Shown: positions 1 to 64,000 of the stretch, piece after piece
How the letters are laid out: every line of letters starts with the position of its first letter
How positions within the stretch are numbered: the stretch's first letter is position 1
From: Patescibacteria group bacterium
Lineage (GTDB): Bacteria > Patescibacteriota > Patescibacteriia > UM-FILTER-42-10
Direction: 5' to 3'
DNA length: 64,000 nt
Assembly (NCBI GenBank): GCA_041664365.1
Contig: JBAYKW010000002.1
Coordinates: 11,858 to 75,857 of the forward strand
Notes under the pieces: model-generated
What the model was told of the DNA's origin: nothing
The model's database searches: none
The model's input: the letters and a program-made list of their open reading frames with translations, nothing else
Made by a program: the position numbers and the translations under genes

Positions 1-391
1 CAGCTCTCGCCATTCCGGCCTGAGCACGGACTCACCTTCGTCGGAGGCAAAGCAAATGCCGACTTCGCAGTGGCTCGAACAAGTGATCGACAGCGTCGCG
101 CATACTGTCGCGGCGCGAGTGTTCGATCCGCACGACGTCCCGCTTCTGGGACCGATTGCCGTACAGATCCACCATGTGGACGGCAATATCGTCACCGGGA
201 CGATCTGCTCCGCCGAGGAGCACGCGCCGGACATCGAGACGACCGGATCGCGTTTCACGACCGATGCGGAGCTCAAAGAGATCCGCATGGCTGTGTACTT
301 CCTGGTGGTCCAGGGTGAATCCTTCGTCACCAAGACTCGCGATGGGTCCATCCTATGGACCATCGGTCTCCCCGTTCCTTCGGAAGACTAG
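1..391 (+). CDS. C-terminal part of a GC-rich hypothetical protein; the gene begins upstream of the window
   Basis: The frame is open from position 2 with no upstream stop and runs in-frame into the listed 56..391 ORF. The segment is about 60% GC, unlike the backbone, and is followed by a hairpin plus T-run. No recognisable motif. Confidence 0.35.
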   Translation, partial: SSRHSGLSTDSPSSEAKQMPTSQWLEQVIDSVAHTVAARVFDPHDVPLLGPIAVQIHHVDGNIVTGTICSAEEHAPDIETTGSRFTTDAELKEIRMAVYFLVVQGESFVTKTRDGSILWTIGLPVPSED

Positions 392-394
392 TCC

Positions 395-440
395 CCGCCA
401 ATACATCTTTTATGGATTGAGGCGGTTTTTTTATTCCATT
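395..440 (+). terminator. rho-independent terminator
   Basis: CCGCC...GGCGG hairpin followed by TTTTTTTATT. The same GGCGGTTTTTTTATTC tail recurs after the next GC-rich gene at about 1760-1777. Confidence 0.5.
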
Positions 441-470
441 GACATTTATAAATATTCTGGTACAATCGTT
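439..470 (+). promoter_or_regulatory. sigma70-like promoter (TTGACA, 16-17 nt spacer, TACAAT) upstream of the glgC-like gene
   Basis: ccaTTGACAtttataaatattctggTACAATcg read directly. AT-rich, backbone-like signal driving a GC-rich gene. Confidence 0.4.
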
Positions 471-516
471 GCTCGCCCGTTCACACTCACTTTGTCCAAG
501 ACACGGAGGTAATTGT

Positions 517-1755
517 ATGTACCATATGGTCGACACCAGCAAAGTAATCGGCGTTATTCTTGCCGGTGGCGAAGGGGAGCGTGCCTATCCACTCACCCGT
601 TTCCGGGCGAAGCCAGCCATTCCGATCGGAGGTGTGTTCCGTCTCGCAGATGTGATGATCTCGAACTTCCTGAACAGCGACATCCGCAAGCTATACCTGA
701 TTGTGCAGAAGCGTCCGCACTCTCTGATGGTACACCTGGAGGGGTTCGTGGATGCCGTCGCTTCGATGCGTGGGCAGTTCATCCGGTGCCTGCCACCGCC
801 CAAGGAGCAGGATCGCTTCTACGCTTCGGACCTCGATTCCCTGCGTCATCATTCGCTGATCTGGCAGAATGATGATTCTGAGCTCGTGGTTCTGGCGATG
901 GGTGATCAGGTGGCGAAGATTGATCTGCGTCAAGCGATTATCCGTTTCAAAGAGACGGATGCTGATGTGGTGATGGTCTACAACCGGGTGACAACCCAGC
1001 AAGCAGCCGGGCGACTGGGCGTGATCACCTGTGATGGTGATCTGGTGACCGGTATGGAAGAGAAGCCGGAAGTTCCGGAAGAGATTCCGGGTGATCCGGG
1101 TTACTGCCGGGGCAACGTCGCGCTGTACGTCTTCAAGAAAGACCTTTTCACTGCAATGCTGACCAAGGCCAGTCGCCGGTGGGATCCCGCTCTGACGCTG
1201 AGCAAGATCGGTGTTCCCTGGTTGGTCCGGCATGCGCGAGTTGTGACCTACGATCTGGGTGACAACACCATCGCCGGGATGCATCCCTGCGAGCGCGCGA
1301 CGTTCTTCGAAGTCGGAACGCCGGACGACTACTTCGACACGCAGATGGCGTTTTGCATGCGCGAACCGCCGTTCAACTTTTACAACCCCGCGTGGCCGGT
1401 CTGGACCGCCCTGCGCTATCCGCTCATTCCGGCCAAAGTGGACCGGGTGAAGATGGAGGAAGTACTCCTCGCTCCGAACGTCGTCGTTCAGGATAACACG
1501 GAGATCACCCGCTCGGTTGTGAGCTACGGCGCGGTCGTCGGCAGTGGTAGTGTTCTGCAGAATGTCGTCATTCTGGACGGTGCGGTCGTCGGCAAGGGTT
1601 GTCAGATTACCAATACGGTAATCGAGAAGGGGATCGTCGTGCCGGATGGTACAATAATCGGTCCTGATCGGATCCCCGACGACAAGTCCATCGTTCTTTC
1701 ACAGAAGGGGAGGCTGTTCCTTCCCAAGTTCTTCGAGTTCAAGCGGCCGTCATAA
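517..1755 (+). CDS. glgC: glucose-1-phosphate adenylyltransferase-like sugar nucleotidyltransferase (GlgC family) with a C-terminal left-handed beta-helix
   Basis: N-terminus VIGVILAGGEGERAYPLTRFRAKPAIPIGGVFRLADVMISNFLNSDIRKLYLIVQKRPHSL matches the GlgC signature (ILAGGxGxRLxPLTxxRAKPAVPFGGxYRIIDFxLSNCxNSGI...VLTQYxSxSL). The C-terminal hexapeptide-repeat region (VVGSGSVLQNVVILDGAVVGKGCQI) fits the LbH domain. GGAGGT RBS 6 nt before the ATG at 517; the TTG at 439 is less likely as start. About 60% GC. Confidence 0.65.
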   Translation: MYHMVDTSKVIGVILAGGEGERAYPLTRFRAKPAIPIGGVFRLADVMISNFLNSDIRKLYLIVQKRPHSLMVHLEGFVDAVASMRGQFIRCLPPPKEQDRFYASDLDSLRHHSLIWQNDDSELVVLAMGDQVAKIDLRQAIIRFKETDADVVMVYNRVTTQQAAGRLGVITCDGDLVTGMEEKPEVPEEIPGDPGYCRGNVALYVFKKDLFTAMLTKASRRWDPALTLSKIGVPWLVRHARVVTYDLGDNTIAGMHPCERATFFEVGTPDDYFDTQMAFCMREPPFNFYNPAWPVWTALRYPLIPAKVDRVKMEEVLLAPNVVVQDNTEITRSVVSYGAVVGSGSVLQNVVILDGAVVGKGCQITNTVIEKGIVVPDGTIIGPDRIPDDKSIVLSQKGRLFLPKFFEFKRPS

Positions 1756-1851
1756 TCAAATGGCGGTTTTTTTATTCATAAAAAATTTTATTGTGGATAA
1801 CTGTAATATTTATTAATAATTGATGATAAAAAAACTGTAATCTTAGCAGGT

Positions 1852-1880
1852 TTGACCGGTTTTTTAAAATATGGTAATAT
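1852..1880 (+). promoter_or_regulatory. sigma70-like promoter (TTGACC, 17 nt spacer, TAATAT) reading into the C/T-rich tract
   Basis: tttgaccggttttttaaaatatggtaatat read directly, with consensus-like spacing. Confidence 0.4.
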
Positions 1881-2035
1881 TGAATCCAACAAGAGCTGAG
1901 TTAGTTATTTGAAAAGAGAATATCGGGAAAGGAAACCGTGGTCTTTGGGGAGCGATCTTTGCCTTCATTGATTTGAAGTCAAAGACTGCCCCCCAACCAC
2001 CCAACCTCCTTCATGAGTCGGAACATCACATGTTC

Positions 2036-2184
2036 CACACCCCCCGCCTTCCCCCCCCACCCCCCAACCCCGCCCTCCTCACCCCTCCTGCCTTCACTCT
2101 TCCTCTCTTCCTCCTACCCTCTCCTCGCTCCTTCTCTACTCATCCCACCATCCATTCTCTTTTCACCCATCTCATTTCAGATGA
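2036..2184 (+). repeat. C/T-rich, G-depleted low-complexity tract of about 150 nt (top strand is almost only C and T, with sparse A)
   Basis: ccccccccaccccccaaccccgccctcctcacccctcctgccttcactcttcctctcttcctcctaccctctcctcgctccttctctact... read directly. It contains many CCTCC/CCTCCT motifs. Confidence 0.85.
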
Positions 2185-2266
2185 AATAGCTATTTTTTTT
2201 CAGCTCTTTTGTCGTATATGGAGAAAACAATCATTTCAGTCAGTTTAAACCCTATTAGTGCAATGC

Positions 2267-2294
2267 TTGACATCTCCTATAAATATGATATATT
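2267..2294 (+). promoter_or_regulatory. sigma70-like promoter (TTGACA, 16 nt spacer, TATATT) for the trpR-like gene
   Basis: gcTTGACAtctcctataaatatgaTATATTgacc read directly. Confidence 0.4.
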
Positions 2295-2336
2295 GACCTG
2301 TGCGCTTTGCTTTAGCCTAATAAAGCATGAATTTAA

Positions 2337-2666
2337 ATGGAAATGAACAAAAAGAACAGCAAGAAAACTGAAGAATTATACCAGGCCATGCTTTCCTTAA
2401 AAAACACCAAGGAAGCCGTGGATTTTTTTCGTGATTTGCTGACGGAAAAAGAAATTATTGAATTAGGCAACCGCTGGCGTGCCGCTCGGATGCTCAATCA
2501 GAATATTCCATACAGCAAGATCATTGAAGATACCGGACTGAGCTCAACTACAATTGCCCGGACTTCAAAATGGTTGAAAAAAAGCAAAGGTGGTTTTAGA
2601 CTTATTCTCCAAAGAATTAATACCCATCGACACAACTCTTCCGTTCCTGAGAAAGGGTTGTTTTGA
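2337..2666 (+). CDS. TrpR-like / YerC-YecD family small DNA-binding protein
   Basis: 109 aa. ELGNRWRAARMLNQNIPYSKIIEDTGLSSTTIARTSKWLK matches the Trp-repressor-like HTH fold of the YerC/YecD family. Backbone GC. Confidence 0.6.
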   Translation: MEMNKKNSKKTEELYQAMLSLKNTKEAVDFFRDLLTEKEIIELGNRWRAARMLNQNIPYSKIIEDTGLSSTTIARTSKWLKKSKGGFRLILQRINTHRHNSSVPEKGLF

Positions 2667-2687
2667 TATAGCAGAAAATATATAAAG

Positions 2688-2724
2688 CCAGCCCCTTCTC
2701 ACGGAGAGAAGGGGCTTTTGATTT
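2688..2724 (+). terminator. rho-independent terminator
   Basis: AGCCCCTTCTC-acgg-AGAGAAGGGGCT followed by TTTTGATTT. Confidence 0.6.
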
Positions 2725-2811
2725 ATCGAAAGCCTTCAGCTTGAGAGACTTTTGATTTCCCAAAAGTTAAAGCTTAAGCTGAATTGTTCATTCACAGTTC
2801 GGAGGTTTGTC

Positions 2812-3888
2812 ATGAAGACGTACCGACCCTGCGCCGGCGCGATTCCCGAGTCGATTGATACCCGCTACCAGGAGGCGCTGCAGACCAAAGGACTTCGGTA
2901 TGGCATTATCGAAGTCACCACCCGTTGTCAGTGTGCCTGTCCGGGGTGCTATATGGTGCGCCGCAATTTCTTGAACAAAAAGGAGATGTCCCTGTCAGAT
3001 GCAATCCGGATTCTGGATTTGTGCCGTGATTACCGCGGCGCGGAACTGGAAACGATGGACCTCTTAGGCGGGGAGCCGCTGTTGTGGCCGCACCTGCAGG
3101 AGTTCATTGAGGAGCTGCTGCGCCGCGGGATTCTGCCTTGGGTTTTCACCAACATGCTGGCGATCACGCCCGAGCTCGCGCGGTGGTTGCATGAGCACAA
3201 GGTGCATGTTACCGGCAAGCTGAACATCGATCCTTCCGATCCCGCGCAGTATCCGCTGCAGGCGGAGATGCTGGGTCGGGGGATGAATGTGGTGCGGCAA
3301 CTGCTTTCCGCGATCCGGATTTTTCAGGCGGCCGGGTATGAGGACCCACTGTTCCGTTTGCAGAACCTGATCCGCAAACAGAACCTGGAATTTGTGCCGG
3401 GTTACTACAGTTGGTGCCTTGCACAGAAGATCGGCACGGATCTGGAACTGATGGGTTCCGGCGAGCCGATCGGTCCTGACTACTGGCGGATTGCCCCTAA
3501 CCCTAAACAGCTGGCGGGTATGATCCGCAAGATCCAGGCGGTCCGCAAGGAATTCGGCCTGGCGGAAGCCGAGGTACTGATGCCGCACGTGTTCGGCTCC
3601 TGTCCTTTCTACGACAAGGGTCTTTACTTCGCGGCGGACGGGCACATCCGCGCCTGCTCCAACTCTACGGTCCAGCTTTCACAAACCGCCGATCCGGATC
3701 CGATCCGGAAAGCCTATGAGTCACCGCTGATCTGTAGCCGTCTAATGCTTTCGCAGAGTGCGGTTGGGGAACCCTGTGGCAGCTGCAGTAAGTGGGACAA
3801 GTGCCGTGGCGGATGCCGGGCGACGGTGGAAGGTACCGGCGATCCTTTCGGCGGGTACCCGCTATGCCCGGTGCCTTTTCTGGACTGA
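2812..3888 (+). CDS. radical SAM enzyme with a C-terminal SPASM domain (peptide- or protein-modifying maturase family)
   Basis: CX3CX2C cluster motif TTRCQCACPGCY near the N-terminus. C-terminal CGSCSKWDKCRGGC is a Cx2Cx5Cx3C SPASM signature, and there are additional upstream Cys. GGAGG RBS 7 nt before the ATG at 2812. About 60% GC. Confidence 0.7.
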   Translation: MKTYRPCAGAIPESIDTRYQEALQTKGLRYGIIEVTTRCQCACPGCYMVRRNFLNKKEMSLSDAIRILDLCRDYRGAELETMDLLGGEPLLWPHLQEFIEELLRRGILPWVFTNMLAITPELARWLHEHKVHVTGKLNIDPSDPAQYPLQAEMLGRGMNVVRQLLSAIRIFQAAGYEDPLFRLQNLIRKQNLEFVPGYYSWCLAQKIGTDLELMGSGEPIGPDYWRIAPNPKQLAGMIRKIQAVRKEFGLAEAEVLMPHVFGSCPFYDKGLYFAADGHIRACSNSTVQLSQTADPDPIRKAYESPLICSRLMLSQSAVGEPCGSCSKWDKCRGGCRATVEGTGDPFGGYPLCPVPFLD

Positions 3889-3959
3889 CCTTGTGACAAA
3901 AGGTTGGGGCGGAGATTAATTTCTTCGCTCCAACCGCTTTATTTTTTAAATTTAAAGAT

Positions 3960-4415
3960 ATGAGAAAAGATATTCTAAAAATTGCCAATATTAAATTCAA
4001 AGAACTGTCAAAAAAGTACGACGGATTTATCAATGTGGTTATTGATGATTGGCGGGGTTTTCGTTTTGTTTTTGACACGGAAGATGTCCGCAAATGTAAA
4101 AACGACTGCCAGAATTGCCCGTTATTTAAATTACTAAAAGATGAAAAATCAGGATTATTCTCCACAGGATTATACCGGGCAACTAAAGAAGATAAATTAC
4201 TTTTCGGTCCGCAAAATTTTTTAAACTGTAAAACCATTATGCAATATCAAACATGCTATTTGAATTTTTTACAGCAATGCCGGTCGGAGGCTGAAATTAA
4301 GCAGGAATTAGCATTGGTTAAATCAATGAAATTAATTTATTCCAAAGGAAATATTAAAAAAACGGAAGATTTGTTTAAAAAAGAAATATTGTCCAAATAT
4401 CTTGATTTTTTATAG
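3960..4415 (+). CDS. hypothetical 151-aa protein carrying a CX3CX2C motif (CKNDCQNC); possible truncated radical-SAM-like remnant
   Basis: Backbone-type, Lys-rich composition. The motif VRKCKNDCQNCPLF is read directly. Too short for a full radical SAM core. Confidence 0.4.
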   Translation: MRKDILKIANIKFKELSKKYDGFINVVIDDWRGFRFVFDTEDVRKCKNDCQNCPLFKLLKDEKSGLFSTGLYRATKEDKLLFGPQNFLNCKTIMQYQTCYLNFLQQCRSEAEIKQELALVKSMKLIYSKGNIKKTEDLFKKEILSKYLDFL

Positions 4416-4477
4416 GGTATTTGTTAAGGTAAATGACCGTTTTAGCTGTTCACTTTAGGCACGAGGAGGTATACATC

Positions 4478-5836
4478 GTGATCATCAAGCGTTACGCACT
4501 GCTTCCGATGCGAGAACTTTGGCTCCGGGAAGAGAGCAAGTTCGAGCACTGGCTGGATGTTGAGCTAGCGGTTCTGCGCGCACGCGAACATTTGGGGATG
4601 GCACCTAAAGGTGCGTATATGAGCGTCCTCAAGCATGCTGCGTTCACTGTGGACAGGATCGCGGAGATCGAGGCGGAAGTGGATCACGACCTGATCGCTT
4701 TCGTCACCAACGTCCGCGAGTCGCTCGAAGCGGCCGGTATCGGCCATTTGTGTTCGGAAATCCATAAGGAGATTACGAGCTACGACGTGGAGGATCCGGC
4801 GCTGATTCTGATGCTCCGCAAGGCGGTCCATCTGGACATCAACGCGCTGAGATCGCTGGAACAGTCCTTACGGAGGAAGGCGCAGGAACACCAGTGGACC
4901 TGGATGATCATGCGCACGCACGGACAGTTCGCCGAACCTTCCACCTTCGGCCATCTTCTGCTGGTGTTTGCCGAAGAAATCCGGCGATGCATCGTCAAGC
5001 TCGAGACTCCGATGAACACTGATCTGTCCGAGGGGAAGATCTCCGGCGCGGTCGGCAGTTTCGCCGGCATTAGGCCAGCCGTGGAGCAGATTGCGCTGGA
5101 AGTGCTGGGTTTGATGCCTGCCAAGGCGGAAACCCAGATCCTACAGCGTGACCGTCACGCTGCGCTACTCTGCACGTTGGCAGTCTGCGGAGGAGTGATC
5201 GAGCAGATCGCAAAGACCTTCTGGGTGATGATGCGCAGCGAGGTGCGCGAACTCCGTGAACCGCGCAAGCCGAAGCAGAAGGGTTCCTCGGCGATGCCGG
5301 GCAAGCGCAATCCGATCCTGACGGAACGGCTCATGGGCATGTCCCGTCTGCTCCGTGCGGATGCAATGTGTGCGCTGGAGAACATCGCCACTTTCGAGGG
5401 ACGGGAAATCTCCCAGTCCAGTGTGGAACGCCACATCTTCGCGCGGTCAACGACGCTCGTTCACTACATGGCCATTAAGCTGGCCGGAATGGTGGACAGT
5501 CTCGAAGTTTTTCCGGAGCAGATGCTTCATAACCTGAAGGAGGAGTCACTCGGAGTGTGGGCCGGACAGCGGGTCCGTCATGCACTGGAGGAGGCGGGGA
5601 CTCACCACGAAGTGGCCTACCGCTACATTCAGGCGTGTTCGTTCCAGGCCGAGGCCGAACGGACGCATCTGCGAGACGTACTGCGCAGAACGTTGATTTG
5701 GGATGTTGTGGAAGACAGCGATGACGATCGTAGCGCCGAGGATCGGCTGGGTCGGAATGGTCTCAGGGCATGCTTCGACCACGAAGCCTATGCCACGGCC
5801 GGCATCGAACACATCTTCTCCCGCCAGACGGCGTAG
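4478..5836 (+). CDS. purB: adenylosuccinate lyase-like enzyme (fumarate-lyase superfamily, PurB-type)
   Basis: N-terminus VIIKRYALLPMRELWLREESKFEHWLDVELAVLRA parallels the PurB N-terminus (MIERYxxPEMxxIW..E.KFxxWL.VE). Fumarate-lyase signature GSSAMPGKRNP. GAGGAGG RBS before the GTG at 4478; the ATG at 4433 is an alternative start. About 60% GC. Confidence 0.65.
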   Translation: MIIKRYALLPMRELWLREESKFEHWLDVELAVLRAREHLGMAPKGAYMSVLKHAAFTVDRIAEIEAEVDHDLIAFVTNVRESLEAAGIGHLCSEIHKEITSYDVEDPALILMLRKAVHLDINALRSLEQSLRRKAQEHQWTWMIMRTHGQFAEPSTFGHLLLVFAEEIRRCIVKLETPMNTDLSEGKISGAVGSFAGIRPAVEQIALEVLGLMPAKAETQILQRDRHAALLCTLAVCGGVIEQIAKTFWVMMRSEVRELREPRKPKQKGSSAMPGKRNPILTERLMGMSRLLRADAMCALENIATFEGREISQSSVERHIFARSTTLVHYMAIKLAGMVDSLEVFPEQMLHNLKEESLGVWAGQRVRHALEEAGTHHEVAYRYIQACSFQAEAERTHLRDVLRRTLIWDVVEDSDDDRSAEDRLGRNGLRACFDHEAYATAGIEHIFSRQTA

Positions 5837-5904
5837 TTTGCACATTTCTTGGGTTCCGGGATCTGATCACAGATCTTAATGGGCCCTTTTTTATTTGGTT
5901 GAGT

Positions 5905-5990
5905 TGAGGGGATAGGGTTTTCCGCCTGAGGCGGATCAGCCTTGGGCTGAAGGGGATAGGGGTTAGGGGATAGGGTTTGGAAACTAGCAA
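5905..5990 (+). repeat. G-rich telomere-like repeat block (GGGGATAGGG / TTAGGGG units) with an internal CCGCC-tga-GGCGG hairpin
   Basis: tgaggggatagggttttccgcctgaggcggatcagccttgggctgaaggggataggggttaggggatagggtttgg read directly. A related block lies at 30273-30317. Confidence 0.8.
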
Positions 5991-6189
5991 TTGGTAATCT
6001 CTAATTCTAAACTCTTTATTCTTAAAATAGGCTAAAGCTTTTTTCTACAACCAAACGTGTAACGTCGCTTATTTTCAGCCGATAAATATAAACGAGTATT
6101 GTATCGTTCCGTGTTTTATTTTATTAGGATTTTTTGGCTAATTATAAGTAGACTTTTTAATCTTCAAGAAAGGTGTATAATATAAATCC

Positions 6190-7707
6190 ATGAAAAAAAT
6201 TGTTTTCATTATTCTAATTTTAAATTTTCTGATTACACCGCTCTTAGCCAGTGCGGCTGATCCCTGGGTGGCGACCAATGACCGGATCGGACTGAATGTC
6301 CACTGGGCATTGGGTGGTTTTGGCAAGGATGATTTATACCAACTGCGTTTGCATCAGAGCAGAACAACCTGGGTGCGAGAGCATTTTTATACTGAAGTGT
6401 TTATGGGGGAAAATCCTGAGGCTTGGTTTGAGCGTTACGACCTAATTCTGGAAAAATATCATCGGGAAGGGATAAAAGTTCTGGGCATGCTGGCATACAA
6501 TGTTAAACACGGGGATTTTTACCAGCCCGACCTTGCAGTGTGGGAAGAATTTGTCCGGACAGTTGTGAACCGCTACAAAGACAGGGTAGATGCGTGGGAA
6601 ATCTGGAATGAACCAGATTCGCCGACTTACCTTACCCCGCATAACCCGGAAACCTACGGACCAATTTTAGAAACTGCTTATCGAACCATCAAAAATATTG
6701 ACACCGAAGAGTTAGTCTTGACCGGCGGTTTGAGTTGGTTCAACTGGTATTTTGCCGAAAGACTTTTTAAAGATTATGGAGACTACTTTGATCGTTTAGC
6801 AGTTCATGGCTATTACTGCGAAAACCGGGATAATTCGAAAATGATGTCCGATCTGGCAGCGCTCAGAAGCGTGGTGGGTAAATACCGGCCGGGTGAGCAG
6901 ATTTGGATTACTGAGCTTGGCTGTTCCACCGGATCAATCGGAATCACTGAACAGGATCAGGTTGAATATTTGGATAATGCCACTAAAGAATTATTAGAAA
7001 CCACTTTTGTTGATAAAATTTTTCTTTATAATATCCGTAACCGGGAAATTGGTGATTTATATGAAGACAGCTTCGGACTTTTAGGTTTGGATATGCAGCC
7101 GAGGCTTGCCTGGTCGTGGTATCGCTCGCTTCCTTTCGGCCCGTATGATCAGAAAAGGATCTCTTTCAAACGGGAACAGAAGCGCGCTACCGAATTAAAA
7201 ACTGTTTTGGAAAAATTTTTTGGTAAAGATAAAATTCCGGTTACACAAGAAAACTGGAACAAGTTGGTTAATGCACATATTTATGGCGGTTATCCGGTGA
7301 TTGCCATAGTCCAGTCATTGCGTTTTGGTGGAAAAACGGTTCATCCGGAAATAAGTTATGACGATTGGAAAAAAAGTAAAACTTATAAAAAATATATCAA
7401 AAAGGATTTAGTGAACGGACGATTTGTCTTTGCATATGGTATGGCACGATTGCCAATCGAAACCGAACAGCAGAAGGCAACAGAATTGAAACAAAAACTT
7501 CAGACTCAATTTGGTTTGGAGAATTTAAGAATTAATGACGCGAACTGGGTAAAACTGTTTAACGCTTATGCTTACGGCGGGTATCCGGTGGAAGCAATCG
7601 CGCGTGCAGTGATTTATGGCGGTAAGACAGTGCACACAACTATTCCATGGAAATTCTGGAAAGAACGGTCTGAGTATTTGGAATATATGCAAAAACCGGT
7701 AAAATAA
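6190..7707 (+). CDS. secreted clan GH-A glycoside hydrolase-like protein with two tandem C-terminal repeats of about 100 aa
   Basis: Signal peptide MKKIVFIILILNFLITPLLASAA. WEIWNEPD (acid/base Glu) and WITELGCS (nucleophile Glu) motifs fit GH5/GH39-type enzymes. Repeated TELK..F.G..KIPVTQENWNKLVNAHIYGGYPV modules at the C-terminus. Confidence 0.55.
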   Translation: MKKIVFIILILNFLITPLLASAADPWVATNDRIGLNVHWALGGFGKDDLYQLRLHQSRTTWVREHFYTEVFMGENPEAWFERYDLILEKYHREGIKVLGMLAYNVKHGDFYQPDLAVWEEFVRTVVNRYKDRVDAWEIWNEPDSPTYLTPHNPETYGPILETAYRTIKNIDTEELVLTGGLSWFNWYFAERLFKDYGDYFDRLAVHGYYCENRDNSKMMSDLAALRSVVGKYRPGEQIWITELGCSTGSIGITEQDQVEYLDNATKELLETTFVDKIFLYNIRNREIGDLYEDSFGLLGLDMQPRLAWSWYRSLPFGPYDQKRISFKREQKRATELKTVLEKFFGKDKIPVTQENWNKLVNAHIYGGYPVIAIVQSLRFGGKTVHPEISYDDWKKSKTYKKYIKKDLVNGRFVFAYGMARLPIETEQQKATELKQKLQTQFGLENLRINDANWVKLFNAYAYGGYPVEAIARAVIYGGKTVHTTIPWKFWKERSEYLEYMQKPVK

Positions 7708-7720
7708 CGCAATAAAAAAA

Positions 7721-7741
7721 GGGGGTTTTTAAACTACCCCC
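7721..7741. terminator. hairpin terminator candidate (GGGGGT...ACCCCC), with a T-run on the minus-strand side
   Basis: aaaaaaagggggtttttaaactaccccc. On the minus strand the hairpin is followed by TTTTTTT, so it terminates the 7734..8060 minus gene and may act bidirectionally. Confidence 0.45.
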
Positions 7742-8060
7742 GTGTGCTTTTCCCGTTCCAGTCACGCTGCCATTCGTGGCGCTTGTCTTCCGGAATGTCA
7801 TCCGGCGGTGTGATGATTTCCAGCTGTTCCACCGGGTGGTGCAGGAAGGTGTCGTGGCCATCCGCAATGATGTGGCAGAGATGCTTGGTGGACCCGGCAC
7901 AGCCGAGGTCAAACAGCCTGCCGTCAAGCAGACGGACCATATGACGCGTCGAACCGCATCCTTCATGATCCCAAACACCGGGATTCCTCGGAACGATCGC
8001 ATTCAGCGGACTTCCGGGTTTGATCAGAATCCCGCAGACTTTGATTTTCAACTGAGACAT
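7734..8060 (-). CDS. GC-rich small hypothetical protein (about 108 aa) with an internal duplicated GCGSTRH / GCAGSTKH motif
   Basis: GGGAGGG RBS before the ATG (MSQLKIKV...). About 60% GC inside an AT-rich context. No family assigned. Confidence 0.45.
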   Translation of the reverse strand: MSQLKIKVCGILIKPGSPLNAIVPRNPGVWDHEGCGSTRHMVRLLDGRLFDLGCAGSTKHLCHIIADGHDTFLHHPVEQLEIITPPDDIPEDKRHEWQRDWNGKSTRG

Positions 8061-8127
8061 AATTTCCCTCCCCTCAGAGCCAAGGTACAAGGTTGCCAGT
8101 CTGTAGTATATTTATAATAGATATTTT

Positions 8128-8166
8128 GTCAACCCCGTTAGAGTCAATAACTCTAACGGGGTCAAT
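8128..8166. promoter_or_regulatory. palindromic intergenic element CCCCGTTAGAG-N7-CTCTAACGGGG (copy 1 of 3), upstream of the ispH promoter
   Basis: ttgtcaaccccgttagagtcaataactctaacggggtcaa. Near-identical copies at 36366-36403 and 49710-49745. A TTGTTT-17-TATAAT promoter follows at about 8178-8206. Confidence 0.6.
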
Positions 8167-8236
8167 ATGCGGAACCTTGTTTTTATAGGCATAATTGGTT
8201 ATAATACATAATGAAATAAAGGAATTTAGATACATT

Positions 8237-9172
8237 ATGAAAGTATTTATTGCCAGGCCAAGAGGATTTTGCGCGGGTGTAGCGCGGGCAGTGGAAGTAG
8301 TGGAATTAGCCCTAGAAACATTCGGCCCACCAATTTATGTCCGGCATGCTATTGTGCACAACCAGCATGTTGTGAATGACCTCGAAAAGAAAGGGGCCAT
8401 TTTTGTTGAAACGCTTTCAGAAATTCCAAGAGGCAGTAGGCTAGTATTCAGTGCGCATGGAGTATCCCCGCAGGTTCGGGCAGGGGCAAAAAAAAGAGAG
8501 CTTGATGTTATTGACGCAACCTGTCCCTTGGTAACGAAAGTTCATCTGGAGGCGATAAGGTTTGCCAAAGAAAACTACTCAATTGTTTTGATCGGTCATA
8601 AGGGGCATGTAGAATTAATCGGGACAGCCGGTGAAGCACCCGATAATATCTATATAGTTGAAACGGAAAAAGATATAAATGAATTAATAATTCCGGATGA
8701 ATCCAAAGTTGCTGTTTTAACCCAGACAACACTGAGTGTAAATGATACGAAAGGATTACTCGATATTTTAAAGAAAAAGTATCCAAGCTTGAAAGAACCG
8801 CCAAGGCAGGATATTTGTTATGCGACTACTAACCGACAAGCAGCAGTAAAAAATATTGCTAAGTATTGCGATGTAGTATACGTGATCGGCGATCCGGAAA
8901 GTTCAAATTCGAACCGACTGCGCGAGGCAGCAGAACAAACCAATATCCCGGCCTATTTAATCCAAAGCAGTTCTGATATAAAACCTGAACAGATAAGTGG
9001 TGTTAATGCGATTGGTGTTACTGCCGGTGCATCTGCTCCGGAACATCTGATTGAAGAAGTTATCGCATATCTGAAAAGTCACGGTGCTGATGATGTACAG
9101 GAAGTGGAAGCGGTCAAAGAAAATATGAAATTTCCGCTACCCCGCGAACTAAGTTCCAAGCTTAAAAATTAA
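8237..9172 (+). CDS. ispH: 4-hydroxy-3-methylbut-2-enyl diphosphate reductase
   Basis: MKVFIARPRGFCAGVARAVEVVELALE is the canonical IspH/LytB N-terminus with the conserved Cys. 311 aa. Confidence 0.8.
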   Translation: MKVFIARPRGFCAGVARAVEVVELALETFGPPIYVRHAIVHNQHVVNDLEKKGAIFVETLSEIPRGSRLVFSAHGVSPQVRAGAKKRELDVIDATCPLVTKVHLEAIRFAKENYSIVLIGHKGHVELIGTAGEAPDNIYIVETEKDINELIIPDESKVAVLTQTTLSVNDTKGLLDILKKKYPSLKEPPRQDICYATTNRQAAVKNIAKYCDVVYVIGDPESSNSNRLREAAEQTNIPAYLIQSSSDIKPEQISGVNAIGVTAGASAPEHLIEEVIAYLKSHGADDVQEVEAVKENMKFPLPRELSSKLKN

Positions 9173-9181
9173 TATACAACC

Positions 9182-10111
9182 ATGATTTATGATTTGATAA
9201 TAATTGGCGCATCAGCTGCTGGCATATCTGCCGGTATTTATTCCGCCAGAAGAAACCTGAATTTTTTGATAATTTCCAAGGATATTGGCGGAGAAGTGGC
9301 GAGGTCCGGTGAGGTTTGGAATTATCCAGGTTATCCGCAGACAGACGGAGTAGCTTTAAGCGAAAAATTTAAGGAGCATATCCTACTAAATAATATTACA
9401 CCGGAAACAGTGGTTACGGTTAAGGGTGTCAGAAAAGAGGATGGTAAATTTTATGTTGATGCGAGCAAGAACGGTTCAGATATTACATATGAAACAAAAA
9501 GCGTGATCGTGGCAACCGGCGTGGAACCACGGCATTTGGGAATCCCCGGTGAAGAAGATTTCAGAGGCAAGGGAGTAACCTATTGCACAACCTGTGACGG
9601 TCCGTTATTTCGCAATAAGGTTGTCGCGACAATTGGCGGTGGTAATTCCGCCCTGGAATCCGCGTTGATGCTTTCTGAAATCGCAACCAAAGTTTATCTG
9701 GTGAATCGTAATGAAGCAATGTCGGGTGAAGGCGTGTTGATTGATAAAGTAATGGCTGCCAAAAATATTGAACTGATTACCAACGCGGAAACAACAGAAA
9801 TAATCGGCGAGCAAATAGTTAAAACGTTGAAATATAAAGACAGAAAAACGGATGAGGAAAAAGAATTGGCTGTCCAGGGAATATTTGTTCACATTGGGAA
9901 CATCCCGAATTCCGGCATGATTGATATTGTAGAAAAAAATAAATTCGGGGAAATAATGGTTGACCGATTGGGCAAAACAAATGTTGCCGGAATATTTGCT
10001 GCGGGAGACGTCACAGATATACCATACAAACAAATTGCCATCGCGACCGGAATGGGCGTCGTTGCCTCCCTTTCGGTTGTTGATTATTTGAATAAATTAA
10101 AAAATGATTAA
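9182..10111 (+). CDS. trxB: thioredoxin reductase-like FAD/NAD(P)-dependent disulfide oxidoreductase
   Basis: GxGxxG FAD site (IIGASAAGISAGIY), redox-active CTTCDGPLF, and a second NAD(P) site (IGGGNSALESA). Confidence 0.75.
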   Translation: MIYDLIIIGASAAGISAGIYSARRNLNFLIISKDIGGEVARSGEVWNYPGYPQTDGVALSEKFKEHILLNNITPETVVTVKGVRKEDGKFYVDASKNGSDITYETKSVIVATGVEPRHLGIPGEEDFRGKGVTYCTTCDGPLFRNKVVATIGGGNSALESALMLSEIATKVYLVNRNEAMSGEGVLIDKVMAAKNIELITNAETTEIIGEQIVKTLKYKDRKTDEEKELAVQGIFVHIGNIPNSGMIDIVEKNKFGEIMVDRLGKTNVAGIFAAGDVTDIPYKQIAIATGMGVVASLSVVDYLNKLKND

Positions 10112-10128
10112 ACATTGATCACATATCT

Positions 10129-12354
10129 ATGATAAAAAAATACACAAATATAATAATAATCGCAGTTATTGCAGTAATTGCCGGCGTGGGAATATATTGG
10201 TATTCACAATACAGTACAGAGGAAATTTATGTTGATGCTTCATTGTCTAATGATAAGCAAACAGCGCTTGCAGCAACGCTTGCTTATCAGCAGGGTGATG
10301 TTATGGCGCAAATTGATGCTGCTGAATGGGGAATTGTGGAAACGGATACAGTCTTGCATGAAGGCGATGCCGTCAAGACCGGCCTTGATAGTAAAGCGAT
10401 TATTGAACTGGAGAACGGTGATGTATTACGGTTAGGCTATTCGACAGAAATATCGCTGACTAGCCTGAATGAATCCGGTGTGCTGATAAATCAGGTTTCC
10501 GGTGCCAGTTATAACCGGGTGACAAAGAATCTCGCCCGCACATATAAGGTCCAAACAGATGATGCAACAGTAGAGGCTTTGGGTACGGCATTTAATGTTG
10601 TTAAGACACCGGAACAAATGGATGTTACAGTAGTGGAAAGTAATGTAAACGTTATTACTGATGTTAATAAACAAGCATTGGCAGAAGGTAAACGGGGATC
10701 AATTAAGAATAAAGAAATTGAAATTTCGGACATCGATCCGGAAACCCTGAAAAATGATTGGTATACCTGGAACAAGGAAGAAGATTCCAAAAATGACGAT
10801 AGTCTTGGAGTACTGGAGCCGTTTGCCGGTCCGGATGTTATAATCACAAATCCTGTTGACGTTACGACAGTAACAAATCCCGGAGTAACCATTACCGGGA
10901 CAGTATCCGATGTCAGCGCCAAAATATCAGTTAACGGAACGGAAATAGCTAACAATGATGGAGCGTTCAGTCATGCAGTAATATTAGTTGCCGGTAAAAA
11001 CATGTTTACGGTAATTGCAGAAAACAGTAGCGGGTATAAGACAGTCAAAGAAATTAAGGTAATTTATCAGGCAGCATCATCGGCAACCCCGATTAAACTG
11101 GAAGCAGCAACCGAAGACGACGGTGTTCATCTTTCTTGGAGTAAGTCGACCGGATCCACATTCCAATATTACAAAGTAGTGCGTTCGGAGAATAATGCTA
11201 ACCTGAACTTTCCTGATGACGGATATATTGCAGCTTTAGTAATCGGCGAAGAATCTTATACGGATAAAGATGTGTCAGAAAATGGAACTTATTATTACCG
11301 TGTTTGTGAGGTAATGGCCGGCGATCAGGTTTTCTGTTCTAATGTCGCTCATATGAAGGGTAAAAAGGCACAAGAGCAAGAACAGGAACAGGAGCAGGAG
11401 CAAGAACAGGAACAGAACAATGAACGGGTTGGCATATTTCTTTCCGGTGAAGCTAAAACCGGCGGAATATTCTTGGAGTGGGAAGTTGAGAATATGACCA
11501 TCTCAAACGGTTTTAAGGTGGTTAAAGGTACTTCCGCCAATCCGGTCTACCCGGGTAGTGATTATAAACTGATTACTGATAATAATCTGACCAGCTACGC
11601 TTGGGATTTAACCGATGGAAAAACATACCATTTTCGAGTATGTGAGTATGATGGTTCCGGATCGTGTCTGGTTTACAGTAATGATATCAAAGTTACTGCC
11701 ACGGGCGGTTCCGATGACGAAGAAGATTCCGAAGGTTCAGCATCTGTAATATCTGTAACAGCAGAAGAAACCGGTGTGGGCATTTGGTGGACGGATACTT
11801 CCGCAAATCCCGGATTTAAGTATTATAAAATTGTGCGATCGGAGACCAATCCAAATTTGAGATATCCAGAGGATGGCTATATTGCAGTAAAACCGGAAGA
11901 TGATACAAGTTATCGGGATTTTTCCGCGGTAAATGGCACGAGTTATTACTACCGCATCTGTACGGTAGGTGACACTACTTTCTGCAGTAATGTTATCCAG
12001 GTTACAGCAATCAATAATAATGCCGTACCTTCAGCAGTTACCCTATCGGGCAGTATTGATGAAGGTAAATTGACTTTGAGTTGGACCAAATCGAACGAAG
12101 CGGACTTTAAGTATTACAAACTGGTATGGTCCAAAACCGATTCTACTCCGCAGTATCCAACTGACGGATATATAAAGGCAATTTCCAACATTGAATCATT
12201 AAGTTATGAGGATGAAGGTGATAAATCCGGATCGCGCACCGAAGACGAGAATTTAACAGAAGGTACTCATTATTATTCAATTTGTGTAGTTGATCAGGCA
12301 GATCAGGTAAAATGTAGTAACACGGTAACACTGACTGAAGGGGAAGTGCAGTAG
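10129..12354 (+). CDS. membrane-anchored surface protein with an N-terminal TM, a FecR-like domain, about 4 FN3/Ig-like repeats and a (QE)n linker
   Basis: N-terminal TM IIIIAVIAVIAGVGIY. FecR-like segment GDAVKTGLDSKAIIELENGDVLRLGYSTE...TAFNV. Repeated YYKxVRSExNxNLxxPxDGYI...YYYRxC modules. QEQEQEQEQEQEQEQN encoded by a hexanucleotide microsatellite at about 11360-11415. Confidence 0.55.
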   Translation: MIKKYTNIIIIAVIAVIAGVGIYWYSQYSTEEIYVDASLSNDKQTALAATLAYQQGDVMAQIDAAEWGIVETDTVLHEGDAVKTGLDSKAIIELENGDVLRLGYSTEISLTSLNESGVLINQVSGASYNRVTKNLARTYKVQTDDATVEALGTAFNVVKTPEQMDVTVVESNVNVITDVNKQALAEGKRGSIKNKEIEISDIDPETLKNDWYTWNKEEDSKNDDSLGVLEPFAGPDVIITNPVDVTTVTNPGVTITGTVSDVSAKISVNGTEIANNDGAFSHAVILVAGKNMFTVIAENSSGYKTVKEIKVIYQAASSATPIKLEAATEDDGVHLSWSKSTGSTFQYYKVVRSENNANLNFPDDGYIAALVIGEESYTDKDVSENGTYYYRVCEVMAGDQVFCSNVAHMKGKKAQEQEQEQEQEQEQEQNNERVGIFLSGEAKTGGIFLEWEVENMTISNGFKVVKGTSANPVYPGSDYKLITDNNLTSYAWDLTDGKTYHFRVCEYDGSGSCLVYSNDIKVTATGGSDDEEDSEGSASVISVTAEETGVGIWWTDTSANPGFKYYKIVRSETNPNLRYPEDGYIAVKPEDDTSYRDFSAVNGTSYYYRICTVGDTTFCSNVIQVTAINNNAVPSAVTLSGSIDEGKLTLSWTKSNEADFKYYKLVWSKTDSTPQYPTDGYIKAISNIESLSYEDEGDKSGSRTEDENLTEGTHYYSICVVDQADQVKCSNTVTLTEGEVQ

Positions 12355-12375
12355 AATTTGTATTTGGAATTAATA

Positions 12376-12405
12376 TAGGCGAGAATGCGCATTCTCGCCT
12401 ATTTA
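12376..12405 (+). terminator. rho-independent terminator
   Basis: TAGGCGAGAATGCGCATTCTCGCCTA followed by TTT. Confidence 0.55.
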
Positions 12406-12439
12406 GTATTGATTTGACATCGTCCTCTATCAGTAGTAT

Positions 12440-12472
12440 GTTAAATAGTAATCATTCCTAATAAGCATTATG
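12440..12472 (+). promoter_or_regulatory. Fur-box-like site overlapping the fur start codon (possible autoregulation)
   Basis: aatagtaatcattcctaataagcattatgg. TAATAAGCATTAT matches 11 of 13 positions of the Fur-box core TGATAATCATTAT. A TTGACA...TATGTT promoter lies just upstream at about 12411-12440. Confidence 0.35.
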
Positions 12473-12994
12473 GTAAACAGCAGCAAAATAACCAGATTAA
12501 CCGCCCAGAAAAAAGCGATTTTAGGTAGTATACGCGATTTTTGGCCGATTCATCCTTCTTCGCAAATGGTATATCAAAGGGTCAAAAAAACTGTACCCAG
12601 CATCTCATTAGGGACGGTCTATCGGAATCTCAATTCACTGCGCGAAGGCGGTTATATTGAAGAAATTGTCATCCACAACGAACCCAGTCGTTACGACAGC
12701 CACGTTGACGCGCATCTGCATTTCAAATGTGATGATTGCGGAGAGTTATATGATATTGATAACCCCAGCCTGTTAAAAAGCCATACTAAGCGATTAAAAG
12801 ACCAGGGGTTTATTGTACAGCGGTCCAGTATCATGTTCCAGGGATTATGCCAGAAATGTTATAAAAAGGCAGATCAAATCAGTCAGTCAGAATGCGTGGC
12901 GCACGGCAAAATAGAACCGCATGTGCATAAAAATAATTCATCCTGTAAAATTTGCGGTTTTCAGGAAGAGTGTTCTTACCATCCGAATAAATAA
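12470..12994 (+). CDS. fur: Fur-family metalloregulator with a Cys-rich C-terminal tail
   Basis: Winged-helix core ending in the HxH...CDDCG metal-site motifs (HVDAHLHFKCDDCGELYD). An extra C-terminal CQKCYKK...CKICGFQEEC segment of about 45 aa. Confidence 0.7.
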   Translation: MVNSSKITRLTAQKKAILGSIRDFWPIHPSSQMVYQRVKKTVPSISLGTVYRNLNSLREGGYIEEIVIHNEPSRYDSHVDAHLHFKCDDCGELYDIDNPSLLKSHTKRLKDQGFIVQRSSIMFQGLCQKCYKKADQISQSECVAHGKIEPHVHKNNSSCKICGFQEECSYHPNK

Positions 12995-13063
12995 AGCCTT
13001 TTGCGTTGACGGCAGTGGCAATTTGTTATAGAATTAAAGGGAAATAATCCTTAAATAAAGTAT

Positions 13064-13309
13064 ATGGCAGAAGAAAAAAAAGCCACGCCGAAAATTGCGA
13101 GAATTGAAGTCGACCGCGATGCGTGCATCAGCGTAGCCAGTTGCGTAGATATCGCACCGGAAGTATTCGAGCTTGATGACGAGGGAAAAGCAGTGGTCAA
13201 AAATGCAAAAGGCAATCCAGATGATGTTATCTTAGAATCAGCCCAGTCCTGCCCGGTAAACGCGATCATCCTTTATGATGAAGCAGGCAATAAAATCTGG
13301 CCCGTCTAG
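13064..13309 (+). CDS. small single-cluster ferredoxin
   Basis: 81 aa. ARIEVDRDACISVASCVDIAPEVFELDDEGKAVV...SCPVNAI matches Pyrococcus/Thermotoga-type [3Fe/4Fe-4S] ferredoxins. Confidence 0.65.
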   Translation: MAEEKKATPKIARIEVDRDACISVASCVDIAPEVFELDDEGKAVVKNAKGNPDDVILESAQSCPVNAIILYDEAGNKIWPV

Positions 13310-13403
13310 CCGACGAGGCTGGTCGGAATAATTAGGTATCATCCGATTAATCATCTGATTAGAGAAGGAATTTCCTTCTTTAATCTTTTTTATCAGAAAA
13401 AAC

Positions 13404-13973
13404 ATGAAAGAAATAGTATTAGACATTGAGACACAAACCGGATTCGGCGCCGGTGGCCGCAATAATAGAGATATGAAAATTTCTCTGGTCGGTATTTACC
13501 GCTATGAGACAGATACATATGAAGCGTTTCTGGAAAATGAATTGGTCAATCTCTGGCCGATCCTGGAACATTCCACGCGAATTATTGGTTACAATCTGGA
13601 TGGTTTCGACATGCCAATTTTAAACAACTATTATCCGGGTGATATTACCAAGATACCAACACTCGATATCATGGATGTGATTTACAAAGTACTGGGTTTC
13701 CGGGTGAAGCTTGATGACGTAGCTAAAGCTACACTCGATGTGGGAAAATCCGGAACCGGCTTGCAGGCAGTTACTTTGTTTAACGAAGGAAAGATTGAAG
13801 AGCTGAAAGATTATTGTCTGCAGGATGTGCGATTAACCCGTGATATTTATGAATATGGCAAACAAAACGGAAAAATATTTTATGAAAGCAAAATGAGTAA
13901 GGGAGAAGTGAAAATAAATTTTACTCCTCCGGAAAACCAGACTCATTCTATGAACTTAACCTTACCAATCTAA
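13404..13973 (+). CDS. RNase H-like 3'-5' exonuclease domain protein (DEDD/PolB-exo-like)
   Basis: LDIETQTGFG...YNLDGFDMPIL...DYCLQDVRLTRDIYEYG carry the Exo I/II/III-like acidic motifs. Stop overlaps the sufC start (TAATG). Confidence 0.5.
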   Translation: MKEIVLDIETQTGFGAGGRNNRDMKISLVGIYRYETDTYEAFLENELVNLWPILEHSTRIIGYNLDGFDMPILNNYYPGDITKIPTLDIMDVIYKVLGFRVKLDDVAKATLDVGKSGTGLQAVTLFNEGKIEELKDYCLQDVRLTRDIYEYGKQNGKIFYESKMSKGEVKINFTPPENQTHSMNLTLPI

Positions 13974-14725
13974 TGAAAAAAATGTTTTCAATCAAAAATC
14001 TAAAAATATCCGTTGATGATAAAAAGATTGTCAAAGGGATAACCTTGAATATTCCAAAGGGGGAGATCCACGCTTTGATGGGACCGAACGGTTCCGGCAA
14101 GAGCACACTCGCGCAGGCGGCAATGGGCCATCCGCGCTACCGGATTGATGCCGGTAATATTAAAATAAACGGCAAAGAGATTTCCAAATTATCACCGGAC
14201 AAAAGAGCGCGCGCGGGGTTGTTTTTATCCTTTCAGTATCCGAGTGAAATACCGGGCGTCAGTCTCCTGAATTTTTTACGCACAGCGTACAATCAGGTAA
14301 AGCGCACGCCAAAGAATCCGATCACCTTTGCGGATTTCAAAAAGCTGGCAAAGGAAAAACTGGAACTGCTGCAAATGGATCCGGATTTCCTGACCCGCTC
14401 CATTAATGAGGGATTTTCCGGTGGTGAAAAAAAACGCGCGGAAATACTGCAATTGGCCATATTAGAGCCGGAATACGCTATTTTAGATGAGACGGATTCC
14501 GGATTGGATGTGGATGCTTTAAGGATCGTGGCGGAAGGGATTAACGTCGTGCGTAAAAATTCCAAAACAGGGTTGCTGTTGATTACCCATTATCAACGAA
14601 TCTTAGAATATATTACACCGGATGTGGTGCATATCATGGTTGACGGAAAGATTGTAAAGACCGGCGATGCTAAATTGGCAAAACAGATTGAGAAAAACGG
14701 TTACCGGGGGATAATAAAAAAATAA
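13973..14725 (+). CDS. sufC: Fe-S cluster assembly ATPase SufC
   Basis: Walker A GPNGSGKSTL, ABC signature FSGGEKKR, Walker B/D-loop ILDETDSGLD, and suf operon context. Confidence 0.85.
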   Translation: MKKMFSIKNLKISVDDKKIVKGITLNIPKGEIHALMGPNGSGKSTLAQAAMGHPRYRIDAGNIKINGKEISKLSPDKRARAGLFLSFQYPSEIPGVSLLNFLRTAYNQVKRTPKNPITFADFKKLAKEKLELLQMDPDFLTRSINEGFSGGEKKRAEILQLAILEPEYAILDETDSGLDVDALRIVAEGINVVRKNSKTGLLLITHYQRILEYITPDVVHIMVDGKIVKTGDAKLAKQIEKNGYRGIIKK

Positions 14726-15244
14726 ATGTACTTACCGACTCAAAAGCAGTGTTTTGATCTTTGGGATAAATATCAAATGCCGGAACATATTAAACGGCAT
14801 TCAGCAACGGTAACTCAGGTTGCGGATACTGTTACTCTATATCTTGAAAGTCAGGGAGTTAAAATCGATAAAATTTTAGTTAATAGAGGTGCGCTGTTAC
14901 ATGATATTGCAAAAATAATAGCTGTGAATGAAAATCGTGAACGTGAACATGCAGAGATGGGTTCGGAAATTGCGGTCAGGGAAAATCTCGGTAAGGAGAT
15001 CTCGGAAATAATTCGCAAGCACTATATGAATACATTTAATGATCAATGCACTTTGGAAGAATTAATCGTCAATTATGCCGACAAAAGAGTTGCACAGAAT
15101 AAAATTGTTTCTTTGGCGGAAAGATTTGATTACATTTGTAAAAGATATCCTCGAGCTATTCCCGACATTATCAATAATCAGCAGAAATATTTTGAATTTG
15201 AAAAAGAATATCAGATTGACCAACTGGATTTGATGGAAAAATAA
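14726..15244 (+). CDS. HD-domain phosphohydrolase (YqeK-like) embedded in the suf operon
   Basis: HD motif ALLHDIAK and further His/Asp residues ([15 protein letters not shown]). Start abuts the sufC stop (TAAATG) and the stop overlaps the sufB start (TAATG). Confidence 0.55.
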
Positions 15245-16653
15245 TGAAGAAAAAAGTTCAAACAAAAAAAATCGTTTCAGATAAATACAAATTCGGGTTT
15301 GCCATGCCGGAAAATTTTGTGTTCAGGACACGCAAGGGTTTGGATGAGGAAGTGGTTAAAGAAATTTCCTGGCATAAAAAGGAGCCGGCTTGGATGACGG
15401 CACTTAGACTGAAAGGTTATGAATATTTTAAGGCGCGTCCCCTACCGAAATGGGGCGGTGATCTTTCGAAACTGAATTTTGACAATATTTATTATTACAT
15501 CAAGCCGACGGAAAAACAGGCTCGCACCTGGCAGGATCTGCCGAAAGATATTAAAACCACTTATGATCGGATTGGCGTTCCGGAAGCGGAAAAAAATTTC
15601 CTGGCCGGAGTCGGAGCACAGTATGATTCTGAAGTGGTCTATCATTCTTTGCAGAAAGAGCTGAGTAAACAGGGAATTATTTTTGTCAGCATGGATCATG
15701 CATTGCGTGATTATCCTGAATTGGTAAAGAAATATTTTGGTACTATTATTCCAGTCAATGATAATAAATTTGCCGCGCTCAATACGGCAACTTGGTCCGG
15801 TGGGTCATTTATTTACGTCCCTAAGGGTGTTAAGGTTAAACTGCCGCTTCAGGCATATTTCCGAATTAACGCGGCTAATATGGGCCAGTTTGAAAGAACT
15901 TTGATTATTGCTGATGAGGGAAGCTATGTGCATTATGTCGAGGGTTGTACGGCGCCGATTTACTCCACCGATTCACTGCATTCGGCTGTTGTCGAGATCG
16001 TGGTCAAAAAAGGAGCGCGGGTCCGGTATACCACCGTGCAGAACTGGAGTAATAATGTATATAACCTGGTGACCAAAAGAATGCGGGTGGAAGAAGAAGG
16101 AATCGGCGAATGGGTGGACTGCAATTTAGGCTCAAAACTGACTATGAAATACCCCAGCTGCATTTTGGTAGGTAAAAAAGCCCGGGGCGAAATTCTTTCC
16201 ATGGCGTATGCCGGAAAAGGACAGCATCAGGATGCGGGCGGGAAAATAATTCATGCGGCACCGGAAACCTCCGGCCGGGTAATCTCCAAATCAATCAGCC
16301 AACATGGTGGGCGGACGTCTTACCGCGGACTTTTGCAAATGACACCCAGAGCAGACCGGGCTAAAGCCAAGGTCGTTTGTGATGCCTTGATATTGGATCA
16401 TGATTCTCGTTCCGATACCTATCCCGATATGAAAATCAATAACCAGAACGTCCAGGTGGAACATGAAGCAACCGTTTCTAAAATCGGTGAAGACCAGCTT
16501 TTTTATCTGATGAGCCGTGGACTAGATCTGGCATCAGCTGAGGCATTAATTATCAACGGATTCATTGAACCGATTGTAAAAGAACTGCCTTTGGAATATG
16601 CGATTGAAATGAACCGCTTAATTCAAATGCAAATGGAAGGGAGTGTCGGATAA
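15244..16653 (+). CDS. sufB: Fe-S cluster assembly protein SufB
   Basis: 469 aa. Typical SufB blocks ([39 protein letters not shown]-terminal [16 protein letters not shown]). Confidence 0.85.
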
Positions 16654-16687
16654 TGGATAATGAAAAATGTATAAATTATAATTTATA

Positions 16688-17305
16688 ATGAAAAAAGAGC
16701 GAATTATAATTGATTATCTTGGGAAGAATAAGAACGTATCCGTTTTCGTAAAAAAGGGGGAATCTTTAATTTACATTTTACTGGGCTTTAAATCCGGAGA
16801 TAAAAATATTACGATCAATCTGGAAGGTGACGGTGCGGAAGCCAGAATCTTGGGAGCGATTTTGGGTTCTAAGGGAAAAACGAATATTAATACTTTCCAG
16901 CACCATCGCGCGCCGAACACAAAAAGTGATCTGCTGATTAAAGGTGTATTTCTGAATCAGACCAGTTATCAATATGAAGGCTTGATCAAGATTGATCCGA
17001 AAGCTCAAAAATCCAACGCGTATCAGAAGAATAATAATCTGCTACTGAGTGATCAGGCGCATGTTGACACCAGTCCTAAGCTCGAGATACTGGCGGATGA
17101 CGTCCGCTGTACGCACGGAGCGACTGTTGGTAGAATAGATGAAGAGGAACTGTTCTATCTGATGAGCCGCGGAATTTCGAGAAAAGAAGCGGAAAAATTG
17201 GTAATCAGCGGATTCCTAAAAAGCATCGCTAGGGATTTGAGTGATCAAAAGACCAGGCAGAAGATTGAGATTGTTTTAGATAAGGAAATAAGAAAACTGT
17301 TATAA
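16688..17305 (+). CDS. sufD: Fe-S cluster assembly protein SufD (short form)
   Basis: C-terminal [27 protein letters not shown] is the SufB/D signature. 205 aa, shorter than typical SufD. Confidence 0.7.
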   Translation: MKKERIIIDYLGKNKNVSVFVKKGESLIYILLGFKSGDKNITINLEGDGAEARILGAILGSKGKTNINTFQHHRAPNTKSDLLIKGVFLNQTSYQYEGLIKIDPKAQKSNAYQKNNNLLLSDQAHVDTSPKLEILADDVRCTHGATVGRIDEEELFYLMSRGISRKEAEKLVISGFLKSIARDLSDQKTRQKIEIVLDKEIRKLL

Positions 17306-17306
17306 A

Positions 17307-18530
17307 ATGCCGGATATCACAAAGGTAAAATTAGATTTTCCGATTTTAAGCCAAAAAATGAACGATCAGCGTTTGGTTTATCTTGATAATGCCGCAACAA
17401 CCCAAAAACCAAAAAAAGTTATTGATGCAATAACAGAATTTTATGAAAAGTATAATGCCAACACGCACCGGGGGATTTATCAGCTGAGCGAAAAGGCGAC
17501 TGCTATGTATGAAGATTCCCGGGAAAAGGTGAGAGCATTCATCGGCGCGGAAAAAACTGAAGAAATAATTTTTACGCGTGGAACAACCGAGTCAATCAAT
17601 CTGGTGGCTTATTCCTGGGGTAGGAAAAACATTGAAGCGGAAGACGAAATATTGCTGACGGAAACGGAACATCATTCCAATATTGTACCATGGCAATTGC
17701 TGGCAAAAGAAAAAGGGGCAGTAATAAAATATATTCCGGTAGATAAAAATGGCAAGCTGAATTTGGATAATATTGACCAATATTTCACGAAAAAAACCAA
17801 GCTTCTGGCGCTAATCCATGTTTCCAACGTGCTCGGTGTCGTTAATCCGATCAGGGAAATAATTACAAAGGCGCATACTAGTGGTGTGCCGGTTTTGCTA
17901 GATGGCGCGCAGTCAACTCCGCATATGCCGGTAAATGTCAGGGAGCTCGATTGTGATTTCTTTGCTTTTTCCGGGCACAAAATGCTAGGTCCGACGGGAG
18001 TTGGCGTATTGTATGTGAGAGAAGATATTCTGGAAGAAATGCCCCCGTTCTTATCCGGCGGCAATATGATCCGGGAAGTGACCATGGCGGAAACAAAATT
18101 TGAAGACCTGCCTTTAAGGTTTGAAGCGGGGACAATGCCGATCGCACAGGTGATCGGGCTCGGTGTGGCGATTGATTATCTGAAATCAATCGGTATGGAA
18201 AATATCTGGCAGCATGAACAGGAAATAGTAAACTATGCTTTAGCAAAGATCAGAGCGATCAGCGGAGTCACCGTATATGGGCCGGAAGAAACGGTTGAGC
18301 GTAGCGGTGTGGTATCTTTCGCGATTGACGGTATTCACCCGCATGATTTAGCATCTGTTTTAAACGAAGCCGGCGTAGCGATCCGGGCCGGGCATCATTG
18401 CGCCCAGCCACTACTCAGTGCTTTGGGAACGGAAGCAACAGCGCGCGCCAGTTTTTATATCTATAATGACCAGAAAGATGTGGATCAATTAGTGGATGCG
18501 ATTAATCAAGCGATTAAAATATTAAAATGA
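17307..18530 (+). CDS. sufS: cysteine desulfurase SufS (class V aminotransferase)
   Basis: PLP site FFAFSGHKMLGPTGVGVLY and the catalytic region RAGHHCAQPL. 407 aa. Confidence 0.85.
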   Translation: MPDITKVKLDFPILSQKMNDQRLVYLDNAATTQKPKKVIDAITEFYEKYNANTHRGIYQLSEKATAMYEDSREKVRAFIGAEKTEEIIFTRGTTESINLVAYSWGRKNIEAEDEILLTETEHHSNIVPWQLLAKEKGAVIKYIPVDKNGKLNLDNIDQYFTKKTKLLALIHVSNVLGVVNPIREIITKAHTSGVPVLLDGAQSTPHMPVNVRELDCDFFAFSGHKMLGPTGVGVLYVREDILEEMPPFLSGGNMIREVTMAETKFEDLPLRFEAGTMPIAQVIGLGVAIDYLKSIGMENIWQHEQEIVNYALAKIRAISGVTVYGPEETVERSGVVSFAIDGIHPHDLASVLNEAGVAIRAGHHCAQPLLSALGTEATARASFYIYNDQKDVDQLVDAINQAIKILK

Positions 18531-18901
18531 GCATCTCGGATATTTATCGCGAAGAAATTATCGATCACGCGAAAAATCCGCGTAATTACGGAAAACTTGC
18601 TGATTTTGATTTTGAACACAAGGAGAATAATCCGGTCTGCGGGGATACAATAACGTTTCAGCTGAAATTGGACGGACAAAAAAAGGTAAAAGATATTGCG
18701 TTTGAAGGCAATGGCTGTACAGTTAGTCAGGCCGCAACTTCCCTGCTTTTTGAATCGGTTAAGGGAAAGACGGTTAGAGAAATTAAAAAATTATCACAAG
18801 CTGATGTGCTGGATTTACTGGGCCTCGACAATATTACTCCTTCGCGGGTAAAATGTGCCCTGCTTTCCTTGGAAGCATTAAAGAATGGGATTAAACAATA
18901 A
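18527..18901 (+). CDS. sufU: SufU/IscU-like Fe-S scaffold or sulfur acceptor
   Basis: NPVCGD...GNGCTVSQAATSLL...KCALL give three conserved Cys in NifU-N-like spacing. Start overlaps the sufS stop. Confidence 0.7.
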   Translation: MSISDIYREEIIDHAKNPRNYGKLADFDFEHKENNPVCGDTITFQLKLDGQKKVKDIAFEGNGCTVSQAATSLLFESVKGKTVREIKKLSQADVLDLLGLDNITPSRVKCALLSLEALKNGIKQ

Positions 18902-18962
18902 ACCCTATCATAAGATTGATAGGTTAGAATATAGTAGCAACTCATAAATTAACCAAAAAAAT

Positions 18963-19544
18963 ATGAAATACGAATTACCAAAACTTAATTATTCATACGA
19001 TGCGCTAGAGCCTTACATCGACAAGGAAACGATGGAAATCCATCATTCTAAACATCACCAGGCTTATACGGACAACTTTAACAAAGTCCTGGAATTGCAT
19101 CCGGAATTATCGGAGATGTCGGTTGAAAAACTGCTGGCGGACGTTAATAATTTGGAAATTGAGGAGAAGGACAGAAATGTAATCCGCAACCACGGCGGTG
19201 GGTATTATAACCATAAATTGTTCTGGGAAATTATGGATCCGGCCAATACTAAAGATGCGGCATTAGTTGCAGATTTGGAAAGAGATTTCGGTTCTGTGGA
19301 TGCGTTCAAGGAAAAGTTTAATGAAGCGGCTAAATCCCAGTTCGGTAGCGGGTGGGCATGGCTCGCGCGAAATCCGGAAGGCAAACTGGAAGTTTATTCC
19401 ATGCCAAACCAGGACAGTCCGCTGCAGAAAGGGCATACGCCGATCCTGCTACTTGATGTCTGGGAGCATGCTTATTATCTCAAATACCAGAATAGAAGAC
19501 CGGAATACATTGAAAACTGGTGGAAAGTAATTAAATTAATCTAA
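18963..19544 (+). CDS. sodA: Fe/Mn superoxide dismutase
   Basis: LPKLNYSYDALEPYIDKETMEIHHSKHHQAYTDN and the C-terminal DVWEHAYYLKYQNRRPEYI are SodA/SodB hallmarks. Confidence 0.85.
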   Translation: MKYELPKLNYSYDALEPYIDKETMEIHHSKHHQAYTDNFNKVLELHPELSEMSVEKLLADVNNLEIEEKDRNVIRNHGGGYYNHKLFWEIMDPANTKDAALVADLERDFGSVDAFKEKFNEAAKSQFGSGWAWLARNPEGKLEVYSMPNQDSPLQKGHTPILLLDVWEHAYYLKYQNRRPEYIENWWKVIKLI

Positions 19545-19562
19545 ACTTGTAAAGGAAAAAAT

Positions 19563-20282
19563 ATGCATCATAATGAAAAAGAATGCGAATGCACGGGAGA
19601 CTGTGCAGAAAACGGCGAATGTAATTGCAAAGAAACTGGTGATGATTGCTGCAATGAAAACAATTCAGGCGTTTGTGATTGTGATTCAGACGATTGTTGC
19701 GAAGACAATGGCGCGTCAGGATGTGATTGCGATGAGGCAGATGACTGCTGTTGTGATGGGGGCAATATACAGGTCAACAAACCCGCTCCGGGATTTACGC
19801 TGGAGGGGATTGATAAAGAGGGTGTTAAGAAATATGGTCTAAGTGATTACAAGGGAAAATGGCTGGTGTTGTATTTCTATCCGCTCGATTTCACCTTCGT
19901 CTGCCCGACTGAAGTAACCGAGTTTTCCAAAAGGTTGAAAGAATTTGAGAAACTCGATACCAAGGTCCTGGGGTGCAGTACGGACAGCGTGCATTCACAC
20001 AAAGCATGGTTGAAGGAACTGGGTGACCTCGGCTACCCACTGCTTAGCGATATGACACACGAGGTAAGTAAAAGGTATCAGGTTCTACTTGAAGATGAAG
20101 GAGTCGCACAACGCGGATTATTCATCATTGACCCTGAAGGTGAACTGCGATACCAAGTAGTTCATGATTTCGATGTCGGACGCAATGTTGACGAAGTTTT
20201 GAGAGTATTAGAAGCTTTGCAAAACGGTGGTTTGTGCCAAGTCGGCTGGAAACCGGGCGATAAAACGTTGAAAGAGAAATAA
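19563..20282 (+). CDS. typical 2-Cys peroxiredoxin (AhpC/Prx1 type) fused to an N-terminal Cys/Asp/Glu-rich metallothionein-like extension of about 70 aa
   Basis: Peroxidatic FTFVCPTE and resolving C-terminal GGLCQVGWKPGDKTL. The N-terminus MHHNEKECECTGDCAENGECNCKETGDDCCNENNSGVCDCDSDDCCEDNGASGCDCDEADDCCCDGG contains 20 Cys. Confidence 0.75.
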   Translation: MHHNEKECECTGDCAENGECNCKETGDDCCNENNSGVCDCDSDDCCEDNGASGCDCDEADDCCCDGGNIQVNKPAPGFTLEGIDKEGVKKYGLSDYKGKWLVLYFYPLDFTFVCPTEVTEFSKRLKEFEKLDTKVLGCSTDSVHSHKAWLKELGDLGYPLLSDMTHEVSKRYQVLLEDEGVAQRGLFIIDPEGELRYQVVHDFDVGRNVDEVLRVLEALQNGGLCQVGWKPGDKTLKEK

Positions 20283-20295
20283 TTGCTGCAATTAA

Positions 20296-20326
20296 AAAAT
20301 CCCGCTCTGAAAGAGCGGGATTTTTG
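20296..20326. terminator. bidirectional rho-independent terminator
   Basis: AAAAAATCCCGCTCT-gaa-AGAGCGGGATTTTT lies between convergent genes. Confidence 0.65.
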
Positions 20327-20336
20327 ATATGTATGA

Positions 20337-20573
20337 TTATTCCTGGGCGGTATAACCGGCCTTTTTTATTTCAGCGGACATTTTCTCCGGAGTAACCTTT
20401 TGCGGATCGTAAATCACTTTGGTTATCTGTTTGGCGTAATTTGTGGTGCTTTCCAGTACTCCGTCAAGTTCTTCCAATGCGCCGTCAATATTCATAGCAC
20501 AACTGGGGCAATGCATGCCGGATATCTTGAATTCTATTTCGGTACCTTCTTTTTTTGGTTTCGAATTGAACAT
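20337..20573 (-). CDS. copZ: heavy-metal-associated (HMA) domain copper chaperone
   Basis: GMHCPSCAMNIDGALEEL is the MxCxxC ferredoxin-like metal-binding fold. 78 aa. Confidence 0.75.
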   Translation of the reverse strand: MFNSKPKKEGTEIEFKISGMHCPSCAMNIDGALEELDGVLESTTNYAKQITKVIYDPQKVTPEKMSAEIKKAGYTAQE

Positions 20574-20590
20574 ATATTTCGGTTACTTAA

Positions 20591-21655
20591 TTAAATAACT
20601 TCCATTACTCCGGTGTACATGCCCATCGAGCAGGCGAAGACGAATTTACCTTTTTTCTGCGGTGTGAATTTAAAGGTCTGGGAGTCGGTCGGGTCCAGCA
20701 GTTCATAAATTTCAAATTCTTTGAAAGTAAAAGCGCTGGCACAGGAATAAGTATCCTCAGTTTTTACCGTTAATTCTACCGGCACTCCCGCCTGCACCTT
20801 GAAACGATTGGGACTGTAGCCGTTATTTTCCACATCAATTGTAATTCTTTGCACATTTTCCGAATCCATCAGTGACGGATCTGATAACGTAGCAAAATCC
20901 ACCGGCTCTTTTGATTCATCAAATAATGCAAGTTTAATCCGCTGCCAGGAAATCGGCGCATCCATTGCCTGCAAAGCCCCATTAATTCCGTAAAGAGACA
21001 TGAATATCAGTAATACGGCGGCGAATTTCATAAATTTTATTTGCATAGAGCCGGAAAGTTTGGCGGTAACAATTCCGATTAAACCGAAGACCGGCGCGGT
21101 CCCCAGAACAAACATAAACATTATTAATGCACCCATAACTGGGCTACCACTGTTAATTGCTAATACTTCCATCGCTTGAGTAACACCGCAGGGGATAAAG
21201 ATCGTAAAGAATCCTAATGTAGCGGGTGCAAAAAAGTAATTAGCCCTGCTGGTTGAACGCACCCAGCGTTGCATAAATTTCGGCGGCTGGAACATGACAA
21301 ACCGGAACATCGGGTGGACATTTAATAGATTCAGCGCAGTTGCCAGCATAAACAGGGCGGCCAATATCTGGAAAGTAATTCGTACGCCAAAACTTAGTGT
21401 CAGTACGGAACCTAATGCGCCAAGTAAAAATCCTAAAATTGTATGGGAAATCAATTTAGCGGAAAGGAACATCACTACGGGCATGACATTGTCCCTATGT
21501 AAAATGTTTTGTGTTTTTTGCTTTAATTCTTGATTATCCTGATTTTCTTTTCTTTTTTGATTGGCGACCACTGAAGCAAGCAAGCCTCCTTGCATCGCGA
21601 CACAGGAGATTCCACCCGTTGTCAGTCCGGTCAAAAATACTAGCCAAAGGTCCAT
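20591..21655 (-). CDS. polytopic membrane protein (DsbD_2/TauE-like permease fold) with a C-terminal cupredoxin-like Cys/Met-rich domain; probable copper handling
   Basis: Multiple TM helices in the N-terminal two-thirds. The C-terminal beta-rich domain carries YSCASAF...FACSMGMYTGVMEV. Sits in the cop operon between copA and copZ. Confidence 0.5.
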   Translation of the reverse strand: MDLWLVFLTGLTTGGISCVAMQGGLLASVVANQKRKENQDNQELKQKTQNILHRDNVMPVVMFLSAKLISHTILGFLLGALGSVLTLSFGVRITFQILAALFMLATALNLLNVHPMFRFVMFQPPKFMQRWVRSTSRANYFFAPATLGFFTIFIPCGVTQAMEVLAINSGSPVMGALIMFMFVLGTAPVFGLIGIVTAKLSGSMQIKFMKFAAVLLIFMSLYGINGALQAMDAPISWQRIKLALFDESKEPVDFATLSDPSLMDSENVQRITIDVENNGYSPNRFKVQAGVPVELTVKTEDTYSCASAFTFKEFEIYELLDPTDSQTFKFTPQKKGKFVFACSMGMYTGVMEVI

Positions 21656-21659
21656 TTGT

Positions 21660-23897
21660 TTATTCCTTAGTTATCTGTTTAGTTAAAGATATTGTTTTTA
21701 AACGCAAGGCATTGGTCACAACCGAAATACTGGAAAAGGCCATTGCCATGCTGGCTAGCATTGGATTTAAACGAATGCCGAAGAATGGAAATAAAATTCC
21801 CATGGCAACCGGTATCAGCAAAATGTTATAGCCAAACGCCCAAAGCAGATTCTGACGGATATTATTCATGGTTACTCTGGCAAGTTTTAAAGCTTTTGGC
21901 ACTAATAGAAGATCCCCCCGCAATAGCGTAATGCCGGCGGATTCAATCGCTACACCTGTACCCTCATCCATTGCAATGCCGATGTCTGCTGTTGCCAGCG
22001 CCGGTGCATCATTTACGCCGTCACCAACCATAGCGACAACTGCGCCCTGACTTTTCCTCTTTTTCACTTCCTGCTCCTTATCTTCTGGAAGCACCTCCGC
22101 GCTGAATTCATCGATCTGGAGCGTTTTGGCAATTGTCTGTGCCGTATTATAATTATCACCTGTAATCATTACTGAATTGATTTTCATCGCTCTTAGTTGT
22201 CCGATTGCAGCTTTGGAGTTTTCTTTTGGAGCATCTGAAATATCAAATCTGATTTTTATTTCATTATCAATTGCTACAAAAACCAGCGTACCATAATCAA
22301 CCTGTGTCTCCATAATTTTTGACGGGTCAGATATATTTCTCTCCCGCATTAACTTGGCGGTTCCAATCAAGACTTGTGAACCGTCAACAGTAGCGGTTAC
22401 TCCGCGACCTGGCAGATCTTCAAAATTTTCCACTTGCTGTGCTTTTTTTATTCCCAATTCTGCCAGATAATCAACAATAGATTTGGCTAAAGGGTGCTGT
22501 GACAGTTCTTCTGCGGCCATTGCTTGCGACAAAGCGAAATTTTTTTGTTCGTGCTCTAATCCGGAGGCAGAAACCAGATTGTTTACCTCCGGCTTGCCGA
22601 CGGTTAGTGTCCCTGTTTTGTCAAAAATTACCACAGAAACTTTTTTAGCCGCTTCCAGTATTTCCGCGTTTTTAATTAAAATTCCGTCCCGAGCCCCTCG
22701 TCCGATGGCAACGGTCAGGGAGGTGGGGGTAGCTAAACCCAGTGCGCACGGACAGGCGATAATCAGAACAGAGATCATACTGACCAGTGCATTGGGTAGT
22801 TTGGGGTCCGGTCCGAAAATAATCCAGATAACAAAAGTAATTATGGAAAGCCCGATTACAATCGGTACAAAGTATGAGGAAATCTTATCCACCAATTTTT
22901 GAATCGGCGGTTTTGACCCCTGTGCCTGGCGCACCATGTTAATAATTTGCGACAACCTGGTTTTTTCACCGATCTGCTGAGCTTCCATCTCAAAAGCTCC
23001 GGAAGAGTTGATGGTGGCGGCAAACACCGAATCCCCGGATTTTTTTTCTACCGGCATGCTTTCCCCGGTCAACATGCTTTCATTAACTGCGCTGCTGCCG
23101 CTGATTATTGTGCCGTCAATGGGAATTTTTTCGCCCGGCTTAACCATTAATACATCTCCGATACTTATACTATTAACCGGCACGTCTTCCCATTTATTAT
23201 CTCTTTTTACGTGGGCAACCTGTGGTTGGAGCTGCAACAGTTTTTTTATCGCATCTGAAGCCCTGCCCTTAGCGCGTGATTCCAGATATTTTCCAAGTAG
23301 TACTAATGTCAGAATAGCAGCTGAGGTTTCAAAATAAACATGGTCATCAATACCTTTGTCCATTAAATAACTTGAAAATAGTAGAACAATCAGTGAATAG
23401 CCGTAAGCAACAGACGTTCCCAATGCAACCAAAGTATCCATATTGGTTGTTTTGTTCTTTAGCGCAGACCAGGCACTGCGATAAAACCCGGAGCCAAGCC
23501 AGATTTGAATCGGTGTGGCCAACGCAAGCATTACCCACCGGTTCATCAAAAATTCCGGCGCGCCGGGTAGCATCGCGCCAATAATTAATCCTAGTGAGAG
23601 AATACTGCCGAATATAATTTTCTGTTTCAGCGATTTTAATTTCTCTTCATGTTCGTGTTCTGTTATCTCTTCTTCTTTTTCTTTATCCAAAATGGCTTTA
23701 TAACCCAGTGAGCTGACGATTTCAGCGATCTTTGATTCATTAATCGTATTTGGATCATAATCTAGATAGGCCTGCTCGTTGGCATAATTAACTGATGCGT
23801 CTTGGACACCGTCAGCTTTTTTTAGTTTTCTCTGGATATTCATCGCACATGATGCGCAGTGCATTCCGGAGACATGAAAATCAATTGATTTAGACAT
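21660..23897 (-). CDS. copA: copper-translocating P1B-type ATPase
   Basis: N-terminal [17 protein letters not shown]6 CPC motif [13 protein letters not shown], phosphorylation site DKTGTLT, and hinge GDGVNDAP. Confidence 0.9.
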
Positions 23898-24366
23898 ATT
23901 TTTTGGGATTTTTTAAAAATTCTTTTTTACAACCCGAAGCGCAGAAATAATAAGCGGTTCTTTTATAATATCCGGAAAAAGCCGTGTGCCTTGGTAATAC
24001 TTTCATTTTGCAAACGGGGTCAATGAATTCCGGAACAGCCGGTAGGGCAGAGTGGTTAATTACCGTTTTTTCCTGTGTCCGGTCGGCAAGGATTCTTTGA
24101 ATGGAATCCAGCACCTTAATAAATTCGGGGTGGGAGATGCAATATTTTATTTCTTTGCCGTTCCGCTCAGTAACTACTACACCCTCGCGGCGCAGTACCT
24201 GCAGATGCTGACTGATGTTGGCCTGGCTGATTCCGGTCATTTTTTTCATTTCCGACACGGTCAGGCAGTGACTACGCAAAAGCTGCATTATTTCAATGCG
24301 TTTAGTGTTTTTTATCGCCTCGATTAATCGGGCGTATTGCGTGTAATTAATGTTAGACATATTCAT
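23890..24366 (-). CDS. ArsR-family HTH metalloregulator fused to a C-terminal YHS/TRASH copper-binding domain
   Basis: [33 protein letters not shown] followed by DPVCKMKV...YYFCASGC, which is YHS-like. First gene of the divergent cop operon. Confidence 0.65.
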
Positions 24367-24406
24367 AGTTTTGAATATATCATCACATTAAATCTCTGTC
24401 AAATGG

Positions 24407-24436
24407 GGTAGCTTGGGTGACGTCACCCAAGCTACC
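24407..24436. promoter_or_regulatory. perfect 30-bp palindrome (15-bp arms) in the divergent intergenic region between the cop regulator and the purA-like gene
   Basis: GGTAGCTTGGGTGAC|GTCACCCAAGCTACC read directly. A TTGACT-17-TAAGAT promoter for the purA-like gene follows at about 24445-24473. Confidence 0.6.
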
Positions 24437-24517
24437 CACTGCGTTTGACTCAATTCAGATGTTTTTGTAAGATGATAGACCGTTTTAGTGAGGATTTTCG
24501 GACCAGGGGAGGGTTAT

Positions 24518-25867
24518 ATGCCTATCGACACGATTTGTGGTCTCCAACGGGGAGACGAAGGCAAGGGCGCGATCGTTGATCGCAAACTGGCCTCAGGTAA
24601 GTACACCTGGAATGTCCGTTTCCAGGGAGGTGCCAACGCTGGCCACACTGTGAAGGCTGGTGGAAAGAAGTTGATTCTGCACCAAATCCCTTCTGGCGTC
24701 ATGCACGAGCGGGTCAGGCTGGGCCTCGGTCAGGGCATGATTATCGATCCGTTCGGTCTCCGCGATGAAGTCGAACAGCTTCGGGTTATGGACATCGATG
24801 CGACGGCGCGACTGTGTGTTTCTTCCGGTGCCAAGATCGTCTGTCCGTGGGACAAGCTCCTGGACGGCGCGATCGATCGCGTGCGAGCCAAGGCTATGGG
24901 CATGCAGGTCGCGGAGGGCGGCGGCGTCGGTACTACCAACCGCGGGATCGGTCCCGGCTATGCTAATGCGGTGTCACGGGACGGCATCACGGTGGCGCAG
25001 CTGGTCCGGCCGAACGTGCTCTTCAATCGGATCAAAGTCGTGGTCCCGGTGATCAACTGCATGATCCGCGGTGTGCGCCAGGAGCTGGATTTATCGGAAG
25101 AGCAGCTACCGGAGTACACTGTTTCCGGTGCGTTTGAACAGCTCGCTCCGATCGGCGAATGGATGTCGCTGATTGCGTATCCGCTGCATGAACTGCTGCG
25201 GGTTGCACTTATGGAAGGTGAATTCTTACTCGCAGAGGGCGGACAGGGTTATTTCCTGTCCAACGACTGCACTGTGAGCTATCCCAGCTGCACTTCCTCG
25301 ATCACGACGGCCAACGCCGTTTTCTCGGGGCTCGGACTCGAACTGCGAAGAAGCTGGATCGGTAGCACGATCGGCGTGGTCAAGGCGTACCAGACGGCAG
25401 TGGGTAATCATCCGATGCCCACCTACATCGGCAACGAGTACCAGGAGCGTATCCAGCGGATCGGTGGCGAAATCGGCGCGTCGACCGGCCGGATACGTGA
25501 CTGCTGCTGGCTGAACGGTTTGGAGCTTCGCGAGGCTGCTCAGTTTTGCGACGTGATCTACGTCACCAAGCTGGATGTGCTGTCCGGGATTCCGCTGATT
25601 CCGATCGCAACCGCCCTGCATCCTGACAACCATGCTCCGAATCATCCAGTGCTGACCGATCTCCCGCAAACCTGGGAGGAGTACATGCTCTGCCAGCCGA
25701 TCTACGGCATCAACGTGACCGGCTGGAACGAGGACATCTCCGGCATTCGCAGGATTGCCGACTTGCCGAGCAGTGCGCAGGAATACTTGGCTACGATTGC
25801 CAAGATTGCGTCCAGGATGGTCATCTGCGTCGGTGTCGGTCCTGAACGCGAGCAGTTCTGCGTTTAG
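24518..25867 (+). CDS. purA: adenylosuccinate synthetase family protein (PurA-like; substrate specificity not resolved)
   Basis: GLQRGDEGKGAIVD (P-loop, catalytic Asp), RFQGGANAGHTV (catalytic His retained, first His replaced by Ala), GTTNRGIGPGY, GASTGRIRDCCWLN, TKLDVL. GGGGAGGG RBS before the ATG at 24518. About 62% GC. Confidence 0.7.
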   Translation: MPIDTICGLQRGDEGKGAIVDRKLASGKYTWNVRFQGGANAGHTVKAGGKKLILHQIPSGVMHERVRLGLGQGMIIDPFGLRDEVEQLRVMDIDATARLCVSSGAKIVCPWDKLLDGAIDRVRAKAMGMQVAEGGGVGTTNRGIGPGYANAVSRDGITVAQLVRPNVLFNRIKVVVPVINCMIRGVRQELDLSEEQLPEYTVSGAFEQLAPIGEWMSLIAYPLHELLRVALMEGEFLLAEGGQGYFLSNDCTVSYPSCTSSITTANAVFSGLGLELRRSWIGSTIGVVKAYQTAVGNHPMPTYIGNEYQERIQRIGGEIGASTGRIRDCCWLNGLELREAAQFCDVIYVTKLDVLSGIPLIPIATALHPDNHAPNHPVLTDLPQTWEEYMLCQPIYGINVTGWNEDISGIRRIADLPSSAQEYLATIAKIASRMVICVGVGPEREQFCV

Positions 25868-26155
25868 CAGCTCTTTTGGGAGGTAGTGGGGAGTGTATGC
25901 ACAAGCATCCTTCCCATTTTTTTATTCAAAAGTATTCTTAACTGCCGAAAACTATAATTTATTTGGTTTCTGAAGATGCACTTTATGGGACTTTTTTAAA
26001 GCTATTTGACATTGAATTATGGATAGGAGTATTATAAATCCACGTAAACAAAAACCAAAAAAAATTAGAAACCTTCGCAGCTATGGGGTTATTTTTTTCC
26101 GCCCATTTTACAAAAATACGTTTAAAAATGTGAAAAGTGGGGAGTTTTGACAGAT

Positions 26156-26204
26156 ACTATATTTTGTGATACAATTACCATTAGAACCACAATATATAGT
26201 GTTG
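26156..26204 (+). promoter_or_regulatory. pair of NrdR boxes upstream of nrdR-nrdJ
   Basis: CACAATATATAGTGTT matches the NrdR-box palindrome acaCwAtATaTwGtgt. A weaker box ACTATATTTTGTGAT sits about 32 bp upstream. Confidence 0.5.
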
Positions 26205-26288
26205 TACATGTTTTGAAAGATACGGTGTGGGGTGAAAGACCCAAATTTACCGCTTATACATAAAAAAGCTATATTTTTTTGAAAAATT

Positions 26289-26765
26289 ATGCAGTGCCCT
26301 GTGTGCCACAATATGGATAGTAAAGTTATCGACTCCCGTTCAATAGAAGAAGGGATTGCTATTCGCCGGCGCAGAGAGTGTGAAAAATGTCAGTTCCGAT
26401 TTTCAACATATGAAGAGGTGGAAATTCTGGACCTCTCGGTGGTTAAACAGGACGGTCGCAGAGAGGTATACATTCGTGAGAAGATTGAAAACGGATTGAA
26501 GCGGGCGCTCGAAAAAAGGCCGGTTGACCGTGAAGCATTCCGAAGACTAATCAGTCATATTGAAAGGGATATTCAACTTCGTAGCAAACCGGCATCCGCA
26601 AAAAATAACGGAGCACGCCGGGAGATAGAAACTTCCAAAATCGGAGAGATTGCCATCAAGCATTTGAAGAAATTGGATCCCGTAGCCTATATCCGTTTCG
26701 CATCCGTTTATAAATCTTTTGAAGACATTGATTCATTTAAAAAAGAACTTAAAAAAATAAGCTAA
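26289..26765 (+). CDS. nrdR: transcriptional repressor NrdR
   Basis: MQCPVCHNMDSKVIDSR...RRRECEKCQFRFSTYE zinc ribbon followed by an ATP-cone. Confidence 0.85.
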   Translation: MQCPVCHNMDSKVIDSRSIEEGIAIRRRRECEKCQFRFSTYEEVEILDLSVVKQDGRREVYIREKIENGLKRALEKRPVDREAFRRLISHIERDIQLRSKPASAKNNGARREIETSKIGEIAIKHLKKLDPVAYIRFASVYKSFEDIDSFKKELKKIS

Positions 26766-26783
26766 TTAATTATAGGAGGCGCC

Positions 26784-29714
26784 ATGCCAGAAGAAACACA
26801 AACAATTACACAAACAAAGGTTCAGGGAAACGAAACAAGTATTAAAGATTCTTCTCTTGATGAGAGCGAAGAAATACAAATAGAAAAAAAGAAAGGTTTA
26901 ACTTTTGAACGTTTCTTCTCTCATTCAGGGAAGCATCCCTTTGACGATGTTAAATGGGAAAGGCGCGATGCTACAATTACTGATCCGAAAGGAAATATAA
27001 TCTTCGAACAGAAGAATGTAGAGTTTCCTGTTTTTTGGACTCAGAATGCAACCAATATTTGTGTTTCCAAATATTTCTATGGCGACGAAAAAAAAGGTGA
27101 AAGAGAAAACAGTGTAAAACAGCTTGTTGATCGTGTTTCACGAACCATGACCGATTGGGGAAAGAAAGACGGATATTTCGCCTCGGAAGAGGATGGAGAA
27201 AATTTTTATAACGAACTAACCTTCCTGTTAGTAAATCAGTATGCCGCCTTCAACAGCCCGGTGTGGTTTAACTGTGGTGTAAATCGTTATGATACAGGAT
27301 CCGGAGCCGGCAGATACTATTGGAATAAAGAACAGGGGAAAGTATTATTGGCCGAGGATGACTACACTTATCCGCAATGCTCCGCCTGTTTTATTAATTC
27401 CGTGGAAGATTCTATGGATTCTATTTTGAGTTTATCCAAAACAGAAGGAATGCTGTTCAAGTTCGGATCCGGCACCGGTACTAATCTTTCAACTATCAGA
27501 TCTTCAAGGGAAAGGTTGAGTGGCGGAGGGCAGTCGTCCGGTCCAGTATCATTTATGAAGGGTTTTGATGCGTTTGCGGGTGTTATTAAATCCGGTGGAA
27601 AAACCCGCCGGGCCGCTAAAATGGTGATTCTAAACGCTGATCATCCGGATATCGTTGATTTTATTGATTCCAAGGCCAATGAAGAAAAGAAAGCCTGGGC
27701 TTTGATTGACGCGGGATACAATGGTGCAATTGACGGCGAAGCATATACTTCTATTTTCTTCCAAAATGCCAATAACAGTGTCCGAGTAACCGATAAGTTT
27801 ATGGAAGCAGCGATGGAAAACAAGAAATGGAAAACGCACGCGGTGACAACCGGTGAAGAAATGGAAACGTATAATGCCCGGGATCTGATGCAAAAGATTG
27901 CCGATGCAACATATATTTGCGGTGATCCGGGTCTGCAGTTTGATACAACGATCAATGATTGGCACACTTGTCCGAATACCGACCGGATTAACGCATCCAA
28001 TCCTTGCAGTGAATACATGTTCCTGAACGATTCTGCCTGCAATCTGGCCTCCCTTAATTTAATGAAATTTACAAATGAACAGGGAGTATTTGACATTGAT
28101 TCTTATTTGCATGCCGTGGACGTAATGATTACTGCGCAAGAAATTGTAGTTGATCATGCCAGCTATCCAACGGCAGAGATTACAAAGAATAGTCATCTGT
28201 TCAGACCGCTAGGGCTTGGGTATGCTAATCTCGGAGCACTCTTAATGTCGCTAGGTCTTGCGTACGACAGCGACGAAGGAAGAGCCTGGGGCGGGTTAGT
28301 TACTTCAATCATGACCGGGCGCGCTTACCGGCAGTCAACTTTGATTGCTAATGTCGTGGGTACATTCGCGGAATATGAAACGAACCGCAGCCCGTTCCTG
28401 CGCGTTATGAGAAAACACAGAGACGCTGTTTATGATATCAGAGATTTTAATAAACAATCAGCGGAATTGAAAATAACGGCCGGGGAAATCTGGGATGAGG
28501 TAGTGGAAATGGGACAGCAATACGGATTCCGCAATGCTCAAACAACAGTACTTGCTCCGACCGGAACAATCGGGTTCCTAATGGACTGTGATACTACCGG
28601 AATTGAGCCCGACATTGCTTTGGTCAAATATAAGAAGTTGGTCGGTGGTGGCTATATGAAGATCGTAAATTCAACCGTGCCATTGGCGCTTAGACATTTG
28701 GGATACACTAATGAGCAGATCAATGCAATTATTGACTACATTGACAGTAACGACACGATTGAAGGCGCGCCTTCTTTGGATGAAGATCATCTGTCTGTAT
28801 TTGACTGCGCATTCAGACCAAGTAATGGCGTAAGATCGATTCATCATATGGGTCATATTAAAATGATGTCCGCGGCTCAACCTTTCCTGTCCGGTGCAAT
28901 TTCTAAAACAGTTAATATGCCGGAAGAATCCAAGGTGGAAGATATCATGGACGCATATATTCAAGCCTGGAAGCTGGGCCTGAAAGCAGTTGCGGTTTAT
29001 CGTGACGGTTCCAAGCGCACGCAGCCGCTAAATACTGGTAAGGAAGACGGCAATAAAAAGGAAAAGACAAACGGTGATCAGGTGATCCGTCTGAAACTGC
29101 CTGATGAAAGACAGTCAATTACCCATAAATTTGAAATAGCCGGACATGAAGGATATATCACCGCGGGACTCTACGAAACAGGTGAAGTTGGGGAAATCTT
29201 TATCACCATGTCCAAAGAGGGTAGTACACTCTCCGGAATTATGGACGCATTTGCTACTTCCATATCTCTTAACCTGCAATACGGCGTGCCTTTGAAAGTT
29301 CTGGTCAGTAAGTTCACCCATTCCCGTTTTGAACCGGCAGGATTTACCTCCAACAAACAGATCCCGATGGTTAAATCAATTATGGATTATATTTTCCGCT
29401 GGCTTGCGATCAAATTCCTGAGACCGGAAGAAGCGGCACTGGTTCATAATGCTTTGTTGATTGGCAATGACCAGAAGGAGATGGAAGTAAAAAATACTGA
29501 AGTTAGAAAAGAGAAGGAAAAAGAAACCGTTGCAAAACCCGGTGCAGGACAGGAACCACTACCTTCATTCAAAGAAAAGTCCGAACAACAGGAACTGTTA
29601 ACATTCCAGAATTCTGAGGATGCCCCATTCTGCGGGGAGTGTGGATCAATCATGGTGCGCAGCGGATCCTGCTATAAATGCATAGAATGCGGATCTACCA
29701 GCGGGTGCTCTTAA
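26784..29714 (+). CDS. nrdJ: class II (adenosylcobalamin-dependent) ribonucleotide reductase with a C-terminal zinc ribbon
   Basis: 976-aa RNR fold with an N-terminal ATP-cone-like region and the active-site Cys/Asn/Glu region (NPCSEYMFLNDSACNLASLNL). C-terminal CGECGS...CYKCIECGS. Context: nrdR upstream, cobalamin adenosyltransferase downstream. Confidence 0.75.
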   Translation: MPEETQTITQTKVQGNETSIKDSSLDESEEIQIEKKKGLTFERFFSHSGKHPFDDVKWERRDATITDPKGNIIFEQKNVEFPVFWTQNATNICVSKYFYGDEKKGERENSVKQLVDRVSRTMTDWGKKDGYFASEEDGENFYNELTFLLVNQYAAFNSPVWFNCGVNRYDTGSGAGRYYWNKEQGKVLLAEDDYTYPQCSACFINSVEDSMDSILSLSKTEGMLFKFGSGTGTNLSTIRSSRERLSGGGQSSGPVSFMKGFDAFAGVIKSGGKTRRAAKMVILNADHPDIVDFIDSKANEEKKAWALIDAGYNGAIDGEAYTSIFFQNANNSVRVTDKFMEAAMENKKWKTHAVTTGEEMETYNARDLMQKIADATYICGDPGLQFDTTINDWHTCPNTDRINASNPCSEYMFLNDSACNLASLNLMKFTNEQGVFDIDSYLHAVDVMITAQEIVVDHASYPTAEITKNSHLFRPLGLGYANLGALLMSLGLAYDSDEGRAWGGLVTSIMTGRAYRQSTLIANVVGTFAEYETNRSPFLRVMRKHRDAVYDIRDFNKQSAELKITAGEIWDEVVEMGQQYGFRNAQTTVLAPTGTIGFLMDCDTTGIEPDIALVKYKKLVGGGYMKIVNSTVPLALRHLGYTNEQINAIIDYIDSNDTIEGAPSLDEDHLSVFDCAFRPSNGVRSIHHMGHIKMMSAAQPFLSGAISKTVNMPEESKVEDIMDAYIQAWKLGLKAVAVYRDGSKRTQPLNTGKEDGNKKEKTNGDQVIRLKLPDERQSITHKFEIAGHEGYITAGLYETGEVGEIFITMSKEGSTLSGIMDAFATSISLNLQYGVPLKVLVSKFTHSRFEPAGFTSNKQIPMVKSIMDYIFRWLAIKFLRPEEAALVHNALLIGNDQKEMEVKNTEVRKEKEKETVAKPGAGQEPLPSFKEKSEQQELLTFQNSEDAPFCGECGSIMVRSGSCYKCIECGSTSGCS

Positions 29715-29720
29715 GAATCC

Positions 29721-30269
29721 ATGCCAAAAAAACCTCAGGGAACTAAGGGATTAGTCATCGTTTACACTGGTAGCGGTAAAGGTAAGACAACTGCTGCGCT
29801 GGGGATTGCCCTGAGAGCAGCTGGGTATAAGAAAAAGGTGTTGATTGTTCAGTTTATCAAAGGTTCCTGGGACACTGGGGAAATCAATAGCATTAGGCGA
29901 CTTTCGCCGGAGATTGAGTTGGTCAGGATGGGTGAGGGGTTTGTCGGCATTATTGATGATCAGAAGGAATTCAAAGAGCATGTGCTGGCGGCAAAGCGCG
30001 CGCTTGCCATTGCCCGGAAGGCAGTTATTTCAAAAAAATATAGTGTTGTCATTCTGGATGAGATCAATTACGCAGTCAAAGGCAAATTGATTAAACAACA
30101 GGATGTACTGGATTTAATAAAAATGAAGAATGAGAAACTGCATTTGGTGCTGACCGGGAATTTTGCCGGGCCGAAAGTTATCGCGAAAGCGGATTTGGTG
30201 ACGGAAATGAAAGCGGTCAAGCATCCTTATCAAAAAGGAATCAAAGCGCAGAGAGGAATTGATTATTGA
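29721..30269 (+). CDS. ATP:cob(I)alamin adenosyltransferase (CobA/CobO/BtuR family)
   Basis: GLVIVYTGSGKGKTTAALGIALRAAGYKKKVLIVQFIKG P-loop block and HLVLTGNFA. 182 aa. Confidence 0.7.
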   Translation: MPKKPQGTKGLVIVYTGSGKGKTTAALGIALRAAGYKKKVLIVQFIKGSWDTGEINSIRRLSPEIELVRMGEGFVGIIDDQKEFKEHVLAAKRALAIARKAVISKKYSVVILDEINYAVKGKLIKQQDVLDLIKMKNEKLHLVLTGNFAGPKVIAKADLVTEMKAVKHPYQKGIKAQRGIDY

Positions 30270-30272
30270 TGT

Positions 30273-30317
30273 GGTTAGGGATTAGGGGATAGGGATAAGG
30301 GTGTTAGGATTAGGGCA
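30273..30317 (+). repeat. G-rich telomere-like repeat block (TTAGGGATTAGGGGATAGGGATAAGGG...), related to 5905-5990
   Basis: ggttagggattaggggatagggataagggtgttaggattaggg read directly. Confidence 0.8.
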
Positions 30318-30329
30318 TTGAAAACATAA

Positions 30330-30527
30330 TATTAAACTGGAATAGTACCAGGGAACACCGGTGTAAATCCGGGGCAGTCCCGCTACTGTAATCTCAGGGC
30401 ATTTTTTTAGAAAATGTACTGGGAAAGTCAGAATACTGGTATATTCAAAATTAATTCTTTCTCCGCGGATAGGGAAAGAGGTAAAACTGCCGATTTTGCC
30501 TTCCTGTCCTAGGAAGGTTTTTTAATA
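30330..30527 (+). ncRNA. cobalamin (AdoCbl) riboswitch with a terminator-type expression platform
   Basis: cAGGGAAcaccGGTGtAAATCCggggcagtcccGCTACTGTAA matches the conserved core and B12-box of the cobalamin riboswitch consensus. Downstream hairpin GCCTTCCTGTCCTAGGAAGG plus TTTTTT lies 30 nt before the 30557 gene. Confidence 0.7.
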
Positions 30528-30556
30528 AAAGATTAACTAATTGTCATAATAAAATC

Positions 30557-31021
30557 ATGATCAAGAAGAGAATCGCATTTCTTTTTTCATTACTCCTGCT
30601 GACAACAATAATAGGAGCGGGGTGTACAAATAATCAAGATGCTAACAATCAAGATGTCAACAATCAAAATGTCGGCACAACAAATACTGCTACTGAAAAC
30701 AGCAATGAATCAAATGTTTCAGATGTTGATAGCGATCTGAGTCTTGTAATTACTATGGATGACCAAAGTACCACTTACCCGGTCACAATCCAGAAATATT
30801 CCACTGCGCTGGATGTCTTAAGAAAGGTTGCCGGTGATAATAATCTCGAACTGGATACGCAGGAATCTACCTATGGTGTATATGTTAATGGTCTGGCCGG
30901 GAAAACGGGTGGTGACAACAACAAGTATTGGCTGTATTATATTAACGGAGAGTCTGCCACAATGAGTGTGGTGGATTATATTATTAACGAAGGGGATTCA
31001 ATTGAATTTAAATTTGAATAA
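30557..31021 (+). CDS. secreted lipoprotein, putative cobalamin-binding (DUF4430 / transcobalamin-like) protein
   Basis: Lipobox LTTIIGAGC, a low-complexity NNQD linker, and a C-terminal YWLYYINGE...GDSI.F domain. Directly controlled by the B12 riboswitch. Confidence 0.45.
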   Translation: MIKKRIAFLFSLLLLTTIIGAGCTNNQDANNQDVNNQNVGTTNTATENSNESNVSDVDSDLSLVITMDDQSTTYPVTIQKYSTALDVLRKVAGDNNLELDTQESTYGVYVNGLAGKTGGDNNKYWLYYINGESATMSVVDYIINEGDSIEFKFE

Positions 31022-31022
31022 T

Positions 31023-31598
31023 ATGAAAAATATTTCTTGGAGAAAATTAGTATTCGCTTTACTGCTTATCGCGTTTGGCACACTTGGCAGATATTTGTTA
31101 CTGGATATGCCGAATATTGAAACTATGACGGCGATTTCGCTGTTGGCCGGAGCGCTCTTAGGCGGAGGGTATGCGCTGGCGGTTCCTTTGTTATCAGTTG
31201 CTCTATTTGATATTTTCTACGGTAACAGTTCGATTCTTTTCTTTACCTGGTCGGCCTGGGCAATGATCGGACTGATCGGGTTAGTTTTGAAAAAGAAAAA
31301 GATGTCTGCATGGAAGTTTACAGCCGGTATGACCGGACTGGGAGTTTTATCATCAGTATTATTTTATATATGGACAAATTTCGGTGTCTGGCTGATCGGC
31401 GATTGGTATCCGGAAACAGTAGGTGGTCTAATGACCTGCATGATTGCCGGATTGCCATTTCTTAAAGCGCAAATACTGGGAAACCTGATAGTCGTCCCGA
31501 TAATTTCCATTTCTCTAAGTTTCGTCTGGCAAAAATTTGAGGTTTTACAGCTAAGATTAACGAAAAATAAGCCAAAAAACTCCGATATTGTAATTTAA
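31023..31598 (+). CDS. ECF-transporter S-component-like membrane protein (putative cobalamin-specific, CbrT-like)
   Basis: About 190 aa with 5-6 TM helices. Immediately downstream of the riboswitch-controlled B12-binding protein. The ATG at 31023 is preferred over the overlapping TTG/ATG at 30966. Confidence 0.45.
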   Translation: MKNISWRKLVFALLLIAFGTLGRYLLLDMPNIETMTAISLLAGALLGGGYALAVPLLSVALFDIFYGNSSILFFTWSAWAMIGLIGLVLKKKKMSAWKFTAGMTGLGVLSSVLFYIWTNFGVWLIGDWYPETVGGLMTCMIAGLPFLKAQILGNLIVVPIISISLSFVWQKFEVLQLRLTKNKPKNSDIVI

Positions 31599-31621
31599 TA
31601 ACATTTACAAATCAGAAGATG

Positions 31622-31652
31622 AAGGGCGCTTCGACAAAAAGCGCTCTTTTAT
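31622..31652 (+). terminator. rho-independent terminator
   Basis: GGGCGCTT-cgacaaa-AAGCGCTC followed by TTTT. Confidence 0.55.
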
Positions 31653-31698
31653 CATGCTCACACCTTGACAAATCAAAAAAAGTATGACAAAGTAGTCT

Positions 31699-31716
31699 GT
31701 TACGAATATTCGTAAC
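31699..31716. promoter_or_regulatory. perfect 18-bp palindrome GTTACGAATATTCGTAAC upstream of the SPFH-like gene; candidate operator
   Basis: Read directly. About 140 bp upstream of the ATG at 31854. Confidence 0.55.
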
Positions 31717-31853
31717 TCAGTATAGAATGACCTTTGAAAAACAGGTTTTGTTACCTGTGTCATAACACAACTAGAAAACACTTGGCAGATAGACGAAGAA
31801 ACGGGGAAATCAATTCTGGTTTTCCCAACGGGACACGAGTGAAGGAGACAGTC

Positions 31854-33647
31854 ATGAATTCGTTCAACAAGTTCGGCCAAGCTCGGTGGTATGCGATGGT
31901 CTTCATCGGCGTGATTACCGCTGCGCAGGTGGTTAGGGGCAACTGGTTCGGTTTCGTGGAAGGTCTGTTGTCGATGGGAATCATGGCCGTCATGATGTGG
32001 GTGTGGCTGCCGATCTTCATCCGACAGCTGGCCGACCAGTACCTTTTCTTCTTGCGGGCGAAGGAAATGCGCGCCTACATGATTGAGAAGGACGGAAAGT
32101 TGGTCCGGCTCATCATCGCGGTACTGGCAAAGGACCGTCCGCGGTTCGAGGTGCTCAAGATGGAACAAGAAGCAAGGGGAATCCGGGTTGACCTGGTTGA
32201 CCCTTCGAGCTCCTTGTATTACATCGGAGTGCCTTGGAAGTTCAAGGCCAAGTTTTGGTTTGAGTATCCGGCGGACGAAACGTCTCCCGAATTGCATCCC
32301 CAGTACTCGATGATTCTTTCTGAAAGGACCATCGATTACCAAGCGCCCGAAGTGCCCACGGCGGACTTCATTGAGATCACTGCCAAGCTGGTGATCTCAT
32401 TGATTGTGGTGAATCCGCTCAAAGCAGTTTATGGCGTTAACCATTACATGGAGGCAGTGATCTTCCTGATCAACTCCAGGTGGCGTAGGGTTGCCACTAC
32501 TCTGCACTTCTTCTACTACGGAGAGGATGCAGAGGCGCCAAAGGATCTCAATACGGTGCTCTCCAGACTGGAGACACTAAAGAGAGATCCGGAAATCTAT
32601 CAGAAGGCTCACGGAGCACTGCTGGTGGATCTCTGGCTGGCCGGGCGCTGTCAGAAGTACAAGGTCGCTGTCGGGGAAGATGGCAATCCCAAAGCAATTG
32701 CTGACGGGAGGCCGGAACCTCGATACTGGAACGTCCAGGACTCCAAGGTAATGGATGGCACGGAGACTTTCGGAGGAAATGTCTACAACGTCTATGGAGA
32801 CTTTGAAGGCAGATTCTTCTATGTTCGCGAAGAAGCGGATGAAAGCCTCGTGCTGATGTGTGGTAAGGAAGGAGAATCCCCGATTTCATTCGTCGAAAGC
32901 GACCGTAGCAAGGTCGTGGTCAGACCGGAACAGCGCGTGCTGTTTCTGTTTACCAAGTCGGGAGATTCTTGGGATGGGGTCCGTGCCTACTTCAAGTACG
33001 GGATTCCCGCCGACAAGCCGGCTCGTCGGCTAGTCATACACTTCGGTGTCTTCCCGAAAGACGTCGAAATACAAGACATCGGCACCCAGCGCAATATCAA
33101 GGAGGCCCTGGAAAAGCCCGCTATTGCCATTGCCAATGCTCTTGCTGCCAGGCAAGAAGCAGAAGGAATGAAAGCGGTCAAGGTTCTTGAAGCAGAAGGG
33201 GAAAAGCAGGCCAAGATCCTTCAGGGTGAAGGTGAAGAGAAGCGTTTGTCCTCTGTGGGCGCAGGCGAGGGCACAGCGAAGCGCCTGGTTGGTGAAGGAG
33301 AAGGCGCGGCAGTGCTTGCGGTCCACAAGGGACACGCCGATGGTTTCGCCGCTCAAATGGCGGCGCTTGGAATCAAACCGGGCGAGGCGGCTGCCTTGTC
33401 TATGTTGAGTGCCGAAGCAGTGCGTCAAATGGCAATTTCTGCTAAGCAGCTCACTGTTATAGGGGCTGAAGGCATTAACAACCTATTTGGCGTTGTGCCG
33501 GCTCTTGCGCAGCTCTGGAACAGAGAAGGGAACACTCCCTCTGAAGCTGATGTGATCAAAGTATTGTCCGGCCTTAGCGTGGCTGAACGACAGTCCGTGT
33601 TCGATGCGTTGCCCAGAACCAATAGTGGTGAGGACAGCGTTTCCTAA
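31854..33647 (+). CDS. SPFH/band-7 domain protein with a flotillin-type C-terminal coiled/EA-repeat region and a central insertion of about 200 aa
   Basis: N-terminal TM helices. Band-7 block DFIEITAKLVISLIVVNPLKAVYGVNHYMEAVIFLINSRWRRVATT fits the SPFH pattern D..ka.y.v.ny..av..l..t.lR. The C-terminus (KEALEKPAIAIANALAARQEAEGMKAVKVLEAEGEKQAKIL...AAALSMLSAEAVRQMAISAKQLTVIGAEG) resembles flotillin/YqiK tails. AAGGAG RBS. About 60% GC. Confidence 0.6.
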   Translation: MNSFNKFGQARWYAMVFIGVITAAQVVRGNWFGFVEGLLSMGIMAVMMWVWLPIFIRQLADQYLFFLRAKEMRAYMIEKDGKLVRLIIAVLAKDRPRFEVLKMEQEARGIRVDLVDPSSSLYYIGVPWKFKAKFWFEYPADETSPELHPQYSMILSERTIDYQAPEVPTADFIEITAKLVISLIVVNPLKAVYGVNHYMEAVIFLINSRWRRVATTLHFFYYGEDAEAPKDLNTVLSRLETLKRDPEIYQKAHGALLVDLWLAGRCQKYKVAVGEDGNPKAIADGRPEPRYWNVQDSKVMDGTETFGGNVYNVYGDFEGRFFYVREEADESLVLMCGKEGESPISFVESDRSKVVVRPEQRVLFLFTKSGDSWDGVRAYFKYGIPADKPARRLVIHFGVFPKDVEIQDIGTQRNIKEALEKPAIAIANALAARQEAEGMKAVKVLEAEGEKQAKILQGEGEEKRLSSVGAGEGTAKRLVGEGEGAAVLAVHKGHADGFAAQMAALGIKPGEAAALSMLSAEAVRQMAISAKQLTVIGAEGINNLFGVVPALAQLWNREGNTPSEADVIKVLSGLSVAERQSVFDALPRTNSGEDSVS

Positions 33648-33664
33648 ATTCGTGGAGGTGTGTC

Positions 33665-34768
33665 GTGGACATTCTGCTTCTCATAGTTCTTCTGCTGGCA
33701 TTTGGTGCGTATTCCCTGAATTCCTGGTTCAGGAAACGCAACGGCACCAGCACTCAACGCAGAGTAACGAGTAGTTCGAGACTGCTCTTCCCAACCATCG
33801 CGCTCATCGTGATCGCGGTGATCGGACACTACGTCTTTCACTGGAAGGTGGGTAGCGCCATCTTCCTCATCATCCTGACTGCTGCGGTGGTCGGTGGTAT
33901 CTGGTGGTTCCGGCGCAAACCGGCCTACTCCCGTTTCGGTGGTAAGCCGTTCGGTACGTTCGTCGGTAACAATATCAAACTCATCGGATGGCTCGTGTTC
34001 CACGTGGCCTTCTGGTGCGTGGTCGCAAACATGGACGGCAACTGGGACTACGTCAAGGAGTGGTGGTGGGGTAAGTACAGCTTGTTTCTGTACCCCATGC
34101 ACTTGATCTACATCACGCGCGGCAGCTTTCCGGACGTGGTCACAGGGAAGTACACTTTCCCGAACAGGATCACGAAGTGGGCATTCACATTCCTGTTCAT
34201 TCTGATGCTGTATGCACCGTTCTGCCACGTTACTCAGCGCGAGTCGATCCTGAGCCGATACGCGGGCTTCAACGAGTCCGGTTCGGCGCACTACAACATT
34301 CCGGGTCGGCAGTCGCCTGACTCGGACGAACTTCAGCGCGGGCAGTTCAATATCAACGTCACGCCGGAAGGACGTGACGCGAACGGTCTCGTGAAGAAGA
34401 TGAGGGTTGGCACTTTGCCGGCCGGTACCACGTGGATCCAGACCTGGAATATCAGTGGTCGGGTCTACACCAAATATCTGATCTATCAGTGGATCGGCGA
34501 CCGGCTGAAAGTCTACGACAAGATCCTCGTTGACAACAATCAGTTGGCTTCGCCGGACACCGATGGCGATGGCTTCTTGACCGTCAGCCAGAGTCCGTTG
34601 ATGCTCATGCTGGGTGCCGACGGGAAGACGGGGTGGAAGATCGTCAATTCCGAGCGGTACGAATTCGCACCCCTGGCTCAGGATACCGAGGTATTTGTCC
34701 TGATCTACTCCGATCAGGAGAGACCCGGTACTGGAGGCGTCAGCTTCCATCTGCGGTCAGGAATCTGA
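33665..34768 (+). CDS. GC-rich polytopic membrane protein (about 6 TM) with a C-terminal soluble beta-rich domain; operon partner of the SPFH protein
   Basis: Hydrophobic helices (LLLIVLLLAFGAY, LLFPTIALIVIAVIGHYVF, AIFLIILTAAVVGGIWWF, IGWLVFHVAFWCVV...). Begins 17 bp after the upstream stop. A strong terminator follows. Confidence 0.5.
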   Translation: MDILLLIVLLLAFGAYSLNSWFRKRNGTSTQRRVTSSSRLLFPTIALIVIAVIGHYVFHWKVGSAIFLIILTAAVVGGIWWFRRKPAYSRFGGKPFGTFVGNNIKLIGWLVFHVAFWCVVANMDGNWDYVKEWWWGKYSLFLYPMHLIYITRGSFPDVVTGKYTFPNRITKWAFTFLFILMLYAPFCHVTQRESILSRYAGFNESGSAHYNIPGRQSPDSDELQRGQFNINVTPEGRDANGLVKKMRVGTLPAGTTWIQTWNISGRVYTKYLIYQWIGDRLKVYDKILVDNNQLASPDTDGDGFLTVSQSPLMLMLGADGKTGWKIVNSERYEFAPLAQDTEVFVLIYSDQERPGTGGVSFHLRSGI

Positions 34769-34805
34769 TATGTACATTTCCTGGGTGGCCCCATGCACAG
34801 TGTCT

Positions 34806-34862
34806 TACAAACGCTCGTGCATGGACCACCCTTTTTTCTTACAAAAAAAACTGTTTTCAGTG
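34806..34862 (+). terminator. rho-independent terminator
   Basis: GGTGGCCCCATGCAC...GTGCATGGACCACC long hairpin followed by CTTTTTTCTT. Confidence 0.6.
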
Positions 34863-34997
34863 CATTAATTGAATTTTGTTTGAATTAAATATTGGGGCCC
34901 CCGACGAGCGTAGCTCGGTGGGGAAAGGGGTATAGACTCGAAACTAAAATAATCGAGTTTATAACTCGATTATGACAGTGGAGAGTCTAATGACCCG

Positions 34998-35074
34998 TGG
35001 TAGCAGGGGAGAGGTTCGAACTCTCGACCTCGGGCTTATGAGTCCCGCGCTCTAACCAGCTGAGCTACCCTGCC
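34998..35074 (-). tRNA. tRNA-Met (CAT), elongator-type
   Basis: Minus-strand cloverleaf GGCAGGG-TA-GCTC.AGCTGGTTA.GAGC...CTCATAA...GAGAG.TTCGAAC.CTCTC-CCCTGCT-A-CCA. G1-U72 pairs, CCA encoded. Confidence 0.75.
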
Positions 35075-35377
35075 GCGTCCTTTTTATGCTTCAGGTTTCG
35101 TACTTCCCGCTTTGCGGGAACTACTTCACCTTTCGCATAAAAACTCCTTTCCTCGCAAAGGCGTGCTCGTCGAGCTTACGCTCTCCTGCGCTACTCCTTT
35201 GCTCGGGTTTTTATTCTTTATATTTTATGACTTGTGTGCTTCTATAACACTCGGTTGGTTTTGAGTTTAATTGGGGCCCCCGACGAGCAAAGCTCGGTGG
35301 GGAAAGGGGCATAATGCGTAGGGTGAAGTGAATGCAATAATTTGCAGACACGGAACCCGAAGCATTTAAATGACCCT

Positions 35378-35453
35378 TGGTTGCGGGGGGCGGACTCGAA
35401 CCGCCGACCTCCAGGTTATGAGCCTGACGAGCTGACCACTGCTCTACCCCGCG
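35378..35453 (-). tRNA. tRNA-Met (CAT), initiator-like (C1xA72 mismatch)
   Basis: CGCGGGG-TA-GAGC.AGTGGTCA.GCTC...CAGG.CTCATAA.CCTG...GGCGG.TTCGAGT.CCGCC-CCCCGCA-A-CCA. An unpaired C1/A72 and GG/CC pairs next to the anticodon loop suggest tRNA-fMet. Confidence 0.65.
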
Positions 35454-35818
35454 TCGAGTGATCGCGAACTGCGACCTACATTTGTCCGGAACTGATGTTC
35501 CGAACAAATTCCGATCTCCGTTCGCGTCCCTCTCTCCTCGCAAAGGCGTGCTCGTCGAGCTCACGCTCTCCTGCGCTACTCCTTTGCTCGGGTTTTATAT
35601 TCTATGCCTTATGCGCTTCCAATTTACTCGTTAGAATTTTTATTGTTAATATGCTACCGCAGTTTAGCCTAAATATATTATTTTGGCAAGTTTCATAGTG
35701 TATATCGTAAAATGGGGTCCCCGACGAGCAAAGCTCGGTGTGGAGAGGGACACAAATGTGAAAGGTGAAGTGAATGCAATAATTTGCAGACACGGAACCT
35801 AAAACATTTGATGACCCG

Positions 35819-35905
35819 TGGTACCGGGAGAGAGACTTGAACTCTCATGATGTTGCCATCACTGGATTTTGAGTCCAGCGCGTCTGCCAGTTCCGCCATC
35901 CCGGC
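35819..35905 (-). tRNA. tRNA-Leu (CAA) with a long variable arm
   Basis: GCCGGGA-TG-GCGG.AACTGGCAGA.CGC...CTGGA.CTCAAAA.TCCAG-TGATGGCAACATCATG-AGAG.TTCAAGT.CTCT-CTCCCGGT-A-CCA read from the minus strand. Confidence 0.75.
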
Positions 35906-35912
35906 TTGATTT
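35888..35912. repeat. 25-bp direct repeat DR1 (the tRNA-Leu 5' end plus 7 nt of upstream flank)
   Basis: cagttccgccatcccggcttgattt. Identical to 36280-36304 except that the preceding base differs. Confidence 0.8.
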
Positions 35913-35913
35913 A

Positions 35914-36168
35914 CTATATGTTCGATAATGTGTTTCTGAGCAATGCTCTTAATGATTTCTTTCCTTTACTGGTTTTAAAGTAGCGTTCTCTTTTTTCAGC
36001 ATCTTCTTTATTATTGAACATTTCATAGAAAATAATCTTAACAGGTAATCTATGTTTAGTAAAAGTGCTTTTACCCTGCCTATGTTCTTTTAAACGTCTT
36101 TCAAGGTTATTAGTAATACCTGCATAAAGTTGCTTATTGGATAAAAGCAAAATATAAACAGAAAACAT
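35914..36168 (-). CDS. small GIY-YIG nuclease-domain protein (UPF0213/YhbQ-like, 84 aa)
   Basis: MFSVYILLLSNKQLYAGITNNLERRLKEHRQGKSTFTKHRLPVKIIFYEMFNNKEDAEKRERYFK carries the GIY-YIG core (VYIL...YAGIT.NLERRL.EH...E). AT-rich. Lies between the two 25-bp direct repeats. Confidence 0.65.
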   Translation of the reverse strand: MFSVYILLLSNKQLYAGITNNLERRLKEHRQGKSTFTKHRLPVKIIFYEMFNNKEDAEKRERYFKTSKGKKSLRALLRNTLSNI

Positions 36169-36279
36169 GTTGATATTGTATTACGGATTATTAAATAACA
36201 ATGATTAGTAAATAGTAATTTCCGCCATCTCGTACCACACAGGGTACGTGATAGCCATGAACCCTTTAGTGGTTCATGG

Positions 36280-36304
36280 CAGTTCCGCCATCCCGGCTTG
36301 ATTT
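36280..36304. repeat. 25-bp direct repeat DR2 (an orphan copy of the tRNA-Leu 5' end), preceded by a perfect hairpin GCCATGAACC-ctttagt-GGTTCATGGC
   Basis: ggttcatggCAGTTCCGCCATCCCGGCTTGATTTgaaaca read directly. Confidence 0.8.
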
Positions 36305-36365
36305 GAAACAGATATTACAAATATCTTTATCTCATACACTAGTCTAAATGGAATACAGCTTTCCT

Positions 36366-36403
36366 GTCAACCTCGTTAGAGAAAAACTCTCTAACGGGGT
36401 CAA
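36366..36403. promoter_or_regulatory. palindromic intergenic element (copy 2) upstream of the parA promoter
   Basis: gtcaacctcgttagagaaaaactctctaacggggtcaa. A TATAAT sits at about 36451 before parA. Confidence 0.55.
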
Positions 36404-36481
36404 CTGGTTTAATTGGTAGTGGCAATATCTGTAAAAATTGGTATAATATAAAAGTTATATAACAATAAAGAGTATCTTTTA

Positions 36482-37246
36482 ATGGCTCGAATTATTTCGT
36501 TAGTAAATCAGAAAGGTGGTGTTGGTAAAACAACCACTGCGGTCAATCTCGGAGCATATCTGGCGCAAATGGGCCGTTTTGTTTTGTTGGTGGATATTGA
36601 TCCGCAGGGTAATGCATCTTCAGGTGTGGGAGTCGAAATGAGAAAGGTCCAAAAAGGTGTTTATGAAGCAATTATCAACCAAGCTTCTTTTCGGGATATC
36701 ACGCAACATACTCAAATTGATGGATACAAAGTAGCTCCGGCAACCATGTCACTAGCCGGTGCCAATATTGAACTGGTGCCTTTTGAGCAGAGAGAGTACC
36801 GGTTGCATAATAGTTTGATGGAGATAAAGCACGATTTTGATTACATAATAATTGATTGTCCACCAAGTCTGGGTCTTTTGACTATTAACGGGTTGGTGGC
36901 AGCCGATGAAATATTAATCCCGGTCCAAAGTGAATACTATGCGCTGGAAGGATTGGGCCATCTGCTTAATACCGTGAATTTGATTAAGGAGAATCTGAAA
37001 CCGGATTTAAAAATATTGGGTGCGGTCTTAACAATGTATGACCGGAGATATCAGTTGTCTCAGGAGGTAATGAACGAATTATACAAATTCTTCCCGGATA
37101 AAATATTCCGCTCGGTTATACCGCGTAATGTAAGACTGGCGGAAGCCCCGTCTTTTGGTGAGTCAATTCTAACCTACGATCCAAAATCAAAAGGCGCGAA
37201 AGCTTATGAGCGTTTGGCGCGTGAAATTATTGATACAGAAAATTAA
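36482..37246 (+). CDS. parA: chromosome partitioning ATPase ParA/Soj
   Basis: Deviant Walker A NQKGGVGKTTTAVNLGAYLA and ParA-family blocks (LLVDIDPQGNAS, IIIDCPPSLGLLT). Confidence 0.85.
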   Translation: MARIISLVNQKGGVGKTTTAVNLGAYLAQMGRFVLLVDIDPQGNASSGVGVEMRKVQKGVYEAIINQASFRDITQHTQIDGYKVAPATMSLAGANIELVPFEQREYRLHNSLMEIKHDFDYIIIDCPPSLGLLTINGLVAADEILIPVQSEYYALEGLGHLLNTVNLIKENLKPDLKILGAVLTMYDRRYQLSQEVMNELYKFFPDKIFRSVIPRNVRLAEAPSFGESILTYDPKSKGAKAYERLAREIIDTEN

Positions 37247-37258
37247 TAAATTTAAATA

Positions 37259-38116
37259 ATGAAACACAACCATAGTCTGGGCAAAGGGTTAGCCGCACTG
37301 ATTCCGATCAAGCAGGTGGCGGGTGTCACCACCGCGCAGTTGGCCGGTGCGAAAGAAGAATCAATCCATGAGTTGTCGATTGATGAGATTCAGGTTAATC
37401 CGATGCAACCGCGCACATACTTTGACGCACACGCGGAACAAGAGCTAGTTGAGTCAATTAGGGAACACGGAATAATCCAACCGTTAGTCGTCACTAAAGA
37501 TGGTGAGCAATATCAGCTGATTGCCGGTGAAAGAAGACTGCGGGCTGCTAAGGTCGTTGGCTTGAAAACAGTACCGACTGTTTTACGTAACGTTTCTCAG
37601 CAACAAAAGCTGGAGGTCTCTTTGATTGAGAATATTCAAAGGCAGGATTTGAATCCGATAGAGGAAGCGCTTGCCTATTTGAGATTAATGCATGAGTTCA
37701 GCTTGACCCAGGAGCAAATGGCAAAGCGGGTTGGCAAAAATCGTGCCACTGTGGCTAATCTTTTGAGAATTCTTGAACTGCCTGCGGAAGTGCAACAGGC
37801 ATTGATTGATCGGAAGATAACTTTAGGCCACGCAAAGGTGATATTATCTTTAGATTCCGAAAAAGACCAGATAAACACTTTTAAAAAAATATTAAGAGGG
37901 GGATTGAACGTGCAGGAAGCGACACGGGTTGTTCATGCTATCAAGCCTTCCAAGAAAAGCAAAACAATTGATTTTGATCTCCAGGAAAAAGAGGAAAAGC
38001 TCAGGTCGGCACTTTCGACGAAAGTAAGAATCGAACAGCATGGCAGGGGTGGGAAGATAGTTATAGAATACTATTCTTCCGACGAGCTAGATTCACTAAT
38101 TAATAAAATTGTATAA
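37259..38116 (+). CDS. parB: chromosome partitioning protein ParB/Spo0J
   Basis: ParB-box IQPLVVTKDGEQYQLIAGERRLRAAKVVGLKTVP and HTH LTQEQMAKRVGKNRATVANLLRIL. Confidence 0.85.
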   Translation: MKHNHSLGKGLAALIPIKQVAGVTTAQLAGAKEESIHELSIDEIQVNPMQPRTYFDAHAEQELVESIREHGIIQPLVVTKDGEQYQLIAGERRLRAAKVVGLKTVPTVLRNVSQQQKLEVSLIENIQRQDLNPIEEALAYLRLMHEFSLTQEQMAKRVGKNRATVANLLRILELPAEVQQALIDRKITLGHAKVILSLDSEKDQINTFKKILRGGLNVQEATRVVHAIKPSKKSKTIDFDLQEKEEKLRSALSTKVRIEQHGRGGKIVIEYYSSDELDSLINKIV

Positions 38117-38127
38117 AATAAAAATTT

Positions 38128-40404
38128 ATGTGGTTAAAAATCGTAAAAAATCCGATAACTAAGAAAAAGAATCTGGCAGAAAAAGTGATTCATAACTGCC
38201 TTTATGCGATTGTCTTTTTATTCCCATTAATATTTTTCCCAAATACTGATACCGTGCTGGAATTTCCGAAGCTATTTTTATTTGGAATTCTGGTTATTGT
38301 CGCGACTTCGGCATGGTTAGTTAGAATAATGTTAGAAAAAAAAGTTGTTTTACAACAAAGCCCACTTAATTTATTTGTGCTGATTTTTGGTCTGCTGTAT
38401 CTGCTTGCCACCCTGTTTTCCGTGGATCGATTTATTAGTTTCACCGGCGACGGCTTGTCCCACGGCAGTTTTATCAGTGTTTTATTCGGCATAATTTTCT
38501 ATTTTTTGATTGTAAATTCTGTTCGTGACGTAAAAGATGCTTGGGAGTTAATCCGCGCATTTTTATTCTCCGGACTTTTTGTATTAATTTTCAATTTGTC
38601 TCAGCTTTTTGGTGTGAATATATTCACCTATGATTTTGCCCAAAACAACGCATTTAACTTAGTTGCTAATTCCGTTTCAATATTTGTGATTTACCTGGTT
38701 GTATTATTCATGATTGCCTTCGGATTTTTGGTTAAAAGCGCAAAAAAAATCGACCGGATATTAAGTGAAGTAGTTTTGGTCCTGGCATTTGCGACATTAT
38801 TCTTTCTGGATAAACAACTGGGTTGGTATTTACTGATTGTCGGCATGTTCAGTTGGCTGGTCCTGTTATCCATGCAATCCAGGAAACTAAAGACAGCTAT
38901 AATTATCATTCCAACCGTTCTTTTAGTCATTGCAATCGGCTTTCTGTTTTTCAATACTTCGGCGATTACGGCAGTTGTCGCACCTCAGGACGTTAAGCTG
39001 GATTTCCAGACCGCCTGGCAAATTACGAAAACCGGCGGTATGCAAATGTTCCTGTTCGGTTCTGGTCCGGAGACTTTTTTGCATGATTTTACGAAATTCC
39101 GGCCGGATGATTTCAATAATTCATTGTTATGGCAACTTCGGTTTGATCGCTCTTATAATGAACTATTCCAGATTTTTGCTACCACGGGATTTTTTGTGAC
39201 AATTCTATTTATCGGATTGTTTATTTGGTCGTTGATTCAAATAGGTAAAAAGGTGTTTCAGGCAAAACAGCCGGATGAATCCTGGTTTTACATGGTGACA
39301 ATTATGACTGCGTTATTAGTGCTGTTTATTTCCACTTTTTTCCATCATTTCAGCAGTGCGACATATCTGTTATTTTGGATATTATTAGCTTTAAGTGCAA
39401 GCATTGTTTCTACAAAATCGAAAAAGATTGATTTCCAAAAATCTTCTTTGGGAAATTTCGCGCTTTCCTTCATCTTGGCGCTGCTATTGGTCGGTTCTGT
39501 CTCATTTCTTTATTTTGGCGTGAGGATCCTGGCTAGTGAAAACAATTTTGCTCGGGCAGAAATTGAAGCAAAAAATTCAAAAGATATCAGTACGGTTAAC
39601 AAGTATTTGGAAAATTCCGTGAAACAGACGCCATGGAATTCCCAGTATCATCTTACCCTGGCTGAACAATATGTCTTAACAAGCAGTTTGGATTCGAGTA
39701 GTGTCAGCGCGATGCAATATCTGGCTGATGCAAAATCCGAGGTTGATCTTGCAATAAAGCGGGCACCGAAGAATGTTTCGGTTATTGAGCAAAGCGCGGA
39801 GATCTACCGGATAATTAACAATCTGAACGGTCCGGTGTCAGTCACAGATGTTTTTGATACTTACAAAAAAGCAATTTTACTTGACCCGAACAATGCAAGT
39901 TTGATTTATAACGTTGCCAAGGTTTATCTCGCCAGCGCGGAAACTTTGGGTCAATCGGACAGCATTACTCCTGAAATTGAGGAGGAAATAAACACTTTAC
40001 TGTTAGCATCCGAGCAATATGCCCGTGAGTCAATTGGTTTGAGAAATGATTTTTGGGAAGCGGAATTGATACTGGCGAAAACATTAAAACTCCAGGATAA
40101 AACTCAGGATGCTGTTGATATTCTTACCGAGTCGGTCAATCGTAATCCTTACAATCTCTCATTACGCGAAGAATTTGCTGTTGATTTGATTGCTTTGAAT
40201 GAGTTAGATAAAGCTAAAGAGCAATTACAGATAATAATTTCCCTGCAACCAGACCATGCCAACGCCCATTTCTGGCTAGCGGTAGTATATGAACAACTAG
40301 GGGATAAAGAAAACGCCATTACTGAGTTAGAAATGGTGCTTAGTACAAATCCGGATAATGAAATTATAAAAGAAAAATTGTCTAAATTAAAGGAAGGGGA
40401 ATAG
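38128..40404 (+). CDS. large polytopic membrane protein (O-antigen ligase/Wzy_C-like) with C-terminal TPR repeats
   Basis: At least 10 predicted TM helices in the N-terminal roughly 450 aa. The C-terminal roughly 280 aa contain TPR-like repeats (e.g. NAHFWLAVVYEQLGDKENAITELEMVL). Confidence 0.45.
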   Translation: MWLKIVKNPITKKKNLAEKVIHNCLYAIVFLFPLIFFPNTDTVLEFPKLFLFGILVIVATSAWLVRIMLEKKVVLQQSPLNLFVLIFGLLYLLATLFSVDRFISFTGDGLSHGSFISVLFGIIFYFLIVNSVRDVKDAWELIRAFLFSGLFVLIFNLSQLFGVNIFTYDFAQNNAFNLVANSVSIFVIYLVVLFMIAFGFLVKSAKKIDRILSEVVLVLAFATLFFLDKQLGWYLLIVGMFSWLVLLSMQSRKLKTAIIIIPTVLLVIAIGFLFFNTSAITAVVAPQDVKLDFQTAWQITKTGGMQMFLFGSGPETFLHDFTKFRPDDFNNSLLWQLRFDRSYNELFQIFATTGFFVTILFIGLFIWSLIQIGKKVFQAKQPDESWFYMVTIMTALLVLFISTFFHHFSSATYLLFWILLALSASIVSTKSKKIDFQKSSLGNFALSFILALLLVGSVSFLYFGVRILASENNFARAEIEAKNSKDISTVNKYLENSVKQTPWNSQYHLTLAEQYVLTSSLDSSSVSAMQYLADAKSEVDLAIKRAPKNVSVIEQSAEIYRIINNLNGPVSVTDVFDTYKKAILLDPNNASLIYNVAKVYLASAETLGQSDSITPEIEEEINTLLLASEQYARESIGLRNDFWEAELILAKTLKLQDKTQDAVDILTESVNRNPYNLSLREEFAVDLIALNELDKAKEQLQIIISLQPDHANAHFWLAVVYEQLGDKENAITELEMVLSTNPDNEIIKEKLSKLKEGE

Positions 40405-40411
40405 CAGGCTG

Positions 40412-41851
40412 CTAATTTTGCCTGCTGTAGTACCTGATCTTTTCCCGCGCGATATTTGTTTTAACGAAGCTGAGCCAGTCGGTGCTCGGCTTTTTACGAT
40501 TTTTATCAATAATTATTTCTACCATATCGCCGCTTTTCAATGTCGTATCCAGACTCGCTATTTTTTCGTTTATTCTTGTGCCAATACATTTAATCCCGAC
40601 ATCTGTGTGGATAGTAAATGCAAAATCAACTGGCGTCGAATCTTCCGGTAAATCAATTACATCTCCTTTGGGTGTAAAAACAAAAATTCTGTTTTGAAAA
40701 ATATCTACTTTTATCGCTTCCAAGAAATGAGTTTTGTCTTTTGACTCTTTTTGTATAGTAACGAGATCTTTTATCCAGTTGGGGGAATCAATCGTAATTC
40801 CCCGGCCATTTTTTGTTTTTCCTGATTCAGAATAATGCCAATGGGCGGCAATTCCGTATTCAGCAAATTCATGCATTTCGGGAGTCCGAATCTGAAACTC
40901 CACCAGTTTGCCGTTTAAACAAAAAACTGTGGTGTGCAGTGATTGATAACCGTTCGGTTTTGGCGTGGCAATATAGTCTTTAATTCTGCCTGTTAGAGGC
41001 TTCCAGTATTTATGGATGATTCCAAGGGTGGCATAGCAGTCGCTGATTGTCGGTACGATTATACGCAACGCTACAAGATCGTATATTTTACTGAAATCCT
41101 TATCCTTCATCAGCAGTTTTTTATACAAGCTATACAGATATTTAGTACGGCCATGGATCGATAAGGATTCGATTCCCTCTTTTCTTAATATTACTTTAAT
41201 TTCTTTTATGACCTCTTCTAAATATTTCTCTTGTTTTACAATTCTTCCTTTTGTTTCTTTCATCAGCCAGGCATATTCCTCCGGTAGGACATGGGGAAAT
41301 GATAGATCCTCAAGCATACCTTTTATTTCGCCCATACCGAGTCTGTTGGCGATCGGGGAATAAATCTCCAGGGTTTCCATGGCAATTCTCCTCCGCTTTT
41401 CTTCCGGTAGGGCATCCAGTGTTTCTAAATTATGCATGCGGTCGGCAAATTTGATCAGAATTATTCTGACATCTTTGGCCATGGCCAGGAACATTTTTCT
41501 GAGATTCTCCACATATCTTTGCATACCGCGGTATTTTATTTTACCGAGTTTGGTGATCCCCGCAACCAAAGTTGCGATGTCTTTGCCGAATTCTTTTCTG
41601 ATATCTTCAATTGTTAAATCGGTATCTTCCGGAACGTCGTGCAATAATCCGGCAATAATAATTTTTTCGTCCAACCCCATATCTACTAAATTGCTGGCTG
41701 TATGGAGCGGATGTTGTATATAATCCTCTCCAGAGCGTCTTTTCTGCCCCTTGTGGGCCTCTTTGGCATAATCATAAGCCAAACGAATCATGTCCAGATC
41801 CATTTTGGGGTTTTTCTTCGCTATTTTATTCAGTAATTGTTGTATAGTCAT
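40412..41851 (-). CDS. rel: bifunctional (p)ppGpp synthetase/hydrolase, RelA/SpoT homologue (short form)
   Basis: HD hydrolase domain (HPLHTASNLVDMGLDEKIIIAGLLHDVPEDT), synthetase domain (DLVALRIIV...RIKDYIATPKPNGYQSLHTTV), and a C-terminal TGS domain. Confidence 0.8.
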   Translation of the reverse strand: MTIQQLLNKIAKKNPKMDLDMIRLAYDYAKEAHKGQKRRSGEDYIQHPLHTASNLVDMGLDEKIIIAGLLHDVPEDTDLTIEDIRKEFGKDIATLVAGITKLGKIKYRGMQRYVENLRKMFLAMAKDVRIILIKFADRMHNLETLDALPEEKRRRIAMETLEIYSPIANRLGMGEIKGMLEDLSFPHVLPEEYAWLMKETKGRIVKQEKYLEEVIKEIKVILRKEGIESLSIHGRTKYLYSLYKKLLMKDKDFSKIYDLVALRIIVPTISDCYATLGIIHKYWKPLTGRIKDYIATPKPNGYQSLHTTVFCLNGKLVEFQIRTPEMHEFAEYGIAAHWHYSESGKTKNGRGITIDSPNWIKDLVTIQKESKDKTHFLEAIKVDIFQNRIFVFTPKGDVIDLPEDSTPVDFAFTIHTDVGIKCIGTRINEKIASLDTTLKSGDMVEIIIDKNRKKPSTDWLSFVKTNIAREKIRYYSRQN

Positions 41852-41950
41852 TGGGGGGGGTCGAAATATATTTCCAGTTTAGAATACAATCACCCAACAA
41901 TCAAGCGTAAATCAAAAGAAGAGCATTTCGCTCTTCTTTAATAAGAATAT

Positions 41951-42667
41951 TTATTTGATTTTTTTAGCCTTTTTTTCAAGCATAGCAATCGCATCTTCCA
42001 GCGTGACGGAATCGCTGGTAATTGTTTTAGGAACGGATACATTTATTTTACCGTTCGTAATATATGGTCCGAATTTTCCTTCTTTGATAATAATGTCATT
42101 TCGCTCCTCATCCTGTCCCAGATTGATCACCGCAGATTTACCGCCCGGCCTGAGCTTGTCACCCTTCAGTAGGTCTCTTGCCTCATCCAGCGTGATTTTT
42201 AATGGTGACAGGTTTGACGGGAGACTGCGGGTTTCTTTTCCCGCTTTGATGTAAGGTCCGAATTTTCCGTTGGATACTGTAATAATTTCACCATCATCAG
42301 CTGTGCCCAGAGTTTTCGGTAAAGTCAAAAGTTCCAGGGCCGTATCAAGATTTAATTTTTTAGCATCCATTCCCCTAAGTAGTGATGCTGTTTTTGGTTT
42401 TCTGCCCTTTTCTGAATCTCCCAGCTGAATATATGTGCCATAACGTCCTTCTTTCAGGTAAACCGGTTTTTTTGTTTCCGGATCATCACCGATTAACCGG
42501 TCCTCATGCATTTCTTGCTTAACTCCTTCTCGGACAATATTAATCGTATTTTTGCAGTCAGGATAACCGGTACATGCCAGAAACTCACCGTATCTGCCGG
42601 ATCTTAAAACCATCGTTTTCCCGCATCGGTCGCAAATTTCTTCAATTTTAGGCTCTGTATTATCCAT
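41951..42667 (-). CDS. topA: DNA topoisomerase I C-terminal segment (zinc ribbon plus Topo_C repeats), encoded as a separate ORF
   Basis: CDRCGKTMVLRSGRYGEFLACTGYPDC zinc ribbon followed by repeated KFGPYIKAGK / KFGPYITNGK TopA C-terminal repeats. Its ATG lies 1 nt after the stop of the upstream topA ORF and in a different frame. Confidence 0.6.
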   Translation of the reverse strand: MDNTEPKIEEICDRCGKTMVLRSGRYGEFLACTGYPDCKNTINIVREGVKQEMHEDRLIGDDPETKKPVYLKEGRYGTYIQLGDSEKGRKPKTASLLRGMDAKKLNLDTALELLTLPKTLGTADDGEIITVSNGKFGPYIKAGKETRSLPSNLSPLKITLDEARDLLKGDKLRPGGKSAVINLGQDEERNDIIIKEGKFGPYITNGKINVSVPKTITSDSVTLEDAIAMLEKKAKKIK

Positions 42668-42668
42668 G

Positions 42669-44870
42669 TTATTTTGTCAGTTTATGTGGGTTATGGTTCG
42701 GGCAGGTTTTATCACTGCACCTTTCCGGGATCGTTTTTGTTCCCTCCATCATTAGAGCACCGCATACTCCCGTTTCTCTGGTATATTCACAAAATCTTCC
42801 GGTCGGTTTGGCCTTGATGGCGTGTTTGCATTTCGGATAATTAGAACAGCTGTAAAATTTTCCGAACCGCCCTCTTTTTTCCACCATTTCACCGTCTTTG
42901 CATACAGTACATTTAACTCCAGTGGAATTCTGGCCGTTTTCACTGTTCTTGATGTATTTGCATTTCGGATAATTAGAACAGGAGATAAATAATCCGTACT
43001 TTCCTTCGCGTTCCACCTGTTTACCGTCCTTACATTCCGGACACGGATCACCGGTTTCTTTCGGACCCTGCATTTCCTTGCCGTCGATTGTCCTGCTACC
43101 ACTGCAATCGGGAAACTTGGCACAGCTTAAAAATTTTCCGGAGCGTCCGAGTTTGATTATCATTTCAGACTGGCATTTCGGGCACTTGATATCTTTATCC
43201 GCTTTACCGAGGTTGGTTATTTTTGCTATTTTATCTTTTGCTTTCACGTCTTTGGAAAAAGGTCCATAAAAATCTTTGAGGGTTTTTACATAATCTCTTT
43301 TACCCTGGGCGATTTCATCCAATTCATCTTCCATTTCAGCGGTAAATGAATCGCTAATATAATTTGCAAAATTGTCCTCCAGGAATTTGCTGACCACTTC
43401 GCCGGTATCGGTCGGTTTTAAAGCACGGCCTTCTTTTTCAACATATCCTCGGGAAATTATCGTATTAATAATTGACGCGTAAGTGCTCGGTCGTCCGATT
43501 CCTCGTTTTTCCAGTTCTTTAACCAGGCCGGCTTCAGTGTATCTGGGTAGCGGTTGTGTTTGCTTTTCGAGCGAATTTATTTGATCTAAAGTCAGGGGAT
43601 CTGCAACTTTCAATTTCGGCAGATCCACCTCTTCATTACGCGCTGTCGGATCAGCCAGAAGCCATCCGGGATTAATAATATGTGTTCCGTTGACAGCAAA
43701 ATCAGGTATACTGCCATTTGTGATATTTGCAGTGATCTTTGTTTTCAATAGCAATGCGTCAATCATTTGGCTCGCCATGGTTCTTTGCCAAATCAGCTGG
43801 TAAAGTTTTTTCTGATCATCAGTGGCGCCGGCAGTTTTTTTGGAAAAATCTGACGGTCTGATCGCTTCGTGCGCTTCCTGCGCATTTTTACTTTTGGTTT
43901 TGAATACTCTGACCTGGACTAATTTATCACCATACTCTTTAGTTATGGTCCTCGTGATGTTGCCGAGTGATTCTTTACTCAGATTGGTACTGTCGGTACG
44001 CATGTAGGTGATGTATCCAGCTTCATAAAGCCTCTGAGCAGTACTCATCGTACGCGATGGAGTAAAACCAAAACGTGAACTGGCGGTTTGTTGCAGGGTA
44101 GAAGTTGTAAAAGGTGCGCGCGGACTCCGCTTTGCTTCATTTTCTTTCATTTCAATAACCTGCCAGGCGCCTTTTTTGCCTTGTTCAATAATACTGTCAA
44201 CTTCTTTGATGTCTTTTGGTTCGACAGAACAATTGAATTGTATTTTAATATTTTCTTTAGTTACCAAATCAGCAGTTATCTGCCAATAGGTCTCCGGCAC
44301 AAATTTCTGGATCAGTCTCTCTCGCTCAACCAAAATCCGCAAGGCGGGGGATTGAACTCTCCCTGCTGACAAACCATATCTAACCTTTTTCCAGATTAAT
44401 CCGCTCAGATCATAACCAACCAGCCTGTCTAGTACCCTGCGTGCTTCCTGTGCAATACGCAGATTCTGATCGATCTCCCTCGGATTAGCGATCGCTTCGT
44501 CTATTGCTGACTGGGTAATTTCGTGAAATACAATTCGTTTGATTTTTTTACTATTTCCGTCACTATTCAGTACCTCGGCTATATGCCAGGCAATAGCCTC
44601 TCCTTCACGGTCAGGGTCAGTTGCCAGCAAAATCTCATCCGACACTTTCGCAATCTTTCGCAATTCCGCCACAATTACTCTTTTATCTGCCGAAATCTCA
44701 TACCTTGGCACAAATCCCGCCTCAATATCGATTGCCTGCTTATTACTTTTCGGAATATCGCGAATATGACCGACACTGGCCTTAACGGTGTATTCTGAAT
44801 GATCACCTAAAAGTTTAGTAACTGTTTTTGATTTCGTAGGTGACTCAACGATGACTAGTTTTTTTGTCAT
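42669..44870 (-). CDS. topA: DNA topoisomerase I (Toprim plus catalytic core plus four zinc ribbons)
   Basis: Toprim block KLVIVESPTKSKT...ASVGHIRDIP, type IA core, and four CxxC...CxxC ribbons (CPKCQSE...CAKFPDC, CPECKDG...CSNYPKC, CTVCKDG...CSNYPKC, ...). Confidence 0.85.
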   Translation of the reverse strand: MTKKLVIVESPTKSKTVTKLLGDHSEYTVKASVGHIRDIPKSNKQAIDIEAGFVPRYEISADKRVIVAELRKIAKVSDEILLATDPDREGEAIAWHIAEVLNSDGNSKKIKRIVFHEITQSAIDEAIANPREIDQNLRIAQEARRVLDRLVGYDLSGLIWKKVRYGLSAGRVQSPALRILVERERLIQKFVPETYWQITADLVTKENIKIQFNCSVEPKDIKEVDSIIEQGKKGAWQVIEMKENEAKRSPRAPFTTSTLQQTASSRFGFTPSRTMSTAQRLYEAGYITYMRTDSTNLSKESLGNITRTITKEYGDKLVQVRVFKTKSKNAQEAHEAIRPSDFSKKTAGATDDQKKLYQLIWQRTMASQMIDALLLKTKITANITNGSIPDFAVNGTHIINPGWLLADPTARNEEVDLPKLKVADPLTLDQINSLEKQTQPLPRYTEAGLVKELEKRGIGRPSTYASIINTIISRGYVEKEGRALKPTDTGEVVSKFLEDNFANYISDSFTAEMEDELDEIAQGKRDYVKTLKDFYGPFSKDVKAKDKIAKITNLGKADKDIKCPKCQSEMIIKLGRSGKFLSCAKFPDCSGSRTIDGKEMQGPKETGDPCPECKDGKQVEREGKYGLFISCSNYPKCKYIKNSENGQNSTGVKCTVCKDGEMVEKRGRFGKFYSCSNYPKCKHAIKAKPTGRFCEYTRETGVCGALMMEGTKTIPERCSDKTCPNHNPHKLTK

Positions 44871-44965
44871 AAAAAATAAAGAATTTTTACAATACTTCTA
44901 TATATAACCGCAAATGAGATTACTGTCAAATATTCCCGCCATAATTCTGTTTTCGGTGGGAAGAT

Positions 44966-46048
44966 CTATTTAGCAATAACGTAATTCATTCCGCCGATAT
45001 TTCTTACCTTTCCCTTCATTTCCATTAATGTCAGGGTGGAGCTTGTTACTGTCGCGCTAAGTCCGCTTTGCGTAACGATATCGTCAATGTGAGTCGGTTC
45101 AGATGAAATAGCAGAGAATATTTTAGCCTCTTCCGGATTATCGGCTATTACATCGCTTTTCACCTGCCTGGTAATTTTTGCTGAAATATTTAATGTTTCC
45201 AAAATGTCGTCTGAACTGGTTACCACTCTTGCACCCATTTTAATCAGGTTATTCGGACCAACAGAACTTTTTTGATAGATACTGCCGGGTACGGCAAAAA
45301 CCTCCCGATTCTGTTCAAGGGCGAATCGTGCTGTAATTAATGCCCCGCTTTTTTGACCCGCCTCTATCACTACACAGCCCTTACTTAATCCGGAAATTAT
45401 TCTGTTTCTGATCGGGAAATGATATTTTAGCGGGGCAGTGCCAAGCGGAAATTCGGAAATGATCATGCCATTTTTTTCAATAATCTCATGCGCAAGGATT
45501 GTATGAGTCTGGGGGTGCAATATATCCAGTCCCGAGCCTAAAACAGCCACGGTTGTCCCGTCATTATCTAATACCGCCTGATGTACAATCCCATCAATGC
45601 CCAAAGCCATCCCGGAGGCAATACAAATTTTTTCCTGGGCAAGATTACCCGCAATGTCTTTTGCAACTTCCCGACCGTAAGCGGTAGGGTTGCGGGTACC
45701 GACAATGGCGATTGTTAATTTATTTAACGCGTCCCGGTTACCTTTCCAATACAACACAGCTGGTGGACTGGATATTTCTTTCAAAAGATTGGGATATGCT
45801 TGGCTTTCTAAGGTAATCATTTTCACGCCGTGCTTTTCCAGTTTTTCCCACTCCTTGGTCGGGTTAATCAGACATCTTTTTTCCACAATTATCTGCGCAA
45901 TTTTTGGCAGTACGCCACATGCACATAATTCAAGATATGTAGCTTTCCATGCATTTTCCATATTGCCAAAACCGGCAATCAGCTTTTTAAAAGTCCGTGG
46001 TCCGACCTGCGGGATGCAGTTAAAGCTATTCCAGAATATTTGATCCAT
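44966..46048 (-). CDS. dprA: DNA processing protein DprA/Smf
   Basis: Rossmann-like DprA core (IAIVGTRNPTAYGREVAKDIAGNLA, GMALGIDGIVHQAVL, ISEFPLGT) and a C-terminal winged-helix region. Confidence 0.8.
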   Translation of the reverse strand: MDQIFWNSFNCIPQVGPRTFKKLIAGFGNMENAWKATYLELCACGVLPKIAQIIVEKRCLINPTKEWEKLEKHGVKMITLESQAYPNLLKEISSPPAVLYWKGNRDALNKLTIAIVGTRNPTAYGREVAKDIAGNLAQEKICIASGMALGIDGIVHQAVLDNDGTTVAVLGSGLDILHPQTHTILAHEIIEKNGMIISEFPLGTAPLKYHFPIRNRIISGLSKGCVVIEAGQKSGALITARFALEQNREVFAVPGSIYQKSSVGPNNLIKMGARVVTSSDDILETLNISAKITRQVKSDVIADNPEEAKIFSAISSEPTHIDDIVTQSGLSATVTSSTLTLMEMKGKVRNIGGMNYVIAK

Positions 46049-46190
46049 TATGTTTGACAGGTTAATGCGTAGATGTTAAGTTTTTTCTGTTATCGGGTAC
46101 CCCGATAGCAGTGAAAGGTTGGTGAATGGTTTTGCTCATTGATTTTCCACCTTGACCGGGAGCTTTACTCCCACGTCGAAAGAGGGGAAC

Positions 46191-46460
46191 ATGCCTCATA
46201 CCAGTCATCCTGCGGACCAGCCGGAACTGTTTCCTGCCGTGTCCGAACCTCAGGAAAAGGAGATCTTCCGGTGGGAGATCAGGGTTCTTGGCGGAGAGAC
46301 GTTTACGGTAGACGGCACTACTCTGCGCGAAGCAATCACCGAAGTTGGTCGCGCAAAAGGGCTGACCGGTCAGCCCGAAACCGTTTACCGCAATGCTCAT
46401 CGGCTGTATCAGCCGGAATTTGTCTCCAAGACCGCAGTGCGGTTTCTGGAACAAAAATAA
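46191..46460 (+). CDS. GC-rich small hypothetical protein (about 89 aa)
   Basis: AGAGGGGAA RBS before the ATG (MPHTSHPADQ...). About 57% GC in an island between dprA and mfd. The opposite-strand ORF 46062..46514 is treated as a shadow. Confidence 0.35.
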   Translation: MPHTSHPADQPELFPAVSEPQEKEIFRWEIRVLGGETFTVDGTTLREAITEVGRAKGLTGQPETVYRNAHRLYQPEFVSKTAVRFLEQK

Positions 46461-46497
46461 CAGGGCCAATAGTGTTTGGACGCCCTGTTTTTCTTTC

Positions 46498-49400
46498 TTA
46501 GAGAATACTAACACACTTCTTAATATCTTTCAACCAGTCTTTTGCAAGTGCATCGAGATCAATCTTAACCGTAAACTCACCAAGTGACCATTGGTCACTG
46601 ACGGTAAATAACTGTTCAATTTGGGTCGGTACTAAACTTTTATTAAATTTAAAGACAATTCTTTTTCTGGCTACTTCTTCCGAGTCAGTTACAAAAGTGG
46701 TATCTATGCTTGTTACACTGCTTTTCTGGGCTAGTACTTTTATTTCTAATAGAGAGATGAGGTTCCTGTATTCTTCCGGTGCTTTTGTCATCAAGGAAAA
46801 CTGATTGGCCAATTTGTGTAATTCTTTTATATCGCGCGTGGCAGATAATTTTTGATACCAATGCAGCCTCTTTTCTTCGCGTGGTTCCATTGATGTGGGG
46901 ATTAATGCGGAAATCGGGAGATCAATACTGACATCTCTGACCGGTTCCGCGATCTTTCCTGTTTTGATTTCTTCTGCTGATTGCTGGATCAGATTCAAAT
47001 ATAAATTCAGGCCGATTGCATTTATTTTTCCGTGTTGTTGTTTTCCTAAAAGATTGCCGGTACCGCGGATTTCCAGGTCACGCAGAGCAAGTTGGAATCC
47101 ACTGCCGAGTTCTTTTGCCTCCATCAGTGCAATCAGTCTTTTTTTTGCGTCCGGGGTAAGTTGTTTACTTTTGTACAAGAAATAGGCAAAGGCCTGCCGG
47201 TCGGCACGGCCGATCCTTCCTCTTAATTGATATAGCTGTGACAAGCCGAAGTTAGTTGCATCCTCCACAATTAATGTATTGGCATTCGGCAGGTCTAACC
47301 CGTTTTCAATTATTGTAGTTGAAACTAAAACATCGATTTCTCCGTTATCAAAACTTTCCATGACATTCATCATCGCATGTTCTTCCATTTGCCCGTGTAC
47401 AATTCCGATTCTGGCTCCGGGCGCCAGTTTTTTAATTTGTTTTGCTTTGGCTTCGATTGTTTCTACTTGATTATGGAGAAAATAAACCTGGCCATTGCGC
47501 TTTAATTCCGATTGGATTGCGTCAATTATCAATTCATCCTGAGCCGGACGGATAATCGTTTCGATCGGCAGTCGCCCAGGGGGTGCGGTTTCAATGGTAC
47601 TAATATCTTTTAATCCCGACAGGGCAAAGTTTAGTGTGCGGGGTATGGGTGTGGCAGTCAGGGTTAAAATGTGAACATTACTTTTCAGTCTTTTTAATTT
47701 TTCTTTATGTTCAACACCGAAACGCTGTTCTTCATCCACAATAATCAACCCAAGATTTTTGAATCGAATATCTTTGGAAAGCAGCCGATGGGTTCCAATA
47801 ACAATATCAATTTGATTATTATTCAGCTGTTCTACGATTTCTTTCTGTTCTTTCGATGTTTTTAGCCGGCTGAGCAAAGCGATGTTGATGCCAAAATGCT
47901 CCAGCCGTTCTTTAAATGTATCATAATGCTGTTGAGTCAGAATGGTAGTGGGGGAAAGTAGCGCGACCTGCATGCCGTTCATCACTGTTTTAAATGCCGC
48001 TCTGATTGCGACTTCCGTTTTGCCAAATCCTACATCTCCGCAAACCAGACGGTCCATGGGAACATTTTTTGCCAGATCACTATTTATTTCATCAATTGAG
48101 CGTTTTTGATCAGCTGTCATTTCAAACTCAAAAGTATTAGCCAGTTTTCTTTCATCCGCAGTTTCTTTTTTTAACGGGATTGTTTCCGATTGTGTTCTTA
48201 GTGTTGATGTTTCTAAAAGTTGTCTTGCTAGTTTTAATGAATCACGTTTTATTCTTAAACACACTTCTTTCCAATTCCCGCTACCAAGCCGGTGTAAGGG
48301 GGGATTCTGCTTGCCGATATATTTATTCAGTTTTTCTGCCTGGTAGATGGGGACGAACAGCTTGTCACCGTGATCATATTCCAGATAGAAAAATTCCCGG
48401 AGCATCCCTTCTATTTCTTTTTTTACCATACCGCGAAACCGAGCGATGCCATGGTCCAGATGAACAACGATATCCCCGGCTTTCAATTCCGCCAAAAATT
48501 TATGATCAATGCTTGATGCCTTGATTTTTTGTTCCCCATTTGAATAACCGAAGATTTCCTGATCAGTAAAAAAAGCGATTCTGTGTAACGGCAGGGTAAA
48601 ACCTTCCAATAATGGAGGCGCGGCATTGATAAAATTAATACTTTTTCTTAACGGACCTAATTTCTTAATTACATTTTCCAGTTCCGGCTTTTTTGAAGTT
48701 GCAATAAATATTGAATATTTATTCCTTGCTAATTCAGTGACTTCTATAACAAATTTTTCCAGATTATGATGGAAGAGAGGGGCGCTTTTAAAATCAATAA
48801 TTATTTCCTTAGCATCTTTCGGAAAGGATTCAAAAACAATTCTGGGGTGGGGGTATAATTTTTTATCGATTCTTTTCCAATCGTATGAAAATTCCTCAAG
48901 CTCAACGGGATCCATATATACGATACTTAGAGAATTATGCATGGAAACGTATTCCAATATTGAATGTTCAAATCGGGAAACAGGAAAATTACCAAGGATT
49001 GATACAGAGTCAACACCCCCTTTACTTTTTTTATCAGCCGGGTCGTAGAAAGAAATATTTTCCACTATTTCTCCTTCAAAATCTATTTTTACCGGCAATG
49101 GATATTGAGGTGAAAAAATATTTAACGTGCCACCTTTTTGACTGAACATCAAAGGTGCAGACGCGAAATTTTCTTTTACATATCCTAATTCAACTAATTT
49201 TTTTGCCAGGTCGGTTGTCGGGATAGTGCTGTCTTTTAAGATATTAATCTGATGATTTTCAAAATCTTTCGGGTCAGCTACAATCTCTTCCAATCCGGAT
49301 ATCGAGCATAAAACAATCACCGGTTTTTGAGTAAGTAGTGACCAAAGTATTTTGGTCTTTTCTGTTTCATTTTGATTGTCCCAAACATAAACCTCGCGCG

Positions 49401-49647
49401 TATCAAATGCAAATGATTTCAACCAAAAATTCAGCATTACCCTAATTGTCTCCGATTGTCCTGAATCCTTGGTTAACCAAAAAAGCGCCCTGTGATCAAA
49501 TGAGGGGGAGGTGAGGATATTACTGATGATTAATGATTGCAGAGTTCCGTTACTCAGGGCTGAAAACGTGTTTTCAGTCAGCTCATTTCCGTGTTTTGGT
49601 AATGCTTCTGAGATGAGGTTGCGGAATCCGAGATTGATTTTTTCCAC
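46498..49647 (-). CDS. mfd: transcription-repair coupling factor
   Basis: 1049 aa. Superfamily-2 helicase core ([36 protein letters not shown]), UvrB-homology N-terminus and TRCF C-terminal domain. Confidence 0.85.
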
Positions 49648-49709
49648 TTTTGTTAAATTTCGAGGCTAAAATTAGCCAAATATTATACTGTTTGAGTTTA
49701 TAAATCTTG

Positions 49710-49745
49710 ATCCCGTTAGAGGATTTTCTCTAATGGGGTTGACAA
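49710..49745. promoter_or_regulatory. palindromic intergenic element (copy 3), followed by TTGACA
   Basis: tcccgttagaggattttctctaatggggTTGACAaaaaaacaaattatgcTAACAT. The palindrome abuts a possible promoter facing the ncRNA/tRNA region. Confidence 0.5.
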
Positions 49746-49939
49746 AAAAACAAATTATGCTAACATTATACTTCACATTTCAAGAAACAGCCAGCATATT
49801 TTACAAATAAATATCAAAGTTACTGTTTACCAAGCTGCTTGCAAGTGGCGAAAATTTAAACAACCCCTCCTTAGTTTTTATTAGTAGCTATAAAGATAGG
49901 AACTATTTCTACATGGAATATTTCTATCGCTTGTAAGTG

Positions 49940-50200
49940 GCCTAGTGAACAGTAGATGTAGTGCCCAGCGTGCTATTTATAAGTCGGTTAAGAGTATTGT
50001 ATCCTCCTTAACAATACCCTTTGCCATCAGACTTATAGATAGCACCCTGGGTATTATGACATATTGGGTCCGTTGGCATCTCCGATGCCAAACTGAAGAA
50101 GCGATGGGGCTCTCCGCAAGGAAGCCCGTTTCCGAAAGGAATCCCTTGGCGAGCATCGACCAATCAGTTTCTCGCTCACGCGAGACGGGCCCACCTAAGT
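49940..50200 (+). ncRNA. candidate structured RNA (GC-rich, [11 protein letters not shown] leader or ncRNA) upstream of the tRNA cluster; identity unresolved
   Basis: Perfect hairpin TTGGCATC-tccg-GATGCCAA, and an imperfect long hairpin with an apical GNRA loop (CGCAAGGAAGCCCG-TTCC-GAAA-GGAA-TCCCTTGGCG). The overlapping ORF 49945..50247 runs into a tRNA and is not credible as coding. Confidence 0.3.
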
Positions 50201-50206
50201 CTTGTT

Positions 50207-50282
50207 GGGGATGTAGCTCAGTTGATAGAGCATCCTGCTTTCAGTAGGAAGGTCGTAGGTTCAAGTCCTACCATCCCTGCCA
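50207..50282 (+). tRNA. tRNA-Glu (TTC)
   Basis: GGGGATG-TA-GCTC.AGTTGATA.GAGC-A-TCCTG.CTTTCAG.TAGGA-AGGTC-GTAGG.TTCAAGT.CCTAC-CATCCCT-G-CCA. Confidence 0.7.
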
Positions 50283-50292
50283 TTTATTTGGT

Positions 50293-50367
50293 GTCCCGTT
50301 AGCTTAATGGCAGAGCAGCTGACATCTCAATCAGCCGATCGGGGTTCGAGTCCTCGACGGGGCACCA
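50293..50367 (+). tRNA. tRNA-like gene with an 8-nt anticodon loop (CATCTCAA); anticodon unresolved (CTC or TCT possible)
   Basis: GTCCCGT-TA-GCTT.AATGGCA.GAGC-A-GCTGA.CATCTCAA.TCAGC-CGAT-CGGGG.TTCGAGT.CCTCG-ACGGGGC-A-CCA. The cloverleaf is otherwise good. Confidence 0.5.
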
Positions 50368-50385
50368 TTCTGCACATTGTAAGGT

Positions 50386-50460
50386 TGGCGCGTAGCTCAG
50401 CTGGATAGAGCGTCCCACTCTGTGGGAAGGTCTCGGGTTCGATTCCCGACGCGCCGACCA
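50386..50460 (+). tRNA. tRNA-like gene with a shortened anticodon arm (5-bp stem plus 5-nt loop TCCCA.CTCTG.TGGGA); possible pseudo-tRNA or unusual tRNA
   Basis: TGGCGCG-TA-GCTC.AGCTGGATA.GAGC-G-TCCCACTCTGTGGGA-AGGTC-TCGGG.TTCGATT.CCCGA-CGCGCCG-A-CCA. It is 75 nt, 2 nt short in the anticodon arm. Confidence 0.45.
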
Positions 50461-50476
50461 TTTGGTCTCACTGGTT

Positions 50477-50547
50477 GCCAGCGTAGTTCAGCTTGAAGAA
50501 CACTTGATCTGTTTTCAAGAGTTCGTCAAACTCCTCCGCTGGCACCA
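50477..50547 (+). other. tRNA-like fragment or pseudogene (71 nt, ends in CCA; no regular T-arm)
   Basis: GCCAGCG-TA-GTTC.AGCTTGAA.GAAC-A-CTTGA.TCTGTTT.TCAAG-...-CGCTGGC-A-CCA. The acceptor, D-arm and anticodon arm are tRNA-like, but the region between anticodon arm and acceptor is too short. Confidence 0.35.
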
Positions 50548-50554
50548 GAAAATC

Positions 50555-50627
50555 GCCCACGTGGCTCAAATGGTAGAGCATCACACCAGGAGTGTGAAGA
50601 TTACTAGTTCGAATCTAGTCGTGGGCT
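50555..50627 (+). tRNA. tRNA gene of standard length (no CCA encoded) with a non-canonical anticodon loop CCAGGAG (no U33); anticodon unresolved
   Basis: GCCCACG-TG-GCTC.AAATGGTA.GAGC-A-TCACA.CCAGGAG.TGTGA-AGATT-ACTAG.TTCGAAT.CTAGT-CGTGGGC-T, followed by a T-run. Confidence 0.5.
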
Positions 50628-50632
50628 CTTTT

Positions 50633-51166
50633 TTATTGCAAAAAATTTTTGATTCTTGCTACAAACTCCGGCAGTTGTGATTTTAACTGCTTCTTTTCCT
50701 GCAGGGTAAATTTCTGCAAAACAAAACTCGCCGGATCTATTTTGGCAAGCAGGTCATTTTTAATACCCACTTTAATTTGAATAAAACCTTTACTGCCGAT
50801 ATTTTCAATAATTGAATTAATGCCGTTGTGCCCGCCGGAACCGCTGTCTTGCTTTTCCCGGTACTTCCCGAATTCCAGATCCAAATCATCCCGCACAATT
50901 ACAATATCTTCCAGATCCACCTTGTAAAAGTTTTTTAAGAGTGATACTGCCTTTCCGGAATTATTCATGAAAGTCAGTGGTTTAGCCAAAATCAACTTTT
51001 GATCATTGATCTGCCCCTGAGTGAGGTCGGATTGAAACTTCTTCACAGTTTTAAAGGAAGAAATAGACAAAGCCTTGATCAGCTCATCCAACATTAACCA
51101 GCCGACATTATGCCTTGTGTTTTTGTATTTTATCCCCGGGTTTCCTAACCCTATGATTAGTTTCAT
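50633..51166 (-). CDS. pth: peptidyl-tRNA hydrolase
   Basis: MKLIIGLGNPGIKYKNTRHNVGWLMLDEL is the canonical Pth N-terminus with the catalytic His. Confidence 0.85.
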   Translation of the reverse strand: MKLIIGLGNPGIKYKNTRHNVGWLMLDELIKALSISSFKTVKKFQSDLTQGQINDQKLILAKPLTFMNNSGKAVSLLKNFYKVDLEDIVIVRDDLDLEFGKYREKQDSGSGGHNGINSIIENIGSKGFIQIKVGIKNDLLAKIDPASFVLQKFTLQEKKQLKSQLPEFVARIKNFLQ

Positions 51167-52505
51167 GTCTTTTAAGTTTAACCTTCAAAATAATTGGCGT
51201 ACCCCAAATATCAAACTTTTCCCGAATAGCCTTTTTTAAAGTATCAGTAACAGCATGGGGAGGCGGAATTTTTGCATTTACTCTCAAAAGAAAGGTGGGG
51301 GGGTTAATATCCTCCTGTTCAAGTGATGTCATTTTAAACGGCTTAGTGTCTTTTCTTTGCTTGCTGTTAATATCTATTGTAAATTCTTTGATAAATTCCA
51401 GAAGCTGTTCAGAATCAATCACTTTCTCCCTGTTTTCTTTCATTTTCAATGCGAAATCTATCGGATTCTTCAGACGGATTTTGTCTTTGGCAGAAATAAA
51501 CACATATGGTGCCCATAAAAGGAACGGAAAAAAGCTATGGACATACTTCAGGTAGTCTTTAATGGTTTTCACATTTTTATCCCGGATCAAATCCCATTTG
51601 TTTAAAACCACTACAATGCCTGTTTTGGCATCCACCACTTCACTGGCAATATGCTTGTCCTGGAACGAGATTTCTTCAGTAATATCCAGCATCAGTAATA
51701 CGACGTCCGCATGTTTTATCGCGAGCAGAGATTTTCTGGCGCTTTCTGCTTCGATCGCTCTTATCCCTGACTCTCCTTTTTTAATCTTATTTCTTCTTAA
51801 TCCGGCCGTATCCACAAGCAGCACTCTTTTTTTGTTATACTGGATTTCAATATCCTGAGGATCACGCGTGGTGTGGGGTTGCGAACTAACAATCACTCTG
51901 TTTTCTCCGAGCAGGGCGTTTACGTAGGAAGATTTTCCGACATTTGTTTTGCCTACAATTGCCAGTTTCAAATCCGGCTCTTTCAGCTCCGTCGATTTCT
52001 CCGGAACTTTTTTGATGATGGCGTCTAGCAGATCCCCGGTTCCACTCCCATTGATGGAAGAAACATAGATTGTATCTTTTATCCCCAGTTGATAAAACTC
52101 ACTGCCTGCTTCCGCTTTTCTTTTTGGGTTATCTATTTTATTGACGGCTAAAATTACCGGCACTTTGGATTTTTTTAACCAGCGAACGATGTCCTTATCC
52201 TGTCGCATCATACCTTGTGCGCCGTCAACAACAAAAACGATACAGTCTGCTTCCCCGGCGGCAATTTCAGCCTGCTTTTTGATACTTTCTTCAATCTCTT
52301 CACCTTTAATAATATTCACACCACCACTGTCGACTAAAGTAATTTTTTTCCCTTGCCAATTACATATGCCAAAATTGCGATCACGGGTGGTCGCAGGGAC
52401 AGAGGATGTTATGGCCTTTCGTCTTTCCAGTAAAGTATTAAAAAGCGTTGATTTACCAACATTCGTTCGGCCAATCAATGCAACTTGCGGTAACTTTTTT
52501 GACAT
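51108..52505 (-). CDS. der: ribosome-associated GTPase Der/EngA (tandem GTPase domains plus KH-like C-terminus)
   Basis: Two P-loops (GRTNVGKSTLFN and GKTNVGKSSYVN), each with DTAG/DSGG and NKxD motifs. The 3' end overlaps the pth start by 59 nt. Confidence 0.85.
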   Translation of the reverse strand: MSKKLPQVALIGRTNVGKSTLFNTLLERRKAITSSVPATTRDRNFGICNWQGKKITLVDSGGVNIIKGEEIEESIKKQAEIAAGEADCIVFVVDGAQGMMRQDKDIVRWLKKSKVPVILAVNKIDNPKRKAEAGSEFYQLGIKDTIYVSSINGSGTGDLLDAIIKKVPEKSTELKEPDLKLAIVGKTNVGKSSYVNALLGENRVIVSSQPHTTRDPQDIEIQYNKKRVLLVDTAGLRRNKIKKGESGIRAIEAESARKSLLAIKHADVVLLMLDITEEISFQDKHIASEVVDAKTGIVVVLNKWDLIRDKNVKTIKDYLKYVHSFFPFLLWAPYVFISAKDKIRLKNPIDFALKMKENREKVIDSEQLLEFIKEFTIDINSKQRKDTKPFKMTSLEQEDINPPTFLLRVNAKIPPPHAVTDTLKKAIREKFDIWGTPIILKVKLKRHETNHRVRKPGDKIQKHKA

Positions 52506-52509
52506 AATA

Positions 52510-54030
52510 TTATTGTGTATCGGAATTGGTTATAGAACTGTTTGTCTGATTGATTCCATCAGCACCTAGAAGAATCAGAAAATCAACTTCGCCACTTTGC
52601 GAAACAATATCTGAATTTAAAGGCGCGCTTAATCCCTGATAGGTAACTTCATTTTTATCAGGAGTATATAAATATGCAGGAACGGTCGATGCAATCTCTG
52701 ATCCGATTTCCTCTTTTAACGCGTTTAAAGTCTGCGGCTTTGTCCCGCCGGTTAAATCATAAATCGTCGTAATCTGGTTGTTTTGTTCCGCTGCGTTACC
52801 GACTGCGACAACATTGTAACCGGCGTTGCGCAGAGTTTCCGCTGTTTTAGCAGCGAGGCCGTTAATTTTTGTACCATTATGGATTTCGATGGTGGCATTT
52901 TCCCGGGTTACAGTTTTCGTCTCTTCAACTTGGAAAATGTTTTGAGCAATTTCCTGAATTTCGGAGAAATCATCCAGCCCGGCATTTGGACGTAATATGT
53001 ATGCTCCGTCAATTGTTGTTTCCGAATGCAGAGGACCGTCTGGGCTGTTATCAATCACCTCGTCAATAATCTGATCGGCGGAAACATCTTTAATCATGTT
53101 ATAAAGTTTGATCATTTCCCATGGTTCCATATTCATACGGACATGATCGGCAAGATCATCCACAATGTTTAAAATCAAACTGGGGTTGAGTAGCGTAGAT
53201 GTTGATAACAGTTTTTCTTTTGCCGCCAGTAGTATTTTCTGCTGTCTCTGTGACCGGGCAAAATCCGAACCTTCATTGTTATTGCCGTGTCTGGAACGGG
53301 CGAATTGTAGCGCTTTTTCCCCGTTGAAATGATTGTTTCCCTGTTGGAATGAAACCGGCTGATAGCCGTAGTTATAATCGGGGTATAGTGGATCATAAAA
53401 TGTCCGCTCTACTGTAACGTCGACTCCGCCGATATCGTCGATGACTTTTCGGAAACCCTCAAAATCAACTCTCCCGTAATAATGAATCTTTAAACCAGTG
53501 ATGTCTTCAATTACTTCGATCATCAACTCTTCACCGCCGCTTTCCGGATCTTCATTATAGCCGAATGCATAAGCGTTATTTATTTTTCTCCAGCCATTGT
53601 CCGGTATGGGCACGTAAAGGTCCCGCGGTATGGATATAAAAGCGACCTCCTTTGTCGATGGTTTAACACTGGCAATCATGATCGTATCGGCCAGATATCC
53701 ACCGCTGTGTCCCTGTCCGCCCATACCCAGCATCAGAACATTGATCCGATCCTCTTTTTCTCCGTCAATCATATCTTCCGGTGCTACAACAAAATATTTT
53801 AACTGGCTGATCAGTGAAGGTATGTCAGATGATGCAATTACACTATTGGCAGAAAGCAGTACCTTGTAAGAAAAAGTGAGACCGACCAGGACAACAACAA
53901 CGCAAAGATAAACAAAAAATTTACCGACAAAAAAACCGAAACCATGACGTTTTTTCTTTTTTTCGAGTGCCTGTCCTTTTTCTACTTTATCCAGGAGGTT
54001 AAATTCCTTTTCTGAATTAATTCTTTTCAT
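52510..54030 (-). CDS. LytR-CpsA-Psr (LCP) family cell-envelope phosphotransferase with an N-terminal TM and a C-terminal extra domain
   Basis: TM FFVGKFFVYLCVVVVLVGLTF. LCP core NVLMLGMGGQGHSGGYLADTIMIASVKPSTKEVAFISIPRDLYVPIP...NNAYAFG. Confidence 0.65.
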   Translation of the reverse strand: MKRINSEKEFNLLDKVEKGQALEKKKKRHGFGFFVGKFFVYLCVVVVLVGLTFSYKVLLSANSVIASSDIPSLISQLKYFVVAPEDMIDGEKEDRINVLMLGMGGQGHSGGYLADTIMIASVKPSTKEVAFISIPRDLYVPIPDNGWRKINNAYAFGYNEDPESGGEELMIEVIEDITGLKIHYYGRVDFEGFRKVIDDIGGVDVTVERTFYDPLYPDYNYGYQPVSFQQGNNHFNGEKALQFARSRHGNNNEGSDFARSQRQQKILLAAKEKLLSTSTLLNPSLILNIVDDLADHVRMNMEPWEMIKLYNMIKDVSADQIIDEVIDNSPDGPLHSETTIDGAYILRPNAGLDDFSEIQEIAQNIFQVEETKTVTRENATIEIHNGTKINGLAAKTAETLRNAGYNVVAVGNAAEQNNQITTIYDLTGGTKPQTLNALKEEIGSEIASTVPAYLYTPDKNEVTYQGLSAPLNSDIVSQSGEVDFLILLGADGINQTNSSITNSDTQ

Positions 54031-54325
54031 TTGACGGGTTAGAAATACAAAATTATTGATTCATATCGCTAATATTATATAATATTTTCAACAAAAAATC
54101 TACTACAATAATTAATACGTAATCGGCCTGATTAAGATTTCATCCGAGGGGCTTGAAATATTACTTTCTTTGTGTTACAATAAGGCTACTTCGTGTGCTA
54201 TCTCCTTTATTTACAGGGGTTCGTAGCTCTCGCCCGCTTACGTCTGTGCGCAAGCGATGGCGACGGGCGGCTGGTTATATGCCTTTCGGCAGGCAGTGAG
54301 CACTATCCACACATCTGTCCACCGC

Positions 54326-54402
54326 GCTCGTGTAGCTCAGTTGGTTAGAGCGTTCGATTCACATTCGAAAGGTCTCTGGTTCAAATCCAGACACGAGCAC
54401 CA
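54326..54402 (+). tRNA. tRNA-Val (CAC)
   Basis: GCTCGTG-TA-GCTC.AGTTGGTTA.GAGC-G-TTCGA.TTCACAT.TCGAA-AGGTC-TCTGG.TTCAAAT.CCAGA-CACGAGC-A-CCA. Canonical U33 and A37. Confidence 0.8.
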
Positions 54403-54469
54403 CTCGACTTATCCTGGTGAACACCGGATAAGACCTAATATAATTTGAGATTCAATATTAAAAAATCAA

Positions 54470-55117
54470 ATGGCAAAAAAAACAGAGCAGAAAGATGAAA
54501 AGGAAATTAATGATGCGCTGGATGAGTTAAATGAAAAAAGCATCACACCGGATCCGTTTTGGAAAGCAACGGGACTTTTTGTTTTAGAAGTTGCAAAGAT
54601 TATTATCATTTCGCTGGCGATAATAATTCCGATCAGATATTATCTGGTCCAACCTTTTTATGTTAAAGGCGCTTCCATGGAACCGACCTTTCATGATTAT
54701 GAATATCTAATTATCAATGAAATCAGTTATCGTTTTAATGCACCGGACCGGGGAGATATTATCGTATTGAAGGATCCAAGGAACACATCGCAGTTTTTTA
54801 TCAAAAGAATTATCGGTCTGCCGGGTGAAACAGTACAGGTAAAAAATGGCACAGTGATAATTCAGAATACCGCAAACCCGGAAGGAATCATTTTGGACGA
54901 AAGTGTTTATCTGGATGATACAGTTTATACCAGTGGAAATATTGATATTGTGCTAGATGCGGATAAATATTATGTAATGGGCGACAACAGGGGATCCAGT
55001 CTTGATTCCAGAATTATCGGACCCATAGGAAAAGAATTCATTGTAGGAAAAGCATGGGTCAGAGCGTGGCCTTTTAATAAATTAACTCATTTTAATTTAC
55101 CCGATTACAACATTTAA
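54470..55117 (+). CDS. lepB: signal peptidase I
   Basis: N-terminal TM. Catalytic Ser box GASMEPTF, Lys box (DRGDIIVLKDPR), and GDNRGSSLDSR. Confidence 0.85.
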   Translation: MAKKTEQKDEKEINDALDELNEKSITPDPFWKATGLFVLEVAKIIIISLAIIIPIRYYLVQPFYVKGASMEPTFHDYEYLIINEISYRFNAPDRGDIIVLKDPRNTSQFFIKRIIGLPGETVQVKNGTVIIQNTANPEGIILDESVYLDDTVYTSGNIDIVLDADKYYVMGDNRGSSLDSRIIGPIGKEFIVGKAWVRAWPFNKLTHFNLPDYNI

Positions 55118-55129
55118 CCGAAATTTATA

Positions 55130-56509
55130 ATGCCAAAAAGTAAAGTCACAAAAGCCCCTGTCAAAGATGAGAAAAATGCAGAACCGAAGAAAAGAAGTTC
55201 GAAGCATCCCCAACTTTTAAGAGGAATGAAAGATATCTTGCCGGAATCCCAGAAATACTGGAATTATGTCCGGAAATTGGTGGAAGAAGTAGCGGAGGAT
55301 TATACCTACGAAATGATCGATACACCAATTCTGGAAGAAACTAGCTTGTTTACCCACTCTGTCGGCGAGAATACTGACATAGTGGAAAAAGAAATGTTTT
55401 CTTTTGATGACCGAAGCGGTTTGAATGTTTCCATGCGACCGGAAAACACCGCCGGCATCGTCAGGGCATACATCGAACACGGGATGTTGGACAGACCACA
55501 GCCGGTAAGACTTTTCTATTGGGGACCATTTTTCCGTTACGACCGCCCGCAAGCGGGCAGATACCGACAGTTTCACCAGTTCGGATTTGAAGCGATCGGG
55601 GATAACAATCCGATTATTGACGCGCAAATAATTGTGATGTGCCAAAGTATTTATAAGACAATCGGAATACCGGTCGTAACTCAAATAAACAGCGTCGGCT
55701 GTAAAAAGTGCAGAAAAGATTATGAGCAGCTGTTCGCAGATTATTTAACTTCCAGAAAAAAGTTTCTCTGCGAAGACTGCAAAAGGCGTTTGACGAAAAA
55801 TCCTCTGCGTGTGCTCGATTGCAAAGTGAAAGAATGCAAGGAAATATTAGTTGATGCTCCGCACATTGTTGATCATTTGGATGAAGAGTGTAAAGAGCAT
55901 TTTGTAAAAGTTCTGGAATATCTGGATGAAGCGGATATTGCTTATCAGCTGAACCCGTTCCTGGTCCGGGGATTGGACTATTATACCAGGACGACTTTTG
56001 AAATCTGGCCGGAAAATGATGACGGTTCACAGTCGGCGCTGGGTGGCGGTGGTCGCTACGACGATCTGACAGAAATTCTGGGTGGCAGACCGACACCGGG
56101 CTGTGGCTATGCCGGTGGAGTTGAACGTTTGGTACTGGCTATGCGGGAAAAGGAAATTGTGATCCCTCTGCCGGAACCGCCAGATGTTTTTGTCGCTCAA
56201 CTCGGTGAAAGTGCGAAAAAGCAGGCACTGAAGCTGGTTGAGGACCTGCGGGCAAAAGGAATCCGGGCAGCAAGCAATTTTTCCAAAGAGGGTTTGAAAT
56301 ATCAGTTGTCGGTCGCGGCAAGGCTCCGAGTAAAGTTTTCACTGATTCTGGGACAAAAAGAAATGCTGGATAAAACGATACTCTTAAGAGATATGGAGGG
56401 CGGATCACAAGAGGTGGTCGATTATAACAAAGTGTATAACGAACTGAAAAAGCGTTTGGAAAAAGCCAAGGCGATTATCCAAAACACCAATAACCATTTT
56501 GAGGAATAA
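55130..56509 (+). CDS. hisS: histidyl-tRNA synthetase with a Cys-rich insertion
   Basis: Class II motifs (RYDRPQAGRYRQFHQFGFEAIG, GGGGRYDDL), HisRS N-terminal block LRGMKDILPESQKYWNYV, and an anticodon-binding C-terminus. Insertion CKKCRKDY...CEDCKRRL...CKVKEC. Confidence 0.8.
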   Translation: MPKSKVTKAPVKDEKNAEPKKRSSKHPQLLRGMKDILPESQKYWNYVRKLVEEVAEDYTYEMIDTPILEETSLFTHSVGENTDIVEKEMFSFDDRSGLNVSMRPENTAGIVRAYIEHGMLDRPQPVRLFYWGPFFRYDRPQAGRYRQFHQFGFEAIGDNNPIIDAQIIVMCQSIYKTIGIPVVTQINSVGCKKCRKDYEQLFADYLTSRKKFLCEDCKRRLTKNPLRVLDCKVKECKEILVDAPHIVDHLDEECKEHFVKVLEYLDEADIAYQLNPFLVRGLDYYTRTTFEIWPENDDGSQSALGGGGRYDDLTEILGGRPTPGCGYAGGVERLVLAMREKEIVIPLPEPPDVFVAQLGESAKKQALKLVEDLRAKGIRAASNFSKEGLKYQLSVAARLRVKFSLILGQKEMLDKTILLRDMEGGSQEVVDYNKVYNELKKRLEKAKAIIQNTNNHFEE

Positions 56510-56511
56510 AT

Positions 56512-56850
56512 ATGGACTGTGTATTCTGTTCAATTATCAAAAAAGAAGGCTACGCGGACATAGTATTTGAAGATGATGAAATGATCGCATTCAAAGACAT
56601 CGCCCCTCAGGCCCCGGTGCATATTTTAGTCGTCCCAAAAAAACATGTGGAAAAAATTTCTGACTTGTCAGAAAATGACGCAATAATGCTGGGAAGTCTG
56701 ATTGACCGGGCGAGGATTTTGGCAAAAAAATATGATATTTCCCAATCCGGCTACCGGCTGGTCTTTAACTGTGGTGACGAGGGTGGCCAGATTATTGATC
56801 ATATCCACCTGCATTTGATTGGCGGGAAAAAACTGGGGGCAATCGGATAG
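56512..56850 (+). CDS. HIT-family (histidine triad) nucleotide hydrolase
   Basis: HIHLHLIGG histidine triad. 112 aa. Confidence 0.8.
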   Translation: MDCVFCSIIKKEGYADIVFEDDEMIAFKDIAPQAPVHILVVPKKHVEKISDLSENDAIMLGSLIDRARILAKKYDISQSGYRLVFNCGDEGGQIIDHIHLHLIGGKKLGAIG

Positions 56851-56975
56851 AAAAATTAAATATCAGATAAAACAACCCTTCTACCTCTAGAAGGGTTGTT
56901 TATTATATTTGACGTTATTAAACAAGAGTGTTATATTAAAAAAGAACTAACTATTAAATATACACCTTAAGGGAG

Positions 56976-57236
56976 GTGAATAATTTGGTTGAAGTAAAAA
57001 AGAAAGACAGTGAAACATCCGAAAGCCTGATCAGACGATTTTCTAAGAAAGTCCAGCAGAGTGGCGTTTTAATTAGGGCTAAAAAAAGCCGTTTTCATGA
57101 GCCGGAAAAGAACAAAAGGAAAACAAAAGATGACGCTTTAAGGCGCAAAGATATTAAGTCTAAAAAGGAATATCTGAGGAAAATCGGCAAACTGGAAGAG
57201 GTTGATCGATCGAAAAAAAGAGGCGGCAGAAGATAA
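56976..57236 (+). CDS. rpsU: 30S ribosomal protein S21-like
   Basis: MNNLVEVKKKDSETSESLIRRFSKKVQQSGVLIRAKKSRFHEPEKNKRK parallels bS21 ([26 protein letters not shown]...RRREFYEKPT). Confidence 0.6.
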   Translation: MNNLVEVKKKDSETSESLIRRFSKKVQQSGVLIRAKKSRFHEPEKNKRKTKDDALRRKDIKSKKEYLRKIGKLEEVDRSKKRGGRR

Positions 57237-57290
57237 ATACACTAAAATTGGTGTTTTAACGTTTGTTATTAGATTAATTTTCGAATATTT

Positions 57291-57734
57291 ATGGGTCTGA
57301 AGGAAAAGTTAGAACAAGATGTTGTCACAGCCTTGAAAGCGAAAGAACCGGAAAAAGTCAGTACGCTTAGGATGGTGCTTTCGGCTGTAAAAAATGAATC
57401 AATCGCCAAAAGAAAAGAGCTGTCGGAAGAAGAGACGATGATTGTTGTGCAGAGAGAGATAAAAAAAAGAAAAGAGTCCGCAGAAGCGTTTGAAAAGGGG
57501 GGTAGAACAGAATTATCTGAAGCAGAATCCGCAGAAGCTAATCTTTTACAGCAATATCTGCCCGAACCACTTTCTGAAACAGAATTGGAGCAGATAATCA
57601 AAGAGGCGATCGAATCAACCGGAGCAGAGTCTATGAAGGACATGGGTAAAGTGATCAGTCAGGTAATGGCGAAAGCACAGGGAAAAGCGGAAGGCAAGGT
57701 AGTCAGTGAGAAAGTGCGCCAGATTCTTTCGTAA
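57291..57734 (+). CDS. GatB/YqeY-domain protein
   Basis: LKEKLEQDVVTALKAKEPEKVSTLRMVLSAVKNESIAKRKELSEEETMIVVQREIKKRKESAEAFEKGGR and the C-terminal GKVISQVMAKAQGKAEGKVVSEKVRQIL are YqeY hallmarks. Confidence 0.7.
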   Translation: MGLKEKLEQDVVTALKAKEPEKVSTLRMVLSAVKNESIAKRKELSEEETMIVVQREIKKRKESAEAFEKGGRTELSEAESAEANLLQQYLPEPLSETELEQIIKEAIESTGAESMKDMGKVISQVMAKAQGKAEGKVVSEKVRQILS

Positions 57735-57772
57735 AAAAATAGTAATCAAAAATAAATAACCACCTTTCAACT

Positions 57773-60700
57773 ATGTTGACCAAAGGGAGGAAAAACTCAA
57801 AACAAAAAAGTTTTTTTGGACTAGGTATGCTGACTAGCGCTTTACTGGGGGTTTTTGTGACCGGCGCGGTCAGTTTTTTTGTTACACCGATTGCAAATGC
57901 AATATCATTTGATTCTACTTTGGGTGCCACTTTTGGTCTGGGTACCAGAGACCTTCTGGAGACGGTAATCAACATTGTCCAATGGGCATTGGGCCTTTTG
58001 GGTCTGGTGGCGGTAATTATCATAATGTACGGCGGGTTTGTTTGGATGACTGCCAAAGGCAATCAGGATAAAATTGCCAAGGCAAAAAAGATTATATTTA
58101 ACGGTTTGATCGGTCTCGCGATTGTCCTATTATCGTGGGCGATTGTATTTTTTGTCATGCGGACGATTGATGACGCGACGAGCGGTGGGTCGGTAATGTG
58201 TGGTGCAGCTGTTTGCAGTGAGACTTGTTGTCCCGGCAATATTTGTGCAACCAGTTGCGGTAGCGGATCATTCCCAACAGCTGATCTTGAGATTACAGGA
58301 TTTGAAGCTTCGCGTGAAACGCAACCATCTGGCCCCGTTACTCAGTGTTCATCAATAAAAGCGGTGTTTAACGTTCCAATTAATCCTGCAACTGTAGAAG
58401 CGGCAGAACTGCCGGACAATCTGAGAACTGAAGATATTGCAGTCGGTGGACCATTTGCAAGTACAACGGATGACTTTTTAACTTCGGCAAGAACCGTAAC
58501 ATATTATCATGATAGTCTTTTTAACGCCGGAGATTATGAAGAATGGTACCCGACAACAGGTACTCCAATCCAGGATCTGGATTTTAGAAATATTTCAGTT
58601 TGCGACGACTGTACGGACGGACCTGATCCTTGGAAATGGGATTTTACTGTGGGTAATGAAACCGACATCACTCCGCCGGAGATTGATTCTACTTACCCGA
58701 TCTTTTCCGGGGCGGGGTATCCGGACCGGAATGTGTCTCGGGCACCTATTTTCACACTACATTTCGATGAACCGATTGATGATAATTCCATAATGGATGC
58801 AAGTGGGCACCCAAAAAATAATTTTGAACTTTGGGAATGTACGGACGACTCTTGTGGTTCGTTTGTGAGTCAATATAGCAATAACAATCTATTAGTGCAG
58901 TCAATTTCCCAAGGAGTAAATATCTACATTGAGAATCCGGCCGTAAATCCATTAAACTCATTTACTTGGTATCAGATCAGGGTCCAGGGTGTTGAAGATT
59001 TGTGTACTAACCCGATGGTAGGACAGATAGTTTGGGAGTTTGAAACGAACGATGCCGTTCCGGGAGTAGTGAGCTGGTATCCGACCGGACTGAATGAATG
59101 TCCGAGTACGGATATTTACATCACCTTCGGCACTTCCATGTATAACCAAACTTTGCAGATTACGATTGATAATGGCACTGACTTTAGACAATCCCCACCG
59201 CTTTCTCCATCAACAATACCATCTCCAGGACCTTACTATGTCCAATTTGGTAATAATTTTTTTGAAGCAGTGGATACTGCTACCCCTAATGATTTCAAAG
59301 TATTCAGGCTTAGGCCGGACCCGGATCTTGTTGCGAATTCTGCATACATCGTTAATGTCGCAACAAATATGGTGATAGATATTAATGGTAACTATTTAAG
59401 CAAGCAGTGGGGATTTTCCGTTACAGATCCTGCCAGTTGTACCTGTTCACCGTATGTTGCCTATTTCAGTCCCACACAAGGTCCACGTGAGTCGTGTGTA
59501 ACAATTCAGGGCGCTTGTTTCAAAGGAACGCCCGCAAACCCTGCTGTCCCAACTCATATAATTTTTGATGATAATGTGCGTCCTCAGCAATCCGTTGTAC
59601 CTGCACTTGGGACATATGATGATAATTATATTACGACAAAAATCCCGGCAGTATATGATAATAATGACCGTCCACAGGTTCAGGTAGAACTTGATTATGA
59701 TAATCCCAGTTATGGTGTTCTATATTCCGCCGCCTATTATCTTGGCGGGCCGAACTTCTTTGTAAACAGTACGGAAGTATCTGATGGGCCGTGTTTGTGG
59801 TCGATTAGTCCGACTTCGGGCTATGTAGGAACGGGAATGAATGCAACCGGCGAAAGATTTGGTGCAACTCAAGGGTCGGGTCATATCGACTATGGCGGGG
59901 GAGTATCCGGAGTTGTCGGTGGCTGGTCTGATACCGCGATTTCAACATCAGTGCCGGCGGGTGCCGTGAGTGGGGATGTAACTGTAACTAGTGACGTAGC
60001 AGGACCGAGTAACGGGATTAATTTTACAGTTCTGACCGTTCCACCAGGAACACCATATGTTGTGATAAACAATTTTTGTGATCAATATACACTATCATCA
60101 CCTTCCCCATGGCCTGATTATCAGGAAGTATGCCGTAATGTTAAATTTTCTGCTCGGTTTAGCGAAAACATGAATCCTTCAACGATCAATGGTGCAAATG
60201 TTTTTTTTCAACCATGTAATGATGCATCTTGTTTAGTCGTTGGCGCAGCATTAACAGGGGCATTAACCATGCCAACTGGTGATACATTCGAATTTGATCC
60301 CTCAGCATTTTTAAATCCTAACACATGGTATCGCGGTACAATTACCACCGGTGTTCGAAGTCTTTCATCAAACACATCTATGGCAACAGATTATGTTTGG
60401 AAATTTAGGACCAAATTAGATACTACGGAATGCGGTATTGAAGCTTATAATTTAATCGCAGATACGTATTTTCTTTATACTGTTAATTCCGCTCCAAATG
60501 CAATGTTTACTTCTTCTGCGATTGGACCCGCATGTCAGATTTTATCTGGTACTTATGATTGGAATTGGAATGCTAATGTCGGAACTGTACCACCCTATGT
60601 AGCCGAAAGAGTCTTATCATCCGGACCTACGGTATCTCATTATCAAGGTCGTAATGAAGGCTCTGGCATGGTAAGAGCGTGGATATCTGGATCATCAATT

Positions 60701-63613
60701 CCTCCGGTAGAACGTTTACTTACAGTTGATCCTACATTTTGTGAAGATTCAATTCATTGTAATTCATTATGCTCCGGCAGTACTTGCGTGAATAATCACT
60801 GCACGCCGATTATCCAAAGTATTGTGCCAAACCCTTCACCAATTGGCACTGGGGTTACTATCAATGGTTGTATGTTTGGCAGTTATACTGGACTTGCAGG
60901 AGTTGATTTTTCTGGAAGCCCTGGTCCGTGGGTTCCGACATCATGGCCGGCATGTGGTCCGGCGGGAACAACCTGGACGGACACATCTATCGTCGTGGAA
61001 GTGCCGAATGAAGATACTCCGGCAACTTTTGATGATGCGGTAGATGGTCCGATAAGAATAAGAAATAGTTATGGTGAAAGAGATTACACCAATACTCCAC
61101 CAGGTCCAATTATATCTTTTGATGTCGATGGGCCTTTCCATCCAACCCTTTGCTATTTTAATCCGAGCAGCGGAACTCAGGGGCAATTGAATGCTACTGA
61201 AGCGGTGGGAGAAGATTTTGGCACGGATGGCACGATTGATTTTACCAGTAGTGCCGGCAGATCAGATTCTCCGGGATTTACCTCATGGGATGAAACTTCA
61301 ATACAGGAAATAGATCTTCCGGCCGATGCACTGACCGGAACTGGGATTGTACATTCTACGGTTCCTACAGTAGGCGACAGTAATCCTGTTCCATTTGGTA
61401 TTACATGCAATGTTAATTCGGACTGTACCAGCGGATGCTGTTTTACCGGAATGTGTTCCGACCTGGCAATGTGCAGTACCGGCGAACCGGGAGCGCTTTG
61501 TCAAATCCCTGACAATACTTCTTGTCTTTCGGGCCCGCTGTCTTTTCCGGCCGGATATCGCTGTATCAGTGATACCGGTGATATTTATCCTGAAACTCCA
61601 CCACCACCAGGACCACAGGGAGCTGACTGCAGATCGTGTTGTATGCCTGGCACTGAATATAATGGTCTGACTTGTTTATCAAACCAGGATGGCTGTACCG
61701 GACCTGCAAGAGGGCTTTATTGCGGGTGTGCTACTGATGATCAATGCGGAGCCCCGAATACCATCGGTTGCGGTGATATGGGCGGAACTATGTGCTGTAC
61801 CGGCAGGCCGGCTGTATTAAACGTGGATCCGTTTGATGGAGAGCCGAATGTATGTACAAACCGGTCAATCGTGGTTGAATTTAACCAGATTATGGATGCA
61901 TCAACATTTAATTCTTCCACATTTATTGTGGAGGACGCATCCGGTACACCATATACTGGGACGATAGATAGCTACAACGATGGAATCCATACTTTTCTGG
62001 TGTTTTATTCGGATACTGAATGGAATCCGAGTGAATCGCATACCATAACCATTAACGGTGAATCAGATATTAATGACGGTGTTCATGATGGTGTTTTAAA
62101 TCAGTATCAAGTGGGTATGGATGGCATTTTTACATCAACTTTTGATACCGATGCAGACAGGTGTTTATTGGATCACGTCGAAATAAGTATTCAATACGGT
62201 GCTCCATATCCAGCTCAACCAGTTGCTTTTCATGACATGTATACATGTATTCAAAGCAATTGTACCGGTGATGTAGATCCTGTTGCTGGCAACCAGCATA
62301 GATATTTGGCTTGGGCAAAAAATGAATTTAACGCTAATATTTCTGGCGGTACTTGGAACTGGAATAATTCGGTAACCAACGGTGTACTAAATATTTCTTT
62401 ACCAAATTCTCCTTCAACATTAATAGGCACGGATCAAGGTCTGGATGGAACCGCGATGATTCGTGCGGATGTTACTATGCCGTCTGGGGGAGGGTCAGGA
62501 TTTGCGGTGGTACAGGCCACGGTACAGGCGTGCCAGGATCCATGGCCGACTATACCACCATTCTTCTTCAGTGATCCTGCACCGTCCACAAATTTCACGG
62601 ATTTCTATTGTCGTGAGGGCGGTTTACCTGGTACTGCTGATCCTATGATTATTTCCCGTTCACCTGTCGATCCTCTGAAGGATGAACTGCTTAAAGAAAT
62701 GTTTTTCTCAATATGTAAAGACGACGATGCTACATGTATTAGTAGTAATACTTCCGGAGATGTGATTGGAATTCGTGTTATGGAAAACGGCAGTTTTCTT
62801 TCGCCAACCGCCTGGTTCAACCAAATTTTCCCGGAGGATACCGGATCGTGCGTACCAATCGGCACGGTTGATGGATATCAGGCTTGTCGGGCGGGCAGAA
62901 CTATTTATGTCGCGGCATCCAATCATGACGGCACGACACTGTGGCCGAATATCTACCTTATTTCCTATAACGAAGGGGCAAGCGGTCAGACAATCAATAT
63001 CTATAATCAATTAGTTCAGAATTGGTATTTCAACTCCGGACCGAGTTTAATGAATTCTCCTTGCGCCGGAGGAACAAATAAAGATTGTATTGTTCGTGAT
63101 ACGAAGCGTGTTACCGATATCGGTGAAATTGGCTATCTCCTCTTAAACTATGGGTATCATAACAGTGGTTTTCCGGAGCTTTCCGCCGGGACATTCTTGT
63201 CGGGATTTACTTCCAGTAAATGGCCGTCTTGGATGGCTGAATTCGGTAATGCTATTGGCATGAATCCGCCTCTGGATCCGATCAATGAATTTTCCGGAAC
63301 ACCGGCCTGTAGCGTTCCGCCCTACGATCCATCCGGCACCTGCTGGAATGATGCTGAGCATACATTCAATTGTCCCAACACTTCCAAAACCTACGCATAC
63401 CAGTATGATAGTTCAAACCCAAAATTGTTTACCAGACTGGAGTATTCAGGCTTGGGAGCGTATAACAGCGGTATAAGGTCGGATAGACTTTATAGCGGGA
63501 ATCCTTGTGCCGGCTACGCTGGATCTAATTGTTCTGCTTGTTTCAACTATTCTGCTGAAGCTGCGGACGGTACTAACGGATTTTGGATTAACAATTGGCA
63601 ACAACCAAATTAG
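57773..63613 (+). CDS. giant (1946 aa) Cys-rich cell-surface protein with an N-terminal membrane anchor (about 3 TM, pilin/VirB2-like appearance) and many Ig-like/IPT-like beta domains
   Basis: N-terminal hydrophobic helices (LGMLTSALLGVFVTGAVSFFV, ALGLLGLVAVIIIMYGGFVWMTAKG, LIGLAIVLLSWAIVFFV). The remainder is Thr/Ser/Gly/Pro/Cys-rich with repeated beta-domain-like modules and several CxxC/CC clusters. No enzymatic motif recognised. Confidence 0.5.
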   Translation: MLTKGRKNSKQKSFFGLGMLTSALLGVFVTGAVSFFVTPIANAISFDSTLGATFGLGTRDLLETVINIVQWALGLLGLVAVIIIMYGGFVWMTAKGNQDKIAKAKKIIFNGLIGLAIVLLSWAIVFFVMRTIDDATSGGSVMCGAAVCSETCCPGNICATSCGSGSFPTADLEITGFEASRETQPSGPVTQCSSIKAVFNVPINPATVEAAELPDNLRTEDIAVGGPFASTTDDFLTSARTVTYYHDSLFNAGDYEEWYPTTGTPIQDLDFRNISVCDDCTDGPDPWKWDFTVGNETDITPPEIDSTYPIFSGAGYPDRNVSRAPIFTLHFDEPIDDNSIMDASGHPKNNFELWECTDDSCGSFVSQYSNNNLLVQSISQGVNIYIENPAVNPLNSFTWYQIRVQGVEDLCTNPMVGQIVWEFETNDAVPGVVSWYPTGLNECPSTDIYITFGTSMYNQTLQITIDNGTDFRQSPPLSPSTIPSPGPYYVQFGNNFFEAVDTATPNDFKVFRLRPDPDLVANSAYIVNVATNMVIDINGNYLSKQWGFSVTDPASCTCSPYVAYFSPTQGPRESCVTIQGACFKGTPANPAVPTHIIFDDNVRPQQSVVPALGTYDDNYITTKIPAVYDNNDRPQVQVELDYDNPSYGVLYSAAYYLGGPNFFVNSTEVSDGPCLWSISPTSGYVGTGMNATGERFGATQGSGHIDYGGGVSGVVGGWSDTAISTSVPAGAVSGDVTVTSDVAGPSNGINFTVLTVPPGTPYVVINNFCDQYTLSSPSPWPDYQEVCRNVKFSARFSENMNPSTINGANVFFQPCNDASCLVVGAALTGALTMPTGDTFEFDPSAFLNPNTWYRGTITTGVRSLSSNTSMATDYVWKFRTKLDTTECGIEAYNLIADTYFLYTVNSAPNAMFTSSAIGPACQILSGTYDWNWNANVGTVPPYVAERVLSSGPTVSHYQGRNEGSGMVRAWISGSSIPPVERLLTVDPTFCEDSIHCNSLCSGSTCVNNHCTPIIQSIVPNPSPIGTGVTINGCMFGSYTGLAGVDFSGSPGPWVPTSWPACGPAGTTWTDTSIVVEVPNEDTPATFDDAVDGPIRIRNSYGERDYTNTPPGPIISFDVDGPFHPTLCYFNPSSGTQGQLNATEAVGEDFGTDGTIDFTSSAGRSDSPGFTSWDETSIQEIDLPADALTGTGIVHSTVPTVGDSNPVPFGITCNVNSDCTSGCCFTGMCSDLAMCSTGEPGALCQIPDNTSCLSGPLSFPAGYRCISDTGDIYPETPPPPGPQGADCRSCCMPGTEYNGLTCLSNQDGCTGPARGLYCGCATDDQCGAPNTIGCGDMGGTMCCTGRPAVLNVDPFDGEPNVCTNRSIVVEFNQIMDASTFNSSTFIVEDASGTPYTGTIDSYNDGIHTFLVFYSDTEWNPSESHTITINGESDINDGVHDGVLNQYQVGMDGIFTSTFDTDADRCLLDHVEISIQYGAPYPAQPVAFHDMYTCIQSNCTGDVDPVAGNQHRYLAWAKNEFNANISGGTWNWNNSVTNGVLNISLPNSPSTLIGTDQGLDGTAMIRADVTMPSGGGSGFAVVQATVQACQDPWPTIPPFFFSDPAPSTNFTDFYCREGGLPGTADPMIISRSPVDPLKDELLKEMFFSICKDDDATCISSNTSGDVIGIRVMENGSFLSPTAWFNQIFPEDTGSCVPIGTVDGYQACRAGRTIYVAASNHDGTTLWPNIYLISYNEGASGQTINIYNQLVQNWYFNSGPSLMNSPCAGGTNKDCIVRDTKRVTDIGEIGYLLLNYGYHNSGFPELSAGTFLSGFTSSKWPSWMAEFGNAIGMNPPLDPINEFSGTPACSVPPYDPSGTCWNDAEHTFNCPNTSKTYAYQYDSSNPKLFTRLEYSGLGAYNSGIRSDRLYSGNPCAGYAGSNCSACFNYSAEAADGTNGFWINNWQQPN

Positions 63614-63636
63614 TAATTTATCATTAGGAATATAAT

Positions 63637-64000
63637 ATGCCAGAACCAACAACACCCCTATCAAACTTTCCAATGGGCGATCCAGCCGAAGATATTTTTG
63701 AAGAAACGGATGTCACGACGGAAACTCCTTCTACATTTCCGTCGTCAGCGCCTGTGGGTGATGGAGCAATGCCTCCTGCTGCCCCGCGTCCGACTGCTAA
63801 TCCGACGATGGTTCCTCCGCCAAATCCGCTGGCAGAAGTGCCGGGAGCGGAAGTACCTAAGCCAAAAGGAGGGAAGAAAATGCTGTTTCTTTTTGTACTG
63901 CTGCTTCTGGTTGTTTTTGGCGCTGGCGCTGCATATTATTTTTTGGTGCTCAATAAAGATAACGCAAATACCAACGTCAACAACAATACAAATGTTCCGG
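63637..64000 (+). CDS. start of a further secreted or membrane protein (Pro-rich N-terminus, then a TM); continues beyond the window
   Basis: ATG at 63637. MPEPTTPLSNFPMGDPAEDIFEETDV...KKMLFLFVLLLLVVFGAGAAYYFLVL. No stop within the window. Confidence 0.4.
   Translation, partial: MPEPTTPLSNFPMGDPAEDIFEETDVTTETPSTFPSSAPVGDGAMPPAAPRPTANPTMVPPPNPLAEVPGAEVPKPKGGKKMLFLFVLLLLVVFGAGAAYYFLVLNKDNANTNVNNNTNVP

Follow-up and report, generated by a model that had tools for sequence, protein, structure and literature searches.

A putative non-coding RNA operon with tRNA-derived modules in a small clade of uncultured Patescibacteria

Results

Organisation of the locus

The window, the whole 64-kb stretch of DNA that was analysed, is chromosomal DNA of an uncultured member of the Patescibacteria (CPR) and carries, between the convergent pth and the divergent mfd genes, one plus-strand non-coding unit (approximately 49739-50635) composed of a promoter, an RNA of about 430 nt, an array of tRNA modules and a CCA-less end module followed by a U-run. 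The genes around it are housekeeping ones (pth, der, lytR, mfd and dprA). The same architecture is present in five further lineages, each time between pth and mfd; hereafter, the lineage of the window is indicated as W and the five relatives as A, B, C, D and E. The features of the unit in W are the following:

49739..49766, plus strand: sigma-70-like promoter (TTGACA, 16-nt spacer, TG-extended TAACAT)
49767..49818, plus strand: 5' leader, weakly conserved (51-68% identical between lineages)
49819..49958, plus strand: domain I of the upstream RNA, a long closing helix enclosing two inner hairpins
49959..50056, plus strand: domain II, a near-perfect hairpin of 98 nt with apical loop AUCCUCCUUA
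50066..50193, plus strand: domain III, multibranch, with closing helix GGGUCCGU/ACGGGCCC
50207..50282, plus strand: module t1, a clean cloverleaf with the 7-nt loop CUUUCAG, labelled Glu(UUC) by ARAGORN (Rfam tRNA score 64.3 bits)
50293..50367, plus strand: module t2, a cloverleaf with an ACCA end (Rfam 52.6 bits)
50386..50460, plus strand: module t3, a tRNA-Arg-like body with D loop AGCUGGAUA and an ACCA end (Rfam 53.1 bits)
50477..50547, plus strand: module t4, a tRNA-derived rod hairpin of 71 nt with acceptor stem, ACCA end and loop UCUGUUU
50555..50627, plus strand: module t5, a CCA-less tRNA-like module with discriminator U (Rfam 61.4 bits)
50628..50637, plus strand: U-run (C, TTTTTT, ATT) directly 3' of t5, the presumed transcript end

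A sequence-only reading of this DNA had described a tRNA cluster with odd anticodon arms, preceded by a candidate non-coding RNA, at 49940-50627. This extent was too short, because the structured RNA starts at about 49773, behind the promoter at 49739-49766. The promoter matches the consensus at 10 of 12 positions, in addition to its TG extension, and transcription is predicted to start at about the same position, 49773. In lineages A-D its identity is 75-93%, compared with 40-49% for the adjoining upstream sequence, and in the relatives folding places a short 5' hairpin where W has the leader. At the other end of the unit, the U-run is kept in all six lineages and overlaps the stop codon of pth on the opposite strand (50633-50635). 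No terminator was called there by a generic terminator scan, which missed the U-run because the stem preceding it is the tRNA-like module t5 itself.

A contig recovered from another metagenome (L098, JGI 3300037810) is 100% identical to the window over 49580-50638, and an assembly artefact was therefore ruled out as the origin of the odd array. The cluster itself proved real, its odd loops being reproduced by both ARAGORN and Rfam, and misreading, which had been offered as one possible cause, was thereby excluded together with assembly error.

A structured RNA upstream of the array

The upstream RNA, of about 430 nt, folds into three domains, and its segment 49930-50206 reaches a folding energy of -113.7 kcal/mol (z = -7.5 against shuffled sequences). 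In domain I, which is 85-89% identical between lineages, one inner hairpin bears the 12-nt loop AACCCCUCCUUA, CCTCCTTA lies at 49866-49873, and pair 41:58 switches from G-C to A-U in the RNAalifold consensus of five lineages. Domain II (-48.8 kcal/mol, 87-95% identity between lineages) carries CCTCCTTA at 50003-50010 within its apical loop, and RNAalifold detected both compensatory and mismatch-repairing changes in its consensus structure. Domain III contains the perfect 8-bp hairpin (50073-50091) that had been noticed from sequence, two tetraloop hairpins, capped by GCAA (about 50106-50127) and by GAAA (50130-50141), and the hairpin UCUCGC-UCAC-GCGAGA at 50170-50185. According to RNAalifold, compensatory double changes affect 10 of the 45 predicted pairs of domain III and compensatory changes 5 of the 85 pairs of domains I-II, figures whose statistical weight is weak because the sample consists of six lineages from one narrow clade. 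A covariance model of domain III (R1) gave 77-151 bits in each of the five lineages, outside which 331 kb contained no further match.

These data show the upstream RNA to be structured, with covarying helices. As a candidate non-coding RNA it is strongly supported by this structure and by its conservation, its size being the part that had been underestimated. Across the window, the tRNA family alone reached threshold in a gathering scan against Rfam 15, with neither SRP nor 6S at the upstream RNA; at the locus in W and in lineage C, relaxing the limit to E<=10 added chance matches to microRNA and snoRNA hairpin models. In the light of these scans, assignment to a known family (RNase P, SRP, 6S, tmRNA, GOLLD, ROOL, OLE, HEARO, group I or II introns) was rejected, and the RNA, matched by none of the Rfam models, appears to represent an undescribed family. 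A hidden protein gene was likewise rejected: neither strand has an open frame that is conserved from lineage to lineage, and a possible minus-strand ORF of 11 codons has lost its start codon in W.

Anticodon arms and bodies of the tRNA-like modules

At 50207-50628, four tRNA-shaped genes were found by ARAGORN and Rfam, with t1, t2, t3 and t5 exceeding the RF00005 threshold of 29; the fifth module, t4, received no call from ARAGORN, nor from Rfam even at E<=10. Only t1 combines an anticodon loop of 7 nt with U33 and a purine as nucleotide 37. D-loop G18-G19, T arm and 3' CCA are all present in t1-t3, whereas t4 has no T arm and t5 no CCA and, in most lineages, no GG in its D loop. Unlike the array, the canonical tRNAs of the window obey all the usual rules: those at 35-36 kb on the minus strand and tRNA-Val at 54.3 kb, previously described as canonical, have the normal loops CUCAAAA, CUCAUAA (twice) and UUCACAU and all encode CCA.

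The first module had been taken for a canonical tRNA-Glu(UUC). This holds for its shape, as confirmed by ARAGORN and by the Rfam score, but its body appears to be devoid of tRNA-Glu features of the E. coli type. It has a G1.U72 pair, discriminator G73 and an encoded CCA, and its D stem carries C11-G24, which departs from U11-A24, the pair that we take to mark tRNA-Glu in E. coli. Moreover, the counterparts of t1 in A, B and D have mostly abnormal loops (UUUCG, CUUUG and ACUCGUA, respectively) and acceptor stems altered by compensatory substitutions. The module begins 14 nt past the closing helix of domain III; it is missing from lineage E, where t2 occupies this place.

The anticodon loop of t2, CAUCUCAA (50323-50330), has the 8 nt previously counted by eye: ARAGORN reports it as 'tRNA-??? 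(tctc)' and the Rfam alignment requires a loop insert. This loop is confined to the window lineage. The others have 7-nt loops: C carries a Met CAU loop, and B, D, E and the second copy in A share CUCUUAA, the canonical Lys loop. The acceptor pair 2:71 covaries across lineages (U.G, C-G, U-A, A-U). The fraction of AAG codons (0.22 in W and D, 0.32 in B, 0.31 in C) does not track the intactness of the Lys(CUU) module.

The 5-nt loop of t3 on a 5-bp stem is likewise present (CUCUG at 50418-50422, stem UCCCA/UGGGA), with two loop positions deleted in the Rfam alignment; ARAGORN forces the module to Arg(UCU) by opening an A-U pair, which yields ACUCUGU with C33. Module t4, the 71-nt tRNA-like fragment of the earlier description, has an acceptor stem with ACCA, a D arm and an anticodon arm but only a truncated remainder of the T arm, with which its remodelled D arm pairs, and its loop has C33 and U37. 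The resulting rod has a folding energy of -28.7 kcal/mol (z = -5.8), with z = -5.1 for the version of lineage D.

The loop CCAGGAG of t5, with A34 and no U33, was found at 50586-50592 as previously read; position 33 is C, and C32-G38 can pair, giving a 6-bp stem with the 5-nt loop CAGGA. The t5 loops found across lineages are CAGGA, CAGGU and CAGGG, with CGCGGGA in D, where G33 and a 2-nt insertion occur, and position 37 is A, U or G. In lineage C, the arm is enlarged to a 9-bp stem with a big loop. The D loop is shortened and without G18-G19 in four of five lineages, no lineage encodes CCA, and the T-run follows directly.

These arms bear on the question of whether the modules could be genuine, if unusual, decoders, acting as a +1 frameshift suppressor (t2), tolerating C33 or being edited (C33 to U, A34 to inosine). 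Such decoding would be in line with the scores of 52-64 bits of four modules, their clean cloverleaves and the CCA encoded in three of them; moreover, an opened 32-38 pair gives t3 and t5 7-nt loops with sense anticodons, and another departure of Patescibacteria tRNA genes from annotation rules is on record, namely introns at position 35/36 (PMC13011429). However, the 8-nt loop is specific to one lineage, t4 has lost its T arm, the canonical tRNAs of the window keep all the usual rules, and t5 combines the absence of CCA with a variable position 37, the G33 and insertion of lineage D and a short D loop devoid of GG. Furthermore, module content differs between close relatives, and an essential decoding role is therefore hard to reconcile with the array. 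The idea of unusual decoders, raised in the sequence-only reading, thus found no support and we regard it as very improbable; given anticodon loops that are 5 or 8 nt long or have C or G at position 33, and given the rod shape of t4, decoding by the abnormal modules is unlikely.

Frameshift-suppressor tRNAs of the sufD/sufB type have anticodon loops of 8 nt, and t2 shares such a loop on an otherwise normal cloverleaf. In contrast to that type, the 8-nt loop of t2 occurs in one lineage only, the corresponding module is a normal Lys(CUU) in four, and nothing points to a frameshift site that would depend on it.

Conservation and decay among lineages

The number of modules ranges from three to six per lineage. 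Between lineages, four-fold degenerate sites have an identity of 0.26-0.64, mostly 0.3-0.5, which is near saturation, and non-coding flanks one of 0.41-0.57. Module t3 is 93-99% identical among W, D and E, between which its stem has undergone a compensatory change from UCCC/GGGA to UUCC/GGAA (C-G to U-A), and t5 is 86-93% identical among W, A, B, D and E. Judging from these comparisons, purifying selection acts on t3, on t5 and on t4 in its rod shape. Other modules decay or are remodelled, deleted, fused or expanded in some lineages.

The odd arms could alternatively represent stages of neutral pseudogenisation of duplicated or acquired genes in a decaying, redundant tRNA array, as had also been suggested from sequence. 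For part of the array the suggestion has support: the t4 module is a canonical tRNA-Phe(GAA) of 78.3 bits in lineage E, truncated in W and D, interrupted by an insertion in A and mostly deleted in B; the loop of t2 has changed in W only, from the Lys loop kept in four lineages, and AAG usage does not follow its intactness; chimeric and microhelix remnants are found in the arrays of A and B; and tRNA arrays with a few pseudogenes are already on record (PMC8421152). Evolution of the neutral kind was seen only for particular modules in particular lineages, namely the remnants in A and B and perhaps the t2 loop of W. The suggestion does not fit t3 and t5, whose identity of 86-99%, set against roughly 30-50% at four-fold sites, speaks against simple pseudogene decay. 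The most abnormal modules are in fact the best conserved ones when compared with a neutral range of 30-57%, stem pairing is preserved through compensatory changes, and in W and D the truncated t4 forms a rod that is both stable and conserved (z of about -5 to -6). Moreover, the 23-27 differences between strains of lineage C all fall within the first 302 nt, before domain III, leaving the array untouched. Neutral decay of the array is therefore considered unlikely, and the abnormal modules are, on the evidence of these alignments, probably not dead genes.

Spacers sp3 and sp4 have an identity of 1.0 between W and D. Some of the high identity among lineages, in particular that of W and D across t3-t5, could stem from recombination between lineages and not from selection.

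As far as available sequences go, the unit is known from one small clade of uncultured Patescibacteria. A 19-mer searched for in JGI metagenomes retrieved the contig of lineage A only, plus five chance matches, and in relatives with Pth about 60% identical the locus is absent altogether. A phage origin was rejected: the unit sits among core housekeeping genes, BLAST against phage records returned only generic tRNA similarity, and viral contigs gave no match in three exact-motif scans.

Acceptor ends and their pairing

The leaders of t2-t4 pair with the ACCA ends of their own modules. The GGU leader of t2, which is conserved, pairs with A73-C74-C75, and this GGU-ACC pairing adds 3-5 bp in t2 of all six lineages and in t3 of W, D and E; in t4, a CUGG leader pairs with CCAG across a bulged U. 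Such leader-ACC pairing is absent from 11 of the 12 control tRNAs.

The anticodon loops of t1-t4 retain C35, U35 and G35-G36, which we presume to be the nucleotides recognised by the aminoacyl-tRNA synthetases of model bacteria. As both these nucleotides and the CCA ends are kept, t1-t4 may still be charged. This opens the way to another explanation, according to which the modules would be non-decoding tRNAs with an extra-ribosomal task, serving as amino-acid donors, regulators or decoys and kept off the ribosome by their loops; aminoacyl-tRNA synthetases, transferases, toxins and modification enzymes are candidate partners. Acceptor stems and 3' CCA are indeed retained in t1-t4, t3 has a tRNA-Arg-like D loop and U-C-U in its anticodon loop, the t5 loops always contain GG, six distinct loop variants, counted over the lineages, have C33, and the loop sequences are conserved in themselves. 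On the other hand, no partner enzyme gene is linked to the unit, whose neighbours are pth, der, lytR, mfd and dprA, t5 is without CCA, some lineages dispense with whole modules and the ACCA ends are sequestered by leader pairing, at least in the precursor. An extra-ribosomal task of this kind is decidedly doubtful.

Discussion

A tentative model of the unit

The reading which we favour, and which we hold to be quite possible without calling it probable, is that the unit is a clade-specific non-coding RNA operon in which modules derived from tRNAs are retained for structure, processing or stabilisation and not for decoding. The sigma-70-like promoter would drive the ~430-nt RNA and then the tRNA-derived modules as one transcript, in which the abnormal modules, presumably no longer decoding codons, would be retained as RNA structure. 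They could serve RNase P and other enzymes of tRNA processing as recognition sites; by cleaving the long transcript, these enzymes would set the ends of the upstream RNA and protect them. Alternatively, the modules may be integral folded domains of a single RNA of about 870 nt.

With regard to processing, a single tRNA is sufficient as a signal, and the processing model leaves the retention of several modules unexplained, as well as the conserved loop sequences CUCUG and CAGG. Pairing between leader and ACCA end is moreover expected to hinder, and not to help, bacterial RNase P.

Relation to known systems

In a published survey, tRNA arrays were defined by the presence of at least 20 tRNA genes (PMC4758250). 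Bacterial arrays such as the Anabaena trn operon (PMC8421152) are likewise clustered, co-transcribed and partly redundant, and they too include some pseudogenes or non-canonical members and are changed by recombination. The present unit differs from arrays of at least 20 genes (PMC4758250) in having three to six modules at a fixed chromosomal locus; furthermore, a large conserved structured RNA stands in front of them, and the abnormal members are the conserved ones.

A non-decoding tRNA shape lying directly 3' of a structured non-coding RNA is also a feature of MALAT1-mascRNA and NEAT1-menRNA, MALAT1 being processed by RNase P at mascRNA (PMC8457004). The resemblance to mascRNA extends to the leader-trailer pairing that lengthens the acceptor stem and to the bulged nucleotide, here found in t4. 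However, those systems are eukaryotic and have a single module, whereas the unit described here is bacterial, has up to five and may be cleaved by RNase P; the likeness is one of mechanism and not of homology.

The GOLLD and ROOL RNAs are found near tRNA islands and are sometimes covalently linked to them (PMC12286853, PMC5737381), and they similarly are large, multi-domain structured RNAs physically linked to tRNA genes. Compared with them, the upstream RNA is smaller (about 430 nt), is restricted to one narrow clade, has no Rfam match and lies in a core chromosomal context, not in a prophage.

[quoted passage not shown] In the unit, however, the tRNA-like genes are complete and follow the structured RNA, which is not lodged in an anticodon loop. 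A group I intron in a tRNA gene was rejected, as no Intron_gpI match at E<=10 and no split exon halves were found.

A possible link with the translation apparatus

The 8-mer CCUCCUUA is displayed in two hairpin loops and has just two copies in the 64-kb window. It corresponds to what we take to be the 3'-terminal (anti-Shine-Dalgarno) sequence of E. coli 16S rRNA. Shine-Dalgarno sites are almost never used in this genome, GGAGG being present upstream of one of 33 genes. The 8-mer was rejected as a Shine-Dalgarno sequence of minus-strand genes, given the rarity of such sites and the lack of a start codon at the proper distance. It is conceivable, if quite improbable, that the ~870-nt transcript is one ornate clade-specific RNA in which the tRNA-shaped domains with buried ACCA ends are integral, perhaps engaging the translation apparatus. 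Such an RNA could mimic the 16S tail with bound tRNAs and sequester a tail-binding ribosomal protein or factor. A comparable role, directed at the ribosomal protein RpsU (bS21), has been suggested for OLE RNA.

Implications

Should the favoured reading of a non-coding RNA operon be true, bacteria, like eukaryotes and viruses, would recycle tRNA genes into non-decoding modules on larger structured RNAs, and an undescribed family of large RNAs would be added from the poorly studied, genome-reduced Patescibacteria. At a more practical level, genes of the array are labelled Glu, Arg and Pro by ARAGORN, and tRNA inventories of such genomes that depend on similar calls, as well as inferences on the genetic code or on auxotrophy drawn from them, could therefore be misled.

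Array modules and transcription unit

Between pth and mfd, on the strand opposite to both genes, lies a unit composed of a predicted promoter, a ~430-nt structured RNA and five tRNA-shaped modules (t1-t5, in order), the last of which is directly followed by a U-run overlapping the pth stop codon. Further housekeeping neighbours are der, a lytR-family gene, dprA, topA, a signal peptidase gene and hisS.

Features of the unit
49739-49766 (+): predicted strong promoter, TTGACA, 16 nt, TG-extended TAACAT
49819-49958 (+): upstream RNA, domain I, long closing helix
49959-50056 (+): upstream RNA, domain II, 98-nt hairpin
50066-50193 (+): upstream RNA, domain III, multibranched; contains an 8-bp hairpin and two tetraloops, GCAA and GAAA
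50207-50282 (+): t1, 64.3 bits with the Rfam tRNA model
50293-50367 (+): t2, 52.6 bits, 8-nt anticodon loop CAUCUCAA, labelled 'tRNA-???' by ARAGORN
50386-50460 (+): t3, 53.1 bits, 5-nt loop CUCUG on a 5-bp stem; the Rfam alignment deletes two loop positions
50477-50547 (+): t4, 71 nt, acceptor stem with ACCA, D arm and anticodon arm, without a proper T arm
50555-50628 (+): t5, 61.4 bits, loop CCAGGAG with C33 and A34, CCA not encoded

ARAGORN reported four plus-strand tRNA-type genes (t1, t2, t3 and t5), while t4 was missed both by this program and by the Rfam tRNA model. The three unusual loops and the 71-nt fragment described in the sequence-only reading are thus real, and its own suggestion of a misread can be set aside, as the loops were reproduced in the ARAGORN and Rfam runs. 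Neither are they assembly errors, since L098, a contig assembled from another metagenome, matches the window at 100% identity across 49580-50638. The control tRNAs (35-36 kb and 54.3 kb) are canonical as had been stated, and all encode CCA.

A GGU leader pairs with A73-C74-C75, which adds 3-5 bp, at t2 in all six lineages compared (the window lineage W and lineages A-E) and at t3 in W, D and E; at t4 the helix is formed by CUGG and CCAG and contains a bulged U. Such leader pairing is absent in 11 of 12 control tRNAs. The minimum free energy fold of the array displays extended closing helices (z = -4.8).

The upstream structured RNA

The proposal of a structured non-coding RNA upstream of the tRNAs was borne out: its stability greatly exceeds that of shuffled sequence (z = -7.5), and it folds alike in every lineage. 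Of the 45 pairs in domain III, 10 carry compensatory changes, as do 5 of the 85 in domains I-II. The 8-bp and GNRA-capped hairpins noted earlier all fall within domain III. No reading frame is conserved across lineages, and no Rfam family, SRP and 6S included, was matched even at E<=10.

Two hairpin loops of this RNA display CCUCCUUA, presumably the anti-Shine-Dalgarno sequence at the 3' end of E. coli 16S rRNA, and these are the only copies of the 8-mer in the 64-kb window. The repeat is treated only as a lead, because a repeated 8-mer in 430 nt is unsurprising by chance. A role as mRNA sponge is unlikely, since GGAGG occurs <=22 nt upstream of the start codon in just one of 33 long ORFs (26784-29714). 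The regions upstream of these ORFs are A/T-rich, and translation therefore seems to start largely without Shine-Dalgarno sites.

Distribution and variation across lineages

The window derives from metagenome contig ena:ERZ27249449:k141_638568, and the nearest genomes belong to uncultured Patescibacteria close to Kerfeldbacteria and Falkowbacteria. Protein-guided retrieval found the pth-array-mfd order in five further lineages: A (L002, L084), B (L088-L090), C (L091-L094), D (L095, L096) and E (L097, whose contig ends inside the upstream RNA). Four features are common to all: the promoter, the ~430-nt structured RNA, a variable tRNA-type array, and t5 with its U-run. The unit is absent from relatives with Pth about 60% identical, and no additional copies were recovered by exact-motif scans of metagenomes and viral contigs or by a covariance model of domain III; the element is limited to one narrow clade. 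Lineages B (L090, L088) and W (window, L098) share two samples (ENA ERZ27249449 and JGI 3300037810), and related populations with differing arrays therefore coexist.

Close relatives differ in the module content and anticodons of the array.

Forms of the modules by lineage
t1: W has Glu-UUC; A has the 5-nt loop UUUCG and B the 5-nt loop CUUUG; D has ACUCGUA; E lacks the module
t2: W alone has the 8-nt loop; A, B, D and E have the canonical Lys loop CUCUUAA; C has Met CAU
t3: W, D and E keep the 5-nt loop CUCUG; A has a chimera plus a microhelix remnant; B has a deletion of the module; C has a different body in its place
t4: E has a canonical tRNA-Phe(GAA) (78.3 bits); W (z = -5.8) and D (z = -5.1) have a rod hairpin; A has 31 nt inserted in the T loop; B has lost most of the module
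t5: W, A, B and E have a 6-bp stem with 5-nt loop CAGGA, CAGGU or CAGGG; D has CGCGGGA; C has a greatly expanded arm

In lineage A, two tRNA-like modules carry an insertion of ~31 nt in the T loop (L002, 3650-3679 and 3898-3927), matched through a shared 30-nt pattern, CCCAAGGCTGACCAGCCNCAGGCTGGCAAT, which is missing from the window and from every other lineage. The insertion could be a small T-loop-targeting element or a product of gene conversion.

A palindromic element of ~40 nt, CCCGTTAGAGGATTTTCTCTAATGGGG, has three copies in the window (49704-49747, 8124-8168 and 36365-36403; 84-87% identity). The copy that immediately precedes the promoter is an insertion absent at this locus from lineages A-D.

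Selection on the modules

In comparisons between lineages, identity is 26-64% (mostly 30-50%) at the four-fold degenerate sites of pth and der and 40-57% in non-coding flanks; W, B and D share a canonical tRNA-Val at the syntenic position with 100% identity. Against these benchmarks, t3 reaches 93-99% and t5 86-93%, and the spacers separating t3, t4 and t5 are 100% identical between W and D. For the three domains of the upstream RNA, identity is 85-95% within the set W, A, B and D, except for domain III against A (78%); values against lineage C are lower (61-89%). The t3 anticodon stem changes from UCCC/GGGA to UUCC/GGAA with the 5-nt loop kept, the t2 acceptor pair 2:71 covaries (U.G, C-G, U-A, A-U), and the acceptor and T stems of t1 show compensatory substitutions. 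Lineage C strains differ at 23-27 sites; all of these precede domain III, lying within the first 302 nt, and the array has none.

Identity so far above the four-fold and flank benchmarks, together with the t3 stem change, indicates that selection maintains the most abnormal modules. Inter-lineage recombination could inflate some values; the adjacent pth 3' end, which bears on this, is not unusually similar between lineages. Neutral decay, the tRNA pseudogenes of the sequence-only reading, does apply to some modules in some lineages, but as a general account it is unlikely, because the oddest modules are conserved, stems show compensatory changes and the remodelled folds are stable.

Possible roles of the array

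Ordinary decoding is argued against by the abnormal loops, by t5 lacking CCA and elbow contacts, and by t4 lacking a T arm. The unusual decoding also proposed earlier, whose suggested example, the 8-nt loop, is found only in W, is highly improbable. AAG codon usage does not follow the intactness of the Lys(CUU) module (t2), a weak hint that this module is redundant. Off-ribosome roles of the modules, as charged carriers or decoys, appear quite unlikely.

The best-supported reading of the sequence comparisons, put forward tentatively, is a non-coding operon that would keep tRNA-derived modules as RNA structure. Much higher confidence than in this mechanism is warranted for the descriptive parts: that there is a transcription unit, that its upstream RNA is structured and that the odd modules are under selection. 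In such an operon the modules may punctuate the upstream RNA, serving its processing and stabilisation, much as mascRNA does for MALAT1 (PMC8457004). Alternatively, they might be integral domains of one long RNA, resembling the tRNAs linked to GOLLD RNA (PMC12286853).

Other features of the window

The minus-strand tRNA-Met, tRNA-Met and tRNA-Leu (34891-35912) are canonical and lie in repeat units of ~380-440 bp, flanked by conserved GC-rich, structured-looking repeats of 44, 55 and 65 nt (80-97% identity). Each tRNA is followed by a terminator-like hairpin, and a promoter-like site and structured leader precede the next; this genome may thus have a further site where tRNAs are set within structured RNA. 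A 28-nt copy (36277-36304) of the 5' end of tRNA-Leu(CAA) (35885-35912; 96% identical), some 390 bp past the gene, looks like a scar of integration or duplication at the tRNA.

GC islands (52-58%, genome ~42%) at 1-6000, 24000-26000 and 32000-35000 hold protein-coding rather than RNA genes: NTP-transferase/GlmU-like, radical SAM, adenylosuccinate-lyase-like and adenylosuccinate synthetase genes, a weak SPFH-like ORF and one ORF without a Pfam match. Their composition suggests horizontal acquisition. An AdoCbl (cobalamin) riboswitch (30324-30487, plus strand, 57.3 bits) lies upstream of ORFs at 30557-31598. Finally, a 1946-aa protein (57773-63613, plus strand) carries a T4SS-pilin-like domain at its N terminus as well as Big_5/TIG Ig-like domains, and resembles a giant protein of the cell surface or one associated with pili.
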